From contig JALHMS010000003.1 of assembly GCA_022843925.1 (NCBI GenBank), positions 58,440 to 122,439 on the forward strand: DNA of 64,000 nt, in the 5' to 3' direction. This document shows, piece after piece, positions 1-64,000 of the stretch (positions are counted from its first letter, which is position 1; each line of letters opens with the position of its first letter). The translations under genes and the position numbers were made by a program. The notes beneath the pieces are model-generated. The model was given only the letters and a program-made list of their open reading frames with translations. It searched no databases and was not told the DNA's origin. Origin of the DNA: Burkholderiales bacterium. GTDB lineage: Bacteria; Pseudomonadota; Gammaproteobacteria; Burkholderiales; Ga0077523.

Positions 1-864
1 CGGTGCCATCCGTCGGACCATGCCGTGCAGCACTTTCCCAGGCCCGCATTCGACGATGTGTGTCACCGACGCGGCGCGCAGTGTCGCCACCGTCTCGATC
101 CAGCGGACAGGCATGAAGAGCTGGCGGACCAGTGCGTCCGCGATCGCTGCACCGTCGACGGCGGATGCAACGTCCGCATTGTTGACGACGGGGAACATGG
201 GCGGCGTCAGCGACAGGCTGGCCAGAGACGCCTCGAGGACGTCGGCCGCGGGCCGCATCAGGGCGCAATGGCTCGGAACGCTCATCGGAAGCAGGATCGC
301 ACGCTTGGCACCGCGCGCCTTGCAGGATTCGATGGCACGCTCGACCGCGGCACGGTGCCCGGCGATGACGATCTGGCCGGGGGCGTTCAAGTTCGCCGGG
401 CTGACGACATCCCCCGCCGCCGCTTCCGCGCAGGCCTCGGCAACCTGATCCACCTCGAGGCCGAGAATCGCGGCGATACCGCCTTGTCCCTCCGGCACGG
501 CCTCCTGCATGGCCTTGGCGCGAGTGCGCACGAGTGCGACCGCGTCGGGAAAGGCGATCGCGCCTGCGGCCACCAGTGCCGCGTACTCGCCGAGGCTGTG
601 ACCCGCGGCGATATCCGGAGTCGGTCCGTTTCGCACGACCCACGCCCGATACAAGGCGACATCCGCCGCCAGCATGACGGGCTGCGTGTTCACGGTCATG
701 TGGAGCGCCGCCTCAGGACCTTGCCCGACCAGAGCAAAGAGATCTTCCCCAAGCACCGACGACGCCTCGTCGAACGTGGCGCGCACTTCGGGCAATTCCG
801 CAAAGGCCTCGAGCATCCCGAGCGATTGCGAACCCTGTCCCGGGAAAACGAACGCTAGCTTCAT
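1..864 (-). CDS. fabD: Malonyl-CoA:ACP transacylase FabD, partial (C-terminus beyond the left edge)
   Basis: Absent from the ORF track because no stop lies in the window. The reverse complement from 864 reads MKLAFVFPGQGSQSLGML...GHSLGEYAALV, giving the FabD N-terminus and the active-site GHSLGE motif. It starts 27 nt downstream of the fabH stop, in the conserved plsX-fabH-fabD order. Confidence 0.9.
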   Translation of the reverse strand, partial: MKLAFVFPGQGSQSLGMLEAFAELPEVRATFDEASSVLGEDLFALVGQGPEAALHMTVNTQPVMLAADVALYRAWVVRNGPTPDIAAGHSLGEYAALVAAGAIAFPDAVALVRTRAKAMQEAVPEGQGGIAAILGLEVDQVAEACAEAAAGDVVSPANLNAPGQIVIAGHRAAVERAIESCKARGAKRAILLPMSVPSHCALMRPAADVLEASLASLSLTPPMFPVVNNADVASAVDGAAIADALVRQLFMPVRWIETVATLRAASVTHIVECGPGKVLHGMVRRMAP

Positions 865-891
865 CTGGCTATCTTCCAACGTGTCCGGTCG

Positions 892-1851
892 TTACCAGCG
901 CAGCAGGACTGCGCCCCAAGTGAATCCCCCACCCACGCCCTCGAGGAGGACGTGCTGACCCGATCGGATCCTGCCGTCACGCACCGCTTCGTCCAGGGCC
1001 AACGGTATCGACGCAGCCGAGGTGTTGCCGTGCCTCGCCACGGTCGACACGACGCGGTCCATGCCCAATCCGAGTCGTTTCGCAGTGGCCTCGAGGATGC
1101 GGACGTTGGCCTGATGCGGGATCAGCCAGTTCACGTCCGAAGACCTGAGCTTTGCGGCCTCGAGAACCTCCTCGGCCACCTCGGCGAGCACCCGCACTGC
1201 CGCCTTGAACACGGCGCCTCCGTCCATCTTCACGAACGGGGAGCCCACGATGGCGCCACCACACACGCTCCCCGGAACGGAAAGAATGTCCACCAAGGAG
1301 CCGTCCGCATGCAGGCGGCTCGCGAGAATCCCCGGACGGTCTGCGGCCCGCACGACGACAGCACCGGCACCGTCCCCGAACAGCACGCAGGTGGACCGAT
1401 CCGTCCAGTCGAGGAGCCGCGAGAAGACCTCGGTTCCGACCACCAGCACTGTTTTCACCTGTCCGGCGCGGATGAACATGTCGGCCGTCGTTAGCGCGTA
1501 CACGAAACCACTGCATACGGCCTGAACATCGAACGCCGCGCAGCCATTCGCCCCGAGCTTCTCCTGGAGGATGCAGGCGGTGCCCGGAAAGGTCATGTCG
1601 GGCGTCGTCGTCGCAACGATGATCAGATCGAGTTCCGCAGGGGTGATGCCTGCAGCTTCCAGTGCCCGCCGGGACGCAGACAGGGCAAGGTCGCTGGCGT
1701 ACTGCCCATCCGCTGCGATGTGTCGCTGGCGTATCCCGGTCCTGGCGACGATCCATTCGTCGGTCGTGTCGATCGTCGCCTGCAGGTCCTCATTGGTGAC
1801 GACCCGCTCCGGCAGGCAGGCGCCCGTACCGACGATCCGCGCGTGCATCAC
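892..1851 (-). CDS. fabH: 3-oxoacyl-ACP synthase III (KAS III)
   Basis: 319-aa ORF. The sequence is FabH-like throughout ([29 protein letters not shown] Cys region, [14 protein letters not shown]). The start is GTG 1851 or ATG 1848, overlapping the plsX stop. Confidence 0.95.
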
Positions 1852-2870
1852 TCCACCGTCTCGACGGGTTGTTGACTAGCAAGACGGGCGCGGATCAGAT
1901 CGAGCAAGCCATAGCGGACCTCCTCACAGGCGCGCTGGATCGCGAAATCGAAGGCGAACGCGTCGGCCGAACCGTGGCTCTTGACGACAATACCCCGCAA
2001 CCCCAGAAGACTCGCGCCGTTGTAGCGCCGGTGGTCCACCCGCCGCTTGAATCGGTTGATCACTGGCAGGGCGAACAAGGCTCCCAGTTTCGTGAAGATG
2101 CTGCGCTTGAACTCTTCCCGGAGATAGGCGGCCAGCATTTGTGCAAGGCCCTCGGAAGTCTTCAACGCGACATTGCCCACGAAGCCGTCGCACACCACGA
2201 TATCGGTGGTGCCCTTGTAGATGTCGTCGCCCTCCACGTTGCCGTAGAAATTGAGTCCACTCGATCGAAGCAGATCGGCGGCCTCCTTCACGACATCGTT
2301 GCCCTTAATATCCTCTTCGCCGATGTTGAGCAAACCGACGCTCGGCCGTTCCCCATGGTCGATGGCGCCCGACAGCGCAGTACCCATGATCGCGAATTGC
2401 AGCAGGTGCGCCGGTGTGCAGTTCACATTGGCGCCGAGGTCAAGCATGACTGTGCGACCACGTAGGGTCGGCAGGAACGAGGCGATGGCCGGACGCTCTA
2501 CACCCGGAAGCATCTTCAGCACGAACCGCGACATGGCCATGAGGGCGCCGGTGTTGCCGGCACTCACGGCGCAGTCCGCTTCGCCCGACTTCACGAGATC
2601 GATCGAGACCCGCATCGAGGAGTCCCGCTTCCCGCGCAGCGCGGCCGCTGGGGCTTCATCCATCGAGACGACTTCCGAAGCGGGTCTGATCACGATGCGG
2701 GAGTCCGCGGCGACTTCGAGTCGATCCAACTCCCGTTGGATGACATCCTCGAGGCCGACGAGAATCATCTGCACGTCAGTGTTCCGCTGTCCGAAGCCGA
2801 CCGCAGCCGGAACGGTGACGCCGGGGCCATGGTCCCCGCCCATGCAGTCAATGGCGATCCGTATGGTCAC
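1848..2870 (-). CDS. plsX: Phosphate acyltransferase PlsX
   Basis: 340-aa ORF beginning [16 protein letters not shown], the typical PlsX N-terminus. It sits in rpmF-plsX-fabH synteny. Confidence 0.95.
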
Positions 2871-3012
2871 GCCGCGTCTTGCTGCCTGGACATGGTCATC
2901 GCCTTCCCGGAGGGGACGAATCGTGGGTGGAAGTTTGATCGCCGAACGAGCGCCGAAATGCGCGAGGGACCTTCGGCGGCGTGGCGGGATGCCGAGGCAT
3001 CCCGGCGGGGAA

Positions 3013-3192
3013 TCACTCGCCCTTGGTCTTCACGACCTTCCGGCCGCGGTAGTAGCCGGTCGGGCTGATGTGATGGCGCAGATGCACTTCACCGGTGGTG
3101 GGCTCGACTGCAAGGGGCGGGTTGGTCAGGAAGTCATGCGCCCGATGCATGCCGCGCTTAGACGGGGACTTCTTGTTCTGTTGCACAGCCAT
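3013..3192 (-). CDS. rpmF: 50S ribosomal protein L32
   Basis: 59-codon ORF below the track length cut-off. The reverse complement reads [59 protein letters not shown]. It lies between yceD and plsX, as in most proteobacteria. Confidence 0.9.
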
Positions 3193-3248
3193 GATTCACT
3201 CCTTTGGCGCCGCGCAGCGGCACGTCGATTCGAAAAAACTGCACTGCT

Positions 3249-3722
3249 TCAGTTGAGGGACTGCCTGTCCGGGGTTGCTCCAGCCTCGAATGGCAAGCTC
3301 ACAGGGCATTCGTTCTCCGCGTGACGCGGTGAGAGAGGCATGGCAAGAAGGATCTCGTCCACCACCAGCTCCATCGGTGACACTCGGTCTTCCGCGGGCA
3401 GGTAGTCGGAATCCTCTTCTTCGTCCTCGAAATCACCAAGCGTCCCCGCCGGCACGAAAACCAGCTTTCGCGAGCCTTCCAAAACGATCTGCACGGGCTG
3501 AAGACAGCGCTGGCAGGCCACACGTACAGTGCCACTGACCGAGACGTCGATGCGGGGTTTGCCATCCCGCCCTACACTTCCCGCAAGGCAGAAGGCAACG
3601 GTGCCGTCGGTATCCGTGAGTACATCCTGGAGGCGCGACAACGCCTCGAGCGGCGCTGCCCCCTCCAAACATTCCCCACGCCGAGCGAACTCGGCACCGT
3701 CGATGGTCACCGGCGCAGACAT
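3249..3722 (-). CDS. yceD: YceD/DUF177 family protein (23S rRNA accumulation protein)
   Basis: 157-aa ORF immediately upstream of rpmF. It has the Cys pair CQRCLQP and an acidic C-terminal half typical of DUF177. Confidence 0.85.
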   Translation of the reverse strand: MSAPVTIDGAEFARRGECLEGAAPLEALSRLQDVLTDTDGTVAFCLAGSVGRDGKPRIDVSVSGTVRVACQRCLQPVQIVLEGSRKLVFVPAGTLGDFEDEEEDSDYLPAEDRVSPMELVVDEILLAMPLSPRHAENECPVSLPFEAGATPDRQSLN

Positions 3723-3777
3723 AAGCGCGGCATAATACGAGTTTTTCCCTGCTCGGTCAAAAGGCTACGTCGCGATA

Positions 3778-4371
3778 ATGCAGTCCTTTCAGCTTGTGCT
3801 CGCGTCCACTTCGCGCTACCGCCGGGAACTGCTGTCCCGACTCGCCCTGCCGTTCGTAACGATGTCGCCCGACGTCGACGAGACGCCGCTTCCCGGAGAA
3901 TCGCCGGACGGCACCGCTGTGAGGCTTGCTCGGGCGAAGGCCTTGGTCGTGGCGCGCGCGCATCCGGCCGCCATCGTGATCGGCTCCGATCAGGTCGCAG
4001 AGTTCGAAGGGGTGCGCCTCGACAAGCCCGGGACCCGGACCCGCGCCATCGCCCAGCTGGAGGCGATCAGCGGACGGACCGTGGAGTTCAGGACAGCCGT
4101 CTGCGTGGCAGTCGATGGCGGAGTGCGGCTTTTCGAGGCCCTAGCACCCACGCGGGTGACTTTCAGGGTCTTCGATCGCGCCCGAGCCGAACGGTACGTC
4201 GACATCGAGAAGCCGCTCGACTGCGCCGGCAGCGCCAAGGCCGAGGGTCTCGGCATCGCCCTGATCGCCGCCATCGTCGGGGATGATCCCACGGCATTGA
4301 TCGGTCTGCCTCTCATCGCGACGGTGGGCCTCCTGCAGCAGGCGGGGCTCGATCCTCTGGACGCAAGATGA
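3778..4371 (+). CDS. maf: Maf-like nucleoside triphosphate pyrophosphatase
   Basis: 197-aa ORF. It begins LVLASTSRYRRELLSRL and ends KAEGLGIALI..IVGDDPTALIGLPL, both typical of the Maf/YceF family. It is divergent from yceD. Confidence 0.85.
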   Translation: MQSFQLVLASTSRYRRELLSRLALPFVTMSPDVDETPLPGESPDGTAVRLARAKALVVARAHPAAIVIGSDQVAEFEGVRLDKPGTRTRAIAQLEAISGRTVEFRTAVCVAVDGGVRLFEALAPTRVTFRVFDRARAERYVDIEKPLDCAGSAKAEGLGIALIAAIVGDDPTALIGLPLIATVGLLQQAGLDPLDAR

Positions 4372-5135
4372 GCCGGTCGCACGCGCCAGGGCGGCTCTAT
4401 CTCGTGCCGATGCCCCTGGGCCCGGGCGACCCCTCCGCATGCCTGCCGGTCTCGACGCGGGATGTCATTGGTCGCCTGCACAGATTCATTGCGGAGGATG
4501 CCCGCACGGCTCGTCGCATCTTGGCCCGGATGACCCTGGCGGCGCCGATCCAGGCGCTCACGTTTTCGGAGCTCAACGAGCACACACCGACATCAGCGCT
4601 ATCCGACCTGCTCGAACCGCTTCGCAACGGGGAGGACATCGGGCTCGTCTCGGAAGCCGGGTGTCCGGTCGTGGCGGATCCGGGCGCGGCGCTGGTGGCG
4701 ATGGCGCATGCGCAGGGGATCGGAGTCGTCCCTCTCGTCGGCCCGAGTGCGCCACTGCTTGCCCTCATGGCGTCCGGACTGTCGGGGCAGTCGTTCCGCT
4801 TCCACGGCTATCTTCCGGTCGATCCCTCCGCCAGGAAGTCGGCCATACAGGCGATCGAACGCGATTCGATCAGCACAGGCTGCACGCACCTGTTCATCGA
4901 GACGCCCTATCGGAACCTGCAGATGCTCGCCGCGCTCCTTGCAGCCCTCGCGCCGGAAACGGCACTCGCGGTCTGCGCAGATCTGACGACCGAGACCGAG
5001 ATCGTCATCTCGCGGCCGGTGTCGCAATGGAAATCCGCACCGACGCCCGAGATCGACCGGCGCCCTGCCGTGTTCGTGGTGTCCGCGACAAGATCCGCTA
5101 ACGCACCCGCCCGCCGAGCCCGCCGGTCGCCCTGA
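4368..5135 (+). CDS. SAM-dependent methyltransferase, tetrapyrrole-methylase/RsmI-like fold
   Basis: 255-aa ORF whose ATG overlaps the maf stop (ATGA). It contains LYLVPMPLG...IAEDARTARRIL...GLVSEAGCPVVADPG, resembling YraL/RsmI-type methylases. Confidence 0.7.
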   Translation: MSRSHAPGRLYLVPMPLGPGDPSACLPVSTRDVIGRLHRFIAEDARTARRILARMTLAAPIQALTFSELNEHTPTSALSDLLEPLRNGEDIGLVSEAGCPVVADPGAALVAMAHAQGIGVVPLVGPSAPLLALMASGLSGQSFRFHGYLPVDPSARKSAIQAIERDSISTGCTHLFIETPYRNLQMLAALLAALAPETALAVCADLTTETEIVISRPVSQWKSAPTPEIDRRPAVFVVSATRSANAPARRARRSP

Positions 5136-6072
5136 TCACGGCATCCCCGACGGCAGCCCCGAAGCGCTTGGCGAAGCGCTCCGCCAGGTTCTCCTTCGGC
5201 GTGAAGTCGACGATCGTTTCCGCCTTCACGATCTCGCGGGCGACGTAGGCGGAGTCACCGAGGGCGTCCGCCAGTCCGAGCTGGATGCTGCGATCTCCGG
5301 TCCAGATGAGTCCGCTGAACATCTCAGCGTCCTCCTTCAGCCTCTTGCCGCGGCCCTCGCGCACCACCTGGATGAACTGCTCGTGGATCTCGCCCAGCAT
5401 CTTCTGCGCGTGCTCTTTCTGCTTAGCGTCGATCGGCGAGAAGGGATCGAGGAAACCCTTGTTCTCGCCCGCGGTGAGCAGACGCCGTTCGACGCCCAGC
5501 TTCTGCATGGTCTCCGTGAACCCGAAGCCATCCATGAGCACCCCGATCGATCCGACGAGGCTGCCCCGGCTCACGTAGATCTCGTCCGCCGCGGCCGCGA
5601 CGTAGTAGCCGCCGGACGCGCAGATGTCGTCGATCACGACGTACAACGGAATGCCCGGATGCTTGCCGCGCAACCGGAGGATCTCGCGATTGATCTGGTG
5701 CGCCTGCACCGGGCTGCCCCCGGGGCTGTTGATCCGGAGAATTACCCCCTGGGTGTTCTTGTCTTCGAACGCGTCCGTCAGCCCGGCATTGACCACATCG
5801 GCTGCGGCCATGGAGTTGGCCTCGATCACACCGTTCAGATCGACGAGCGCCGTGTGCTTACCGCCCGGACTGGTGTCGCCGCGATGGATCCAGCCCATGG
5901 CGATGAACAGGATGCCGAAGAGATACAGAAACCCGAGGGCCTTGAAGAAGATGCCCCAACGCCGCGCCCTGCGCTGCTCTGTGAGGGCGCTGGTCGCGAT
6001 CTGGCGCAGCACGTCGCGCTCCCAGGGGACGTCCGCCTTCACGGGGTTGTTGGACGAGGATTCTTCAGCCAT
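5098..6072 (-). CDS. sppA: Signal peptide peptidase SppA, 36K type (S49 family)
   Basis: The track ORF is 5098..6108; I prefer the internal ATG at 6072 (MAEESSSNNP). It has an N-terminal TM segment and S49 motifs (VILRINSPGGS, ICASGGYYVAAAAD, GSIGV). Confidence 0.8.
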   Translation of the reverse strand: MAEESSSNNPVKADVPWERDVLRQIATSALTEQRRARRWGIFFKALGFLYLFGILFIAMGWIHRGDTSPGGKHTALVDLNGVIEANSMAAADVVNAGLTDAFEDKNTQGVILRINSPGGSPVQAHQINREILRLRGKHPGIPLYVVIDDICASGGYYVAAAADEIYVSRGSLVGSIGVLMDGFGFTETMQKLGVERRLLTAGENKGFLDPFSPIDAKQKEHAQKMLGEIHEQFIQVVREGRGKRLKEDAEMFSGLIWTGDRSIQLGLADALGDSAYVAREIVKAETIVDFTPKENLAERFAKRFGAAVGDAVIRATGGLGGRVR

Positions 6073-6433
6073 GGGCAGTTCCGGGAAGCTGCAGGTAGAC
6101 CGCGCCATCGCGCTCCACCACAGAAAGTTTCTGGAGGCGCCCCCCCTTGCACGGTCCCCCTAGGCAAGCCCCGCTCTCGGGGGCATACAAGGCACCGTGG
6201 GTGGCGCAGATCAAGTATAGACCGCTGTGATCGAAGAACTGACCTTCGCTCCAGTCCAGTTCGACAGGTACGTGCGCGCACCGATTCAGGTAGGCGTGGA
6301 CCTGTCCGTCGTAGCGGATCACGAAGGCGGGCACCCTGCCGCCCGGTGCATCGACATCGAACTTCACGCCGCCCCCCCCTTCTTCCAGCGCGTCCGCGGG
6401 GCAGATCAGGCGTTCTGTCTCAACCAAACCCAA
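6065..6433 (-). CDS. Small Rieske (2Fe-2S) domain protein
   Basis: 122-aa ORF with the Rieske ligand pattern CAHVPVELD...CATHGALY (CxH...CxxH). The start codon is non-ATG (TTG at 6433 or 6427), so the start is uncertain. Confidence 0.75.
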   Translation of the reverse strand: MGLVETERLICPADALEEGGGGVKFDVDAPGGRVPAFVIRYDGQVHAYLNRCAHVPVELDWSEGQFFDHSGLYLICATHGALYAPESGACLGGPCKGGRLQKLSVVERDGAVYLQLPGTAHG

Positions 6434-7059
6434 AGCTCCTCCGGAGAATCGACCGTCACGTGGGGACGTGCCGTGCCGAGCTTCTCGGGCTCGTGGGCAC
6501 CATAGGTCACCGCAATGGACGACACCCCGGCGTTGTTCGCCATCTCGATGTCGTGGGTGGTGTCCCCCACCATCACCGCCCTATCCCTGGGAACATCGAG
6601 ATGCCCCAGCAGATACTCGAGCATCCCGGGGTGTGGCTTCGTGAAACCTTCGTCGCCGCAACGGGTGGCCTCGAAAAGTGTGCGCAGGCCGGTGGTGTCC
6701 AGGGCTCGTTCGAGACCGACCCGGCTCTTGCCCGTCGCCACCGCGAGCGTATGGCCCTGGCGCTGCAGAGCCGCGAGGCCCTCGGCCACTCCGTCGAAGA
6801 GCACCACGACGGACTCGCCCTTGACGTAGTGGTACTTGTATCGCTCGGTGATGAGGCCGTAGCGCTCCCGCGGCAGCGACGGAAACAGGTAGGTCATGGC
6901 GTCCAGCAGGCCCAGACCGATGATGTGACGGGCGTCATGGTCCGATGGAGGAGGCAGTCCGGCGTCGATGCTCGCTGCCTGAATGCTCTGGACGATGTGG
7001 GCGGCCGAATCGACCAGGGTGCCGTCCCAGTCGAAGATCACCAGATCGAAGCGCTTCAC
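6406..7059 (-). CDS. HAD-superfamily hydrolase (phosphoglycolate-phosphatase-like)
   Basis: The track ORF extends to 7170. The GTG at 7059 overlaps the rluC stop (GTGA) and gives VKRFDLVIFDWDGTLVDS (HAD motif I). The distal MVGDTTHDIEMA motif is also present. Confidence 0.8.
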   Translation of the reverse strand: MKRFDLVIFDWDGTLVDSAAHIVQSIQAASIDAGLPPPSDHDARHIIGLGLLDAMTYLFPSLPRERYGLITERYKYHYVKGESVVVLFDGVAEGLAALQRQGHTLAVATGKSRVGLERALDTTGLRTLFEATRCGDEGFTKPHPGMLEYLLGHLDVPRDRAVMVGDTTHDIEMANNAGVSSIAVTYGAHEPEKLGTARPHVTVDSPEELWVWLRQNA

Positions 7060-8018
7060 GGGTGTTCCCCGACCGGAGCGGCGCGCTCGAGCGAACCCAC
7101 GAAACGCTCGAGTTCGGAGGGCAGGGGCGACGCGATGTCCAGCGGCTCGCCGGTGATCGGGTGGACGCACCGGAATCGGGCGGCGTGCAGGAACATGCGT
7201 TTCAGGCCTTCTCGGGCCAGGCGTCGATTCAAATCGAAGTCTCCATACTTGTCGTCTCCGCAGATGGGTGATCCCGCGTGGGCGAGGTGCACGCGGATCT
7301 GGTGGGTGCGGCCTGTCAGCAGACGGGCCTCCAGCAGGGTGTAGCCGGGCAACGCGCGCTCGATCCGGACCCGGGTCGCCGCCTCCTGACCGTCCGGGGC
7401 AACCGTCACGCGGCGGTCGCCACCCTCCAGAAGATGCTTGGCCAGAGGGTAGTCCAACGTCACGGGACCCTTGCGCCAGCGCCCGGGGACCAGGGCCAGG
7501 TAACGCTTGTCCGTCTGCCCGGCGCGTATCTCTTCATGCAGCTGGGTCAGCGCCCTGCGCTTCTTGGCCAGCATCAGCACGCCGGAGGTTTCACGGTCGA
7601 GGCGGTGAACCAGTTCCAGGAATGGCGCGGCGGGACGCAGGCCGCGCAGCCGTTCGATCACGCCGTGAGAGATCCCGCTGCCGCCGTGGACGGCGACGCC
7701 GGCCGGCTTGTCGATGGCGATCAGGGCGTCGTCCTCATAGAGGATCGGGAGAGCCGCGCCTCCCGTGGGCGCCGGACCCGAGGCGGCTGGGGCGGCGGTC
7801 CGGATGGGAGGGACGCGAACCCGGTCGCCCGGCTGCAGGCGCAGGGTCGGATCGGCTCTGCGGCTATTCACCCGCACCTCGCCGCTGCGGAGGATGCGGT
7901 AGACGTGACTTTTCGGGACCCCCTTCAGGATCCGATGCAGGAAATTGTCGACCCGCTGCCCCTCGCCTTCCGGGCCCACGTCGACCCAGTTGACGGAATC
8001 TTTACTAAGACTGTTCAC
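7056..8018 (-). CDS. rluC: 23S rRNA pseudouridine synthase RluC
   Basis: It has an S4-like N-terminus (RVDNFLHRILKGVPKSHVYRILRSGEVRVN) and the RluA-family catalytic motif HRLDRETSGVLMLAKK. The track ORF runs to 8168; the GTG at 8018 preceded by GGAA gives 320 aa, close to the size I recall for E. coli RluC (about 319 aa). It is divergent from rne, as in E. coli. Confidence 0.85.
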   Translation of the reverse strand: MNSLSKDSVNWVDVGPEGEGQRVDNFLHRILKGVPKSHVYRILRSGEVRVNSRRADPTLRLQPGDRVRVPPIRTAAPAASGPAPTGGAALPILYEDDALIAIDKPAGVAVHGGSGISHGVIERLRGLRPAAPFLELVHRLDRETSGVLMLAKKRRALTQLHEEIRAGQTDKRYLALVPGRWRKGPVTLDYPLAKHLLEGGDRRVTVAPDGQEAATRVRIERALPGYTLLEARLLTGRTHQIRVHLAHAGSPICGDDKYGDFDLNRRLAREGLKRMFLHAARFRCVHPITGEPLDIASPLPSELERFVGSLERAAPVGEHP

Positions 8019-8429
8019 TATTCCTATACTCTCACACGGCGCAAGGCGTTCGCGGCGGGCCGAGAATCTCCGTCCCTTGCCTGCGCTCCCGACGCTCGCT
8101 GCCCACCTGGCAGCAGCAGACCCAGGGTTAAATTCGCTCACCCGACGAAGCAGCGATCCCAGCAACAACGCGCTCGGTTCCCGGATTCACGCTTCCCGCC
8201 GCGCCCCAGACACTCTGCGTCAAGGCTGGTCCTCATGAGTGTTCCGGAGGCAGCGACGGTGCGCACGCAAACCCGTTCACGCTTGGTAACTCAATTCGGC
8301 AACTCGATTCTAGGCAGGTCGATTCATACGATGATGACGAACCCGTCCGAATGATAAGCGCTCGCGGCCCGTTTCGGCCGCCCGAGGGTTTGTGGTTCCC
8401 GTGTCGCACGAGCGCGGGAGATCACGTTC

Positions 8430-11400
8430 ATGAAACGCATGCTGTTCAATGCGACGCATCCGGAGGAAATCCGCGTCGCCATCGTCGATGGTCAGAAGCT
8501 CATCGACCTCGACATCGAAACGCTCGGTAAGGAGCAACGCAAGGGAAACATCTACAAGGGTGTCATCACCCGAGTCGAACCCAGCCTCGAAGCGGCGTTC
8601 GTCGACTACAGTGCCGATCGCCATGGCTTCCTGCCCTTCAAGGAAATCAGCCGCCAGTACTTCCCTGACGGTACCGACCCCGGCAAGGCCCGCATCCAGG
8701 ATGTCCTGAAGGAAGGCCAGGAGCTCATCGTCCAGGTGGAAAAGGACGAGCGAGGCAACAAGGGCGCCGCCCTCACCACGTTCATCAGTCTCGCCGGACG
8801 CTATGTCGTCCTGATGCCCAACAACCCCCGCGGTGGTGGCGTCTCCCGCCGGGTCGAGGGCGAGGAACGCAACGAACTCCGCGACACCATCGCCCAGCTC
8901 GAAGTGCCCCAGGGCATGAGCATCATCGCCCGGACGGCTGGCATCGGCCGGTCGGTCGAGGAACTGCAGTGGGACATGGCGTACCTGCTTCAGCTCTGGA
9001 AGGCGATCGAGGAAGCCGGCCAGGCGATGTACGCCGACAAGGAAGGCAACGTCTACACCGAGCCCCGCAGCCCGGAGGGTGCCCATCTCAAGCGTTCGAA
9101 CCCAGGCCCGTTCCTGATCTTCGAGGAATCCAGCCTCGTCATCCGCGCCATCCGCGACTACTTCCAGCCCGACATCGGCGAGATCCTGATCGACAGCGAA
9201 GCGATCCAGGAGCAGGTGAAGGTCTTCATGAGTCACGTGATGCCCACGAACGCCAGCCGCGTGAAGTTCTACGCCGATGACGTTCCGCTGTTCTCGCGGT
9301 TCCAGATCGAGCACCAGATCGAGACGGCCTACGCCCGCCAGGTGCCGCTGCCGTCGGGCGGCGCCATCGTGATCGATCACACCGAAGCCCTCGTATCGGT
9401 GGACGTGAACTCCGCCCGGGCCACCAAGGGCCAGGACATCGAGGCCACGGCCCTCAACACGAACCTCGAAGCCTCCGACGAGATCGCCCGCCAGTTGCGG
9501 CTGCGCGACCTCGGTGGCCTGGTCGTGATCGACTACATCGACATGGAGTCCGCCAAGAACCAGCGCGATGTCGAGAACCGCCTCCGCGATGCACTGCGCT
9601 ACGACCGGGCGCGAGTCCAGATGGGCAAGATCTCGCGCTTCGGCTTGATGGAGCTCTCCCGCCAGCGCCTTCAGACATCCCTCGGGGAGACGAGCCACAT
9701 CCCCTGCCCGCGCTGCCACGGCGTCGGCCACATCCGCGGCATCGAGTCCACGGCGCTCCACATCCTCCGCATCATCCAGGAGGAGGCCATGAAGGAGAAC
9801 AGCGCCGCCGTCCACGCGCAGGTGCCCGTGGAAGTGGCAACGTACCTCCTGAACGAGAAGCGCAGCGAGTTCCAGTCGATGGAATCGCGCCTCAAGGTCA
9901 GCATCCTTCTCATCCCCAACATCCACATCGAGACGCCGAACTACACCGTCACGCGTCTCCGCCACGAAGACCTCAACCTGAACGGCCCGCTGCCCCCCAG
10001 CTACCAGATGATGGAAGCGGCCCCCGAGGGCGACGTCGCCCTTCCCGGCGCAGCGAACGATCGTCCGCCGCGTGCGGAAGCCATGGTCAAGGGCATCGCG
10101 TCCGGCGCACCGGCTCCGATGCCGGTCGAGCCGGCACCGGTGCCGGCACCGGTGGTCGCAGCAGTGCCCCAACCTCGCCCGCAGTCGATCCTCCAGAAGA
10201 TCTTCGGATGGCTCGGTGGCGGCAAGGCGGAACCCGCACCGGCTCCGGCGCCGATCGTGCCCGTGGTCGAGAAGGCGACATCGTCACCCCAGCGGCGTCC
10301 CCAGCGGGATCGCCGTCCGGAACGCTCGGACGAGCCGCGCCGCCAGCGCGGTGATCGTCCTGCCGGTGAGCGGTCTGGTGCAGACCGGTCCGAGCGTCCG
10401 CAGGGCGAGCGCCAGGGCGGGGATCGCGATCGCGCCGAAGGCGGCAATCGTCGCCGTGGGGAAGGCCGCGGCGGCGAAGGTCGTGGCGAAGCGCGCGGGG
10501 GAGAAGGCCGCGCGCAGGAAGGACGTGGGCAGGAGAACCGTAGACCGCCCCGTGAGGCCGTGGCGGTTGAAGGGGCGCCCGCGGAGGAAGGCGATCGCAG
10601 CGCCGGCCAGGAGGGCCGGAATCGCCGGCCGCCGCGCCCCCCGCGTCAGCGGGAGGCCAATCGTGGCGGCGTCGACGGCGCCGAAACACGCCCCGCGGAC
10701 GATCTGACTTCCGCTGCTCAGGACACCGAGCGCAGCGCAGAAGGTGGTTCCGAGGCTGGTGCGCCGCAGGGGGAGGAGCGCAGTGGTCGTCGCCGTCGTG
10801 GTCGTCGCGATCGCGGTGGTCGTGCCGCTGAAGGCGCGGTGGCCCAGGACATCGTCCAGGGTGAGGTCGTTGTTTCCGCCGATGAAGTGCCCGCGGCGGA
10901 AACGTTCCACGGAAGCGCCCAGGATGTCGTGGCCGCCGCGCCGGAAGTCGAAATGTCCGCGAGCCCCGAGATCGCACCGAGCACCGTGGTCGTATCGTCC
11001 GAGCAACCGGCGGCCCTCGAACCACCGGTTGCCGCCACGGACGCGACGCACTTCGCAGCGGATGTCGCAGAGGTCGTACCGGAGGCGGCGTCTGCTGTGC
11101 CCGTGGAAGCTGCACAGGCGGCCGCCGTCGATGTCGTCGTTTCCGCCCCTGTGGCGGAGGCGCCTGCACCGATGCCGCGGCGGGCTCCGACGATGGAGGA
11201 CTTCGCCGCCGCCATGCGTCCCGTGGAAACAGCGCCGGTGACCAACGTCGCTCCCGAGGTTTCACCGCTGACGGAAACGCCCTTTCCCGCGCCGGAGCGG
11301 ACTGTCGCCACGGCGTCCTCGCTGATCGAGAACGCTATGCGCCGTTCGGAACCCGTGACCCCGGCGCCTCTGGTGCTTCCGCCCGGGCTGGAGCAGGTGG

Positions 11401-11537
11401 AAACGCGCAGCGAGCGTGTTGCCGCTGCACAGGAGGAGGTCGAGCCGACACCGCAACTCGGGCGTCGTGGTCGCCCGCGCGCGCCGGTAAATCCGATTCC
11501 GGATGAACCGCTGGTGCAGATCGAGACGCGAAACTAG
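8430..11537 (+). CDS. rne: Ribonuclease E
   Basis: 1035-aa ORF. It begins [30 protein letters not shown], has an S1 domain and the Zn-link [11 protein letters not shown] long low-complexity Arg/Glu/Gly/Pro/Ala-rich C-terminal half follows, as expected for the degradosome scaffold. Confidence 0.95.
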
Positions 11538-11584
11538 GCGTTCGCGGAAAGCAGTACCGCGCGCAGCGATCGAGGCGTGGTGAA

Positions 11585-11619
11585 CGGAGGGCTGAGTGAT
11601 CAGCCCTCCGCTTTTCCTT
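11585..11619 (+). terminator. Rho-independent terminator after rne (palindromic, shared with the convergent phosphatase gene end)
   Basis: An 11-bp perfect stem CGGAGGGCTGA/TCAGCCCTCCG with a GTGA loop, followed by CTTTTCC. Confidence 0.7.
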
Positions 11620-12118
11620 CCAGGATGTCTTTCTCGATGTGCGCGATGAGTCCGCGAGACGCTGCTTCGACGAGGTCGAGCACCTTCTCGAAGCCATCCG
11701 GACCACCGTAGTAGGGATCCGGGACATCGGTCTCGACGGCCTCCGGGGCGAAATCGAGGAACATGCCGAGATGGCCGTCGAAGCCTTCGGGCCGCAGGGC
11801 CTCGAGCGACTTGAGATTGCGGGCATCCATCGCGAGGATGTATCGGAACGACGCGAAATCCTGCGGCGTCACCTTCCTTGCGCGGATCTTCCGGAGGTCG
11901 TAATTGCGCCGCGCGGCCGTCTCGATCGAACGGAGATCCGGGGGCTCGCCTTCGTGATTCGCATGGGTTCCGGCGGAATCGATGGCAAGGCGCCGTTCGA
12001 GCTTCCGCTCCCGCGCCATCGTGCGGAACACGCCTTCCGCCGTGGGTGAGCGGCAGATGTTGCCCATGCAGACGAACAGCACGCCCAGTCTCGGCGGTCG
12101 CTTGCCGAACAGCCTCAT
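11600..12118 (-). CDS. Low-molecular-weight protein-tyrosine phosphatase
   Basis: 172-aa ORF with the N-terminal CX5R(S) P-loop [16 protein letters not shown] and a DPYYG motif. Its ATG overlaps the uvrB stop. Confidence 0.85.
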
Positions 12119-14181
12119 GGGGCACCTCGCTTCGCCCGCGCAGCCCGTTCTTCCGGAGCGGCCTCGTCCACGCCGAACAGTTGCATCTTGAGGCGCTTCA
12201 ACTCGTCGCGCAGACCCGCTGCCTTCTCGAACTCGAGGTTGCGGGCGTGCTCCAGCATCTCCTTCTCGACACGCTTGATCTCGCGCGCGATGTCCTTCTC
12301 GCCGACGGGCAGCGCCCGCGCCTCGCCGCGTGCCGCCTTCGCGTCGCGGCGTGCGGTATCTCCGTCGTAGACGCCGTCGATCAGTTCATTGATCTTCTTC
12401 GACACACCTCGCGGGACGATGCCCTGCGCCGTGTTGAAGAGCGTCTGCTTGTTGCGTCGTCGCTCCGTCTCCTGCATCGCGCGGCGCATCGATTCGGTCT
12501 CCCGATCCGCGTAGAGGATCGCCGTACCATTGATGTGACGCGCCGCGCGGCCGATCGTCTGGATCAGGGATCGCTCCGACCGAAGAAAGCCTTCCTTGTC
12601 CGCGTCGAGAATCGCCACCAGCGAGACCTCCGGCAGATCGAGACCTTCGCGCAGCAGGTTGATGCCCACCAGCACGTCGAACTCGCCGAGGCGCAGATCG
12701 CGGATGATCTCCACGCGCTCCACGGTCTCCACGTCGGAGTGGAGATAGCGCACCTTGACGCCGTGCTCCGACAGATACTCGGTGAGATCCTCCGCCATCC
12801 GCTTCGTGAGCGTCGTGACGAGCACCCGCTCCTGCTTCGCAACACGCAACGTGATCTCGGACATGAGGTCGTCCACCTGCGTCGACGCCGGCCGCACGTG
12901 GATCGTCGGGTCCACGAGACCGGTGGGGCGCACCACCTGCTCCACCACCTGCTGCTGATGATTCGCTTCGTACTCCGAGGGCGTGGCCGACACGAACACC
13001 GTCTGCGGCAGGAGCGCCTCGAACTCGTCGAAGCGCAGAGGGCGGTTATCCAGCGCGCTGGGCAGACGAAATCCGTAGTCGACGAGATTCTCCTTGCGGG
13101 CCCGGTCGCCGCGGTACATCCCACCGACCTGCGGCACCGTCACGTGGCTCTCGTCGATGATCATGAGCGAACCGGGCGGCAGGTAGTCGATGAGCGTGGG
13201 CGGCGGCTCCCCGGGTTGCCGCCCGGAAAGATGCCGCGAATAGTTCTCGATCCCCTTGCAGAAGCCCAGCTCGTTCAGCATCTCGAGGTCGAAGCGCGTG
13301 CGTTGTTCGATGCGCTGCGCCTCCACGAGCTTGCCGGTCCTCTGGAACGCATCGATGCGTTCCCGCAGCTCGATCTTGATGCCTTCGATCGCCTTCAACG
13401 TCGTGCTGCGCGGCGTCACGTAATGGCTGGACGGATAGACAGTGAAGCGCGAAACGCGGGAGAGGATGTGCCCGGTCAACGGGTCGAACAGTGCAAGTCC
13501 CTCGACCTCATCGTCGAACAGCGTGACCCGCAACGCGGTCTCGGAGTTCTCCGCGGGGAAGATGTCGAGAACGTCGCCGCGCACGCGGAACGTTCCGCGC
13601 TTGAAGTCGAACTCCGAGCGCTCGTACTGCATCTCCGTCAGCCGCTGGATCGCCTGCCGCTGCGGCAACGTCTCCTTCTCGCGCAGGTGCAGGATCATCG
13701 AGTGATAGTCGACCGGATCGCCGATGCCGTAGATCGCCGACACCGTCGCGACGATCACGACATCCGCCCGCTCGAGCAGGGACTTCGTCGCCGAGAGCCG
13801 CATCTGCTCGATGTGATCGTTGATGCTGGAGTCCTTCTCGATGTAGAGATCGCGGGAAGGAACGTAGGCCTCGGGCTGGTAGTAGTCGTAGTACGAGACG
13901 AAATACTCGATCGCGTTCTCGGGAAAGAACTCGCGCATCTCCGAGTACAGCTGGGCCGCGAGTGTCTTGTTGGGTGCCATCACGATGGCCGGCCGCCCGA
14001 TCCTGGCGATCACGTTCGCCATCGTGTAGGTCTTGCCCGATCCGGTCACCCCGAGCAGCGTCTGGAAGTCGAGGCCGCGTTCGATACCGGCCGTGAGCCG
14101 TTCGATCGCCTCGGGCTGGTCCCCCGCAGGCGCAAACGGTTGATGCAGGCGGAACGGACTGTTGGGAAACGTGACGATCAC
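12115..14181 (-). CDS. uvrB: Excinuclease ABC subunit B
   Basis: 688-aa ORF. It has Walker A GVTGSGKT, helicase motifs, and the C-terminal UVR motif ([16 protein letters not shown]). Confidence 0.97.
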
Positions 14182-14295
14182 GGGTAAAATCAGGGGCTTG
14201 CCGACGGCGGATCTGTGAGTCTAGCACCGCCCCCGAGTTTCCCGATACCCGCCTGTTGCAGTGTTTCTCCACCTCGTCACGGACACCACTCCCAC

Positions 14296-15501
14296 ATGAC
14301 TTCCGAACTCTTCGCCCGCATCGAGATGGCGCCCCGGGACCCGATCCTCGGTGTCACCGAGGCCTTCGTCGCCGACACCAACCCGCGCAAGGTGAACCTC
14401 GGGGTCGGGGTCTATTACGACGACAACGGCAAGGTGCCGTTGCTCGAATGCGTGAAGCGCGCCGAAGCGCAGCTCGTGGCGGCCACCCTGCCCCGTGCCT
14501 ATCTCCCGATCGACGGCCTCGCCTCCTACGACAAGGCGGTCCAGGCACTCGTGTTCGGTGCCGGCTCCGATGTGATCGCGGCGAAGCGTGCAGTGACGGT
14601 GCAGGCGCTTGGTGGCACGGGTGCACTGAAGCTCGGGGCCGACTTCATCCGCCGCCTTGCGCCGGACGCCGAGGTCTGGATATCCGATCCCAGCTGGGAG
14701 AACCACCGCGCGCTCTTCGAGTTCGCCGGCTTCAAGGTCAACAGCTACCGCTACTACGACCCCGCCATCCGCGGGCTCGACTTTGCCGCGATGCGCGCAG
14801 CCCTCGAAACCATCCCCTCAGGGCACGTCGTCGTGCTTCATGCCTGCTGTCACAACCCCACCGGCGCGGACCTCACGAACGACCAGTGGGACGAGGTCAT
14901 CGCCATCGTGCGCGCACGCGGGCACATCCCGTTCCTCGACATGGCCTACCAGGGCTTCGGTGACGGCATCGAGGCCGACGCCCACGCCGTGCGCGCCTTC
15001 ACGGCAGCAGGCATGCCCCTCTTCGTGTCGAACTCCTTCTCCAAGTCGTTCTCGCTTTACGGTGAGCGCGTGGGTGCGCTCAGTGTCGTCGCGTCCACCG
15101 GCGAGGAGGCTGCCAGGCTGCTGAGCCAGCTGAAGCGCGTCGTCCGTACCAACTATTCCAATCCGCCCTCGCACGGCGGCAAGGTGGTGGCGTCGGTGCT
15201 GGAGTCGGCGGAGCTGCGAGGCATCTGGGAAGCCGAACTCGCCGGGATGCGCGACCGGATCCGCACCATGCGCTCCCGCCTGACCGATGGCCTGCGCAAC
15301 TCCGCGCCCACATCGGACTTCAGCTTCGTGCTTCGTCAGCGCGGCATGTTCTCCTACTCGGGACTCACCAAGGCCCAGGTGGACCGCCTTCGCACGGAGT
15401 TCTCCGTCTACGCGATCGACACCGGCCGCGTCTGTGTGGCCGCCCTCAATTCGAAGAACATCGACTACGTGGTCGAGTCGATCGGCAAGGTCATCGCCTG
15501 A
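14296..15501 (+). CDS. Class I aspartate/aromatic amino acid aminotransferase
   Basis: The track ORF starts at 14215; the internal ATG at 14296 gives MTSELFARIEMAPRDPILGV. The PLP-Lys region SNSFSKSFSLYGERVGAL is present. I cannot separate AspC-like from TyrB-like by eye. Confidence 0.9.
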   Translation: MTSELFARIEMAPRDPILGVTEAFVADTNPRKVNLGVGVYYDDNGKVPLLECVKRAEAQLVAATLPRAYLPIDGLASYDKAVQALVFGAGSDVIAAKRAVTVQALGGTGALKLGADFIRRLAPDAEVWISDPSWENHRALFEFAGFKVNSYRYYDPAIRGLDFAAMRAALETIPSGHVVVLHACCHNPTGADLTNDQWDEVIAIVRARGHIPFLDMAYQGFGDGIEADAHAVRAFTAAGMPLFVSNSFSKSFSLYGERVGALSVVASTGEEAARLLSQLKRVVRTNYSNPPSHGGKVVASVLESAELRGIWEAELAGMRDRIRTMRSRLTDGLRNSAPTSDFSFVLRQRGMFSYSGLTKAQVDRLRTEFSVYAIDTGRVCVAALNSKNIDYVVESIGKVIA

Positions 15502-15572
15502 CCATCTGACCGCGCAGGCGCCGTGAGCGTTGACCCGACCCGGCGCCATCGCTAGAATTCGCCGCCTTCAGT

Positions 15573-15648
15573 TCCCCGATAGCTCAGTCGGTAGAGCGAC
15601 GGACTGTTAATCCGCAGGTCCCTGGTTCGAGCCCAGGTCGGGGAGCCA
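15573..15648 (+). tRNA. tRNA-Asn (anticodon GUU)
   Basis: 76 nt. The acceptor stem TCCCCGA/TCGGGGA is followed by G and an encoded CCA. The anticodon loop is CTGTTAA and the T-arm is CCTGG-TTCGAGC-CCAGG. The cloverleaf was folded by hand. Confidence 0.93.
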
Positions 15649-15658
15649 ACGTATTCGA

Positions 15659-15687
15659 CGCCCGCAGAAATGCGGGCGTTTCTGTTT
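15659..15687 (+). terminator. Rho-independent terminator after tRNA-Asn
   Basis: Stem CGCCCGC/GCGGGCG with loop AGAAAT, followed by TTTCTGTTT. Confidence 0.75.
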
Positions 15688-15823
15688 CCGGCGCCTTTCC
15701 GGCGTCGCGAAGTTCGGCGCCGATGCCGTGCGAAACGAGGCCCGTCGGCGAACCGGCGATGGGGTAGGGTGTCTTCGACGGGCCCTTCCCGACAGTGCCG
15801 AGCACAGAACTCTGGAGCCTCCA

Positions 15824-16153
15824 ATGCACGCCTATCTCATTGATCCCAACAACCGCCAGATCATCGCCGTCGACATCGATGGCGGACTCGAGGGCATCCG
15901 TAAACTCATCGGTTTCGATTCCGTCGATTCCGACGAGATCGATGTCGCGGGCAATCGACTGTTCTTCGACGAGTCGTGCTTCATCCGCGATCAGCCGGGC
16001 GCGGGACGCTTCAAGCTCGACAATCTCCCGCCTGTGGCAGGACGCGGCGTGGTGGCCGCCGCGGATGACGCCGTGACTACCCCGCGCACGCCCACTCTGA
16101 CGCTGGAAGACCTGAAGGCCCGGGTGCAGTTTCTGGTTGCAGGGGCGGTCTGA
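15824..16153 (+). CDS. Hypothetical protein (possibly DUF3846-like)
   Basis: The track ORF starts at 15728; the internal ATG at 15824 is preceded by GGAG. The 109-aa product MHAYLIDPNNRQIIAVDIDGGLEGIRKLIG...FFDESCF loosely resembles the DUF3846 pattern from memory. No catalytic motif is present. Confidence 0.55.
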   Translation: MHAYLIDPNNRQIIAVDIDGGLEGIRKLIGFDSVDSDEIDVAGNRLFFDESCFIRDQPGAGRFKLDNLPPVAGRGVVAAADDAVTTPRTPTLTLEDLKARVQFLVAGAV

Positions 16154-16274
16154 ACAAGGCGATCAGGCGACACGTCGGATCGGATCCCGGGCACCATCGG
16201 CGATGCGCTGACTGACAGCGACGCCCACCGGTCCCACCTCGCGACATCCTCCACTCACTCCATCAGGATCCCCG

Positions 16275-16781
16275 ATGAACATCTCCATGTATCAGGCGAG
16301 CGTTCCGCGCTTCGTCGCCGTCCTCGGCAATCTCGCGAACATCCTCGACAAGGCCCAGGCCCACGTCGAAGCGAAGAAGATCGATCCCGCGGTGTTGCCG
16401 TCGTTCCGTCTCTTTCCCGACATGCTCCCGTTGAAGTCACAGGTGCAGATCGCCTGCGACACGGCGAAGGGTCTCGTTGCCCGTCTGGCCGGTATCGAGA
16501 TCCCCGTGTTCGAAGACACCGAGACGACCCTGCCCGAACTGAAGGCGCGGGTGCTGCGCACCATAGAGTTCATAGCATCCGTGACGCCTGCGCAGATCGA
16601 CGGGACGGAAGAAAAGGAGATCATCACCCGCCGTGGCGAGAAGGAGACGCGCTACACCGGCATCCGGTTTCTGCTCGGCCACGCGATCCCGAACGTCTAC
16701 TTCCACGTGACCACCGCCTACAACATTCTTCGCCACAACGGCGTCGAGATCGGCAAGCGCGACTATCTCGGCAACCCGTGA
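16275..16781 (+). CDS. DUF1993 domain protein
   Basis: 168-aa ORF. It reads MNISMYQASVPRFVAVLGNLANILDKAQAHVEAKKIDP...TTAYNILRHNGVEIGKRDYLG, matching my memory of the DUF1993 family end to end. Confidence 0.85.
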   Translation: MNISMYQASVPRFVAVLGNLANILDKAQAHVEAKKIDPAVLPSFRLFPDMLPLKSQVQIACDTAKGLVARLAGIEIPVFEDTETTLPELKARVLRTIEFIASVTPAQIDGTEEKEIITRRGEKETRYTGIRFLLGHAIPNVYFHVTTAYNILRHNGVEIGKRDYLGNP

Positions 16782-16943
16782 TGCGATCCCCTCGGTGGAC
16801 TGGATGACCGCCGAGGGGGCTCCGTGCCCCTGCCCGGCGCAAGCCGAGAAAGGTCTCCGCCTGCTCGATGCAGGCAGCAGGGTCGACGCAGAGCATGGCG
16901 AAGACGGCTCGGCACGGGTGCGCTTCCGTCAGTCGCCCGCCCG

Positions 16944-17804
16944 TCAGAGCTTTTCGAACGTGTGGAGCTGGTCCTTCCGGATGTGGTGGACTCCGAAGAA
17001 GAGCCCACCCGTGGCGACAGCCTGCTTCATGTCGCCGTCCATACGGACGACGACGATCTGTCCGTCGTCCTCCAGAAGGTCCGCTCCCTTGACTCTGATG
17101 AGCGTGGGAGACATCAACCCGCCCACCCGGCCCCCTGCGAAATGCAGGCTTCCGATATCCACCTTGGTACCCGTGGACGGCAGCTCTCGCCTTGCGTCTC
17201 GCTCCATCAGCACTCTGAGGGTCCCGGCGGCGCCCCGCAGCTCCGAACTCATCGCTTCCAGCATCGCGGGCGTAGGTGCCGAGAATCCATCGATCGGGTA
17301 TGCCGTCGGCAGATGGTAGAGGTACCGCCCGACCCAGCCCCTTCCCTCCACGTGGTACACCAGTGCGAGACGGAACTTGTCATCCGTGCATTCCTGGATG
17401 ACGACGAACGGATTGAGCTTGAACCCCGCGTTGCCCGCCCCGAAAAGCGGGCTGGTCTGGAACGTCGAGAGGGTGAGCCGGTAAGGGTCGACACTCACCA
17501 ACTTCGTTTCGATGGCTTCCGCGGTGTTGTGATTTATCGCTGACTCGATGGCATCGCCGACAAATGGTACCGGCAGCGGGTTCAGCAACTTCAGGGCGCT
17601 CTCGGAAGAGATGAGAACGAACTGTGAATTGGGAAAGGCCGACGCCTTGTCCGGCAACGGTTTCGGTAGCGCGCGCACGACGGTGATGCCGCCTTGCAGC
17701 GCCTCGGGTCGCATGGGGGCGCTCTTGCGGGGCGCCGCGCATGCACTCATCAGAAGGGCCAGGGCCACGCAGGCCGTCGCGATCAGTCTGCTCATGGGAT
17801 TCAC
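16944..17804 (-). CDS. Hypothetical exported protein, probable lipoprotein
   Basis: 286-aa ORF with a signal peptide and a lipobox-like LLMSAC. No recognisable domain. Confidence 0.7.
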   Translation of the reverse strand: MNPMSRLIATACVALALLMSACAAPRKSAPMRPEALQGGITVVRALPKPLPDKASAFPNSQFVLISSESALKLLNPLPVPFVGDAIESAINHNTAEAIETKLVSVDPYRLTLSTFQTSPLFGAGNAGFKLNPFVVIQECTDDKFRLALVYHVEGRGWVGRYLYHLPTAYPIDGFSAPTPAMLEAMSSELRGAAGTLRVLMERDARRELPSTGTKVDIGSLHFAGGRVGGLMSPTLIRVKGADLLEDDGQIVVVRMDGDMKQAVATGGLFFGVHHIRKDQLHTFEKL

Positions 17805-17943
17805 CTGTCAGTGACGGTCGGGATTCGAACAGAGTGGCGGGGATCGCGGGCACCCTTACCGAGGCCGTGGCTCGAATATGCCATCGGTTCTCAGACCAGA
17901 CAACGGGCCAGACGATGGCTGCCCACTGGCAGCGGTCCGCGGG

Positions 17944-18738
17944 TCAGTCGTACGGCGAACCACCCTGCAGCCGCGCGACGCGGACGAGGCTTATCAGGCC
18001 GAGCACGCCGCCGACGCTCACCGCGACCAGCATCGGCACGGGGCTCGCTCCCGCTGCACCCAGGGAACCCATGTCGATCACGGCGAAGTCGTAGAGCGCA
18101 TGCACCACCATCGGCCAAAGGAGTGAACGGGTGTCGATGGCGGCCATCAGGAACACCGACCCCAACAGTATCGTCGACACCATCTGGACGGCACCGAGCT
18201 GGAGTGGCACGCCCGCAGCGAGGTTGAGAAGGTGGAACGCGCCGAAGCAAAGCAACGCGGCGATGGCGCCCCGCCGGAGTCCCCACCAACGGTGGAACGC
18301 TGCCAGCAGAAGTCCTCGGAAGATCCACTCCTCGTTGATGCCCACCAGCACGGTCGAACGCAGGACCATCCAGGAGAACGTCGAATCGGGTGCGACACCC
18401 GCTGGCACGCTCGTCCGCGTCGCCCACCATGCGCCCGCGATGGCGACCGCGAGCGTTGCCAGCGGGGCGATACGCCCGAAGCCTGGCCATCGGGGAAGTC
18501 GAAGACCGAGGCGGTCGATCGGCAGCAGCCAAGCCGTCGCGAACGCGAGAAACACCGTCAGCTGCAACTCCGTGCCGAAGAAGCCGACGACGAAGCGCGG
18601 ATCCCGGTAGTCGTAGCTCGATCGCAGTATCCCGGCGAGCACGAGCAGCAACGCGACGATGACGAGGGCCGCCACGAGGGGGCGGCTGTCGAGATTCCGG
18701 AGACGCATGTGGGAGGTGGAGGGACGCCAGAGGTTCAT
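17944..18738 (-). CDS. CPBP-family intramembrane glutamic endopeptidase (CAAX protease/Abi fold)
   Basis: Polytopic membrane protein with CPBP motifs EEWIFRG, FGAFH and HALYD. The track ORF runs to 18927; the internal ATG at 18738 (or 18708) precedes the first TM helix. Confidence 0.75.
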   Translation of the reverse strand: MNLWRPSTSHMRLRNLDSRPLVAALVIVALLLVLAGILRSSYDYRDPRFVVGFFGTELQLTVFLAFATAWLLPIDRLGLRLPRWPGFGRIAPLATLAVAIAGAWWATRTSVPAGVAPDSTFSWMVLRSTVLVGINEEWIFRGLLLAAFHRWWGLRRGAIAALLCFGAFHLLNLAAGVPLQLGAVQMVSTILLGSVFLMAAIDTRSLLWPMVVHALYDFAVIDMGSLGAAGASPVPMLVAVSVGGVLGLISLVRVARLQGGSPYD

Positions 18739-18975
18739 GACGATCGTCGAAAGAAGGCAGTGGTCGGAACAAAGGCCGTCGTCGGCATGGGGTACCGCCA
18801 TTCGGTGCACGATCGCGGCGGATGGGTCTCGCGCGGCACACGCCGGCCTCCATGAGCGAGAGGCCTGCAGACGCTCGCGCGTCCCCTGCGCCCGCAACTT
18901 AACAATCACCCGCCCTGGCTGGACCAAGCCCCGGGCGGAAGCACGGCCTCCGCCCGGACAGCCCGGTCGAACCGG

Positions 18976-19734
18976 TCAGGTCGACGATGCCACCGCAGCC
19001 TCTGCCGGCATCGACACCACCTCCATGCGATCGAGCAGGGTCCCGAAGTTGCGCATCGAATGCAGGTGCAGATAGATCAACTCCAACTCGTCCGTCTTCG
19101 CCAATTCCGCTAGAACGGTATCGGGAAGAGCCTTCAGGCGATCCCGATTGACGGTCAGAAAGCCGCTCAACGAAAGCTTTTCGCCGGACTTCGTGGTGAT
19201 CTGCGCCTGCATGGGATCGAGCAGATTGTGCTCCTTCAGCTTCTGGCAGAACTGGCGTGTGCGCTGGAACTGGGCCTGATACTCCTGCAGGAACTTGAGC
19301 ACGTTCTGCACGTACTCGGTGGGCTTGCCTTCGGCGTCGAACAGCGCGGCGCCACGGCCGTCCCGGTTGAAACCCTGGAAGGCCTCGTCGATGCATAGCG
19401 TGAAGGTGTCGCTGTCTTCGCTGCCGGAGAACACGAACGGATACCGACGGGCGAAGGCCGGCACATACTTGGCCGACCAGGAATGGCCGTCGGCGACAAA
19501 CAGGTTCTCCTTCGCGCGAAGACCGAGGATCACTGCCGGCATGACGGCCTCGTCGCTGCCCGCGAAGATGATGCTGTAGTCGGTGGACGCCGGCGGGAAC
19601 TCGACGGCCATGAGCGGCAGGGAATTCACGTGGCGCGCGAAGGCGTAGTCGTTGCCGACCTCGACGAAACATCCCGCGTGGCGTCCCGAGGACACCGGAA
19701 CCGCGCTCTCGTAGATCAACTGCTGTGTGCTCAT
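18976..19734 (-). CDS. SapC family protein
   Basis: 252-aa ORF. LPLMAVEFPPASTDYSIIFAG...AVILGLRAKENLFV...YVPAFARRYPFVF is the pattern I associate with the SapC family. Confidence 0.8.
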   Translation of the reverse strand: MSTQQLIYESAVPVSSGRHAGCFVEVGNDYAFARHVNSLPLMAVEFPPASTDYSIIFAGSDEAVMPAVILGLRAKENLFVADGHSWSAKYVPAFARRYPFVFSGSEDSDTFTLCIDEAFQGFNRDGRGAALFDAEGKPTEYVQNVLKFLQEYQAQFQRTRQFCQKLKEHNLLDPMQAQITTKSGEKLSLSGFLTVNRDRLKALPDTVLAELAKTDELELIYLHLHSMRNFGTLLDRMEVVSMPAEAAVASST

Positions 19735-19888
19735 CTCGACCCCTTTGTTGGATGGTTCCCACCCGGTCCGTCGGGCGGCTCCCGCGAGAATAGCGCAAGC
19801 CCGTGACGGGATGATCGGCCGCAGCCGGGTTTCGAACTGCAGTGGCAGCCGCTATTCTCCTCCCCGCCCCTCCACCGTCCCGAGACCG

Positions 19889-20785
19889 ATGAAACTCCAG
19901 CTGCTGTCGGATCTGCACCTCGAGCAATCGCCCGATTTCGTCCCCGAGGCAGCACCCGGTGCCGATGTGCTCGTGCTGGCCGGCGACATCGGGTCCTATC
20001 AGCGCGACTCCCGGCTGCAGGACTCCGACTTCGGTCTCGCGCGCTTCTCGCCCCGCCCATCCGGTGCCCCTTGGAAGACCGTTCTCTACGTTCCGGGCAA
20101 TCACGAGTACGACGATCTGGACTTCGACGAGACCCACGCCCGTCTTCGCACCACCTGCGAGCGCCTCGGCATCACGTGGCTCGAACAGCAGGTCGTCGTC
20201 CTCGAAGGCGTGCGTTTCGTCGGCGCGACGCTCTGGGCCGACTTCGACGCCATCGCCCGCCATCCCCCGTCGCCCACCGTGCTCGCCCGGCATGGCACCG
20301 GAGAGACGCAGCTCACATGGCAGATGCGGCAGCGCGAGAAAGCCTTCCGGGCGGCGAATTTCTACCTGGCGACGAACACCACCCATCGCGCCGGTCGCCC
20401 CTTGCTCGCAGAGGACATGCGTGAGCTTTCCCTCGCCAGCCAGGGGTGGTTGCGCGAGGCGCTGGCGACCCCCTTCGACGGCATCACCGTGGCCGTCACG
20501 CATTTCGCGCCGACGCTGCGCAGCCACGACCCGCGCTACGGCGTCACGCCGGGCACGGCGGGGTTCTGCAATGCACTGGACGAGTTGATGCCCTACGCCG
20601 ATCTCTGGTTGCATGGCCATCTCCATTGCGCCCACGACTACATCGTCGAAGGGGTCCATGAAGGCGCCCCCTTCCGTTGTCGCGTCGTCGCGAACCCGCT
20701 CGGCTACGGAGACAAGGGCGAGCAGGTCGCGTTCGATGCTCGCAAGGTGATCACCCTGACGTGCTCCGGAGCCGTGCCGGGCTGA
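19889..20785 (+). CDS. Metallophosphoesterase (calcineurin-like)
   Basis: The track ORF starts at 19727; the internal ATG at 19889 gives MKLQLLSDLHLE. The motifs DxH (SDLH), GD (LAGDIG), GNHE (PGNHEY) and GH (LHGHLH) are all present. Confidence 0.85.
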   Translation: MKLQLLSDLHLEQSPDFVPEAAPGADVLVLAGDIGSYQRDSRLQDSDFGLARFSPRPSGAPWKTVLYVPGNHEYDDLDFDETHARLRTTCERLGITWLEQQVVVLEGVRFVGATLWADFDAIARHPPSPTVLARHGTGETQLTWQMRQREKAFRAANFYLATNTTHRAGRPLLAEDMRELSLASQGWLREALATPFDGITVAVTHFAPTLRSHDPRYGVTPGTAGFCNALDELMPYADLWLHGHLHCAHDYIVEGVHEGAPFRCRVVANPLGYGDKGEQVAFDARKVITLTCSGAVPG

Positions 20786-20855
20786 TCCTCACCGGGTCGG
20801 CGCGACCACCTGTGAGTTCCGCCCACCCGACAGCCGTGGCCCGGATGGAGACGCA

Positions 20856-21905
20856 TCAAGCCCCGGCGCCGCCCGCAGCAACGAACGCTTCCGAGTAGAC
20901 GCGTTCAGGGCGAAGACCGCTCGTTGCCGCGATCGTCCGCACAGCGTGGATCATCCCCGGCGGTCCGCACACGTAGACGTCGGTGGCGTCGGGCAGCGCG
21001 TTTTGCAACGCCCGCGCCAGCGGGAGATCGGTGACGAGGCCCTGCGTCCCGATCCATGCGGCATCGGCCTCCTGCATCGCCAGGTGCAGCGCGTGATCCG
21101 GAAAACGTGACAGCAACGTCCGGAGTTCGTCGAGCCCGTAGAGATCCTCGCGCGTCGTCACGCCATGGAAGAGCGTCACCGGATCTGCCGTGTCGCCCTG
21201 CGCCACGAGCTCCCGCAGCATCGACATGATCGGGGCGAGGCCCGTACCGCCGGTCACGAAGATCCGGTGCGCAGGTCGCCGTCGGAGATGGAAGGCACCG
21301 AGCGGTCCGCGCACGTCGACGAGATCACCGGCCTTCGCGCGATGCGCCACGTAGTCGCTCATCACGCCGCCGGGCACGAGCCGGATGTGCAGTTCCACCT
21401 CGCCCGGCGTGGATGCGGCGTTGGCGAGCGAATAGCTCCGGCGGCTGTCGGTCCCCGGTATCACGACCTCGAGGTACTGGCCCGCCGTGAAGGCGAGCTT
21501 GAAACGTCCGCGGATCGCGCCACGCAGCACGACGACGCGGCCGGCGACGGGAACGATCTCCAGGACCTCGAGCACCATCTTGCGCACCGGGCGCACCGCC
21601 GCCCTCGGGTAGTCGAAGGTGATCTCGACCCCGTCCGCCCCCGGCTCGGCGATGCAGCAGAGCACCTCGTCCGGGGCGAGCGGGGCGAGACTCAGAAGGC
21701 GGTCGTGGCGGGCAGCGTAGACGACAGCGCCACGGTTCACGCGGCCTCGGCACGATTGGCACGTGCCCTCGCGACAGTCCGCCAGCGGTGCGCCGCCGGC
21801 GCGCTCCGCAGCCCCGAGCAGCGTCTCGCCCGGCATGGCAGGGACCTCGAACGCTTCGCCGTCACCGAACACGAAGCGACAGTTCACGCGGCCGCCCCCG
21901 CCCAC
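20856..21905 (-). CDS. Oxygenase reductase component: N-terminal plant-type 2Fe-2S ferredoxin fused to an FNR-like FAD/NAD(P)-binding domain
   Basis: 349-aa ORF with a GTG start abutting the SDR stop. It has the Cys motif CREGTCQSC (C-x4-C-x2-C) plus a later CC, RRSYSLAN (FAD RxYS motif) and FVTGGTGLAP (NAD-binding GGxG). Confidence 0.85.
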   Translation of the reverse strand: MGGGGRVNCRFVFGDGEAFEVPAMPGETLLGAAERAGGAPLADCREGTCQSCRGRVNRGAVVYAARHDRLLSLAPLAPDEVLCCIAEPGADGVEITFDYPRAAVRPVRKMVLEVLEIVPVAGRVVVLRGAIRGRFKLAFTAGQYLEVVIPGTDSRRSYSLANAASTPGEVELHIRLVPGGVMSDYVAHRAKAGDLVDVRGPLGAFHLRRRPAHRIFVTGGTGLAPIMSMLRELVAQGDTADPVTLFHGVTTREDLYGLDELRTLLSRFPDHALHLAMQEADAAWIGTQGLVTDLPLARALQNALPDATDVYVCGPPGMIHAVRTIAATSGLRPERVYSEAFVAAGGAGA

Positions 21906-22670
21906 CTAAAGCGCACTCGTGTAACCGCCGTCCACGTACAGGATCTGCCCGGTCACGTAGGCGGCGGCGTCGCTCGACAGGAAGGCCACCGCGCCGAGCA
22001 GATCGTCCAGTTCGCCGAAGCGGCCGGCCGGGATGCGCGGCAGCATCGCGCGCTGCCAGTCCGGATTCTCGTAGAAGACCTCGGTCATGGCCGTGCGGAA
22101 GTACCCCGGACCGATGGCGTTCACGCGGATGCCGAGCGCTGCCCATTCGGTGGCGAGCCCGCGCGTGAGTCCGAGGAGACCGTGCTTGCTCGACGTGTAC
22201 GGCACGGCGGTGGCGATGCCCACGGTCGATGCGAGGGAGCAGTTGTTGACGATCGCGCCGCCCTGCCCCGCCATGACGCGGGCCGCGGCCTGCGCCGCGA
22301 AGAACGGACCCTTCAGGTTCGTGTCGACGATGCGATCCCAGAGGGCCTCGGTCACGTCGGCCGACGGGCAGACCTGCTCCACGCCGGCGTTGTTGACGAG
22401 GACATCGAGACCGCCGAGCTGTTCGGCTGCGCGCTCGACGGCGCGCTGCACGGAGGCCACGTCGAGCATGTCCATCGGGACCATCGGCATATGGGCGTCG
22501 GCCGCGGAGGCCGTCTCCGCGAGTGCGGCCATGTCGCGCGCAGCGATGGCAACGCGGGCACCCGAGGCGGCGAGTCCGATGGCGAGCGCGCGTCCGATGC
22601 CACGGCTCGCGCCGGTGACGAGAATGCGTCGCCCGTCCAGCGGGATCCGCGTCCCCGGGCCGGTCTTCAA
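21906..22670 (-). CDS. Short-chain dehydrogenase/reductase (SDR)
   Basis: The track ORF runs to 23009 but overlaps the upstream oxygenase. The in-frame TTG at 22670 overlaps that gene's stop (TTGA) and gives 254 aa. TGASRGIG (TGxxxGxG), NNAG and YTSSK (YxxxK) are present. Confidence 0.85.
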   Translation of the reverse strand: MKTGPGTRIPLDGRRILVTGASRGIGRALAIGLAASGARVAIAARDMAALAETASAADAHMPMVPMDMLDVASVQRAVERAAEQLGGLDVLVNNAGVEQVCPSADVTEALWDRIVDTNLKGPFFAAQAAARVMAGQGGAIVNNCSLASTVGIATAVPYTSSKHGLLGLTRGLATEWAALGIRVNAIGPGYFRTAMTEVFYENPDWQRAMLPRIPAGRFGELDDLLGAVAFLSSDAAAYVTGQILYVDGGYTSAL

Positions 22671-23860
22671 CGGGCGGCCACCGCGCGTGCGACGAACTGG
22701 TTGAGCTGCCAGATCGCCTTCTCGAGATGGCTCAACCGGCCCGACTTCACCATCCCGGACTTCGCGCCGATCTGCTGCATCACATTGACGTCGATATCCT
22801 CGAGGTTGATCACGTCGAACGTCTTGTCCTGGATCGCCATGATCTTCGCGAAGTCGGGCAGCTGCTTCGTCTCGGGCTGGAGCATCTGGTACGAGCGCAG
22901 GCGTGTGCGGTCCGGTGCGATCGGCTCCACATGGAACCAGACCACGCGATCGGGGAACGTCGCGAGCAGGTGGCACGGGTAGACCAGATACAGTCCGAAG
23001 GCTTCGCACTCCTGCTGGTTCACGAGCGGGAATCGCGGCAGTCCCACGTCGAAGGCCTCGGGCACGGATTCCGGACGCCCCACGCCGAACCCGCAGGTCC
23101 AGGCCTCACGGGAGTCCTCCACGTAGCTCAGCTTGGCGGGGAAATCGGGTTCGAACGTGTCGGCGTGCGGACCGATGTGGTGGTAGCACTCCATGAACGT
23201 CTCCACCATGATCTTCCAGTTGAACCGGCAGTCGTACTCGAGCACCGACCCCACGACCAGGCGATCGAGCTGATAGTTGGCGAGCGCGGCCGACATCTCG
23301 GCGATGGCCGGTGCGAGCGGCGGCGCGTTGCCGTCGAGGTTCACGAACACGAAGCCGTCGACCACCTCGGCGCGGTACTCCGGCAGCGCGCAGGTGTCGC
23401 GATCGAAGTCGAGGGCCTCCTCCATCAGCGGCGCGCCGATCAGCCGCCCGTCCAGCGCGTACGACCACTTGTGGAACGGGCACACGAACGCGGCCGCATT
23501 GCCGTGGCCCGTGCACACCGGCGCCCATCGATGCCGACAGACGCGCGAGAGCGCACGGATGCGCTGGCCGTCGTTGACGATCACCATCAGCTCACCCAGC
23601 CAGTCGACCGACCGGAAGTCGCCGCGCGATGGAAGCTGGGAGACGTGCGCGACGCACATCCAGCCCGGCCGGAATGCCCCCGCCACCTCGCGCTGGAAGA
23701 ACGCCGCGCTCGTGTACGCACCGGGCGGCAGTGTCTCCGCGCGGTTGAGGGGAAGGGCCCCGATACGGGCCACTTCGCGCAACAGCGCATCGATGCCGAC
23801 GAGGGTCTCGGGATCTGTGACTACGGTGTCCATGAATGCCTCCTGCCCGGGTGTTGCCAT
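22667..23860 (-). CDS. Rieske non-heme iron oxygenase, alpha subunit (choline/carnitine/betaine-monooxygenase-like subgroup suspected)
   Basis: 397-aa ORF; an alternative ATG lies 9 codons in. It has the Rieske motif CRHRWAPV...CPFHKWSY and the mononuclear-iron motif NWKIMVETFMECYHHIGPH. No adjacent beta-subunit gene is present. Confidence 0.85.
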   Translation of the reverse strand: MATPGQEAFMDTVVTDPETLVGIDALLREVARIGALPLNRAETLPPGAYTSAAFFQREVAGAFRPGWMCVAHVSQLPSRGDFRSVDWLGELMVIVNDGQRIRALSRVCRHRWAPVCTGHGNAAAFVCPFHKWSYALDGRLIGAPLMEEALDFDRDTCALPEYRAEVVDGFVFVNLDGNAPPLAPAIAEMSAALANYQLDRLVVGSVLEYDCRFNWKIMVETFMECYHHIGPHADTFEPDFPAKLSYVEDSREAWTCGFGVGRPESVPEAFDVGLPRFPLVNQQECEAFGLYLVYPCHLLATFPDRVVWFHVEPIAPDRTRLRSYQMLQPETKQLPDFAKIMAIQDKTFDVINLEDIDVNVMQQIGAKSGMVKSGRLSHLEKAIWQLNQFVARAVAAR

Positions 23861-23879
23861 GCGGGTATGTCGTCGCGCG

Positions 23880-25241
23880 TCAGAAGTGAGTGAGATAGCG
23901 ATCGATTTCCCAGTCCGTCACGTGGCTCTGGTAGGAATCCCACTCGTTGCGCTTGAAGTCGCGATAGGCCGCGAACATGCGCGAGCCGAATACGGCCTTC
24001 GACAGCGGGTCGGCCTCGAACGCGTCGATGGCGTCGCCGAGCGTGCGCGGCAGGTACCGGATGCCCTTCTCCGCCAGCTCGGCATCGCTGTAGAGATACA
24101 TGTTCTCGGCGTGCGGCTCGCCGGGGTCGAGCCCCTCGCGGATGCCTTCGAGCCCTGCCGCCAGCATGAGCGCCGCGCCGAGATAGACGTTGCACGAGAT
24201 GTCGGCGGCGCGGCATTCCACGCGTCCACCCGCCAGCGGGATCCGCAGCATGTTCGTGCGGTTGTTGTTGCCGTAGCAGACGAACACCGGCGCCCACGTG
24301 AAGCCCGACATCGACCCGCGCCGGACGAGTCGCTTGTAGCTGTTGACCGTCGGTGCGATCACCGAACAGATGGCCGGCGCATGGCGCAGGATGCCCGCGA
24401 CGAACTGGTAACCCAGCTTCGAGATGCCGCAGCCCCGCGGGTCGGTCTCCGTCTCGAAGAGGTTGGCGCCGGTCTTCGCGTCGGCGAGCGACATGTTGAA
24501 GTGGGCTCCGCTGCCGGTCCGGTTGCGGAACGGCTTCGGCATGAAGCTCGCCATCCAGCCGCGCTTCCGGGCGAGCTCACCGATCATCAATCGCAGGAAG
24601 GTGATGCGGTCCGCCATGGTGACGGCGTCGGCGTACATGAAGTCGATCTCGAACTGCCCGTTGGCGTCCTCGTGGTCGAACGAATAGACGTCCCAGCCGA
24701 GCGTGTTCATCGCCGTCACGACCTCGTCGACGAACGAGTAGCTGTCGAGCAGGCCCTTCACGTCGTAGCAGGGCTTCTCGAGGATGTCGCGCTCGCTCAC
24801 CGGAACGATCTTCCCGCCCTCGTCCTTCTTCAGGATGAAGAACTCCGGCTCGATACCCAGCATCATCCGGAGGCCCATGGCCTCCGCCTCGGCCTGCACC
24901 TTCTTGAGGATCCCGCGTGCGCAGGCGTCGAACGGCTTCCCGCCGAGGTACAGATCGCTCGGCGCCCAGGCCAGCTCGGGATTCCAGGGGCAGATCGCCA
25001 GCGCGTCGATGTCGGGGTGCGCCGAGACCTCCTCGTCGTTGACCTCCTGGGGCACGCCCTCCAGCGCGGCGCCGGTGAAGAGTTCGGACCCCTTCAGCAT
25101 CTGGTCGAAGTGCGTGAGCGGCACCGCCTTCGCCTTGCTGTTCCCGTGGAGGTCGACGAAGCTCGCGAGGACGTACTTCACGCCCGCCGCCGCCAGTTCC
25201 TTCACCTTGGGGTTCGTGCTGTCTTCGATGCGCGCGGTCAT
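23880..25241 (-). CDS. Glutamine-synthetase-family ligase (type III GS / GlnT / gamma-glutamyl-amine synthetase-like)
   Basis: The track ORF runs to 25514; the internal ATG at 25241 gives a 453-aa product starting MTARIEDSTNPKVKELAAAGVKYVLASFVDLHG. The GS catalytic region is present (GIEPEFF, FMPKPFRNRTGSGAHFNMSL, NSYKRL, RIP). Confidence 0.85.
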   Translation of the reverse strand: MTARIEDSTNPKVKELAAAGVKYVLASFVDLHGNSKAKAVPLTHFDQMLKGSELFTGAALEGVPQEVNDEEVSAHPDIDALAICPWNPELAWAPSDLYLGGKPFDACARGILKKVQAEAEAMGLRMMLGIEPEFFILKKDEGGKIVPVSERDILEKPCYDVKGLLDSYSFVDEVVTAMNTLGWDVYSFDHEDANGQFEIDFMYADAVTMADRITFLRLMIGELARKRGWMASFMPKPFRNRTGSGAHFNMSLADAKTGANLFETETDPRGCGISKLGYQFVAGILRHAPAICSVIAPTVNSYKRLVRRGSMSGFTWAPVFVCYGNNNRTNMLRIPLAGGRVECRAADISCNVYLGAALMLAAGLEGIREGLDPGEPHAENMYLYSDAELAEKGIRYLPRTLGDAIDAFEADPLSKAVFGSRMFAAYRDFKRNEWDSYQSHVTDWEIDRYLTHF

Positions 25242-25389
25242 GGGGTGGGTCCTGTCGGGTCCTGGAGGGTGGAGCGGATCGGGCAAGGTCGATGGGATGT
25301 CACGCGTGCGGCCGGTCAGGCATTCCGAAGGTCTTGCATGTCCGTGGTACCGGACGGCGCGGACGGCTCCGCCGCACGCGGTCACAAGC

Positions 25390-25405
25390 GCAAGCGCGGT
25401 GCCAC
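25390..25405 (-). promoter_or_regulatory. Sigma-54 (-24/-12) type promoter upstream of the GS-like gene
   Basis: The minus strand reads C-TGGCAC-CGCGC-TTGC-G, an exact match to the TGGCAC-N5-TTGC core. It lies about 150 nt upstream of the ATG at 25241, in a 306-bp intergenic region. Of the TGGCAC-containing sites I examined by eye, it is the only one with correct spacing outside a coding region. Confidence 0.6.
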
Positions 25406-25547
25406 GGGGCGGATTCGCCAACCGGCTGAATTCATGGGACGTTGCGGCAGGCCGTCGCCCGCATCTCGCACTTCGCATGGGCGAGCGTCCCGCGCACGCA
25501 CAACGGAAGTGCACCTGCTGCGCCTGCCTGCGACCCTCGCACGGTCA

Positions 25548-26948
25548 TCAGATGGACAGCAGCGACTCGACGTAGAAGTAGATGAAGTTCGAGCCGCCGT
25601 TCACGTTCCCCGGCGCCCGTGACTGCCCGAAGATCCCGGAGCGGTGCGATACACCGAAGCCGGCGTACGTGTCGGTCAGCGCCTTCACGCGCACGATGTC
25701 GCCGAGATTGCCGTCGACCGTGGGTTCGAGATGGTTGAGGAGCCGCGACGTGCCGCGATCGCGGCGCGCCTGATCGCGGACCTCCACGTAGGGGACCTGG
25801 ATCGCCAGGGAAAGCCCGGCGCCGAAGCCGACGCGGGTGCGGACGCGGTCGCCCCAGGGGAAACCGTGGTATTGCGCCTTCATATAGCCCTGCACGCTCC
25901 AACCGTCGCTCTGCAGGCCGTTCTCCTGGTGTCGCAGCGCGCCCACGAAGCCGACGAAGTCCAGCGGCCACCCGTTCACGTTCTCGAGGAACGGTCGTCC
26001 GATCTGGACGCCCGCGATGCTCGTGCCGTCCTCCGTGGCGGTCGAGGCGCAGCGCAGCGACATCGTGGTGATGAGATTGCAATCGGTGGAGCGACCGTAG
26101 AGCAGTCGCACGATCACCGCTTCGCGGGCCGGCCAGCGCGGAACCGTGGTGCCGAAATCGTAGGCGGCGCCGAGATGGCCGGACAGCAGCAGCCGTTGGC
26201 TCACGACCGGGCTCTCGCGAATCTCGCTGGAGAGATGCGTGAGACCCAGCCCCCCCAGAAGCTGCCATCCAGGGCTCAGGCGATAGCGCAGGTCGAGGCC
26301 GACCATCACGTCCAGCCCGCCGCCGGCCTGGTACTCCGGGCGGCCTGGGCGGACCTCGGTGGGGCGCACCCCGAAGTAGTAGTTGTTGAGGGCCGCGTTG
26401 CGGAAGGACAGCACCGCGTAGGGCAGCAACGAAAGGCGCTCGCCGTCGGCGTGCTGACGCAGACCCATCCGCAGTTCGGTGCCGTCGGACAACCCGGAGA
26501 CGTCGACCCGGATCTCGCCGAAGGCCTCGACGGTGCCGCGGCGTTGTCGCAACGCCATTCCGGCATCGACGCCCTGCTCGCGGATCGCCATGCCGGCCAG
26601 GGACGTCGGGACGGATTGCGCGGGCGTGCCCTCGAAGCGCTGCGAGAGGAAGAGGTCCACGTAGCAGTCGTCCAACACCGCGAACTTCAGACCCGCCCGG
26701 TACGAGTAGATGTACGCGTGGTCACTCTCGAACAGATAGAGCGGCATCAGATCGACGCGCGCATCGGCCCCCCGATACGGCGATTGCTCCGAGCGGACCA
26801 GGAGGCCCACGATGGCGCGCCCTTCCGAGGCGACGAGTCCGATGAGGGGATCGGGCGGCGCCGCGGCCGCGGTACCGGGAAAGAGCGCCCAAAGGCAGGT
26901 TAAACCCAACGAGACGAGGCTCCGCACCCGGGCCCTCCGTGACGACAT
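25548..26948 (-). CDS. Outer-membrane protein, apparent fusion of a MipA/OmpV-like domain and a PagL-like (acyloxyacyl hydrolase) domain
   Basis: The track ORF runs to 27308; the internal ATG at 26948 gives MSSRRARVRSLVSLGLTCLWALFPGTAAAAPP (signal peptide). The N-terminal half is MipA-like (SPYRGADARVDLMPLYLFE, NNYYFGV, SSEIRESPVV, AAYDFG). The C-terminal half ends GFGVSHRSGIFG...GGSNFIYFYVESLLSI, resembling the HxS active-site region of PagL. Confidence 0.7.
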   Translation of the reverse strand: MSSRRARVRSLVSLGLTCLWALFPGTAAAAPPDPLIGLVASEGRAIVGLLVRSEQSPYRGADARVDLMPLYLFESDHAYIYSYRAGLKFAVLDDCYVDLFLSQRFEGTPAQSVPTSLAGMAIREQGVDAGMALRQRRGTVEAFGEIRVDVSGLSDGTELRMGLRQHADGERLSLLPYAVLSFRNAALNNYYFGVRPTEVRPGRPEYQAGGGLDVMVGLDLRYRLSPGWQLLGGLGLTHLSSEIRESPVVSQRLLLSGHLGAAYDFGTTVPRWPAREAVIVRLLYGRSTDCNLITTMSLRCASTATEDGTSIAGVQIGRPFLENVNGWPLDFVGFVGALRHQENGLQSDGWSVQGYMKAQYHGFPWGDRVRTRVGFGAGLSLAIQVPYVEVRDQARRDRGTSRLLNHLEPTVDGNLGDIVRVKALTDTYAGFGVSHRSGIFGQSRAPGNVNGGSNFIYFYVESLLSI

Positions 26949-27016
26949 GCAACGAAGGCAGCCTGTGCCGGGCGGGGCTCGCGGTCTGTGCGGTCCCGCT
27001 CCGAAAGACCTCCGGG

Positions 27017-27208
27017 TCAGTCGTGCGCGGCGGGCGGCAGCGCTTCGGCAGCGTCGTCGATCAGCCGTCTCGCCGCCTGGCTGTCGTCGATGTGCGCGAT
27101 CGCGAGAAGCGCGAAGCGCGCGAGGAAGAGCGTCGCCGCCGGTTCGCCAAGCGTGGTCATCACCTGGCAGAGACGCGTGTAGATCGCGTCGAGCTCGCCA
27201 TCGGTCAC
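27017..27208 (-). CDS. DUF2783 domain protein
   Basis: These are the last 63 codons of track ORF 27017..28240. The GTG at 27208 overlaps the monooxygenase stop (GTGA). VTDGELDAIYTRLCQVMTTL...ARFALLAIAHIDD matches my memory of DUF2783, which usually follows MhpA-like monooxygenases. Confidence 0.6.
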   Translation of the reverse strand: MTDGELDAIYTRLCQVMTTLGEPAATLFLARFALLAIAHIDDSQAARRLIDDAAEALPPAAHD

Positions 27209-29121
27209 GAAAGCGCTCCCTGGATGCTTCCGTGGACGAGGGCGCGATCCAGCGCGGCCTGGATCGATCCGACGTCGGGATGCTGCCATCGTCCAAGCAC
27301 GTGGCCATCGGGTCTCACGACGTAGACTGCGCCAGGGCGCGCACCGAACATCGGGAAGAGATGACCGGTGTGATCGACGGCGCCGGAACATCGCCCGGAA
27401 GACGACATGCGACGGCGGACGGGCACCACGGTGAACGGGATCCCGCGCTCGCGCATCGTCGCCTGGACCATGTCGAGAACGGGGGAAGTCGCCTCGTCGC
27501 CGCAGAACCAGAGGGCGGTGAACCCGCTGCCGAGGAGGTCCGTCACGTGACCTATCCGGGGTGCGCCCGCATCGCCCGGGGTCGCGGGCAGCGTCAGCGG
27601 ACATGCCGGCAACACCGCACCGGGCTTGGGGCCCGCATCGAACGCATCGACACCATCGGGGGCGTTGAGCGGCGACCGCGTGTAGGTGATGGCCGAGGTC
27701 TGCCGCGGATTGATGAGCGCCCGCACCGCCGGATGCCGCGCGGCGAGCCCGAGCACTGCGGTGCGCATCAGGTCGAATGCGAAGGATGGCGGGGCCATGA
27801 ACTCGGTGCTCTTCGCCCCGTGTTCCAGATTCTCGCGGGCCGCTGCGACCCGCTCGTCGGAATAGGTATCGAGCAGTGGCTCCCCGGCGAGTCCGCGGAC
27901 GACGTACGCCAGCTTCCAGGCGAGGTTGTCGGCATCGTCGATGCCGGAGTTGGCGCCACGTACACCGAAGATCGGCATCAGGTGGGCGGCATCCCCGGCG
28001 AACAGCACGCGCCCGTGGCGATAGCGATCGAGCGTGAGCGCGTTCGCACGATAGAGGGAGATCCACACCGGCGACCAGTCCGACCGCTCGCCCATCATCT
28101 CGAGCAGGCTCTCGACGCGCGGATTGACGTTCCCGGGGAGCACCGCCGCGTCGGAGTCCTCGTCCTCGCGCAGCTGGTAGTCGATGCGCCAGACGCCGTG
28201 GGGCTGCTTGTGCACGAGCACGGTGGAGCCGGGATTGCACGGCGGGTCGAAGTAGGCGAGGCGCTCGGTCGGGCGGTCGCTGTCGAGCAGTATGTCGACG
28301 ATCACGTAACGGCCCTGGTAGGAAGTCCCGCGCAGCGCAAGCCCGAGGGACTCCCGTACGAAGCTGCGCCCTCCGTCCGCAGCGACGACCCAGTCCGCGT
28401 GCATGCGGTACGCGCCGTCCGGTGTCGAGAGCGTCAGCATCACGCCGTCGGCACGCGCCTCGATCGACGTGACTCGCGTCTGCCAGCGGATGTCGATGTG
28501 CGAGGTGTCCCGTTCAGCAGTCTCCAGGAGGATCTGCTCGATGTGGTACTGGGCGAGATTCACCATCGGCGGGTGCTTCTGCAGTTCGTCGTGGGGCATC
28601 CGGAAATGCAGTACCTCGGTGTCGCGGTAGAAGCTGCGCCCGCCCGTCCAGGGGAGCCCGATGTCCAGAAACCCTGCGGCGGCGCCGAGGCGGTCGAAGA
28701 TCTCGAGACTGCGGCGTGAAATGCAGATCGCGCGGCTGCCCGCGCAGACGCCATCGTCCGCCTCGATGAGCACCACCGGCACATCGTGACGCGCGAGCCC
28801 GAGGGCAGTCGTCAGCCCCACGGGCCCGCCCCCGACGACGACGACCGGATGACCGGATATCTCCACGCCGTCGCGCAGCGTCGGAATCGGCGCCGCATGC
28901 ACCGCCGCACGAAACGGGTAGGGCCGGAACTCGCGGGTGCGCGACGCGCGGATCGGGATGTCGGGCGATGGGCTGCCGGATGCGGGTCCCGCGTCGGTGG
29001 GAATCGGGCTGGGGCTCACGCTGTGCGGCATGGAAGGCTCTTGCGGACGCGACTGGTCCGACATTGTGGCTGATGGTGGGAACCGATGGCGAAGTCGGTG
29101 CAGGGCCACGGGTCGATCCAC
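27205..29121 (-). CDS. FAD-dependent aromatic-ring monooxygenase (MhpA/PheA-TfdB-like, with C-terminal thioredoxin-like domain)
   Basis: It has the Rossmann motif HPVVVVGGGPVGLTTALGLARHDVPVVLIE, plus GRVLFAGDAAH and GANSGIDDADNLAWKL. The start is uncertain: GTG 29121, ATG 29067 or ATG 29031. Confidence 0.85.
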   Translation of the reverse strand: MDRPVALHRLRHRFPPSATMSDQSRPQEPSMPHSVSPSPIPTDAGPASGSPSPDIPIRASRTREFRPYPFRAAVHAAPIPTLRDGVEISGHPVVVVGGGPVGLTTALGLARHDVPVVLIEADDGVCAGSRAICISRRSLEIFDRLGAAAGFLDIGLPWTGGRSFYRDTEVLHFRMPHDELQKHPPMVNLAQYHIEQILLETAERDTSHIDIRWQTRVTSIEARADGVMLTLSTPDGAYRMHADWVVAADGGRSFVRESLGLALRGTSYQGRYVIVDILLDSDRPTERLAYFDPPCNPGSTVLVHKQPHGVWRIDYQLREDEDSDAAVLPGNVNPRVESLLEMMGERSDWSPVWISLYRANALTLDRYRHGRVLFAGDAAHLMPIFGVRGANSGIDDADNLAWKLAYVVRGLAGEPLLDTYSDERVAAARENLEHGAKSTEFMAPPSFAFDLMRTAVLGLAARHPAVRALINPRQTSAITYTRSPLNAPDGVDAFDAGPKPGAVLPACPLTLPATPGDAGAPRIGHVTDLLGSGFTALWFCGDEATSPVLDMVQATMRERGIPFTVVPVRRRMSSSGRCSGAVDHTGHLFPMFGARPGAVYVVRPDGHVLGRWQHPDVGSIQAALDRALVHGSIQGALS

Positions 29122-29137
29122 CCCGCCCCGCGCGCGG

Positions 29138-29368
29138 TCAGCCCCGCATCCGCGTCCGTTCCTCCTCGCGGGTGGGCTCCCGCTCGAACGCAGGACAGGC
29201 GTCTCGGGCGGGCGGCGAGCCGATGTCGCGCCGACACCAGAAGACCGCCTGGCGGGATTCCGCGATGAGTGCGGGGATCACGAGGCCGTGGCGGCACGAG
29301 CAGCAGATCGGGGGCAGGAGGTCCATGGGCGCAGATTGCACCCGCCGATGGCTCATGGGGTGAGCCAC
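29138..29368 (-). CDS. Candidate small Cys-rich protein (hypothetical)
   Basis: 76-codon ORF filling the gap between the OYE and monooxygenase genes on the same strand. Read by eye, the third codon positions are overwhelmingly G/C, as in the true genes here. It contains PPICCSCRHG...FWCRRD...ACPAFE. No family is recognised and the start is uncertain (GTG 29368, ATG 29356 or ATG 29326). Confidence 0.35.
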   Translation of the reverse strand: MAHPMSHRRVQSAPMDLLPPICCSCRHGLVIPALIAESRQAVFWCRRDIGSPPARDACPAFEREPTREEERTRMRG

Positions 29369-29390
29369 CCGCGCCGACCCCGTCTCGACG

Positions 29391-30506
29391 CTACTTCGGG
29401 CGCGCGAGGGCGGCGCCGGGCCAGCTGCCAGGCCGGATCCGGTCGTACGGGGGCGGATAGCTGATCGGAGCGTCGAGTTTCTGTGCCGCGTGCCAGACCC
29501 AGCGGGGGTTGTCGATGAAGGCCCGGGCGAGCGCCACCTGATCGGCGCGTCCGCTGGAGATCACGAGATCGGCGTGGACGGGGTCCACGATCAGGCCCAC
29601 GGCCCGTGTCGTGATCCCCGTCTCGCGCCTTATCCGTTCGGCCAGAGGTACCTGATAGCCCTCCGCCACCGGGATCGAGATGCCGGGGACGATACCGCCG
29701 CTGGTGACGCAGACGTAGTCGGCACCCAGCGCCTTCAGTTCGCGGGCGAACACCACCGCCTCCTCGATCGTGATGCCATCCGGATGCCAGTCGGTGCCGG
29801 TGATGCGCGCGCCGACCGCCACGTGCGCCGGCACGGCCGCTCGGACCGCCTGCATGATCTCGAGCGGAAGCCGGAGGCGGTTGTCCAGGCTGCCTCCGTA
29901 CCGGTCGGTGCGGCGATTAGAAAGGGGCGATGTGAACTGGTGCAGCAGATAGCCATGCGCTGCATGCAGTTCGATGACGTCGAGACCCAGTCTCACCGCT
30001 CTGCGGGACGCATCCACGAACGCTGACTTGACCCGCGCGATGCCGGTGTCGTCGAGCGCGATGGGCGTGTGCCAATGGGCGTCGAATGGCACCGCTGACG
30101 CCGAGACCGTCGTCCAGGGATCGGCATCGGCCGAAAGCGCCCGCCCGCCTTCCCATGTCCGCTGTGCCGACGCCTTCCGCCCGGCGTGCCCGAGCTGGAT
30201 GCCGAACCGGGTGCCCGGATGCGCGAACCGTCGTCCCGCCGCGAGCATCCGGGCCACGGAGGCTTCGGTGGCGTCGTCCCACAGCCCCAGACAGCCATGG
30301 GTGATGCGGCCGAGCCGCTCCACCGCGGTGGCTTCGATCACCACGAGCCCGGCACCGGTCATCGCCAGGTTCATCAGATGCTGTCCGTGCCAGTCGGGGT
30401 CGGCGCAGCCGTCGTGAGCGCTGTACTGGCACATGGGGGCAACGGCAATGCGGTTCGGGACCGTCACGGGGCCGATCGCGAGGGACTCGAAGAGCTTGCT
30501 TGTCAT
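29391..30506 (-). CDS. NADH:flavin oxidoreductase, Old Yellow Enzyme family
   Basis: 371-aa ORF. It begins MTSKLFESLAIGPVTVPNRIAVAPMCQYSA and contains HAAHGYLLHQFTSPLSNRRTDRYGGS, a typical OYE active-site region. Confidence 0.9.
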   Translation of the reverse strand: MTSKLFESLAIGPVTVPNRIAVAPMCQYSAHDGCADPDWHGQHLMNLAMTGAGLVVIEATAVERLGRITHGCLGLWDDATEASVARMLAAGRRFAHPGTRFGIQLGHAGRKASAQRTWEGGRALSADADPWTTVSASAVPFDAHWHTPIALDDTGIARVKSAFVDASRRAVRLGLDVIELHAAHGYLLHQFTSPLSNRRTDRYGGSLDNRLRLPLEIMQAVRAAVPAHVAVGARITGTDWHPDGITIEEAVVFARELKALGADYVCVTSGGIVPGISIPVAEGYQVPLAERIRRETGITTRAVGLIVDPVHADLVISSGRADQVALARAFIDNPRWVWHAAQKLDAPISYPPPYDRIRPGSWPGAALARPK

Positions 30507-30543
30507 GGGTGTCTCGATTCCGGACGCCCGCCCGGGCGGTGCA

Positions 30544-30915
30544 CTAGCGGCGCTGCGGACGGGGGTCGAAGTCCGCCCGGGCGGGCTGATCGGGGTCGTA
30601 GAAGAAGTACGTGAAGATCTCGTCGGGCTTCACGACGCCGGGCTTCGGGCGATAGCGCGGCGTGGCGAGGAGTTTCCGGACCGACTCGACGAACGTCTCG
30701 GGAATCGTGACGCCCTCCGCGTCCGCGTTGCCCTTGCGCGGCTCGACAACCTTGATGAGGCGAAGCTGGCGCACGTCGCCGGCCTCGTCGAACAGAACGC
30801 CGAAGACGACGGCGTAGATCACGCGCGGTGCGGTGGGTGCGTTCTGCGCCATGGCGACGCTCGACAGAGCGAACATCGCGAAGAGAGCGCACAGGATGGA
30901 TCGGATGAAGCGCAT
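30544..30915 (-). CDS. Small exported hypothetical protein
   Basis: The track ORF runs to 31461; the internal ATG at 30915 gives a 123-aa product with the signal peptide MRFIRSILCALFAMFALSSVAMAQ. No known domain is recognised. Confidence 0.6.
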   Translation of the reverse strand: MRFIRSILCALFAMFALSSVAMAQNAPTAPRVIYAVVFGVLFDEAGDVRQLRLIKVVEPRKGNADAEGVTIPETFVESVRKLLATPRYRPKPGVVKPDEIFTYFFYDPDQPARADFDPRPQRR

Positions 30916-31125
30916 GCGAAGAGGTCTCCCGGATCGCCCCACCCGGAAAGATTCCCGGCAGGCGCGAGGCCGGAGCATGCCAGATCGCCGTGACGTTCTC
31001 ACGCACGCGGACGCCTTCCCTCGGACGTGCCCGGCGCGTGGCGAACGCCTCCGGATGCCCCCGGTGACGAGAGCCGCCTTCAGAAGCCCGCCATCGGACC
31101 GAAATGGGGAGGTCCCCCATGAGGC

Positions 31126-31443
31126 GTGTCGATGACCCCAGAACCGGAAGAATGGCTGATTCTCGGTGTGACCGCGGACGGGCGGCCATTCCGTCCGAGC
31201 GACTGGCCCGAGCGTCTCTGCGGCGCCCTCGCCCGGTACGAGGACGGCCGGCTCAGCTACTCGCAGCACGCGCGTCCCGTGAGTCGTCAGGGCAGGAGCG
31301 GCGTGGTGGTCGAGGCAGTGTTGAAGGAGATCGATCCGGAAGGCTTCGATTTCGTGATGGGCTTCGCCCGGGACAACAGTCTGGAGGTCATTCCTGGCCG
31401 GGAGCGGATCCGGGTGATCGTCGACGTGGCCGGCGCCGCGTAA
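31126..31443 (+). CDS. DUF3579 domain protein
   Basis: 105-aa ORF. EWLILGVTADGRPFRPSDWPERLCGALA...YSQHARPV matches my memory of DUF3579. Confidence 0.75.
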   Translation: MSMTPEPEEWLILGVTADGRPFRPSDWPERLCGALARYEDGRLSYSQHARPVSRQGRSGVVVEAVLKEIDPEGFDFVMGFARDNSLEVIPGRERIRVIVDVAGAA

Positions 31444-31525
31444 CGGAGCGCCGTCCAGCACTTCTTCCGATCGCAGCGCGATAGGCTGCCCGGGCCCGGG
31501 TACCGGGGCGATGGCCCGACGGTCT

Positions 31526-33016
31526 TCAGCCCGTCCCCCGCATCCTCGGCGAGCAATCCGGAAACAGCGTGGAGAGCGCGACGCTCTCGTAGGCGCCGCG
31601 CACGATCCTCACGTGTTCACGACGGAACTCCCGGGCATGCCGCAGACCGCACGCGTGCGCGATCATGTCGATCTCGCGGTTCATGTTCCGTGTGAAGTTG
31701 GCCACGCGAAGGTATTTCTCCTCGACGACGAGGCCGCGCTGGAGCCGGCGGTTGTGCGTGGTGATCCCTGTCGGGCATGTGTTCGCATGGCACCGCAGCG
31801 CCTGGATGCACCCGAGCGCGAACATGTAGCCCCGGGCGGTGTTCACGAAGTCCGCACCGGCGCACAGCGCCCAGGTGGCCTTGGCCGAGGTCACGAGCTT
31901 GCCGCTCGCCACCACCCGCACGCGCTCCCGCAGTCCGGCCTCCACCAGGGCGTCGACCACCCGCGGGAGCGCCTCGGTGATCGGCAGCGCCATGTGATCC
32001 ATCAATGCCTGCGGCGCCGCGCCGGTTCCCCCCTCGCCGCCGTCGATCACGAGGAAATCCGGCGCCCATTCGGGGCCCCGTCTCAGGATGGCCTCGCAGA
32101 GCTGGTGCATGAAGTCCCAACCGCCGATGGCCGTCTTCACTCCGACGGGCCGCCCGGTGATGTCGCGGACGCGGCCGATCATGTCGAGGAGTTGATCGGC
32201 GTTGGCGATGTCGTGATGGCGGTTGGGGCTGATGGAATCCACGTGCGGCGCGATGCCGCGGATGGCTGCGATCTCCTCGCTCACCTTCGCCGCCGGCAGC
32301 ACGCCGCCCTTGCCGGGCTTGGCCCCCTGCGAGAGCTTGATCTCGAAGGCCCGCACGCGCGGGGCCAGTTCCCGCAGTCGCTCGTTGCTGAGCGCCCCTG
32401 ACCGATCGCGTACGCCGTACTTCGCCGTGCCGATCTGCATGACGAGGTCGCATCCCGCCTCCTCGTGATAGGGGGAGAGACCGCCCTCCCCCGTGCCCAT
32501 CCAGCACCCGGACTCCCGGGCGCCGCGGGCCAGGGCGCGCACCGCGGGGGCCGAGATCGCGCCGAAGCTCATGCCGCTGATGTTCACGATGGACTTCGCT
32601 TCGAAGGGCTCGCGACAGTAGTCCGCCCCGATGATGCAGGCGGGCGTCGGCGTCTGCTCGACCTCGAGCGTCGGAAACGGGGCGTTCACGAACAGGATGT
32701 TGCCGGGTTCGCTCAGATTGTTCGTGGACCCGAATCCGATCGTGCCGCCTTCATCCTTCGCCAGCCGGTAGATCCAGCCCCGCACGCTGCGGTTGAAGGG
32801 CATCTCCTCGCGATCGTTCGCGAAGAAATACTGTCGGAAGTACTCGCCCTGCCGCTCGAACAGATAGCGCAACCGCCCGACCACCGGAAAGTTGCGGAGG
32901 ATGGTGTGCTTCTTCTGCGTGACGTCCTGGACGAACCAGACGATCACCAGCGCGAGCAGTGCGAACCCTATGAAGGTTCCGATTCCCTGCAGCAGCAGAC
33001 TGCCGATGTTGCTCAT
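31526..33016 (-). CDS. FMN-binding glutamate-synthase-family protein (GltB domain-2-like, membrane anchored)
   Basis: 496-aa ORF with an N-terminal TM helix. It then has ISGMSFGAIS, LSQGAKPGKGGVLP and IDGGEGGTGAAP, typical of GltS FMN-domain homologues. Confidence 0.85.
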   Translation of the reverse strand: MSNIGSLLLQGIGTFIGFALLALVIVWFVQDVTQKKHTILRNFPVVGRLRYLFERQGEYFRQYFFANDREEMPFNRSVRGWIYRLAKDEGGTIGFGSTNNLSEPGNILFVNAPFPTLEVEQTPTPACIIGADYCREPFEAKSIVNISGMSFGAISAPAVRALARGARESGCWMGTGEGGLSPYHEEAGCDLVMQIGTAKYGVRDRSGALSNERLRELAPRVRAFEIKLSQGAKPGKGGVLPAAKVSEEIAAIRGIAPHVDSISPNRHHDIANADQLLDMIGRVRDITGRPVGVKTAIGGWDFMHQLCEAILRRGPEWAPDFLVIDGGEGGTGAAPQALMDHMALPITEALPRVVDALVEAGLRERVRVVASGKLVTSAKATWALCAGADFVNTARGYMFALGCIQALRCHANTCPTGITTHNRRLQRGLVVEEKYLRVANFTRNMNREIDMIAHACGLRHAREFRREHVRIVRGAYESVALSTLFPDCSPRMRGTG

Positions 33017-33092
33017 CCGGTGGACTCCTCCGTTCCCGCGGACTGCCCGTCCGCCCAGGTATGGGGCCGGAGGAGCGCCCCGCCGGCGACCT

Positions 33093-33716
33093 TCAGACGG
33101 GTCGCCGCGCCACCAGTTCGATCAGCGCGGATCGGCCCACGTGCTTCGTGCCCTCCGCCAGGTCGGCTTCGTACTCGCGGAGCAGCAGGATGTCCCAGCC
33201 GTCGAAGGCTTCCCGCAGCATGGCCTCGGTGTAGAGGTGGGAGAGTTCACCCGGACCACCGGTGCGGTACTCGAGCTGCTTCGGCGTGTATCCCTGCAGG
33301 AGCACCAACCCGCCCGGCCGGAGCGCCTCCCGGAAACCTTCGAAGAGGCGCGTCCGCTCGGCCGGTGATGCGAATTGGATGAAGATGCACGCGATGGCGT
33401 CGAATGCCGCCGGTGCCCAGTCCCAGCTTCGTACATCGGCCTGATGCCATCGGACCTGCACCTGTTTCTCGTCGGCGAGGCGTCGGGCCTTCTCCAGCGC
33501 GAGCGGCGAGACGTCGAATCCGGTGACCTCGTGCCCCTGCCCGGCCAGCCAGATGGCATTGCGACCCTCGCCGCAGGCGATGTCGAGCACGCGGGCGCCG
33601 GTTGCCAGGCGGGCGGCCTCACGGGCGAGAAAGTGATTGGGTTCGGTACCGAAGATGTATTCAGGTGCCGCGAAGCGGGCGTCCCAGAAGGTGCGGGCGT
33701 CGTCGAAGTCGGCCAT
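33093..33716 (-). CDS. Class I SAM-dependent methyltransferase
   Basis: The track ORF runs to 34160; the internal ATG at 33716 gives a 207-aa product with SAM motif I VLDIACGEGRNAIWLA. Confidence 0.8.
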   Translation of the reverse strand: MADFDDARTFWDARFAAPEYIFGTEPNHFLAREAARLATGARVLDIACGEGRNAIWLAGQGHEVTGFDVSPLALEKARRLADEKQVQVRWHQADVRSWDWAPAAFDAIACIFIQFASPAERTRLFEGFREALRPGGLVLLQGYTPKQLEYRTGGPGELSHLYTEAMLREAFDGWDILLLREYEADLAEGTKHVGRSALIELVARRPV

Positions 33717-33802
33717 GGCGAAGGCGGTTGGCGATAGGACCCCGATTATCGCCCGCATCGCCCGCAGCACGGCGGAAACCGCACGCGGATGCCGGTGATT
33801 TC

Positions 33803-34270
33803 CTACGGCCGCTGGTCTGTCGGAGTCTCGGCAAGGAGCGACCGGGCACGGTCGAGGTTCGCGCCACTCGTCTCGATCTGCGCTTCCGCCACCACCAGCG
33901 ATGCCTGCCGCCGGCGCAGCACACGCACCAGAACGACGCCACCGCCGGCGAGCAACACGAACGGCCCTGCCCAGAGCAGCCACGTGGTCGTGCGCACGGG
34001 TGGCCGGTAGAGCACGAAATCGCCGTAGCGATCGGTCAGGTAGGTCTTGATCTCGTCGTCCGACTTTCCCGCACGCATCATCTCCCGGACCTGATTCTTC
34101 AGGTCGACGGCGAGTTCGGCGTTGGAGTCGGCCAGCGACTGGTTCTGGCAGACGAGGCACCGCAACTCGGCCGCGAGGCGATTCATTCGGGGCTCCAGTT
34201 GGGCGTCGGTGTCCGCCCCGGACGCAGCGCTGGCGATCAGCCAGAGGCAGCTCAGTAGACCGCGCCTCAT
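33803..34270 (-). CDS. ccmH: Cytochrome c-type biogenesis protein CcmH (short, CycL-type)
   Basis: The internal ATG at 34270 overlaps the ccmG stop (ATGA). The 155-aa product has a signal peptide, the LRCLVCQNQSLADSNA motif (LRCxxCQ) and one TM helix. Confidence 0.9.
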   Translation of the reverse strand: MRRGLLSCLWLIASAASGADTDAQLEPRMNRLAAELRCLVCQNQSLADSNAELAVDLKNQVREMMRAGKSDDEIKTYLTDRYGDFVLYRPPVRTTTWLLWAGPFVLLAGGGVVLVRVLRRRQASLVVAEAQIETSGANLDRARSLLAETPTDQRP

Positions 34271-34791
34271 CCCTGGAGCTTCCTCACCAGCGGCAGGATC
34301 TTCTCCTTCAACGCCTGCGGGGTCACCGGACCGATCTGCTTGTACCGGACGATGCCCTCGCGATCGATCACGAAGGTCTCCGGCACGCCGTACACCCCGT
34401 AGTCGATGCCGACGCGGCCGTCGGCGTCGACGATCGAGGCCTTGTAGGGGTTGCCCATCTCGCCAAGCCACGCCATGGCTGCTTCGGGCTTGTCCTTGTA
34501 GTTGAGGCCGTAGATCGGCACCACGTTCGCCCGGCCGAGTTCCACGAGCAGCGGATGCTCTTCGCGGCACGAGACGCACCACGAGGCCCACACGTTCAGC
34601 AGCCAGACCTGACCCTTGAGGTCCACCGCGGAGAGCGACTTGCCGGGCGCATGCAGCTGCTGAAGGGTGAACGCGGGCGCGGGCTTGTCGATGAGCGGCG
34701 ACGGCACCTCTCGCGGATTCAGCGTGAGCCCGATGCCGAGAAACACGGCAAGCAGCACGAAGACGCCGAGTGGCAGCAGAAAGCGATTCAT
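34267..34791 (-). CDS. ccmG: Thiol:disulfide interchange protein CcmG/DsbE
   Basis: The internal ATG at 34791 gives MNRFLLPLGVFVLLAVFLG (membrane anchor). The thioredoxin motif is WASWCVSCREEHP, and GVYGVPETF is also present. Confidence 0.92.
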   Translation of the reverse strand: MNRFLLPLGVFVLLAVFLGIGLTLNPREVPSPLIDKPAPAFTLQQLHAPGKSLSAVDLKGQVWLLNVWASWCVSCREEHPLLVELGRANVVPIYGLNYKDKPEAAMAWLGEMGNPYKASIVDADGRVGIDYGVYGVPETFVIDREGIVRYKQIGPVTPQALKEKILPLVRKLQG

Positions 34792-34801
34792 GATCGTGGT
34801 C

Positions 34802-36790
34802 TCAGGCAGCAGCCGTCTGGTTCGCCGTCGTGGCGCGCGTGGCCTCGCGACGCGCAAGGCGGTATCGGCGATCGGTCATCGCGAACAACCCGCCGAGCGC
34901 CATGAGCGCGCAACCGCCCCAGATCCAGTCGATGAAGGGCTTCACGTAGACGCGCACGATCCAGGCGTCGTCACCGACGGCCTCGCCGAGGGACACGTAC
35001 AGATCGCGCGTGAAGCCCGAGTGCATGTCGGCCTCAGTCATGGGCATCGATTGCGAACCGTAGATGCGCTTCTCGGGATACAACTTCAGGCGCTCCTTGC
35101 CGTCCTCGAGGACCGTGACCACGCCGCGGGTCGCGTCGTAGTTCGGGCCTTCCACCGGCTGGAACCCTTCGAGGCGGAACCCGTAGCCGCCCACTTCTGC
35201 AACGTCGCCCGCGCGCATCTTCAGGTCCTTCTCGATCTCGAAGCCCTTCACGAGTCCGACACCCACCACGAACACGGCCACGCCGAGGTGTGCCAGCTGC
35301 ATGCCCCAGTAGCCGCGGGGCTGCGCGCGGATCGCACGGCCGATCCCGACGCCGTGCACGGCGGCAAGCTGTCCGACGCGGTCGACGACATCGGTGATCA
35401 TCGACGCCGCGATCCAGCCGGCGAGCAGCATGCCGAGGCCGAGCATCGGAGACCAGCGCCCCATGGCGAGCGGCACGGCGAAGGCCGTGATGCCCGCGAC
35501 GATCGCGGCCCAACGCAGGCGACGGGCGAGATCGGGCAGCTCCGCCTTCTTCCACTTGGCGATCGTGCCCACACCCATCAGGAACAGTGCGGGCGTCATG
35601 AGTGGCACGAAGACGGATTCGAAGTACGGAGGGCCGACGGAAATCTTGCCGAGGTCGAGCGCATCGAGAAACAGCGGGTACAGGGTACCCAGCAGGACGG
35701 ATGCCGCCGCCACCAACAGCAGGACGTTGTTGGCGAGCAGCGCCGATTCGCGCGACACCAGTGCGAACTTCCCGCCCAGTCCGACGCGCGGCGCCCGCCA
35801 GGCGAAGAGTGCGAGGGAACTGCCGATGACGACGACGAGATACGCGAGGATGAAGATGCCGCGCTTCGGATCGGTGGCGAAGGCGTGCACGGAGGTCAGC
35901 ACCCCCGAGCGCACGAGGAACGTCCCGAGCAGACTCATGCTGAACGCGATGATCGCGAGCAGCACGGTCCAGATCTTGAACCCGCCGCGCTTCTCGGTCA
36001 CGGCGAGCGAATGCATCAGGGCGGTGCCCACCAGCCAGGGCATGAACGATGCGTTCTCGACCGGATCCCAGAACCACCATCCACCCCAGCCGAGTTCGTA
36101 ATACGCCCAGGCGCTGCCGAGGCAGATGCCGATGGTGAGGAACATCCACGCCGCGGTCGTCCACGGCCGCGACCAGCGGGCCCAGGCGGCATCCAGTTGC
36201 CCCCCCAGAAGCGCCGCGATGGCGAAGGCGAAGGCGACCGAGAATCCGACGTAGCCCATGTAGAGCATCGGCGGATGGATGACCATCCCGGGGTCCTGCA
36301 GGAGCGGGTTGAGATCGCGCCCCTCGGCGGCGGCCGGGATGAGCCGCTCGAACGGGTTAGACGTGAAGAGCATGAAGAGCAGAAAGCCGACGCTCACCAG
36401 CCCCATCACCGCGAGGATGCGGGCGATCATGGGCTGTGGGAGGTGCCGGCTGAAGAGCGACACCGCGGTCATCCACCCGGTCAGCATGAACACCCAGAGC
36501 AGCAGCGAGCCCTCGTGGCTGCCCCACGTCGCTGCGAAGCGGTACTCCACCGGCAGACTCGTGTTCGAGTTCGTCGCCACGTTGAGGACCGAGAAATCGC
36601 TGTGCACGAACGACCACGCGAGACAGCCGAACGCGAGGGCCACGAACACGAACTGCCCCTGCGCGGCGGGCCGGGCCACCGCCATCCAGCGCGCATCGCC
36701 GCGGGCCGCACCGATCAGCGGCAGCACACCCTGGGCGATCGCGAGGCATAGCGCAAGCACCAGGGAAAAATGACCGAGTTCCGGAATCAT
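34802..36790 (-). CDS. ccmF: Cytochrome c heme lyase subunit CcmF
   Basis: The track ORF runs to 37228; the ATG at 36790 overlaps the ccmE stop (ATGA) and gives 662 aa starting [14 protein letters not shown]. The WWD motif [15 protein letters not shown] is present, and the protein is polytopic. Confidence 0.95.
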
Positions 36791-37281
36791 GGTTTGTTCT
36801 CCGCGCCGCGGGCGGCGCTCTTGTCGAGGACCAGCGTGCGCTGGGATTCCTGCTCCGCCTTCTGCGCCTTCTCGACCGCACTGGCGGCCTCGGGGGGCAT
36901 GTAGTTCTCGTCGTGCTTGGCGAGCACCTGGGAAGCGCGGAACACGCCGTCGCCCTCCAGCTTGCCTTCGGCGACGACGCCTTTTCCCTCCTTGAAGAGA
37001 TCCGGAAGGATGCCCTCGTACAGGACCGGGATGGACTTCGCGGTGTCGGTCACGACGAACCTGACCGTCACGCCGTCGGGCTGCCGCTGCAGGCTCCCCG
37101 ATTCGACCATGCCGCCGATCCGGAAGCTGCGTCCGGCCGGTGCTTCGTGGGCCGCCACCTGGGTCGGGCTGTAGAAGAACACGAGGTTGCTGTTGAAGGC
37201 ATTCAGGATCAGCGCCGCCGCGATGCAAAGTGCAGCGACGCCGCCCGCGACGAGCGCGAACCGCTTGTGACGGGGCTTCAT
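36787..37281 (-). CDS. ccmE: Cytochrome c maturation heme chaperone CcmE
   Basis: 164-aa ORF with an N-terminal anchor, FRIGGMV and the C-terminal [13 protein letters not shown] heme-binding His region. Confidence 0.93.
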
Positions 37282-37454
37282 CGGTCGTCCCCGCGCTTGG
37301 TGAAGAGTCGTGCCCGTCGCAGGGATGCCCGATGCGCCTTCACGACCGTGACCACCTCACCGGCCATCAGGGCGAACGTGACGCCGAAAGCGCCCCACAC
37401 GTATCTGCCGTAGCCACCCATGGCGATGAACTCGCCGACGCTGCCCCACTGCAT
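37278..37454 (-). CDS. ccmD: Heme exporter protein CcmD
   Basis: 58-codon ORF below the track cut-off. The reverse complement reads [50 protein letters not shown]. Its stop overlaps the ccmE ATG, and its position between ccmC and ccmE is canonical. Confidence 0.85.
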
Positions 37455-37461
37455 GGTCTGC

Positions 37462-38211
37462 TTACTCCGTGCCGAGTTGCGCGACCCACGCCGCGTGGCG
37501 TTCGCGCTCGAGAATGATGCCGCGGACGCGCGTGAGCGCGGTCGCGATGCTGTAGGCCCAGAACGCGAACACCATCACAAGCATGCCCAGCAGCATGGTG
37601 GAAGCCATGCTGGGCGCCCGGGTGATGCTGACGGAGGAACCCTGGTGAAGGGTGTTCCACCACTTCACCGAGAAATAGATGATCGGGACGTTCACGACAC
37701 CGACGATCGCGAGGATGGCGGCCGCCTTGTCGGCGCGGCGGGGGTCGTCGATCGAGGCGTGCAGCGCCATGAAGCCGACGTAGAGGAAAAGCAGGATGAG
37801 TTCGGACGTGAGCCGCGCATCCCACACCCACCACGTGCCCCAGGTCGGCCGCCCCCAGAGTGCGCCGGTCCAGAGCGCGATGGCTGTCATCAGGGCGCCG
37901 GTGGGCGCCAGGGCGTTCGCCATCATCGAGGAGAGACGCGTGTTGAAGATGAGTCCCGCGGCAGCCCACCCCGCCATGACGACGTAGATGAACATGGACA
38001 TCCACGCCGCCGGCACATGAATGAAGATGATCCGATACGAGTCGCCTTGCTGGAAGTCGGTGGGGGCGACGAAGAACCCGATGTAGAGGCCGGCGATGGT
38101 CAGCGCGACCGCTGCGATCCAGAAGAACGGAGCGAGGCGCCCGGCAAGCGGATAGAAGGTCTGTGGAGACGAATAGCGGAACCAGTTGAAGGACACGAGC
38201 ACTCCGGACAC
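37462..38211 (-). CDS. ccmC: Heme exporter protein CcmC
   Basis: 249-aa ORF with a GTG start, the WWD motif WGTWWVWDARLTSE and six TM segments. Confidence 0.95.
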   Translation of the reverse strand: MSGVLVSFNWFRYSSPQTFYPLAGRLAPFFWIAAVALTIAGLYIGFFVAPTDFQQGDSYRIIFIHVPAAWMSMFIYVVMAGWAAAGLIFNTRLSSMMANALAPTGALMTAIALWTGALWGRPTWGTWWVWDARLTSELILLFLYVGFMALHASIDDPRRADKAAAILAIVGVVNVPIIYFSVKWWNTLHQGSSVSITRAPSMASTMLLGMLVMVFAFWAYSIATALTRVRGIILERERHAAWVAQLGTE

Positions 38212-38216
38212 GCTTG

Positions 38217-38882
38217 TTATTCGAGGGCCACCCGCACCGCCGCAGCGGATGCGAGGGGTGAAACGACCAGCGAGATCATCAGGACGGCCCCGAGCAGTGA
38301 CAGGTGCCCGCCCGGTGCGGTTCCCACCCCGACCGCCTCGACGGCCCCGGAACCGAAGATCAATACGGGGATATACAGCGGCAGGACGAGGAGCGCCACC
38401 ACCCCGCTACCGCGCACGCCGAGCGTGAGTCCCGCCCCGATTGCCCCGATGAGCGAAAGGCAGGGTGTTCCGAGGAGCAACGAGTAGAAGAGGACAGGCA
38501 GCATGTCGGGCGCCATGCCGAACTGCAGACCGAGCAGCGGCCCCATCAGCACGAGGGGCAGGCCCGTGAGCAGCCAGTGGGCGACGATCTTCGAGAGGAC
38601 GAGGAGCGACAGCGGCTGGGGTGCAAGGGTGAGCTGTTCGAGCGTGCCGTCGGTGTAGTCGGACGCGAACATCCGGGGCAGCGCGAGCATCGACGCGAGC
38701 AGCGCGGCCACCCACAGGATGCCGGGTGCGATGACGCGAAGAATCGCAGGTTCGGGCCCCACGCCGAGCGGGAACAGGCTCACGACGATGATGAAGAAGA
38801 AGAATGTCGTCAGCCAGTCGGCGCGTCGGCGCCATGCCTGGAGGATGTCCCGCAGAAAGACCGCCCGCAGCGCGTCACGCAT
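38217..38882 (-). CDS. ccmB: Heme exporter permease CcmB
   Basis: The track ORF runs to 39155; the internal ATG at 38882, just after the ccmA stop, gives a 221-aa polytopic protein (MRDALRAVFLRDILQAWRRRADW). Confidence 0.92.
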   Translation of the reverse strand: MRDALRAVFLRDILQAWRRRADWLTTFFFFIIVVSLFPLGVGPEPAILRVIAPGILWVAALLASMLALPRMFASDYTDGTLEQLTLAPQPLSLLVLSKIVAHWLLTGLPLVLMGPLLGLQFGMAPDMLPVLFYSLLLGTPCLSLIGAIGAGLTLGVRGSGVVALLVLPLYIPVLIFGSGAVEAVGVGTAPGGHLSLLGAVLMISLVVSPLASAAAVRVALE

Positions 38883-38884
38883 CG

Positions 38885-39505
38885 TCAGGCGTCGAGTCGC
38901 AGGCGTTGCGTGCGGCCTGCAGGCAGCGCCACTTCCTGATGCGTGGTGAGCACGGCCATTCCGCCCCCGTCGAGATGTCTGCCCAGCCGGTCCGACAGAC
39001 GCTGGACCGACTCGACATCGAGTGCGGCGAACGGCTCGTCGAGGATCCATAGCTTCGGCGCATCCGGGAACCAGAGCCGCGAGAGCGCCACCCGCCGGCG
39101 CTGACCCTGCGAGAGGACACGTACCGGCAACTCGCGGCGGTCGATGAGGCCGCACTGTGCGAGCACTTCATCGAACTCGTCCGACCGCGCCGTGCGGCCT
39201 GCGATCTGCATCGCGGAGCGCAGGTTCTCCTCGAGGGTGAGATCGTCCTTGAGCGCGTTGGCGTGGCCCAGGTAGAGAAGTTCGCGCCGGTAGGCTTCCC
39301 CTGCATCCACGATGGGCTGTCCGACCCATTGGATCACGCCCTCGTCGGGCGGCGTCAGGCCGCAGAGCATGCGCAGGAGCGTGGTCTTGCCGCTGCCGTT
39401 GCGGCCTTCGATCCAGAGGACTTCACCGGGCTCGACGCGCAGCGCGACGCCGCGCAGCAGCCAGCGGGAGCCCTTGAGGCAGGCGATGTCACGCGCTTCT
39501 AGCAT
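38885..39505 (-). CDS. ccmA: Heme exporter ATP-binding protein CcmA
   Basis: 206-aa ORF with Walker A GRNGSGKTTLLR, the ABC signature LSQGQRRRVAL and Walker B LWILDEP. Confidence 0.95.
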   Translation of the reverse strand: MLEARDIACLKGSRWLLRGVALRVEPGEVLWIEGRNGSGKTTLLRMLCGLTPPDEGVIQWVGQPIVDAGEAYRRELLYLGHANALKDDLTLEENLRSAMQIAGRTARSDEFDEVLAQCGLIDRRELPVRVLSQGQRRRVALSRLWFPDAPKLWILDEPFAALDVESVQRLSDRLGRHLDGGGMAVLTTHQEVALPAGRTQRLRLDA

Positions 39506-39934
39506 GGGTCGGCATGAGGAATGGCGGCAGCTTAATCGGCGGATTATATCGGAGGGGCTCGCCAGCGCCCCGGTTCCGATGGCACCGGCTCATGGTCTGA
39601 GATCACGCGAAGTCACGCCCGCAGCCCATTGATGCGCTTGAAATACGAAGTCGAATCCCGTGCCGGTCCAGGCGCCTTGGGCGGTCGCCAGGGTTGACGG
39701 TGTTGCGCGACCCGGTCAATCCTTCCGGTCCGAAAGAATTTTGCCGAGGGCGCCTCTTGTTCCCGACAGGCGTCCGACGCGGAGACGCATGCGATCACGG
39801 AAATACCGCCGTTCCCCGAATCCTCGACGTTCGAATCCCGGCCGGCCGTCCCCCCGGGGCACGACCGACGCAGGCGTCGCGCCACGGCACCTGGACGTCG
39901 TCGATGAGGGTGGCCTGATCCCGGCAGCTTCGTC

Positions 39935-39953
39935 TGGCGGAGAGGGTGGGATT
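39935..39953. repeat. Exact 19-nt duplicate of the tRNA-Ser 3' end
   Basis: TGGCGGAGAGGGTGGGATT at 39935..39953 is identical to 40112..40130 (plus-strand reading), which is the CCA end, acceptor stem and T-stem of tRNA-Ser. Similarity extends into the 6 nt of flank (TTCGTC versus TTCATT). Confidence 0.8.
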
Positions 39954-40077
39954 GCGTCGGCATCACCTCACGGCGATCCCGACGTCCCTCGCGTGGCGCT
40001 CGGGACCGCCGCTCCCGGCGTCCCGGAACGCATGCGTTCCGGTCGAACCGGTGGGTCCGTCCACACACCCGCTTCGC

Positions 40078-40107
40078 CAAACGAAAACGGCCCGCAGGGG
40101 GCCGTTT
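40078..40107 (-). terminator. Rho-independent terminator downstream of tRNA-Ser
   Basis: 9-bp stem AAACGGCCC/GGGCCGTTT with a 5-nt loop. On the minus strand it is followed by TCGTTTGG, immediately 3' of the tRNA. Confidence 0.65.
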
Positions 40108-40111
40108 CATT

Positions 40112-40204
40112 TGGCGGAGAGGGTGGGATTCGAACCCACGTGCCGGGTTTCCCCGACCATCTGATTTCGAGTCAGCGCCGTTATGGCCACTTCGGTACCT
40201 CTCC
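40112..40204 (-). tRNA. tRNA-Ser (anticodon CGA)
   Basis: 93 nt on the minus strand: GGAGAGG-TA-...-CTCGAAA anticodon loop-long variable arm (TGGTCGGGGAAACCCGGCAC)-GTGGG-TTCGAAT-CCCAC-CCTCTCC-G-CCA. This is the class II tRNA architecture, folded by hand. Confidence 0.93.
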
Positions 40205-40262
40205 GGAGGGGGCGGATTCTAGCACTGGGGAAGGCGCTGGGAAGCGTTTTCTGCGTTCGTTG

Positions 40263-41714
40263 ATGACGCACTGCACGGCCTCGGCATTCCTGCTCGCGCT
40301 GGCTGCGTCTGGGCCCTTGTCCGCGCCGGCCTCCTTCGAACTCGGTCCCCCCGTCATGCCGGTGTCGCTGCCGGATCCGATGGAAGAACTGGTCGTCGTG
40401 ACGCGGCCGACGCCGACGACTTACTTTCAGACTCCTGATGGCAGGATGGGCGGTCTCGAGTACGACCTCGTGGCCCGATTCGCGGCTGTTCTGGGTACCC
40501 GCCTCCGCTTCATCGAGGCCGGCAGCTATGCCGATGCGCTCGCCCGGCTTCGCCGCGGTGAGGCGCATATGGCGGCAGCAGACATCGTGGCCACGGAGGC
40601 GCTTCGCGAGGAGTTCCGGTTCGGCCCACCGTATCGCCGCGCGCGCCAGGTGCTGGTCAGGAGTGGTCCGGCGCCCAAGGTCGCCAATGTCGCGGCGCTC
40701 GAATCCCGTCGAGTCGCCTTCGCCCCCGAATCGAGTGCGGATCACCATCTGCGAACGGCTCGCCCGGATCTCCAGTTGGAAGCCGTCGCCGCGGATCACC
40801 CCGAGGACGCTCTGCGGGCTCTCTGGGAGGGGCGCGCCGACTACGCGATCACGGGTGCGCATCTGCTCGATCTCGCGCGCGGCGCCTATCCAGACCTCGC
40901 ACAGACGCTTTCGGTGGGGCCTGCAGAGCCCGTGGCGTGGGCATTTCAGAGGCACGGCGATCCTCGCCTGCTCAAGCAGGCCCGCCGGTTCTTCAACCGG
41001 ATCGCCGAGGACGGGACCCTGCTGCAGTTGATGGACCGCTACTACGGACACGCGAAACGGCTGGACACGGCTTCGGCCGTCGAGTTTCGCGATGCGGTAT
41101 CTCGCCGCCTGCCGGCCCTGCGGTCCGCCTTCGAACAGGCCGGCCGCGAAACCGGCATCGATTGGCGTTTCCTCGCCGCGCTCGCGTTCCAGGAGTCCAA
41201 ATGGGATCCCGCCGCGACCTCACCCACCGGAGTGCGCGGACTGATGATGCTGACCGAAGACACCGCCGCCCGGATGGGGGTGAAGGACAGAACCGATCCG
41301 TGGCAGAGCCTCCTTGCCGGCGCGCGATACTTCCGGAAGCTGAGGGACGCGCTGCCGGAGCGCATCCGCGAGCCGGACCGGTCGTGGCTGGCCCTCGCCG
41401 CCTACAACCAGGGGCTGGGCCATCTCGAGGACGCGCGCGTTCTCGCGCAGCGCCTCGGCCTCGACGCCGATACCTGGATCCACGTACGTCAGGCGCTGCC
41501 GTTGCTCGCCGTCGAGATGCACTACACGACGCTGAAGCACGGTTACGCTCGCGGCGGCGAGGCGATGGCCCTCACCGAGAACGTGCGAGCCTACTATCAG
41601 GCGCTGGTGGCGCTCGAACCGGAAGTGGCGAAACAGGACCTCCAAGCAACGCGCGAAAGCGAGCCTGAATCCGCCACCACCATGCACGAAGAGACCGAAC
41701 CGTTCATCCTCTGA
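40263..41714 (+). CDS. mltF: Membrane-bound lytic murein transglycosylase F-like (solute-binding domain plus SLT domain)
   Basis: The track ORF starts at 39660 and reads through the tRNA. The ATG at 40263 gives MTHCTASAFLLALAASG (signal peptide). A PBP-like N-domain follows, and the C-terminal SLT motif is AALAFQESKWDPAATSPTGVRGLMMLT...AYNQG. Confidence 0.85.
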   Translation: MTHCTASAFLLALAASGPLSAPASFELGPPVMPVSLPDPMEELVVVTRPTPTTYFQTPDGRMGGLEYDLVARFAAVLGTRLRFIEAGSYADALARLRRGEAHMAAADIVATEALREEFRFGPPYRRARQVLVRSGPAPKVANVAALESRRVAFAPESSADHHLRTARPDLQLEAVAADHPEDALRALWEGRADYAITGAHLLDLARGAYPDLAQTLSVGPAEPVAWAFQRHGDPRLLKQARRFFNRIAEDGTLLQLMDRYYGHAKRLDTASAVEFRDAVSRRLPALRSAFEQAGRETGIDWRFLAALAFQESKWDPAATSPTGVRGLMMLTEDTAARMGVKDRTDPWQSLLAGARYFRKLRDALPERIREPDRSWLALAAYNQGLGHLEDARVLAQRLGLDADTWIHVRQALPLLAVEMHYTTLKHGYARGGEAMALTENVRAYYQALVALEPEVAKQDLQATRESEPESATTMHEETEPFIL

Positions 41715-41733
41715 GCGGCTGCGCGCTGCCACC

Positions 41734-43854
41734 TCACCCGGTGGCGGATACCTTCTCGAGCTGTGCCAGGGTCGAGTAGAAGACGGGCCCCCGACCCATG
41801 TCGGCCTCGTCCTGACGCACCAGCGCATTGATGTTCACACCGTTGCGCTGCTTGGACCCCTGCAACTGCTTGGGCGCCCCCAGCACGCCGGACAGCATCC
41901 CGGGCACCACCAACGCGTGGCCGAACACTTCGCCGCGGTCGTTCCACAACCGGCAGAGGTCGCCCGTCTCGATGCCGCGCGATTCCGCGTCGGGCTCGCT
42001 CACCTCGAACGTCTGACGCGACATCATCGCCTGGAGCCGCGGGACGTGCTGGAAACTCGCTCCGATGAAATGATGGGTCGCCGCGCTGATCACCTGCAGC
42101 GGAAACCGGACGCGCTGATCGGTGCTCTCCTGCCCTTCCCGCTCGGGGTGGTGGGCCGGCAACGGATCGATGCCGGCGCTCGCCAGCGCCTCACTGTAGA
42201 TCTCGATCTTTCCGGAGGGCGTCGGCCACCGCCCGCTGTTCAGACCCGGCCGTCGCGGCGACTCCAGATTCGCCCGCGCCCATCCATTCGATTCGAGCTG
42301 CTCGTAAGTGACGCCCTCGAACAGCGGATTGAAGGCTGGATCGATCAAGTCCCGGATGATCGATTCGTTGCTCTGCGAGAAGCACGGATCCTCGTAGCCC
42401 ATGCGCTTCGCGAGCCGCCGGAACAGTTCGCTGTTGTCGACGCTCTCGCCGAGCGGCTCGATGGCCTGCTGGCTGAGCCCCCAGTAGAAATTGCCGTACG
42501 CGCCCACGATATCGGTGCGCTCGAGCGCAGTGTCGGCGGGCAGCACGATGTCGGCGTAGTCACAGGTGTCGGTGAAGAATGTGTCGTGGACCACGGTGAA
42601 GAGGTCCGCGCGCGACATCCCGCGACGCGCCGACCTGGTGTCCGGGACGCAATTGGCGGGGTCGGAGTTCCAGACGAACAGGGCCTTGATCGGCGGGTCC
42701 AGCGTCTCGTCCTCGAGCGCCCGGCCGATCTGGATCATGTTGACGGTGCGCGGCGTGCGCCCCGCGAGCAGATCCGTGCGTTGAAGCTTCAGCGGGTCCA
42801 CGCCTCGCATCTCGTTCCCCGTCCCGACGCACAGGCCGCCACCGGTGGTCATCGAACCGGTGAAGAGCGGCAGACAGCGGATCGCGCGCGTCATCGCGCC
42901 GCCGTTGTCGTGCCGCTGGATGCCCCAGTTCAAGCGGATGAACGATTTCTTCGTGGAGGCGTACAGCATCGCCAGCTTCTCGATGTCGGCCGCGGCGATA
43001 CCTGTGATGGCGGCGACGCGCTCCAGTGGATAGTCGGGCAGCCGCTCGGCCACCAGGCGCTCCCACCCGAGGGTCTGGGTGCGTAGGAAGGCTTCGTCGT
43101 GCAGTCCACGGTCGACGATGATCTTCAGCATCCCCAGCGCGAGCGCCGCATCGGTGCCCGGTCGCGGCTGCACGTGCCAGTCGGCGTACGCCGTGGTCCG
43201 CGTCGGTCGCGGATCGATGGCGATGATCTTCGCGCCGTTCGCCCGCGCTTCGTCGAGGAACGGCATCGCGTGGATGCCGGTCGTGACGAGGTTGGTGGCC
43301 CAGAGGATCACGACATCCATCCTCGGGATGTCCTCGATGTTGGCTTCGTGCGCGAGGCCCGTCATCGAGAGGCTGGCCGCGCGGCCGGCCGCCGTGCAGA
43401 TGGTCGCGGCGAGGCGCGCGGCGCCCATCTTGTTGAAGAAGCGCTCGCCCATCCCGGAGAAACCGACCATTCCCAACGTGCCGGAGTAGTTGTAGGGCTG
43501 GACGGCCTCGGGTCCGTACTCGGCGACAACCCCCTTCAGGCGCCCTGTGATCTCGGTCAGGGCCTCATCCCAGGTGATGCGTTCGAGCTTGCCACCGGGC
43601 CCCTTCGGTCCGACACGCCGATGCGGGTACAGCACGCGGTTGGCGTTGTACACGAGGTCGAGGTAGTTGTTGACCTTGTTGCAGAGATAGCCGCGGGTCA
43701 CGGGGTGCGAAGGATCTCCCTCCACCTTCACGGCACGGCCCGACTGGACGTCGACCGTGACGCGCATCCCGCAGGCGTCGGGGCAATCGTGCGGACAGGT
43801 GGCCTTGACCACCTTCGTGCCGAGTTCATGGGCAATGCGGCCGGCGGATTCCAT
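41734..43854 (-). CDS. Molybdopterin-dependent oxidoreductase (DMSO-reductase/MopB superfamily)
   Basis: The track ORF runs to 44046; the internal ATG at 43854 gives 706 aa. It has the N-terminal Fe-S cluster motif CPHDCPDACGMRV, then the MopB domain and a C-terminal dinucleotide-binding barrel. No Tat signal is obvious, so it may be cytoplasmic. Confidence 0.85.
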   Translation of the reverse strand: MESAGRIAHELGTKVVKATCPHDCPDACGMRVTVDVQSGRAVKVEGDPSHPVTRGYLCNKVNNYLDLVYNANRVLYPHRRVGPKGPGGKLERITWDEALTEITGRLKGVVAEYGPEAVQPYNYSGTLGMVGFSGMGERFFNKMGAARLAATICTAAGRAASLSMTGLAHEANIEDIPRMDVVILWATNLVTTGIHAMPFLDEARANGAKIIAIDPRPTRTTAYADWHVQPRPGTDAALALGMLKIIVDRGLHDEAFLRTQTLGWERLVAERLPDYPLERVAAITGIAAADIEKLAMLYASTKKSFIRLNWGIQRHDNGGAMTRAIRCLPLFTGSMTTGGGLCVGTGNEMRGVDPLKLQRTDLLAGRTPRTVNMIQIGRALEDETLDPPIKALFVWNSDPANCVPDTRSARRGMSRADLFTVVHDTFFTDTCDYADIVLPADTALERTDIVGAYGNFYWGLSQQAIEPLGESVDNSELFRRLAKRMGYEDPCFSQSNESIIRDLIDPAFNPLFEGVTYEQLESNGWARANLESPRRPGLNSGRWPTPSGKIEIYSEALASAGIDPLPAHHPEREGQESTDQRVRFPLQVISAATHHFIGASFQHVPRLQAMMSRQTFEVSEPDAESRGIETGDLCRLWNDRGEVFGHALVVPGMLSGVLGAPKQLQGSKQRNGVNINALVRQDEADMGRGPVFYSTLAQLEKVSATG

Positions 43855-44108
43855 GGACGATCCCAGTGCAGAGCGAGGCTGGATTCTAAGCCCGGGCCGC
43901 ACCGGTCGAGTACGCGTTCGATCGGCGGATCCGTGGAGCCTCGATGCCGCCGCAGGAGGCCGCTGCCGACAGGCCTCCCCGCCAGGAGGAACGGGAATAT
44001 CTCCCGGTGATCGCAATGAAGTGCGCCCTGTCGATGGACCGCACATGCCTATATTTTGACCGTGGGGAGAGAACCCCGTGCCAAACCCAGAAAAGAGAGA
44101 CCTTCGAG

Positions 44109-44861
44109 ATGAGACTGCGTACGACGATCATTGCGGCGGCACTGGCCGCCATCAGCGCCCCGGCACTCGCCGGCGGCTTCGTGAGCCTGCCCGACAGCGC
44201 GCCGCTGCGCGTCGTGGGAGTCAACAACAGCGCTGCGGATCCGCTGTTCCTCGGTGACGGCTGGACGCCCCAGGCCAACGGGTACACCCGCGTCGCCCGC
44301 CGCATCAGTTCCGTTCTGTACGACGGCAACGACATCGGTCTCTTCCAGGACTATGTCTACCGCAGCGATATGGACGGCACGCTGCTCTTCGCATCGCAGT
44401 TCACGCTCGAGGTCGAAGAGCAGAACGGCTACACGCTCGAGATCAACGACATCTTCCGCCGTGGCTTTGCCGGCTACGATGTCGCCGTCGCCTGGTACGA
44501 CCCCGACCTCGGTTCCCGCCTGGTCAGCGCCGCCCACTCCACGGTCGGCCGTACCCGCCCGCAGCAGGCGGACATCTACTCCGACGACATCGTCAACCTG
44601 CGCACGGACATCTCCATCGAGGAGGAGAACCCGAGCACGGCGTGGTATGTCATCAAGACCAATGCGACCGAATTCGACTACCTGGTGAACGGCGTCAGCA
44701 TCACGCAGGCAGCTTCGGTCTCCGGCGACGATCCGCCCTTCCGTGCCGCCACCTTCGAGGCCTTCGCCCCGGTGCCCGTGCCCGAACCGTCCGAGTACAT
44801 GATGCTGCTGGGTGGCCTGGGTCTCGTGGGTCTGGTGGCATCCCGCCGCAAGACCAGGTAA
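44109..44861 (+). CDS. PEP-CTERM sorting-domain protein (exosortase substrate)
   Basis: The internal ATG at 44109 gives a 250-aa product. It has the signal peptide MRLRTTIIAAALAAISAPALA. The C-terminus VPVPEPSEYMMLLGGLGLVGLVASRRKTR contains the VPEP motif, a TM helix and a basic tail. Confidence 0.85.
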   Translation: MRLRTTIIAAALAAISAPALAGGFVSLPDSAPLRVVGVNNSAADPLFLGDGWTPQANGYTRVARRISSVLYDGNDIGLFQDYVYRSDMDGTLLFASQFTLEVEEQNGYTLEINDIFRRGFAGYDVAVAWYDPDLGSRLVSAAHSTVGRTRPQQADIYSDDIVNLRTDISIEEENPSTAWYVIKTNATEFDYLVNGVSITQAASVSGDDPPFRAATFEAFAPVPVPEPSEYMMLLGGLGLVGLVASRRKTR

Positions 44862-44897
44862 TCCAAGCAATCCCTCGACGGGTTCTTCACCGTCGTG

Positions 44898-44933
44898 CAG
44901 AGGCCGCGCCATGGGCGCGGCCTCTGTCGTTTC
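44898..44933 (+). terminator. Strong rho-independent terminator after the PEP-CTERM gene
   Basis: Perfect 13-bp stem CAGAGGCCGCGCC/GGCGCGGCCTCTG with a 3-nt loop, followed by TCGTTTC. Confidence 0.8.
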
Positions 44934-45056
44934 ACCTCCCGCCGATGGCGCGCATCACAACGGCTGCCTGCCGACGCCGAGGCCATCCATCCCTCGTTTA
45001 CAGCCCGCGCCCGGGCGGTCAAACTGACCGGACGACAAGCTCCGGAGACCTCGTTC

Positions 45057-47156
45057 ATGCCGTTCCACCGACGTATCGCCAGCCTGGCTGTCGGCGCCCT
45101 GCTCGTCTGCCTGGCTGCCGTCGCGGACGCCCGTCTCGTACGCTTCGAAGTCGAGCAGCGCGAGGTTGTGGCCCACGGGCGTTCGTTCGGCGCCGTCGGT
45201 CCGTACGAGAAGCTGACCGGTCGGGCATGGTTCGAGGCCGATCCGGCGGACCCGCGCAATGCCCGGGTCACCGACCTCGGGAACGCGGTGCTGAACGACG
45301 CGGGACGGGTCGGTTTCTCGGCAGACTTGGTGATCCTCAAGCCGGTCGACATGGCAAAGGCGGCGGGCACGCTGTTCTTGGAGGTGAACAACCGCGGTCG
45401 CAAAATCGCCTTCGGCCGATTGCACGATACCTCGTCGGTCGCGAACATGAACGATCCGATGTCGCCGGACGACTTCGGAAACGGGTTCCTGATGGTGAGG
45501 GGCTACGTCATCGCCTGGGTCGGCTGGGGCGCCGACATCGCGCCGGGGGATCACCGCCTGACGGTCGACTTCCCGATTGCGCAGGACGAGCGCGGGCAGC
45601 CGCTCACCGAACGTATCCTGGTGGAGTTCGGGGATCGCCACTTCCAAGGTGAGGCGCCGACCACCCTGCCGCTGTCCGGCAGCCCGACCTTCCGCAGTTT
45701 TCCGGTCGTGACGACGCGGAAGGACGCCGCGGAGGCGGAGCTCTGGATCGCGGAATCCGATTCGCCCCGACCCGAAGGGTCGGAGATCCCACCGGGCCAG
45801 CGGGTGCCCGACGACCGCTGGGCCTTCGCGCACTGTCCGGACGGCTGGCCCGGCACGCCGAGCGACACCGATATCTGCCTGCGCGACGGATTCCGGAACG
45901 ACCGCAACTACCGGCTGTTCTACCGGGCCAGCCACTCGCCGGTGATGGGCCTGGGTTACCTGACGACCCGGGACTTCATCGCGTGGCTGCGGCACGGCAT
46001 CAGCGACGACGCGGGGCATCGGAATCCGGTGCCGGGCCTCAAGAACGTGCTGTGCCTGGGGATCTCCTCGAGCGGCATGTACCTGCGGGACTTCCTGTAT
46101 CAAGGCTTCAACGAGGACGAACAGGGCCGGCGAGTGTGCGACGGGATGCACGTGCACGGGGCCGGGGTGCAGAAGCTCTTTCTCAACTACCGATTCGCCC
46201 AGCCGAACCCGTTCTCGCAACAGCACCGCGAGCGCCATGTGCCGGACACCAACTTCCCGCATCAGTACGGCGTGCGAGGCGATCCTCGAACGCGGGTGCC
46301 CGACGGCATCATGAAGCGGCCGTCCTCCGATCCGAAGCTGATCCACTCCGACTCATCCAACGAGTACTGGCAGTTCCGCGCATCACTCACCGGAACGACC
46401 GAAGGCGGCCGCATGGATCTCGGCGAGAGTCCACGGGTGCGCCGCTATCTGCTCTCGAGCCTCCAGCACGGCAGTTTTCGTGGCGACGCCCCGCACCACG
46501 GGATCGGTGACCGCCAGTGCGAGCAGCCCTCCAATCCCGTGCATCCCGGACCCCTGTTGCGCGCACTCACGGTGGCATTGGACGAGTGGGTGACGGCCGG
46601 TACGCCGCCGCCCGACACGCGCGTGCCGAGGGTGGCGGACGACACACTCGTGCCTCCGGATGCCCTCGATCTCCCGGCCATTCCGGGGCTCACCTTTCGC
46701 GCGCGCTTCAACGGGTCGGGCGAACGCGACTTCGGCCCGCGCGTCCGCGGGAACGCGGGTGTGATCGACCACCTGCTGCCGTTCACGATCTATCCGCACC
46801 GCGTGCTCGTGCCGCAGGTCGATGCGATCATCGGGCACGAGATCGCCGGCATCCGCCATCCTTCGGTGGATGTCCCCATCGCCACGTACCTCGGATGGAA
46901 CACGCGCACGCCCGAGTTCGGTGGCGACGATCTCTGCGATCTCCTGGGGGCGATGATCCCGCTGCCCCGTTCGGTGGAAGAGGCTGCCGAACGCAATGAT
47001 CCGAGGCAGTCCCTGAAATCGCTGTACGGCGACCACGACGGCTACGTCCGGCGGTTCACGGCATCCGTGCGCACGCTCGAATCCGACCGCCTGCTGCTTC
47101 CGGAAGATGCCTCGGCGCTCATCCGGGAGGCGCAGGAATCGAACGTGCTCCGGTGA
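45057..47156 (+). CDS. Large exported hypothetical protein (alpha/beta-hydrolase-domain-like, uncharacterised family)
   Basis: The track ORF starts at 44895; the internal ATG at 45057 gives 699 aa with the signal peptide MPFHRRIASLAVGALLVCLAAVADA. It contains an LGISSSGMYLRDF segment reminiscent of a nucleophile elbow. The family assignment is from memory only. Confidence 0.7.
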   Translation: MPFHRRIASLAVGALLVCLAAVADARLVRFEVEQREVVAHGRSFGAVGPYEKLTGRAWFEADPADPRNARVTDLGNAVLNDAGRVGFSADLVILKPVDMAKAAGTLFLEVNNRGRKIAFGRLHDTSSVANMNDPMSPDDFGNGFLMVRGYVIAWVGWGADIAPGDHRLTVDFPIAQDERGQPLTERILVEFGDRHFQGEAPTTLPLSGSPTFRSFPVVTTRKDAAEAELWIAESDSPRPEGSEIPPGQRVPDDRWAFAHCPDGWPGTPSDTDICLRDGFRNDRNYRLFYRASHSPVMGLGYLTTRDFIAWLRHGISDDAGHRNPVPGLKNVLCLGISSSGMYLRDFLYQGFNEDEQGRRVCDGMHVHGAGVQKLFLNYRFAQPNPFSQQHRERHVPDTNFPHQYGVRGDPRTRVPDGIMKRPSSDPKLIHSDSSNEYWQFRASLTGTTEGGRMDLGESPRVRRYLLSSLQHGSFRGDAPHHGIGDRQCEQPSNPVHPGPLLRALTVALDEWVTAGTPPPDTRVPRVADDTLVPPDALDLPAIPGLTFRARFNGSGERDFGPRVRGNAGVIDHLLPFTIYPHRVLVPQVDAIIGHEIAGIRHPSVDVPIATYLGWNTRTPEFGGDDLCDLLGAMIPLPRSVEEAAERNDPRQSLKSLYGDHDGYVRRFTASVRTLESDRLLLPEDASALIREAQESNVLR

Positions 47157-47162
47157 CGATCC

Positions 47163-47453
47163 ATGCTCCTGCGCATCCTGCTCATCCTGATCGCCGTCTT
47201 CGGCGTGATCTCGCTGTTCCACAAGCTTTCGCCGGACGCCGCGCTGCAGGCTTCGCGCCGCAAGGCTGCGTGGAGTGCCGCCGTCCGGAAGACGGCCTAC
47301 AGCCTCGCGGCAGCAGTCTTTCTCGGCGTGGGGGCCTTCACGGGCTGGCACGCGCTCCGCTTCGAGGACGCCACGGCGGGCATCGTGGCGGTCGGGGTCC
47401 TGCCGCTGGCCCTCTGGCTGGCCTATCGCTCTTATCGGGTGGACCGTCCGTGA
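47163..47453 (+). CDS. Small membrane protein (hypothetical, about 3 TM helices)
   Basis: 96-aa ORF starting 7 nt after the preceding stop. Hydrophobic segments are LLRILLILIAVFGVISLF, AYSLAAAVFLGVGAFTGW and IVAVGVLPLALWLAY. Confidence 0.55.
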   Translation: MLLRILLILIAVFGVISLFHKLSPDAALQASRRKAAWSAAVRKTAYSLAAAVFLGVGAFTGWHALRFEDATAGIVAVGVLPLALWLAYRSYRVDRP

Positions 47454-47490
47454 ACGCGTTCCCCTCGCATCCTCTCCAGGAGCATCTCTG

Positions 47491-48045
47491 ATGCAGCACC
47501 AGATGTCGGCGCTGGCGCCGCTGGCCGCTTGTCCTGCGCTCCCGGTCGTGCTGGATGTCGAGGCGTCCGGCTTCGGTGCGGGCAGCTATCCGATCGAGGT
47601 CGGGATCGCACTGCCTGACGGCACCACGCGGTGCTATCTGATCCGACCGGCCCCCGAGTGGACGCACTGGGATGCAGCGGCGGAGTCCGTGCATCGCATC
47701 ACCCGCACCATCCTGGACTCCCACGGCAGGCCGCTGCGCGAGGTGGCTGAACGCCTCAACGGCGATCTGCGCGGCCTCACGGTCTACAGCGATGCCTGGG
47801 GCTACGACCGGTCCTGGATCGCGCGGCTCTTCGACGCTGCAGAGATCCCCCAGCATTTCCGGTTGGAGTCGCTGCGCAGTCTCATGACGGACGCACAACT
47901 CGGCTGCTGGGACAGCGCCCGTCGCGCCGTGCAGGAAAGCCTGGGCGTCGTCCGACATCGGGCCAGCGCCGATGCGCTGGTCATCCAGAAGACCTTCCAG
48001 GTTTCGGCGGAAGTGGCGCATACGCACGGCATGACGGCCCGCTAA
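47491..48045 (+). CDS. DEDDh-type 3'-5' exonuclease domain protein
   Basis: The track ORF starts at 47275; the ATG at 47491 is preceded by AGGAG. The 184-aa product has Exo I VVLDVEASGF, an Exo II-like YSDAWGYDRSWI and Exo III HRASADAL (HxAxxD). Confidence 0.7.
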   Translation: MQHQMSALAPLAACPALPVVLDVEASGFGAGSYPIEVGIALPDGTTRCYLIRPAPEWTHWDAAAESVHRITRTILDSHGRPLREVAERLNGDLRGLTVYSDAWGYDRSWIARLFDAAEIPQHFRLESLRSLMTDAQLGCWDSARRAVQESLGVVRHRASADALVIQKTFQVSAEVAHTHGMTAR

Positions 48046-48321
48046 TCCAGCATTGGCGCGGGGTATTGACGCCGTGCCCTGCAGACACAAAGATTGCGGC
48101 CGAATGACGGTACCGACCGGTGACCGTCGACCATACATACAAGAGAGACCGCGCCCCACCAGGGCCACCCCGGACATGAGACGTGCTGCCTGCGTGGGAT
48201 GTATGCGCGCTGCGCCAGGGACTCCCGCCTCCTCGGGTCCGGCTGCGGCTTTCCGGCTCGAGCGGGCCGAACCGGTTCCGGAGGCGGCGACGCCCGACGC
48301 CGTCCCGTCCAGCGGCATGGC

Positions 48322-49680
48322 ATGAACGGGCCCATGTCCCCGCTGGAATCGGCGGAGCCGCAGGTCGTGCCCGCAGTGGCCGACGCGAAAGAGGATGAGA
48401 GGGTCTCCGCGCCCGTCCCGGACCCGTCGGCGCGTCAATGGATCGCACGCCTGCTGGCGGTCCGCGGGAGCACCGAAGCCCTGATCGCCGGCCTGGGTGC
48501 CGAGGATTGCGCGCTCCAGTCCATGCCGAAGGCTAGTCCTGTGAAGTGGCACCTCGGGCACACCACCTGGTTCCTGGAACACTTCGTACTCGGTGCTTTC
48601 GCGAAGCGCTACAAGCCTTGGCACGAGGCCTGTGCATTCCTCTTCAATTCCCACTACGAAGCCGCCGGGCCCGCGATCGCACGGGATCAGCGCGGGCTGG
48701 TCGCCAGGCCCACGCTGGAGGAAGTGCTGCAGTGGCGGCGCCACGTCAACGAAGCGATCGCTGACCTGCTCGCCACCCGCTGGCCGCAGCCTGCCCCCCT
48801 GCTGGAGGCGCTCGAACTCGGGCTGCAGCATGAGCAGCAGCATCAGGAAAGGATGCTGGCCGATCTGAAACACCTGTGGTCGGGCAGCCCGTTCAAGCCG
48901 GCCTACCGACCCTGGTCCATGCAGGCCGTCACGGGGCCGAGGCCGCTCCAATGGTTTCCGTGCGCCGAAGGCCTGCGGACCATCGGCCACGGGGCCGAAG
49001 GCTTCGCGTTCGACAACGAGCGCCCGGCCCACCGCCAGTTCGTGCCGGCCTTTGAACTGGGCTCCCGGCTCATCACGTGCGGGGAGTTTCTCGACTTCAT
49101 CGAAGACGGCGGCTATCAGCGCCCCGAGTTCTGGATGGCCGATGGCATCCACCATGTCCGCCGGCTGCACTGGACCGCCCCCCTCTACTGGGAGCGGCAG
49201 GGTCGCCAATGGGTGCACTACACGCTGTCCGGCGTGCGCGTCGTGGATCCCGACGAACCCGTCTGCCACGTGAGCTGGTACGAGGCCGATGCCTATGCGC
49301 GTTGGGCGGGGGCGCGACTGCCGACGGAGGCGGAATGGGAGGTGGCTGCGGCCGACGCCGGCCAGGGCGGGAATCTCGCAGAGTCGGGGCGCTTCCATCC
49401 GGCAGCACTGCAGGCGCTGCGTGCGGACTGGGGCCCGGCCCAGCTCTTCGGCGATGTCTGGGAGTGGACCTCGAGCCCGCACGGCCCCTATCCGGGCTTC
49501 CGCCCGGCGGCGGGACCGCAGGGCGAGTTCAGCGGGAAGTTCATGGTCAACCAGTACACGCTGCGCGGTGGCTCCTGCCTCACGCCGCAGTCGCACATCC
49601 GCGCGACCTATCGGCGCCACCTGTCACCGGCGACGCGCTGGCAGTTCACCGGCGTCCGCCTGGCCCGGGATCCCGGCTGA
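48322..49680 (+). CDS. egtB: EgtB-type sulfoxide synthase (DinB-like domain plus FGE-sulfatase/SUMF1 domain)
   Basis: The internal ATG at 48322 gives about 452 aa. The DinB-domain iron ligands are WHLGHTTWFLEHF and LQHEQQHQE (HxxxH). The C-terminal domain has VCHVSWYEADAYARWAGARLPTEAEWE and WEWTSSPHGPYPGF. The symbol is given at family level only. Confidence 0.8.
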   Translation: MNGPMSPLESAEPQVVPAVADAKEDERVSAPVPDPSARQWIARLLAVRGSTEALIAGLGAEDCALQSMPKASPVKWHLGHTTWFLEHFVLGAFAKRYKPWHEACAFLFNSHYEAAGPAIARDQRGLVARPTLEEVLQWRRHVNEAIADLLATRWPQPAPLLEALELGLQHEQQHQERMLADLKHLWSGSPFKPAYRPWSMQAVTGPRPLQWFPCAEGLRTIGHGAEGFAFDNERPAHRQFVPAFELGSRLITCGEFLDFIEDGGYQRPEFWMADGIHHVRRLHWTAPLYWERQGRQWVHYTLSGVRVVDPDEPVCHVSWYEADAYARWAGARLPTEAEWEVAAADAGQGGNLAESGRFHPAALQALRADWGPAQLFGDVWEWTSSPHGPYPGFRPAAGPQGEFSGKFMVNQYTLRGGSCLTPQSHIRATYRRHLSPATRWQFTGVRLARDPG

Positions 49681-49769
49681 CCGCATCATCCGAGACGCTG
49701 CAGTGAGGGCTGGTCGTCGACCGCAAGTCGTGGCAGCTTCCGGTTTTTACACCAACACCGGAGTCGACC

Positions 49770-50168
49770 GTGCTGACCATCGACCGCATCGACCACGTGG
49801 TGCTGACGGCCCGTGATGTCGACACCACCGCCGCCTTCTACGTGCGCGTGCTTGGCATGACACACGTGACGTTCGAGGGCGGTCGCCAGGCCCTGCAGTT
49901 CGGACGTCAGAAGATCAATCTCCATCAGGCCGGTCGCGAGTTCGAACCCAAGGCCGAGCGTCCGGGCCCCGGCGCCCTCGACCTCTGCTTCATCACCGCA
50001 ACGCCCATCGATGCCGTGGTCGCGCATCTCAACGCGACCGGCGTGCCGATCCTGGACGGGCCGGTGGTCCGCACCGGCGCCGAAGGACCGATCCTTTCTG
50101 TCTACTTCCGGGATCCCGACGGCAATCTGCTGGAGGTTTCGAACCGGATCACCGGAAGCGCATCGTGA
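49770..50168 (+). CDS. VOC (glyoxalase/bleomycin-resistance/dioxygenase) family protein
   Basis: 132-aa ORF with a GTG start preceded by GGAG. It has IDHVVLTARDVDTTAAFYVRVLGM and FRDPDGNLLEV, typical of the VOC fold. Confidence 0.8.
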   Translation: MLTIDRIDHVVLTARDVDTTAAFYVRVLGMTHVTFEGGRQALQFGRQKINLHQAGREFEPKAERPGPGALDLCFITATPIDAVVAHLNATGVPILDGPVVRTGAEGPILSVYFRDPDGNLLEVSNRITGSAS

Positions 50169-50746
50169 CGGCCATCGTCCGCTGCGAATGGGCTGCTGCG
50201 AGCAGTCCGCTCGACATCGCGTACCACGACACGGAGTGGGGTGTCCCGGTCCACGACGACCGGCGGCTGTTCGAGTTCCTGATCCTCGAAGGGGCCCAGG
50301 CAGGCCTGTCGTGGAGCACCATCCTGAAGAAGCGCGAAGGGTATCGCCTGGCCTTCCGGGACTTCGATCCGGATGCAGTGGCCGGCTTCGGTGACGCGGA
50401 ACAGCAGGCGCTCCTCGCCAACACCGGCATCGTGCGTAACCGCCTCAAGATCGCGTCGGCAACCACCAATGCCCGCGCCTTCCTCGACGTGCAATCGGCC
50501 TTCGGCACGTTCGACGCGTATCTCTGGCGATTCGTCGACGGCAGCCCGGTGCGCAATGCCTGGCGCACCAAGGGTGAGGTCCCGGCGAGCACGTCCGTCT
50601 CCGACGCGCTCTCGAAGGACCTCGCCAAACGCGGCTTCCGCTTCGTGGGCACGACGATCATGTACGCCTTCATGCAGGCGACGGGCATGGTCAACGACCA
50701 CACGGTCGACTGCTTCCGCTGGCAGGCCGTGCAGGACGCTGCTTGA
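50165..50746 (+). CDS. tag: DNA-3-methyladenine glycosylase I
   Basis: 193-aa ORF containing YHDTEWGVPVHDDRRLFEFLILEGAQAGLSWSTILKKREGYR, the Tag signature region. Its GTG overlaps the VOC stop. Confidence 0.92.
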   Translation: MTAIVRCEWAAASSPLDIAYHDTEWGVPVHDDRRLFEFLILEGAQAGLSWSTILKKREGYRLAFRDFDPDAVAGFGDAEQQALLANTGIVRNRLKIASATTNARAFLDVQSAFGTFDAYLWRFVDGSPVRNAWRTKGEVPASTSVSDALSKDLAKRGFRFVGTTIMYAFMQATGMVNDHTVDCFRWQAVQDAA

Positions 50747-51369
50747 AGTTCGAGGTCTGGCTTGCGTACGTGACCACGCTTGCGGTGGTCAGCGTGTCAC
50801 CCGGGACCGGTGCCGCCGCTGTGATGGCCAACGCGCTCTCGCATGGGACGCGGGCGGCATTCCCCGTAGTGCTCGGGCTGCAGGTCGGACTGGTCGTCTA
50901 CGCACTCGTGGTGGCCTTCGGACTCGCCGCCGTGGCCCAGCAGCGGATCCTGTTCCAGAGCCTCGAGATCGCCGGGGTGGCCTATCTGGGCTGGCTGGGC
51001 TCGAGAGCGCTGCTGTCGAAGCCCGCAGCCCTGATCGTCGCGCGCGGTGCGAGCGCACCGTCGTGGGGGAGTCGGATCGCGGAGGGCAGCCTCGTGAACC
51101 TCACCAACCCGAAGACGATCGTTTTCATGGCCGCGCTCTTTCCCCAGTTCCTCGACCCGCGCGCTGCGCTCGGCACGCAACTCACCGTCCTGCTTCTCAC
51201 CCTGCTCGCGGTCGACATCACCGTGATGATGGGCTACGCTCGTCTCGCCTCCACCGTCGGGGCCTGGATGCGCGATCCGCACCGGCTCGCCTGGTTGAAC
51301 CGCGGCTTCGGTGCCTGGTTCCTGGTGCTCGCCGTACTCCTCGCCCTGCAGATTCGACATGCTCCCTGA
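50743..51369 (+). CDS. LysE/RhtB-family amino-acid exporter
   Basis: 208-aa polytopic ORF whose TTG start overlaps the tag stop. SPGTGAAAVMANAL and NLTNPKTIVFMAALFPQF are typical LysE-family motifs. Confidence 0.85.
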   Translation: MKFEVWLAYVTTLAVVSVSPGTGAAAVMANALSHGTRAAFPVVLGLQVGLVVYALVVAFGLAAVAQQRILFQSLEIAGVAYLGWLGSRALLSKPAALIVARGASAPSWGSRIAEGSLVNLTNPKTIVFMAALFPQFLDPRAALGTQLTVLLLTLLAVDITVMMGYARLASTVGAWMRDPHRLAWLNRGFGAWFLVLAVLLALQIRHAP

Positions 51370-51760
51370 GAAGAACTTCACCGCCTCGCCGGTTCCGCGA
51401 CACGCCACGCTCGCCGCCGCCCGGGCTCTCCTCCCGGCGCCGGGTCCGGACGTGCTGCGTTCCGTCGCGGTGTTCCAGCACGGCACGCTCCTGCTGAAAC
51501 TCTATGCACCCACCGGGGACGACCTGCAGAAGCCGCACGGGCGCGACGAGCTTTACTTCGTCGCCTCGGGAAGCGGCATCTTCCTGAACGGTGACACGCG
51601 CCACGCGTTCGGTCCGGGCGATGCACTCTTCGTCCCTGCCGGCGTGGTCCATCGCTTCGAGTCGTTCACCCCCGACTTCCAGGTCTGGGTGGTGTTCTAC
51701 GGGCCCGACGGTGGCGAAGTGCATGGTGGATCGGATGACGGAACGGGGGTCACGTCGTGA
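51359..51760 (+). CDS. Cupin domain protein
   Basis: The internal ATG at 51359 gives 133 aa. The cupin motifs are HGRDELYFVASGSG and FVPAGVVHRF. Confidence 0.65.
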   Translation: MLPEKNFTASPVPRHATLAAARALLPAPGPDVLRSVAVFQHGTLLLKLYAPTGDDLQKPHGRDELYFVASGSGIFLNGDTRHAFGPGDALFVPAGVVHRFESFTPDFQVWVVFYGPDGGEVHGGSDDGTGVTS

Positions 51761-52794
51761 TGGAGGGCGCCACGCATGGTTCCGTCCTGCATGGTTCCGT
51801 CCTGCATGGTTCCACCCCGCAAGTCTCCATCGTCATCCCCATCTACAACGAGGCGGCAAACCTTCCCGACCTGGTGACCCGCGTCCACGACGCGCTCGCG
51901 CCGTCGGGTCGCCACTTCGAGTTGATCTGCATCGACGACGGCTCGCGCGACGGCTCGGCGCGCATCCTCGAGGGCCTGGCAGCCACGCGGCCCTGGCTGA
52001 CCCCGGTCTATCTGATCCGCAACTACGGGCAGTCTACGGCCATGCAGGCCGGCTTCGACATCGCCCGCGGCGAGTTCGTCGTCACGCTCGACGGCGACCT
52101 GCAGAACGACCCCGACGACATCCCGCGCCTGCTCGATCAGCTCGAAGCCACGCCCGATATCGATGTCATCTCGGGCTGGCGCAAGGCCCGGCAGGATGCC
52201 GCGCTCTCGCGCAAGCTTCCGTCGATGATCGCGAACGGCCTCATCTCGCGCGTCACCGGCGTGCGACTGCACGACTACGGGTGTGCGCTCAAGCTGTACC
52301 GCGCCCAGATCATCCGGGACCTTCGCCTCTACGGTGAACAGCACCGCTTCATCCCCGCGCTCGCGGCGGAGGTGGGCGCGAAGATCATCGAGGTGCCCGT
52401 CCAGCATCACGCGCGTACTCGGGGGGCAAGCAAGTACGGCATCGACCGGACGTTCCGCGTGATCCTCGATCTCCTCTGGATCAAGTTCGTGCTGCGCTTT
52501 CTGCACCGGCCCATCCACGCGTTCGGTGGTCTGGGCCTGGGGCTGGGGTCCACGGGGTTCCTGATCCTCGCGTGGCTCGCGTTCGAGAAGCTCGTTCTCG
52601 GACATTCCATCGGCGGCCGACCGTTGCTCATGCTCGGCGTGCTGCTCGTGCTGATTGCCGTCCAGATGATCGCGACCGGGGTGCTCGGTGAGATCCTCAC
52701 GCGCATCTATCACGAGCCCGAGGGCCGTCGCCAGTACCAGACCCGGGCGGCGCCGCGGCCGCTGCCGGCAGCGCGGGAGTCCCGCACTGGCTGA
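51757..52794 (+). CDS. Family-2 glycosyltransferase, polyprenyl-phosphate glycosyltransferase type (ArnC/GtrB-like)
   Basis: 345-aa ORF containing VSIVIPIYNEAANL, ICIDDGSRDGS and TLDGDLQNDP (DxD). Two C-terminal TM helices follow, which is the ArnC/GtrB/DPM1-like architecture. The start (GTG 51757 or ATG 51760) overlaps the cupin stop. Confidence 0.88.
   Translation: MMEGATHGSVLHGSVLHGSTPQVSIVIPIYNEAANLPDLVTRVHDALAPSGRHFELICIDDGSRDGSARILEGLAATRPWLTPVYLIRNYGQSTAMQAGFDIARGEFVVTLDGDLQNDPDDIPRLLDQLEATPDIDVISGWRKARQDAALSRKLPSMIANGLISRVTGVRLHDYGCALKLYRAQIIRDLRLYGEQHRFIPALAAEVGAKIIEVPVQHHARTRGASKYGIDRTFRVILDLLWIKFVLRFLHRPIHAFGGLGLGLGSTGFLILAWLAFEKLVLGHSIGGRPLLMLGVLLVLIAVQMIATGVLGEILTRIYHEPEGRRQYQTRAAPRPLPAARESRTG
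51774..51813. repeat. 15-bp tandem repeat, about 2.7 copies, in frame in the GT2 N-terminus
   Basis: GCATGGTTCCGTCCT occurs twice, followed by a partial GCATGGTTCC. It encodes HGSVL-HGSVL-HGS. Confidence 0.9.
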
Positions 52795-53752
52795 CGCCGA
52801 CCCGGCCGTCGTCCGGCCGCACCGATGGCTCCGCCTGCTGCTCCGGGCGGTGGCGGGACTCGCCCTGGTCGGCGCGATCCTCTGGTATCTGGGGCCCGCA
52901 AGTCTCGTCGGAGTCCTGCGCGAGGCGGACCCGTTGACCATGGTCGGGGCACTCGCGCTCGCCATCGTCTCGAACATCCTGTCCGCCGCGCGCTGGGCTG
53001 CGATCGCCCGGGCCTTCCATCTCGTGGCGCCGTTCGCTCCGCTCGTCGCGATGTACGCACGCGGCATCACGAGCAACACGCTGCTCCCCGGTGCCACGCT
53101 GTCCGGCGACGCCTTGCGCAGCTACGAGCTCTCGCGGCTCGGCAACCCGCTCATGGAGTCGGCGGTCTCGGTGGCCTTCTGCCGGTTGAGCGGTCTCTGG
53201 ACCCTGTGCGCGCTGAGCCTGCTGGCCGCAGGCATCGCGCTCGTGGCCGGCCTCTCGCTCGACGCCGGTGGCCACGGCGGAAACGTCCTCGCGGCCTACG
53301 GATCGCTGCTGGCGCTGATCGTCGTCGGCCCTTTCCTTCCGTGGCCCCTGGACAGGCTTCGGGCACTCCCCTTGCGCGCGGCCGGCCGCCTGGCTGATCT
53401 CTGGTCGCGACTGCGCAATCCCGATGCCGGCCTGCGCCGCAGCCTGTGGAATTCCCTCTGGCTGTCGATCCTCGTGCAGGTGTTCTCGTCGCTCGCGCTC
53501 GCGATCTGCGGGATCGCTGTCGGCGTCGACGTGCCACTGGTGCTCATGCTCGCCTGCGCAGCCCCCATCTTCGTGATGGCTGCGGTGCCACTCGGCATCG
53601 CAGGCTTCGGCACGCGCGAGCTGGCCGCCGTTGCCGTGCTCGGCCTGGCCGGCGTGCCTCCCGCCACCGCCGCCGCCACGGGGCTCCTGTACGGCGTGCT
53701 CGGGGTCGCGCAGGGCGTGCTGTCCGCACCGCTCTTCCTGCGGACCCGGTGA
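52688..53752 (+). CDS. UPF0104 / lysyl-phosphatidylglycerol-synthase-TM-region-like membrane protein (putative flippase-type)
   Basis: Polytopic membrane ORF with the LAIVSNILSAARWAAIARAF motif common in this family. The start is unresolved. The GTG at 52688 overlaps the GT2 gene by 107 nt. Alternatives are CTG 52787 and GTG 52850. Confidence 0.6.
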   Translation: MRSSRASITSPRAVASTRPGRRRGRCRQRGSPALADADPAVVRPHRWLRLLLRAVAGLALVGAILWYLGPASLVGVLREADPLTMVGALALAIVSNILSAARWAAIARAFHLVAPFAPLVAMYARGITSNTLLPGATLSGDALRSYELSRLGNPLMESAVSVAFCRLSGLWTLCALSLLAAGIALVAGLSLDAGGHGGNVLAAYGSLLALIVVGPFLPWPLDRLRALPLRAAGRLADLWSRLRNPDAGLRRSLWNSLWLSILVQVFSSLALAICGIAVGVDVPLVLMLACAAPIFVMAAVPLGIAGFGTRELAAVAVLGLAGVPPATAAATGLLYGVLGVAQGVLSAPLFLRTR

Positions 53753-53767
53753 TAGCATCGCTTCCCC

Positions 53768-55342
53768 ATGACCGCACCTGACCGAAGCGTGGCCGACGAT
53801 CTGCGCACGCAGCCGCTGCTGACGGCGCTCCTCGTCGTTGCCGTGGCGTTCGCGTTCTTCGTGGGGCTCGGCGCGGTGCCGCTCTTCGATCTCGACGAAG
53901 GGGCCTTCACCGAAGCCACGCGCGAGATGCTGCTCCGGGGCGACTACATCTCGACGTTCCTGAACGGTCAGCCGCGCTACGACAAGCCGGTGCTCATCTA
54001 CTGGCTCCAGGCCGTGTCGGTGCTGGCCATCGGCGAAAACGAGTTCGCGTTCCGACTGCCTTCCGCGATCTGCGCGACCGTCTGGGTCACGATCATCTTC
54101 CTGTTCGTGCGTCGCCTGCGAGGCGTCGAGGCGGGTCTGTTGGCCGCGGGATTCACGGCGACGGCTGCAGGCGTCATGGTGATCGGCCGTGCCGCGATCG
54201 CCGACGCGCTGCTCAACATGCTGATCGCCGCCGCGGCCACGTCGGCATTCCTCTACCTGAAGGAGCGGGATCGCCGCTGGCTCGATGCCGCCTTCGTCTC
54301 GATCGGCTTCGGGTTGCTCGCGAAGGGTCCGGTCGCGGTGCTGGTCCCGCTCGCGGCCACCTTCCTGTACAGCGTGTCGAAGCGGGATGTGCGCACCTGG
54401 TTGGGCGCCGTGTTCGACGTGCGCGGCATCGCGCTCATGCTCGCGATCGCGGCACCGTGGTACGTGGCGCAGTATCTGAAGGAGGGCGACGCCTTCGTGC
54501 AGGGCTTCCTCATGAAGCACAACGTCGAGCGCTTCAGCGCCCCGATGCACGGATTCGACGGCAGCTTTCTCTTCTACGTGCCGTGGCTCTTCGCTGCGAC
54601 GCTCCCGCACCTCGCGCCGCTCGTGAACGCACTGCGCAGCGTGCGGCTGATCTGGGCGGACGACGTGCAGCGCTTCTGCCTGCTCTGGTTCGGATTCGTG
54701 TTCGTGTTCTTCTCGCTGTCGGGCACCAAGCTGCCCCACTACGTGTTCTACGGTTACAGCGGTCTCTTCGTGATCATGGCACTGCAGGTCGGACGTCTGC
54801 ACCGCCACGCTATAGCGCTCGCGCCGGCGGCGGTCATCTTCGCGGCGATGGCGGCCCTGCCGTTCGCGCTGGAGCAGGCACTACCCGGCATCCGCGATCC
54901 CTACTATCGCGAAGCGTTGCTCGACGTGCGGGCGCAGTTCGGCCCCGCGTACTACGCAGTCACCGCCCTGCTCGTCGCGGGCACCATCGGCCTCATGGCG
55001 TGGCGACGGGCGACGCTCCCGGTGAAACTGCTTGCGACCGGGATCGGGATGGCGACGATGCTCGGAGTGTTCATCCTGCCCATTGCCGGCGACGTGCAGC
55101 AGCGGCCGATCAAGGAGGCAGCGCTCCTCGCGAAGGCCCGCGGTTACGATGTGGTGATGTGGGGCCTCAACACGCCGAGCTTCATCGTCTACTCGGGCCG
55201 CCTCGCGCCGCGGCGTGATCCGCTGCCGGGCGAGATCGCGCTCACGAAGACGAAACGGCTCGCGGACCTGCCGGATCACGAGGTGCTCTACCGCAAGCGC
55301 GGCATCGCCCTGATCCGCCTCGGCGGCGGCAGCCGGCCCTGA
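53768..55342 (+). CDS. ArnT-like GT-C glycosyltransferase (GT83/GT39, PMT_2 type)
   Basis: 524-aa polytopic ORF. The first periplasmic loop PLFDLDEGAFTEATREMLLRGDYISTFLNGQPRYDKPVLIYWLQ parallels the ArnT DExRYAE(I)SREM...EKP motif. Confidence 0.85.
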   Translation: MTAPDRSVADDLRTQPLLTALLVVAVAFAFFVGLGAVPLFDLDEGAFTEATREMLLRGDYISTFLNGQPRYDKPVLIYWLQAVSVLAIGENEFAFRLPSAICATVWVTIIFLFVRRLRGVEAGLLAAGFTATAAGVMVIGRAAIADALLNMLIAAAATSAFLYLKERDRRWLDAAFVSIGFGLLAKGPVAVLVPLAATFLYSVSKRDVRTWLGAVFDVRGIALMLAIAAPWYVAQYLKEGDAFVQGFLMKHNVERFSAPMHGFDGSFLFYVPWLFAATLPHLAPLVNALRSVRLIWADDVQRFCLLWFGFVFVFFSLSGTKLPHYVFYGYSGLFVIMALQVGRLHRHAIALAPAAVIFAAMAALPFALEQALPGIRDPYYREALLDVRAQFGPAYYAVTALLVAGTIGLMAWRRATLPVKLLATGIGMATMLGVFILPIAGDVQQRPIKEAALLAKARGYDVVMWGLNTPSFIVYSGRLAPRRDPLPGEIALTKTKRLADLPDHEVLYRKRGIALIRLGGGSRP

Positions 55343-56127
55343 TGCCAGCGCCCACCGGCATCGAACGCTCGGCCTGGTGGGTCCCGCTGGCGGGGACCCT
55401 CGCGCTGCTGGTCGTGGCGGCGACCGATGGCAACCTCGCGGTGTTCCAGTTCCTCAACCGGGTGAGCCAGCTCACCGGCCCCATGCCATGGCCGTACATC
55501 ACGATCCTGGGTGACACGGCCGTCGCCATCGCGCTCTTTCTGCCCCTCGCGACACGTCGGTCCGAGGTGCTCTGGGCGCTGGCGATCGCAGCCGTGCTCG
55601 GTACGCTGTTCGTGCACGGACTCAAGCCCGTATTGAGCTTTCCTCGCCCGCCCGCGGTGCTGGCCGCGGACACGATCACGGTGATCGGACCGGCGTACCG
55701 TGGGAACTCGTTTCCTTCCGGGCACACGACCACGATCTTCCTCGCCGCGGGCCTCGTGTGGCTGCACTTCCGCTCGATGCCCCTGCGGACCGTCGCCGTC
55801 GGCCTTGCCGTGGTCGTCGGACTTTCGCGGGCCGTGGTCGGCGTGCACTGGCCCATGGACATCGCGGCAGGTGCTGCAGGCGGCTGGACCTGTGCGATTC
55901 TCGGCACCGCGCTCGCCCGCCGCTGGGCCGCGACCGGTCGCAGGCGGTCCACGCAGGCACTGCTGCAGGTGCTAGGCGCCACGTGCGGTCTGATCCTCCT
56001 CATCGGATCGGGAACCGGCTATCCGCAGGCGGTTGCGCTGCAGTACGCAGCGGGCATCATCGGCATGGCGGTTCCCGCCTGGATGGCGCTCGGCGACATT
56101 CACAAGCGTCGAAGAAAGGACGAATGA
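55342..56127 (+). CDS. PAP2-superfamily phosphatase
   Basis: 261-aa membrane ORF whose ATG shares one base with the preceding TGA. All three PAP2 motifs are present: LKPVLSFPRPP (KxxxxxxRP), FPSGHTT (PSGH) and SRAVVGVHWPMD (SRxxxxxHxxxD). Confidence 0.88.
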   Translation: MPAPTGIERSAWWVPLAGTLALLVVAATDGNLAVFQFLNRVSQLTGPMPWPYITILGDTAVAIALFLPLATRRSEVLWALAIAAVLGTLFVHGLKPVLSFPRPPAVLAADTITVIGPAYRGNSFPSGHTTTIFLAAGLVWLHFRSMPLRTVAVGLAVVVGLSRAVVGVHWPMDIAAGAAGGWTCAILGTALARRWAATGRRRSTQALLQVLGATCGLILLIGSGTGYPQAVALQYAAGIIGMAVPAWMALGDIHKRRRKDE

Positions 56128-56714
56128 CCATGGCACAGGACAGCTCCCTTCCCGATTTCTGGGACACGCGCTACGACAGCCACGTGATGCCCTGGGACGC
56201 AGGCGGTGTCCCGGCGCGGTTGGCCGCGCATGCGGACGCGCTGCGGCCCGGCAGCCGGATCCTCGTGCCGGGTTGCGGCACGGGCTACGAGGCCTGCTTC
56301 CTCGCATCGCGGGGATTCGACGTGCTGGCGATCGATTTCAGCGCACCGGCGGTGGCGCTGGCGAAGTCGCGAGCGGGACCGTTCGCACACTGTTTCGTCG
56401 AAGCCGACTTCTTCGCGTTCGACGCGGGCGCGGGATTCGACGTGGTCTACGAGCGCGCGTTCCTGTGCGCGCTGCCTCGCCGGATGGAGGACGACTACGC
56501 GGTGCGGATGTCGCGGTTGATCGTTCCAGGCGGGACGCTCGTAGGCTACTGGTTCTTCGACGACAACCTGCGCGGACCGCCCTTCGGCATGACCGGCGAA
56601 CGCCTCGAGGCGCTGCTGTCACCGGCGTTCCAGCGGGAATCGGACGAACCCGTGGAGGACTCCCTGCCCGTCTTCGCCGGCAAGGAACGCTGGCAACTCT
56701 GGCGTCGACGCTGA
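56124..56714 (+). CDS. SAM-dependent methyltransferase, thiopurine-S-methyltransferase-like
   Basis: The track ORF starts at 55758; the ATG at 56124 overlaps the PAP2 stop (ATGA). The 196-aa product has FWDTRYDSHVMPWD and motif I ILVPGCGTGYEACFLASRGFDVLAIDFS. Confidence 0.8.
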   Translation: MTMAQDSSLPDFWDTRYDSHVMPWDAGGVPARLAAHADALRPGSRILVPGCGTGYEACFLASRGFDVLAIDFSAPAVALAKSRAGPFAHCFVEADFFAFDAGAGFDVVYERAFLCALPRRMEDDYAVRMSRLIVPGGTLVGYWFFDDNLRGPPFGMTGERLEALLSPAFQRESDEPVEDSLPVFAGKERWQLWRRR

Positions 56715-56769
56715 GCGCCCGCGGGGACGAGGCGGGCTGCATCCACCCGCGCGCCCCGTCGATGGCGGG

Positions 56770-58407
56770 TCAGTGGAAGAGCACCCACGCCTTCTGCAGC
56801 GTGTTCCATACGCCCCATGCGAGCGGCACGGCCACCAGCACCCAGAACCCACCCACCACCACCGGATTGCTTCGCGTCCCCGCCGCGCTCATGCCACCGT
56901 TCGCCGAGACCGCGTCCGCCTGCGCCTTGTCGTGCGCCAGCTTGCGTTCGGCAGCCAGTTCCTCGTCGGTCATGAACCACTTCGCTGCGACCGGCCGCAC
57001 CAGCAGGTTGCAGACGAAACCGCCGATCAGCAGCGCCGCCAGGATGTACATCGTGGTGTCGTAGGCCTCGCTCTTCGGCACGCCGGACTTGATCTGGGCA
57101 TCGTTGATGTAGTTCACGAGCAGCGGTCCGACGATGCCGGCCACCGACCAGGCCGTGAGCAGCCGGCCGTGGATGGCACCTACCATCTGCGTACCGAACA
57201 TGTCGGCGAGATACGCGGGAATGGTGGCGAATCCGCCGCCGTACATCGTGAGGATGATGCAGAAGATCCCCACGAAGAGCGCGACGCTGCCGGTGTGGCC
57301 GGCCGACGGTGCGTACGCGTACAGCACGAATCCCAGAACGAAGAACACGAAGTAGGTGATCTTCCGGCCGATGAAGTCGGACAGCGAGGCCCACAGGAAA
57401 CGACCACCGATGTTGAAGAGCGACAGCAGCCCCGTGAACCCTGCGGCGATCGCGGCGACCTGACCCAGCTGGTCCTTGTCGAGCTGGTCGAATTTCACAT
57501 CCAGGCCCACGAGCCGGCCACCGAAGATCTCCTGCAGCATCGGCGACGCCATGCCGATCACGCCGATGCCCGCAGAGACGTTGAGGCACAGGATCCCCCA
57601 GAGCAGCCAGAACTGCGGCGTGCGCGAAGCCTTCGAGAGATGCACGTGCTTCGTGGTGATCATCGTGTTCGCACCCTGCGTGGTGGGCGGGATCCAACCC
57701 TCGGGCTTCCAGCCCGTGGGCGGCACGCGATACGTGAGCGCGCCGATCATCATGAACACGAAGTAGATCGCCGCCATCGCGAGGAACGTCTCCCACACGC
57801 CGACCGAAGTCGGCGTCGCGAAGGTCTTCATCAACCGGTCCGCCAGCGGCGATCCGATCATGGCGCCGCCGCCGAAACCCATGATCGCCATGCCGGTCGC
57901 CATGCCGCGTCGATCGGGGAACCACTTGATGAGCGTAGACACCGGTGAGATGTAGCCGAGCCCGAGCCCGACACCTCCGATGACACCGGACCCGAGCCAC
58001 ATCATCCAGAGCTGGTGTGTGTAGACACCGACGGCGGACATCACGAGACCACCACACCAGCAAAGCGCGGAAACGACACCAGCCTTGCGCGGACCGGCGT
58101 GCTCCAGCCATCCGCCGAACAGGGCGGCACTGGAACCCAGAAAGACGAAGAAGAGCGTGTACATCCAGCCGAGCATCGGCTTGTCCCAATCGCACACGGT
58201 GGTGAAGAGCTTGTCGATCCACGACATGTCGGACGGGCACGCGACGGGCGCCGAGATCCCGATGGCCTTCGTCAGCGGCAGCCAGAACACCGAGAAGCCG
58301 TAGGCCATGCCAATGCACAGGTGGATGCATAGCGCGGCCGGCGGCACCAGCCAGCGGCTGAAGCCCGGCCGGGCAATGATCCTTTCCTTGTCGAGAAAAC
58401 CGCTCAT
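56770..58407 (-). CDS. MFS transporter, oxalate/formate antiporter (OFA) family
   Basis: The internal ATG at 58407 gives 545 aa starting MSGFLDKERIIARPGFSRWLVPPAALCIHLCIGMAYGFSVFWLPL. It is polytopic, with an extra C-terminal helix (VVGGFWVLVAVPLAWGVWNTL). Confidence 0.85.
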   Translation of the reverse strand: MSGFLDKERIIARPGFSRWLVPPAALCIHLCIGMAYGFSVFWLPLTKAIGISAPVACPSDMSWIDKLFTTVCDWDKPMLGWMYTLFFVFLGSSAALFGGWLEHAGPRKAGVVSALCWCGGLVMSAVGVYTHQLWMMWLGSGVIGGVGLGLGYISPVSTLIKWFPDRRGMATGMAIMGFGGGAMIGSPLADRLMKTFATPTSVGVWETFLAMAAIYFVFMMIGALTYRVPPTGWKPEGWIPPTTQGANTMITTKHVHLSKASRTPQFWLLWGILCLNVSAGIGVIGMASPMLQEIFGGRLVGLDVKFDQLDKDQLGQVAAIAAGFTGLLSLFNIGGRFLWASLSDFIGRKITYFVFFVLGFVLYAYAPSAGHTGSVALFVGIFCIILTMYGGGFATIPAYLADMFGTQMVGAIHGRLLTAWSVAGIVGPLLVNYINDAQIKSGVPKSEAYDTTMYILAALLIGGFVCNLLVRPVAAKWFMTDEELAAERKLAHDKAQADAVSANGGMSAAGTRSNPVVVGGFWVLVAVPLAWGVWNTLQKAWVLFH

Positions 58408-58699
58408 GTCCCGCCCCCTCAGGCTATGTCTTGTTGGATGTCCCGCTGGCTGTCCGCAGGCGGGACACCGGTGATTTTCTTCATATGCCACCGTTGGTTA
58501 GCCGCGCCCGGGGCGGGGGGATGATACCGGGGAACGCGGGGAGGCAACAGGCGCCGCCGCGCGCTTCCGGAGGGATCGTCGGCCGACCTCGCGAAGCGTC
58601 GTGGACCATCGAGGCATCGACGGATCAGCGCACCGGATGCACCATCCGCCGCATGCCAAACCACCCTCTTTCGAACGCCGTCCGCCGGGAGGCGCCGTG

Positions 58700-59317
58700 A
58701 TGCCGACCGCTTCCCGGGATCCGGTCTCCGGTGTCGTGCTTGCCGGCGGGCTGGGAAGCAGGATGGGAGGCGTTGCGAAGGCGTTGCTGCCGTTGCATGG
58801 GCGACCGATGATCGCCCACGTGGTCGATCGACTCCGCCCCCAGGTGCAGGAGCTGTTCGTCAATGCCAACGCCGACGAGGCGCCGTACGCAGCGTTCGGT
58901 GATCGTGTCGTTCCCGACGAGATCCCTGGTCGTCCGGGACCGCTCGCAGGGCTGCACGCGGGGCTGGTCAACGCCCGGCATCCGTGGCTGCTCGCGGTGC
59001 CATGCGACTCGCCGAACCTGCCGTCGGACCTCGGTGCGCGCCTGATGGAGGCCGCCGGGCGCGCCGGCGCCGAGATCGCCGTCGCGAGCGCGGGAGGACG
59101 AATCCACCCGGTGTTCTGTCTGCTTTCGTCGGCGCTCGCCCAACCCCTGGGGGATCACCTCCTGGGCGGTGGTCGGGCGGTGATGCGATGGTTCGAAACG
59201 CGTCGCTTCGTCGTGGTCGACTTCGAGGACGCGGAGGGATTCGCAAACGTGAACACGCCGACGGATCTTGCGAATCTCGAGGCGGCTTCGCCTGCCGGCA
59301 CGCGCGACGCCGGCTGA
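58700..59317 (+). CDS. mobA: Molybdenum cofactor guanylyltransferase
   Basis: The internal ATG at 58700 gives 205 aa. It has GVVLAGGLGSRMGG, KALLPLHGRPMI and PCDSP, typical of MobA. Confidence 0.85.
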   Translation: MPTASRDPVSGVVLAGGLGSRMGGVAKALLPLHGRPMIAHVVDRLRPQVQELFVNANADEAPYAAFGDRVVPDEIPGRPGPLAGLHAGLVNARHPWLLAVPCDSPNLPSDLGARLMEAAGRAGAEIAVASAGGRIHPVFCLLSSALAQPLGDHLLGGGRAVMRWFETRRFVVVDFEDAEGFANVNTPTDLANLEAASPAGTRDAG

Positions 59318-59373
59318 TCTGGCCAGGGGGGCGGCGGATGACCTCGCGCGGAGGCAAGGCATGACCACGCGAT

Positions 59374-59685
59374 TCAGCGTTGGGGGCGTTCCGGCACGGC
59401 AGCAAGCCGAGGTCCGGACTCCAGTACCTGGAAGAAGACCTCGTCCTGCCGGATCATCCCCAACTCGGCCCGGGCTCTTTCCTCGATGGCGCCGTAGCCC
59501 TGCTTGAGATCGCGCACCTCGGCATCGAGCGCTGCGTTGCGCCGACGCAGACCGTCGTTCACCTCCTGCTGCTCTGCCACATGGCGTTCCAGTTCGTGCA
59601 CGCGCAACCACCCACCCTTGCCGAACCACAGCGGACCCTGCAGGAGCAGGACGACCGCCAGGAGTGCGAGAGTGAGCAGGCGCAT
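59374..59685 (-). CDS. ftsB: Cell division protein FtsB
   Basis: 103-aa ORF with an N-terminal TM helix ([20 protein letters not shown]) and then a coiled coil. It lies immediately downstream of eno, as in many proteobacteria. Confidence 0.85.
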
Positions 59686-59694
59686 GGAAGCTGG

Positions 59695-60993
<1,299 letters not shown>

Positions 60994-61007
60994 TTAGTCG
61001 GCTGCGA

Positions 61008-61874
61008 TCAGGGGGCAGCCGCGGCGTTGCTGGTGACCAGATCCTCGGCGAAGCCTGCGCGCTTCACGAGGGCATCGAGCGACTTCAGCGTCTCTAGCAG
61101 GACGCGCATGTGATCGAGCGGCCATGCGTTGGGGCCGTCGGACAACGCGCGCGACGGATCGGGGTGGGTTTCCATGAACACGCCGGCGATGCCCGACGCG
61201 ACGGCGGCGCGGGCGAGGACCGGAACGAATTCGCGCTGGCCGCCACTGGCGGTGCCCTGCCCGCCGGGCAACTGGACCGAATGCGTCGCGTCGAAGACCA
61301 CCGGGCAGCCGGTCTCGCGCATCACCATCAGACTGCGCATGTCCGACACGAGGTTGTTGTAGCCGAACGAGAAGCCGCGCTCACACACCATGATGTTGTC
61401 GACGCCGCTCGCTTCGCGGGCCTTCGCGACGACGTTCTTCATCTCCCAGGGAGAGAGGAACTGGCCCTTCTTGATGTTCACCGGCCGCCCGGACGCGGCC
61501 ACGGCCTGGATGAAATCGGTCTGACGGCAGAGGAATGCGGGCGTCTGGAGGATATCGACCGCCGCGGCGACCTCGGCGATCTCGTCGATGCCGTGGATGT
61601 CCGTGAGGACGGGCACCCCGAGGGTGCTGCGCACATCGGAAAGGATCTGCAGTCCCTTCTGCATGCCCAGCCCGCGGAACGACTTCGACGAACTGCGATT
61701 CGCCTTGTCGTACGACGCCTTGAACACGAACGGGATGCCGATCTGCCGCGTCATCTCCGCGAGGCGCCCCGCCGTCTCCATCACGAGTTCGCGAGACTCG
61801 ATGACGCACGGCCCCGCGATGAGGAAGAACTGGCGGTCGATGCCCGCTTCGAAACCGCACAGGTTCATCGCCAT
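61008..61874 (-). CDS. kdsA: 3-deoxy-8-phosphooctulonate synthase
   Basis: 288-aa ORF containing [24 protein letters not shown] and [11 protein letters not shown], typical of KdsA. It sits in pyrG-kdsA-eno synteny. Confidence 0.93.
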
Positions 61875-61877
61875 GGC

Positions 61878-64000
<2,123 letters not shown>

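Follow-up and report, generated by a model that had tools for sequence, protein, structure and literature searches.

Organization of the locus

The window, the whole 64,000-nucleotide stretch of DNA that was analyzed, carries on its minus strand a tightly packed set of four genes that encode a glutamine synthetase (GS)-like ligase, an alpha-only Rieske oxygenase, an SDR dehydrogenase and a Fer2-FNR reductase. The features are as follows.

25241..23880 (-), GS-like ligase (S/D subfamily), 453 aa, Pfam Gln-synt_C 3.5e-97
23833..22667 (-), Rieske non-haem-iron monooxygenase, alpha-only, 388 aa; alternative upstream ATG at 23860
22670..21906 (-), classical SDR dehydrogenase, 254 aa, TTG start, adh_short + adh_short_C2
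21887..20856 (-), Fer2-FNR fused reductase, Fer2 + FAD_binding_6 + NAD_binding_1; alternative GTG at 21905
25390..25404 (-), sigma-54-type -24/-12 element TGGCAC-CGCGC-TTGC, TGGCACCGCGCTTGC; unique in the window as an exact match
25497..25516 (-), candidate activator site AGGTGCACTTCCGTTGTGCG, ~95 nt farther upstream than the -24 element

Every sequence feature named in the initial annotation exists on this strand, though its account of the gene packing stands only in part. The TTG start of the SDR does overlap the oxygenase stop by 4 nt (TTGA), and the identical overlap is found in Derxia. At its full extent the oxygenase ORF spans 23860..22667 (-). The second ATG, at 23833, has an AGGAGG 6 nt upstream and agrees with the 388-aa database protein P0001; on these sequence grounds it is most likely the start, which would make the ligase-oxygenase gap 46 nt and not the 19 nt first given. 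The reductase start at 21905, described as abutting the SDR, is doubtful, because homologue alignments begin at GTG 21887 and a relative on the P0002 contig has an 18-nt gap before its reductase. No sigma-70-like promoter or intrinsic terminator was found inside 20500-25700.

Promoter and upstream elements

The ligase gene had been proposed to follow a sigma-54-type promoter. The exact TGGCAC-N5-TTGC element lies ~150 nt upstream of the ligase ATG, inside a 306-bp gap bounded by that codon and the stop of a MipA-family gene (25548). It is the single exact match in 64 kb, against an expectation of 0.09 per window; one or more matches turn up in 8 of 100 shuffles. Transcription is predicted to start near 25378, giving a leader of ~137 nt. 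The relatives strengthen the proposal. L008, which is 88-94% identical, keeps the element as TGGCACTGCGCTTGC; its leader differs between promoter and start codon, with ~100 nt of extra sequence. Stella vacuolata (L038) has an independent TGGCATGCCACTTGC upstream of its ligase. Such motifs recur upstream of the first gene in many related clusters, and 35 of 100 motif matches lie in intergenic sequence ahead of a gene, a class that makes up 5.8% of positions (p ~1e-18).

The window and L008 share all 20 nt of the candidate activator site, and both flanks have diverged. The site loosely resembles the NtrC-type repeat TGCAC-N-GTGCA and may serve as an NtrC-type activator site.

The ligase

The ligase contains MPKPFRNRTGSGAHFNMSL, and its best solved relative is the glutamate--methylamine ligase 9qur (424 bits, 46% identity). 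The GmaS-type catalytic residues Asp177, Glu186, Arg312 and Arg317 are kept, position 177 being Asp as in GmaS, where GS has His. The residues with which GS handles ammonium (Asp50', Ser53' and the Glu flap) are missing; Thr replaces Asp50' and Trp replaces the Glu flap, substitutions which argue that this is not a typical ammonium enzyme. The ligase falls in a clade that is sister to mgsABC-linked GmaS and does not group with true GS. This clade is marked by S175/D188/T48/N237/F298, and the pocket residues of the ligase stay the same in widely differing gene contexts. By sequence, the enzyme is a member of a distinct subfamily, outside both the true glutamine synthetases and canonical GmaS/GlnT. 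Several of the marker states, namely D188, N237 and a small residue at position 175, recur in true GS I-alpha and may be ancestral rather than adaptive.

The initial annotation had asked whether the ligase might group with ammonium-assimilating GlnT enzymes. The separate clade and the missing ammonium residues speak against this, whereas the score of 583 bits against TIGR03105 ('type III glutamate--ammonia ligase', NCBIfam; cut-off 469.6) speaks for it. The same label takes in proven GmaS genes adjoining mgsABC.

The oxygenase, dehydrogenase and reductase

The oxygenase comprises Rieske and Ring_hydroxyl_A domains with the iron motifs CRH...CPFH and ECYHHIGPH. Its AlphaFold model (pLDDT 83) has CntA as the best fold match (TMq 0.76-0.80 and TMt 0.82-0.86 over the CntA matches, 23-25% identity), followed by stachydrine demethylase (Stc2). 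The model supports an oxygenase of the CntA/Stc2 kind, enzymes that oxidize the carbon next to nitrogen. SDR orthologues with 58-97% identity come after the oxygenase in L002 and L005-L010. The reductase is, as had been recognized, a fusion of an N-terminal plant-type [2Fe-2S] ferredoxin (CREGTCQSC) with an FNR module, the architecture of BenC, AntC and MmoC; the NCBIfam models for these three score 200-240 bits, each below its cut-off. Orthologues with 64-91% identity are present in L001-L004 and L008.

Genomic contexts

The ligase gene is coupled to this oxygenase family. It lies within 10 kb in 36 of the 45 genomes whose full-length oxygenase has at least 36% identity, and in none of the 31 whose oxygenases are more distant. 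This link spans Beta-, Gamma- and Alphaproteobacteria, and the S/D signature is present in every one of the 38 ligase copies from genome loci. Two of the nine oxygenase loci that lack a ligase within 10 kb are short contigs; three others (L033, L034 and L037) have instead a gene for DUF1989, the carboxyguanidine-deiminase family.

No beta-subunit, amidotransferase, hydrolase or regulator gene adjoins the four genes in the window, exactly as first described. As a trait of the system the description fails: most related loci encode candidate hydrolases (MetX-like, creatininase-like or amidohydrolase) and a regulator (GntR or TetR), and the absence is a peculiarity of this lineage.

The partners of the ligase vary and include three Rieske lineages, a 2OG oxygenase and an FA-desaturase type; at L089, L093, L095 and L122 the immediate neighbor of the gene is another, more distant Rieske oxygenase, and at L096 it is the 2OG oxygenase. 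Transporters at related loci vary as well (SBP_bac_3, NMT1, NCS1). More often the S/D subfamily occurs without any oxygenase (13 of the 18 metagenomic loci whose flanks reach 8 kb or more). Oxygenase-free S/D ligases follow a creatininase-like gene in guanidine-I-riboswitch operons with guanidine carboxylase genes; at L115 the order is NMT1-permease-ATPase-creatininase-like-ligase-DUF1989-DUF1989-carboxylase-allophanate hydrolase. Relatives of 50-67% identity are mostly of this kind, so the concern that the ligase might be found apart from the oxygenase genes proved partly justified. In Derxia, the ligase-oxygenase-SDR block itself is flanked by riboswitch-controlled guanidine operons. The window contains no riboswitch and no carboxylase, DUF1989, creatininase-like or transporter gene.

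Proposed pathway and alternatives

The operon probably pulls nitrogen from a small amine or guanidine-like compound. Our working model, to which we give somewhat less than even odds, has the ligase attach glutamate to a small cationic nitrogen compound, which the oxygenase would then oxidize off to leave glutamine; both this order and the substrate are inferred. The four genes would form a self-contained nitrogen-scavenging operon under a sigma-54 promoter, probably activated by NtrC. The ligase would use ATP to couple the gamma-carboxyl of glutamate to a small, probably cationic nitrogen nucleophile, for which a short alkylamine or a guanidine/amidine-type compound are candidates, yielding an N5-substituted glutamine. 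The CntA/Stc2-like monooxygenase, supplied with electrons from NAD(P)H through the fused ferredoxin-FNR reductase, would hydroxylate the carbon adjoining the amide nitrogen. The carbinolamide might then collapse; alternatively, the SDR, which is translationally coupled, would convert it to an acyl-glutamine that is hydrolyzed. The end products would be glutamine and an aldehyde or acid, and the nitrogen would already be assimilated. With no mgsA, mgsB or hydrolase in the window, the four genes alone could harvest nitrogen only if the ligase acts first. The promoter, the ligase residues, the gene coupling and the kind of oxygenase all favor the interpretation initially proposed; the frequent lack of an oxygenase beside relatives of the ligase counts in part against it. 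Weighing against our model are the hydrolase that most relatives carry and this operon lacks, the ligase score above the NCBIfam GlnT cut-off, the nine ligase-free oxygenase loci, the signature residues that may be ancestral, and the combination of an invariant ligase pocket with metagenomic S/D ligases that mostly have no oxygenase beside them, which suits a single shared small substrate more than an amine set by each oxygenase.

A reversed order we judge rather unlikely. Here the Rieske oxygenase and SDR would cleave an N-substituted compound, such as an alkylguanidine or an N-alkyl amino compound, and the ligase would trap the guanidine or short amine set free. In its favor are a pocket that stays the same while oxygenases and transporters change, and the place of the ligase in guanidine-I-riboswitch operons. 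DUF1989 at ligase-free oxygenase loci points the same way, as does CntA, the closest fold, which frees an amine by C-N cleavage; in the breakdown of methylated amines, moreover, GmaS acts after the Tmm/Dmm oxygenases. Against this, no enzyme able to free nitrogen from the gamma-glutamyl product is encoded in the window or L008, so that the operon alone would be a dead end and nitrogen release would need enzymes encoded elsewhere. The ligase is also the first gene of the operon, and such an order is not known from characterized ligase-oxygenase clusters. It is improbable that the ligase is an ammonium-assimilating GS paralogue (GlnT), co-expressed with ammonia-releasing pathways, with the oxygenase and SDR either deaminating a primary amine oxidatively or being functionally unrelated neighbors. 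Database sources do call the protein 'glutamine synthetase', in line with its TIGR03105 score and the states shared with GS I-alpha; sigma-54 control suits an assimilatory enzyme, and ammonia is the sole product common to guanidine-carboxylase and any amine-oxidizing operons. However, the enzyme lacks the ammonium residues of GS and has Asp177 for its His, the TIGR03105 name extends to proven GmaS, an additional GS controlled by NtrC would be superfluous, and this reading offers no explanation for the tight, conserved link with a single oxygenase family.

Two further readings carry little weight. An ordinary methylamine GmaS lying by chance beside an unrelated oxygenase operon would account for the identity to 9qur, the best PDB match, yet is very improbable: the clade and pocket residues differ, the oxygenase link extends over three proteobacterial classes, and no mgsA or mgsB gene occurs in the window. 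All 48 metagenomic S/D ligases lack mgsABC nearby, whereas 30 of 32 Q/N or A/N ligases have at least one mgs gene. Least probable of all is an aniline-type system, in which a gamma-glutamyl-arylamide would undergo ring dihydroxylation and the SDR would act as cis-dihydrodiol dehydrogenase. The combination of ligase, Rieske oxygenase, BenC-type reductase and SDR does recall ben/atd sets, and the oxygenase has a Ring_hydroxyl_A domain. The beta subunit and GAT-like hydrolase are missing, however, and no ring-cleavage genes lie near the operon. The fold is nearest CntA and Stc2 rather than ring dioxygenases, the pocket of the GmaS-like ligase is small and polar where that of the NpaA1/AtdA1 type is large and hydrophobic, and the contexts are those of urea, guanidine and amide nitrogen scavenging.

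Comparison with known systems

We found no published description of such an operon in the literature. AtdA1-A5, TdnQTA1A2B and NpaA1-A5 similarly cluster an ATP-dependent GS-like ligase with a Rieske oxygenase and a reductase, and in these aniline/naphthylamine systems the dioxygenase acts directly on the gamma-glutamylated amine (PMC11335346). Their oxygenases are built of alpha and beta subunits and act by dihydroxylating an aromatic ring, whereas the present one is alpha-only and CntA-like. Their sets include a GAT-like hydrolase, where this operon has an SDR; their ligases belong to the 'GoaS' group, and ours is GmaS-like and under sigma-54-type control.

GmaS/GlnT of the N-methylglutamate pathway (gmaS-mgsABC-mgdABCD) is the closest relative of the ligase in sequence and structure (40-46% identity). 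The two share Asp177, Glu186, the Trp in place of the Glu flap, the loss of Asp50' and the same NCBIfam model, and differ in the pocket (S175/D188 in the window, Q175/N188 in GmaS). Unlike GmaS, the S/D ligase never adjoins mgsABC; it is accompanied by oxygenases, or else by creatininase-like and guanidine-carboxylase genes.

CntA, Stc2 and GbcA, the best fold matches, are likewise alpha-only enzymes with Rieske and non-haem iron, and hydroxylate a carbon adjoining nitrogen so that the C-N bond is broken. Identity to them is only 21-25%, sequence matches lie mainly in the N-terminal 230 residues, and the GbcA model, whose cut-off is 670 bits, gives 115. None of these systems has a ligase. CntA and GbcA use CntB/GbcB-type reductases, in contrast to the BenC-type reductase with N-terminal ferredoxin encoded here. 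The Ipu (isopropylamine) and Pip (piperidine) pathways follow the logic proposed for this operon: an aliphatic amine is glutamylated, the conjugate hydroxylated and the alcohol oxidized. Unlike the operon, they employ a cytochrome P450 whose ferredoxin and reductase are separate, together with a gamma-glutamyl hydrolase.

A review of November 2025 lists guanidine breakdown without any role for a ligase (PMC12623156). The guanidine carboxylase pathway comprises a guanidine-I riboswitch, an NMT1-type ABC transporter, the carboxylase, CgdAB (the DUF1989 pair) and allophanate hydrolase, and it is inside operons of this pathway, as at L115, that the same S/D ligase subfamily is encoded.

Organization of the operon

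The four genes lie on the minus strand in the order ligase, oxygenase, SDR and reductase.

Genes of the operon
25241..23880, minus strand: GS-like ligase, 453 aa (Pfam Gln-synt_C, 3.5e-97)
23860..22667, minus strand: Rieske oxygenase ORF (Pfam Rieske and Ring_hydroxyl_A), likely start at 23833
22670..21906, minus strand: SDR (Pfam adh_short), with a TTG start overlapping the oxygenase stop as TTGA
ending at 20856, minus strand: reductase (Pfam Fer2, FAD_binding_6 and NAD_binding_1)

The sequence features listed in the initial annotation are confirmed, except that the starts of two genes need minor correction; its interpretation is borne out in part. The oxygenase likely begins at the second ATG (23833), since an AGGAGG lies 6 nt ahead of it and the matching database protein, P0001, has 388 aa. 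For the reductase, the alignment with homologues begins at a GTG at 21887. Neither a sigma-70-like promoter nor an intrinsic terminator was detected within the four-gene block. The window has a GC content of 66.8% and belongs to the chromosomal core, with neighbors including uvrB, ccm genes, eno, kdsA and pyrG. No GC anomaly is seen at the operon, giving no sign of horizontal acquisition. When plasmids were searched at near-identity with the operon DNA, only short SDR matches of ~73% identity appeared, from Rhizobium.

The ligase

The ligase scores 583 bits against TIGR03105 ("type III glutamate--ammonia ligase"), exceeding the cut-off of 469.6, and 329 bits against GlnA (TIGR00653), below the cut-off of 429. 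Its best solved relatives are both gamma-glutamylmethylamide synthetases, 9qur (424 bits) and RhGmaS (7cql, 311 bits). The catalytic residues of GmaS (Asp177, Glu186, Arg312, and Arg317) are all kept, and the residues with which GS handles ammonium (Asp50', Ser53', and the Glu327 flap) are not present. The loop reads FTGAA against FDGSS in GS, with Thr at the Asp50' position; in the flap, SGFTWAP, Trp replaces the Glu of GS, and Asp177 replaces a GS His. The same GmaS catalytic residues, with neither Asp50' nor the Glu flap, are found throughout the alignment of 44 oxygenase-linked and canonical sequences. Some of the GS motifs used here are what we take to be those of the enzyme. The others come from the RhGmaS structure paper (PMC7948447), the reference for the residue comparison. 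A plain ammonium GS, to which the Gln-synt_C fold and the TIGR03105 score would point, is improbable given the missing ammonium-handling residues.

Two residues of RhGmaS, Gln175 and Asn188, are assigned to the methylamine pocket (PMC7948447), and the window ligase has Ser187 and Asp200 in their place. The Q/N pair occurs in 7/7 canonical sequences; the S/D pair is found in 38/38 ligases from oxygenase loci and in 48 metagenomic relatives, referred to here as S/D ligases. The oxygenase-linked clade carries an invariant signature of T48, S175, D188, N237, and F298 (S or Y in a few sequences at position 298), as compared with A48, Q175, N188, H237, and A298 in canonical GmaS. True GS I-alpha shares D188, N237, and a small residue at 175, so the signature may be ancestral instead of an adaptation.

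Neighbor-joining trees, which carry no bootstrap values, group the window ligase with every oxygenase-linked ligase in a sister clade to canonical GmaS. This placement is consistent with the signature residues and the gene context. Five plasmid "glnT" genes, 42-46% identical to the window ligase, are canonical GmaS, as all five adjoin mgsABC, the N-methylglutamate synthase genes; no mgsA or mgsB is present in the window. The TIGR03105 score and the GmaS catalytic residues notwithstanding, the ligase falls outside the GmaS clade and has an S/D pocket. An ordinary GmaS, in spite of these shared features, is very improbable, because Q175/N188, the linkage to mgsABC, and placement in the GmaS clade all fail.

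A glutamate-synthase-domain gene at 31526-33016 (-) was considered as MgsC and rejected, with 27% identity and no mgsA or mgsB; it encodes a stand-alone FMN-binding protein of 496 aa.

The oxygenase

Residues C99, H101, C118, H121, H218, H223, and D346 are invariant in 19 members of the oxygenase family. They comprise a Rieske CxH...CxxH motif and a 2-His-1-carboxylate iron site which, together with the lack of a beta subunit, characterize CntA/Stc2/GbcA-type enzymes. The small subunit is indeed missing, as initially annotated, no beta-subunit gene lying within or beside the operon. Solved structures match only weakly in sequence; the match to CntA (1e-32) covers the N-terminal 230 residues. 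The AlphaFold model (pLDDT 83.4, pTM 0.85) identifies CntA as the best match in a Foldseek search of the PDB (E 5e-26, TMq 0.78, TMt 0.84), and all CntA rows fall within TMq 0.76-0.80, TMt 0.82-0.86, and 23-25% identity. For this predicted fold, the second match is stachydrine demethylase (Stc2), ranked above the ring dioxygenases. CntA and stachydrine demethylase hydroxylate a carbon adjoining a cationic nitrogen. The GbcA model NF058607 gives 115 bits against a cut-off of 670, matching the N-terminal half only, and a protein search against plasmids yields relatives of at most 34% identity with generic names. Both the oxygenase and the ligase subfamilies are uncharacterized.

Promoter and leader

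The sigma-54-type element proposed initially holds up well. The sequence TGGCACCGCGCTTGC, at 25390-25404 (-), is the sole exact TGGCAC-N5-TTGC in the window, where 0.09 are expected, and its GG-N10-GC core is matched exactly on the coding strand upstream of the first gene. It lies in a 306-bp gap 3' of the MipA-family gene, with the ligase ATG ~150 nt downstream. L008, a betaproteobacterial MAG syntenic with the window (DNA identity 88-94%), retains the element with one spacer change, along with its immediate surroundings. Comparison of the leader (25242-25378) with L008 reveals ~100 nt extra in L008 between promoter and ligase start, and conservation of the final ~60 nt, including the ribosome-binding site. 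No riboswitch or other Rfam element is found in the leader, and an Rfam scan of the whole window returns two tRNAs only. About 95 nt upstream of the element, the 20-mer AGGTGCACTTCCGTTGTGCG is identical in the window and L008 amid diverged flanks; it loosely resembles what we take to be the NtrC-site consensus and is a candidate NtrC-type site. No activator gene is present among the scanned window genes.

Analogous -24/-12 motifs occur in the related loci L038 (Stella vacuolata), L011, L018-L023, L026, L039-L043, L114, L115, and L121. In a scan of 1.33 Mb of related loci allowing one mismatch, 35 of 100 matches are intergenic and at most 400 nt upstream of a same-strand gene, a category that covers 5.8% of positions (binomial p ~1e-18). 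The majority of these 35 stand at the head of a ligase/oxygenase or ligase/guanidine cluster, upstream of its first gene. From its uniqueness, conservation, and this upstream enrichment, the window promoter is very probably real, and we conclude that nitrogen control is likely to be a trait of the family.

Several loci have a -24/-12 motif 40-60 nt upstream of a guanidine-I aptamer: L114:3677-3865, L115:4004-4177, L088:1124-1348 (-), and, in Derxia, L005:6327-6553 (-) and L005:12416-12605 (+). Such stacking suggests dual control by nitrogen limitation and guanidine.

Farther upstream in the window, the longest ORFs of the MipA-family gene (25548-27308, -) and an FAD_binding_3 monooxygenase gene (27205-29121, -) overlap by ~100 nt. 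Each ORF has a long N-terminal extension rich in Arg and Ala, the MipA domain beginning at residue 167 and the FAD domain at residue 92; given the overlap and the extensions ahead of the Pfam domains, both genes probably start further downstream. Elsewhere, the gene at 48199-49680 (+) encodes a DinB_2 and FGE-sulfatase-domain protein with EgtB/OvoA-like sulfoxide-synthase architecture and may be a marker of thiol-histidine biosynthesis.

Coupling of ligase and oxygenase across genomes

Whether the genes co-occur in relatives had been left as a check by the initial annotation. A scan with the oxygenase alignment, at one genome per species, produced 77 loci. An S/D ligase lies within 10 kb in 36 of the 45 loci having a full-length oxygenase at least 36% identical, versus 0/31 loci with more distant oxygenases. 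Carriers are found in the Burkholderiales, Derxia, the Steroidobacteraceae, Pseudomonas, and many Alphaproteobacteria; cultured ones are Derxia gummosa, D. lacustris, Stella vacuolata, Pseudomonas bohemica, P. typographi, Acidocella aromatica, and Methylobrevis pamukkalensis.

The four genes keep the window's exact order in L008 and in the P0002 contig (oxygenase 90% identical), and near-variants are seen in L001-L006. The partner genes differ by lineage. In Burkholderiales and Derxia they encode a MetX-like hydrolase with GntR, NMT1-type binding proteins, and an amidohydrolase. In Alphaproteobacteria and Pseudomonas they encode an SBP_bac_3 ABC transporter, a luciferase-like monooxygenase, an aldo-keto reductase, a KstD-like flavoprotein, TetR, a creatininase-like protein, and a split cucumopine-synthase-like pair. 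None of these lineage partners is present in the window.

The split pair consists of a cyclophilin-like/DUF3830 protein (~142 aa) and a Cucumopine_C helical-bundle protein (~160-175 aa) that together resemble cucumopine synthase. Clusters of Pseudomonas and Rhodobacterales repeatedly have this pair beside the S/D ligase, directly adjoining it in L039-L043 (Pseudomonas), L024, L028, L031, L040, and others. Loci L033, L034, and L037, which have the oxygenase and no ligase, open with one DUF1989 gene, after which come genes for SBP_bac_3, a permease, a luciferase-like monooxygenase, the oxygenase, and a class II aldolase-like protein. At L096:6772-10480 the S/D ligase adjoins a DIOX_N/2OG-Fe(II) oxygenase, and a DUF1989 gene is close by. 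The order ligase, NMT1, permease, ATPase, and distant Rieske oxygenase is found at L095:3-5161 and L122:8001-13226; the last gene product is ~29% identical to the window oxygenase in L095 and a weak HMM match (E 2.7e-11) in L122.

The downstream operon boundary is a site of rearrangement, as the window, L008, and the P0002 contig differ there. Relative to window positions 20786-20855, L008 has an insertion of ~3.6 kb (L008:12992-16189) between the reductase and metallophosphoesterase genes, and the P0002 contig has phosphoketolase (XFP) and 6-phosphogluconate-dehydrogenase-like genes in between. The metallophosphoesterase (19727-20785) was considered as the one recurrent beside some S/D ligases and rejected for lack of similarity; it is also parted from the operon in both relatives.

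S/D ligases in guanidine operons

Metagenomes were scanned with the ligase alignment, and the matches were sorted by signature residues. The mgsABC genes are near 0/48 S/D ligases, and at least one mgs gene is near 30 of 32 Q/N or A/N ligases. Among the S/D loci flanked by 8 kb or more, only 5 of 18 have a Rieske oxygenase of any kind. In the commonest arrangement, genes for an NMT1 binding protein, a permease, an ATPase, and a creatininase-like protein lead up to the ligase. Downstream come a NikR-like gene, which is not always present, two DUF1989 (CgdAB-like) genes, and the genes for urea/guanidine carboxylase and allophanate hydrolase. The genes are tightly packed in the L115 operon. Guanidine-I riboswitches identified by Rfam precede such operons at L114 and L115, as they do at L106 and L088. 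The Derxia block of ligase, oxygenase, and SDR is flanked by two operons under guanidine-I control and a carboxylase gene under guanidine-II control. In the ligase tree, sequences from guanidine and oxygenase contexts are intermixed; a comparison of the NMT1 binding proteins of oxygenase and riboswitch operons shows long branches and no clear grouping.

A creatininase-family gene followed by the S/D ligase is seen in the guanidine-I operons at L115:4018-15842 (+), L114:3691-9326 (+), L106, L109, L116, L121, and L088. In Derxia lacustris L005 (= L079), 1662-6455 (-), and likewise in L006, a guanidine-I riboswitch heads an oxidative operon for an NMT1 binding protein, a membrane FA_desaturase-type di-iron oxygenase, an SDR, an EamA transporter, a creatininase-like protein, and a metallo-beta-lactamase-fold protein. 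Control by guanidine is unexpected for oxidative enzymes, as the compound has no C-H bond.

According to a review of November 2025 (PMC12623156), guanidine is broken down by just two recognized routes, GdmH and carboxylase/CgdAB/allophanate hydrolase. Neither a ligase nor a creatininase-like protein is given a role in guanidine breakdown in the literature accessible to us, and our literature search found neither the term "glutamylguanidine" nor a description of the ligase-oxygenase pair or of the ligase in guanidine operons. From gene context, the S/D ligases in guanidine-riboswitch operons point to an undescribed step of guanidine metabolism, which adds interest to the ligase-oxygenase operon. 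Furthermore, the subfamily is automatically annotated as "type III glutamate--ammonia ligase / glnT". Because S175/D188 and gene context separate it cleanly from real GmaS/GlnT, many genome annotations may be merging two functions, as may environmental surveys based on gmaS.

Proposed pathway and comparison with known systems

The findings fit a module made up of an S/D ligase and a partner enzyme that takes off or alters a nitrogen-attached group; the partner would be the oxygenase in the window and the creatininase-like hydrolase at other loci. We lean, with somewhat less than even confidence, toward the ligase acting first and the oxygenase second. This order is favored because, to our knowledge, every characterized ligase-oxygenase cluster has it, the ligase acting ahead of the oxygenase in the Ipu and Pip pathways, and because only this order lets the four genes alone yield assimilated nitrogen as glutamine; if true, glutamine would be formed directly. 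The SDR might then oxidize the carbinolamide, a chemically reasonable step, N-acyl hemiaminals being fairly stable, for example in the PHM/PAL system. In the aniline and naphthylamine systems, too, glutamylation precedes oxygenation (PMC11335346).

The reverse order, in which the oxygenase would release a common small product such as guanidine for the ligase to trap, departs from that precedent and is unlikely, but it has real points in its favor: the ligase pocket is invariant against variable oxygenases, S/D ligases are members of the guanidine regulon, and some oxygenase loci are linked to DUF1989. Rather more doubtful is the proposal that the S/D ligase is a glutamate-guanidine (or glutamate-substituted-guanidine/amidine) ligase defining a third, ATP-dependent route for guanidine nitrogen, with the window operon as its oxidative branch. 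Glutamyl activation would there be followed by a creatininase-like acylguanidine hydrolase or by the Rieske oxygenase and SDR, and nitrogen would pass partly straight to glutamine. The window operon would act on N-alkylated guanidines or related amines, under sigma-54 and not riboswitch control.

An aromatic-amine system of the Atd/Tdn/Npa type likewise combines a GS-like ligase and a reductase component in one cluster. Its Rieske dioxygenase, however, has alpha and beta subunits (PMC11335346), whereas the window operon is alpha-only, and the window contains no GAT-like gamma-glutamylanilide hydrolase; with these defining features failing, there is hardly a chance that the operon is such a system. 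There is precedent for gamma-glutamylation followed by oxygenation with aromatic amines and with a few alkylamines. With the ligase acting first, the preferred reading, the four-gene operon would be the same glutamylate-then-oxidize theme built from uncharacterized ligase and oxygenase subfamilies, in a compact, nitrogen-regulated version drawn from different enzyme lineages.
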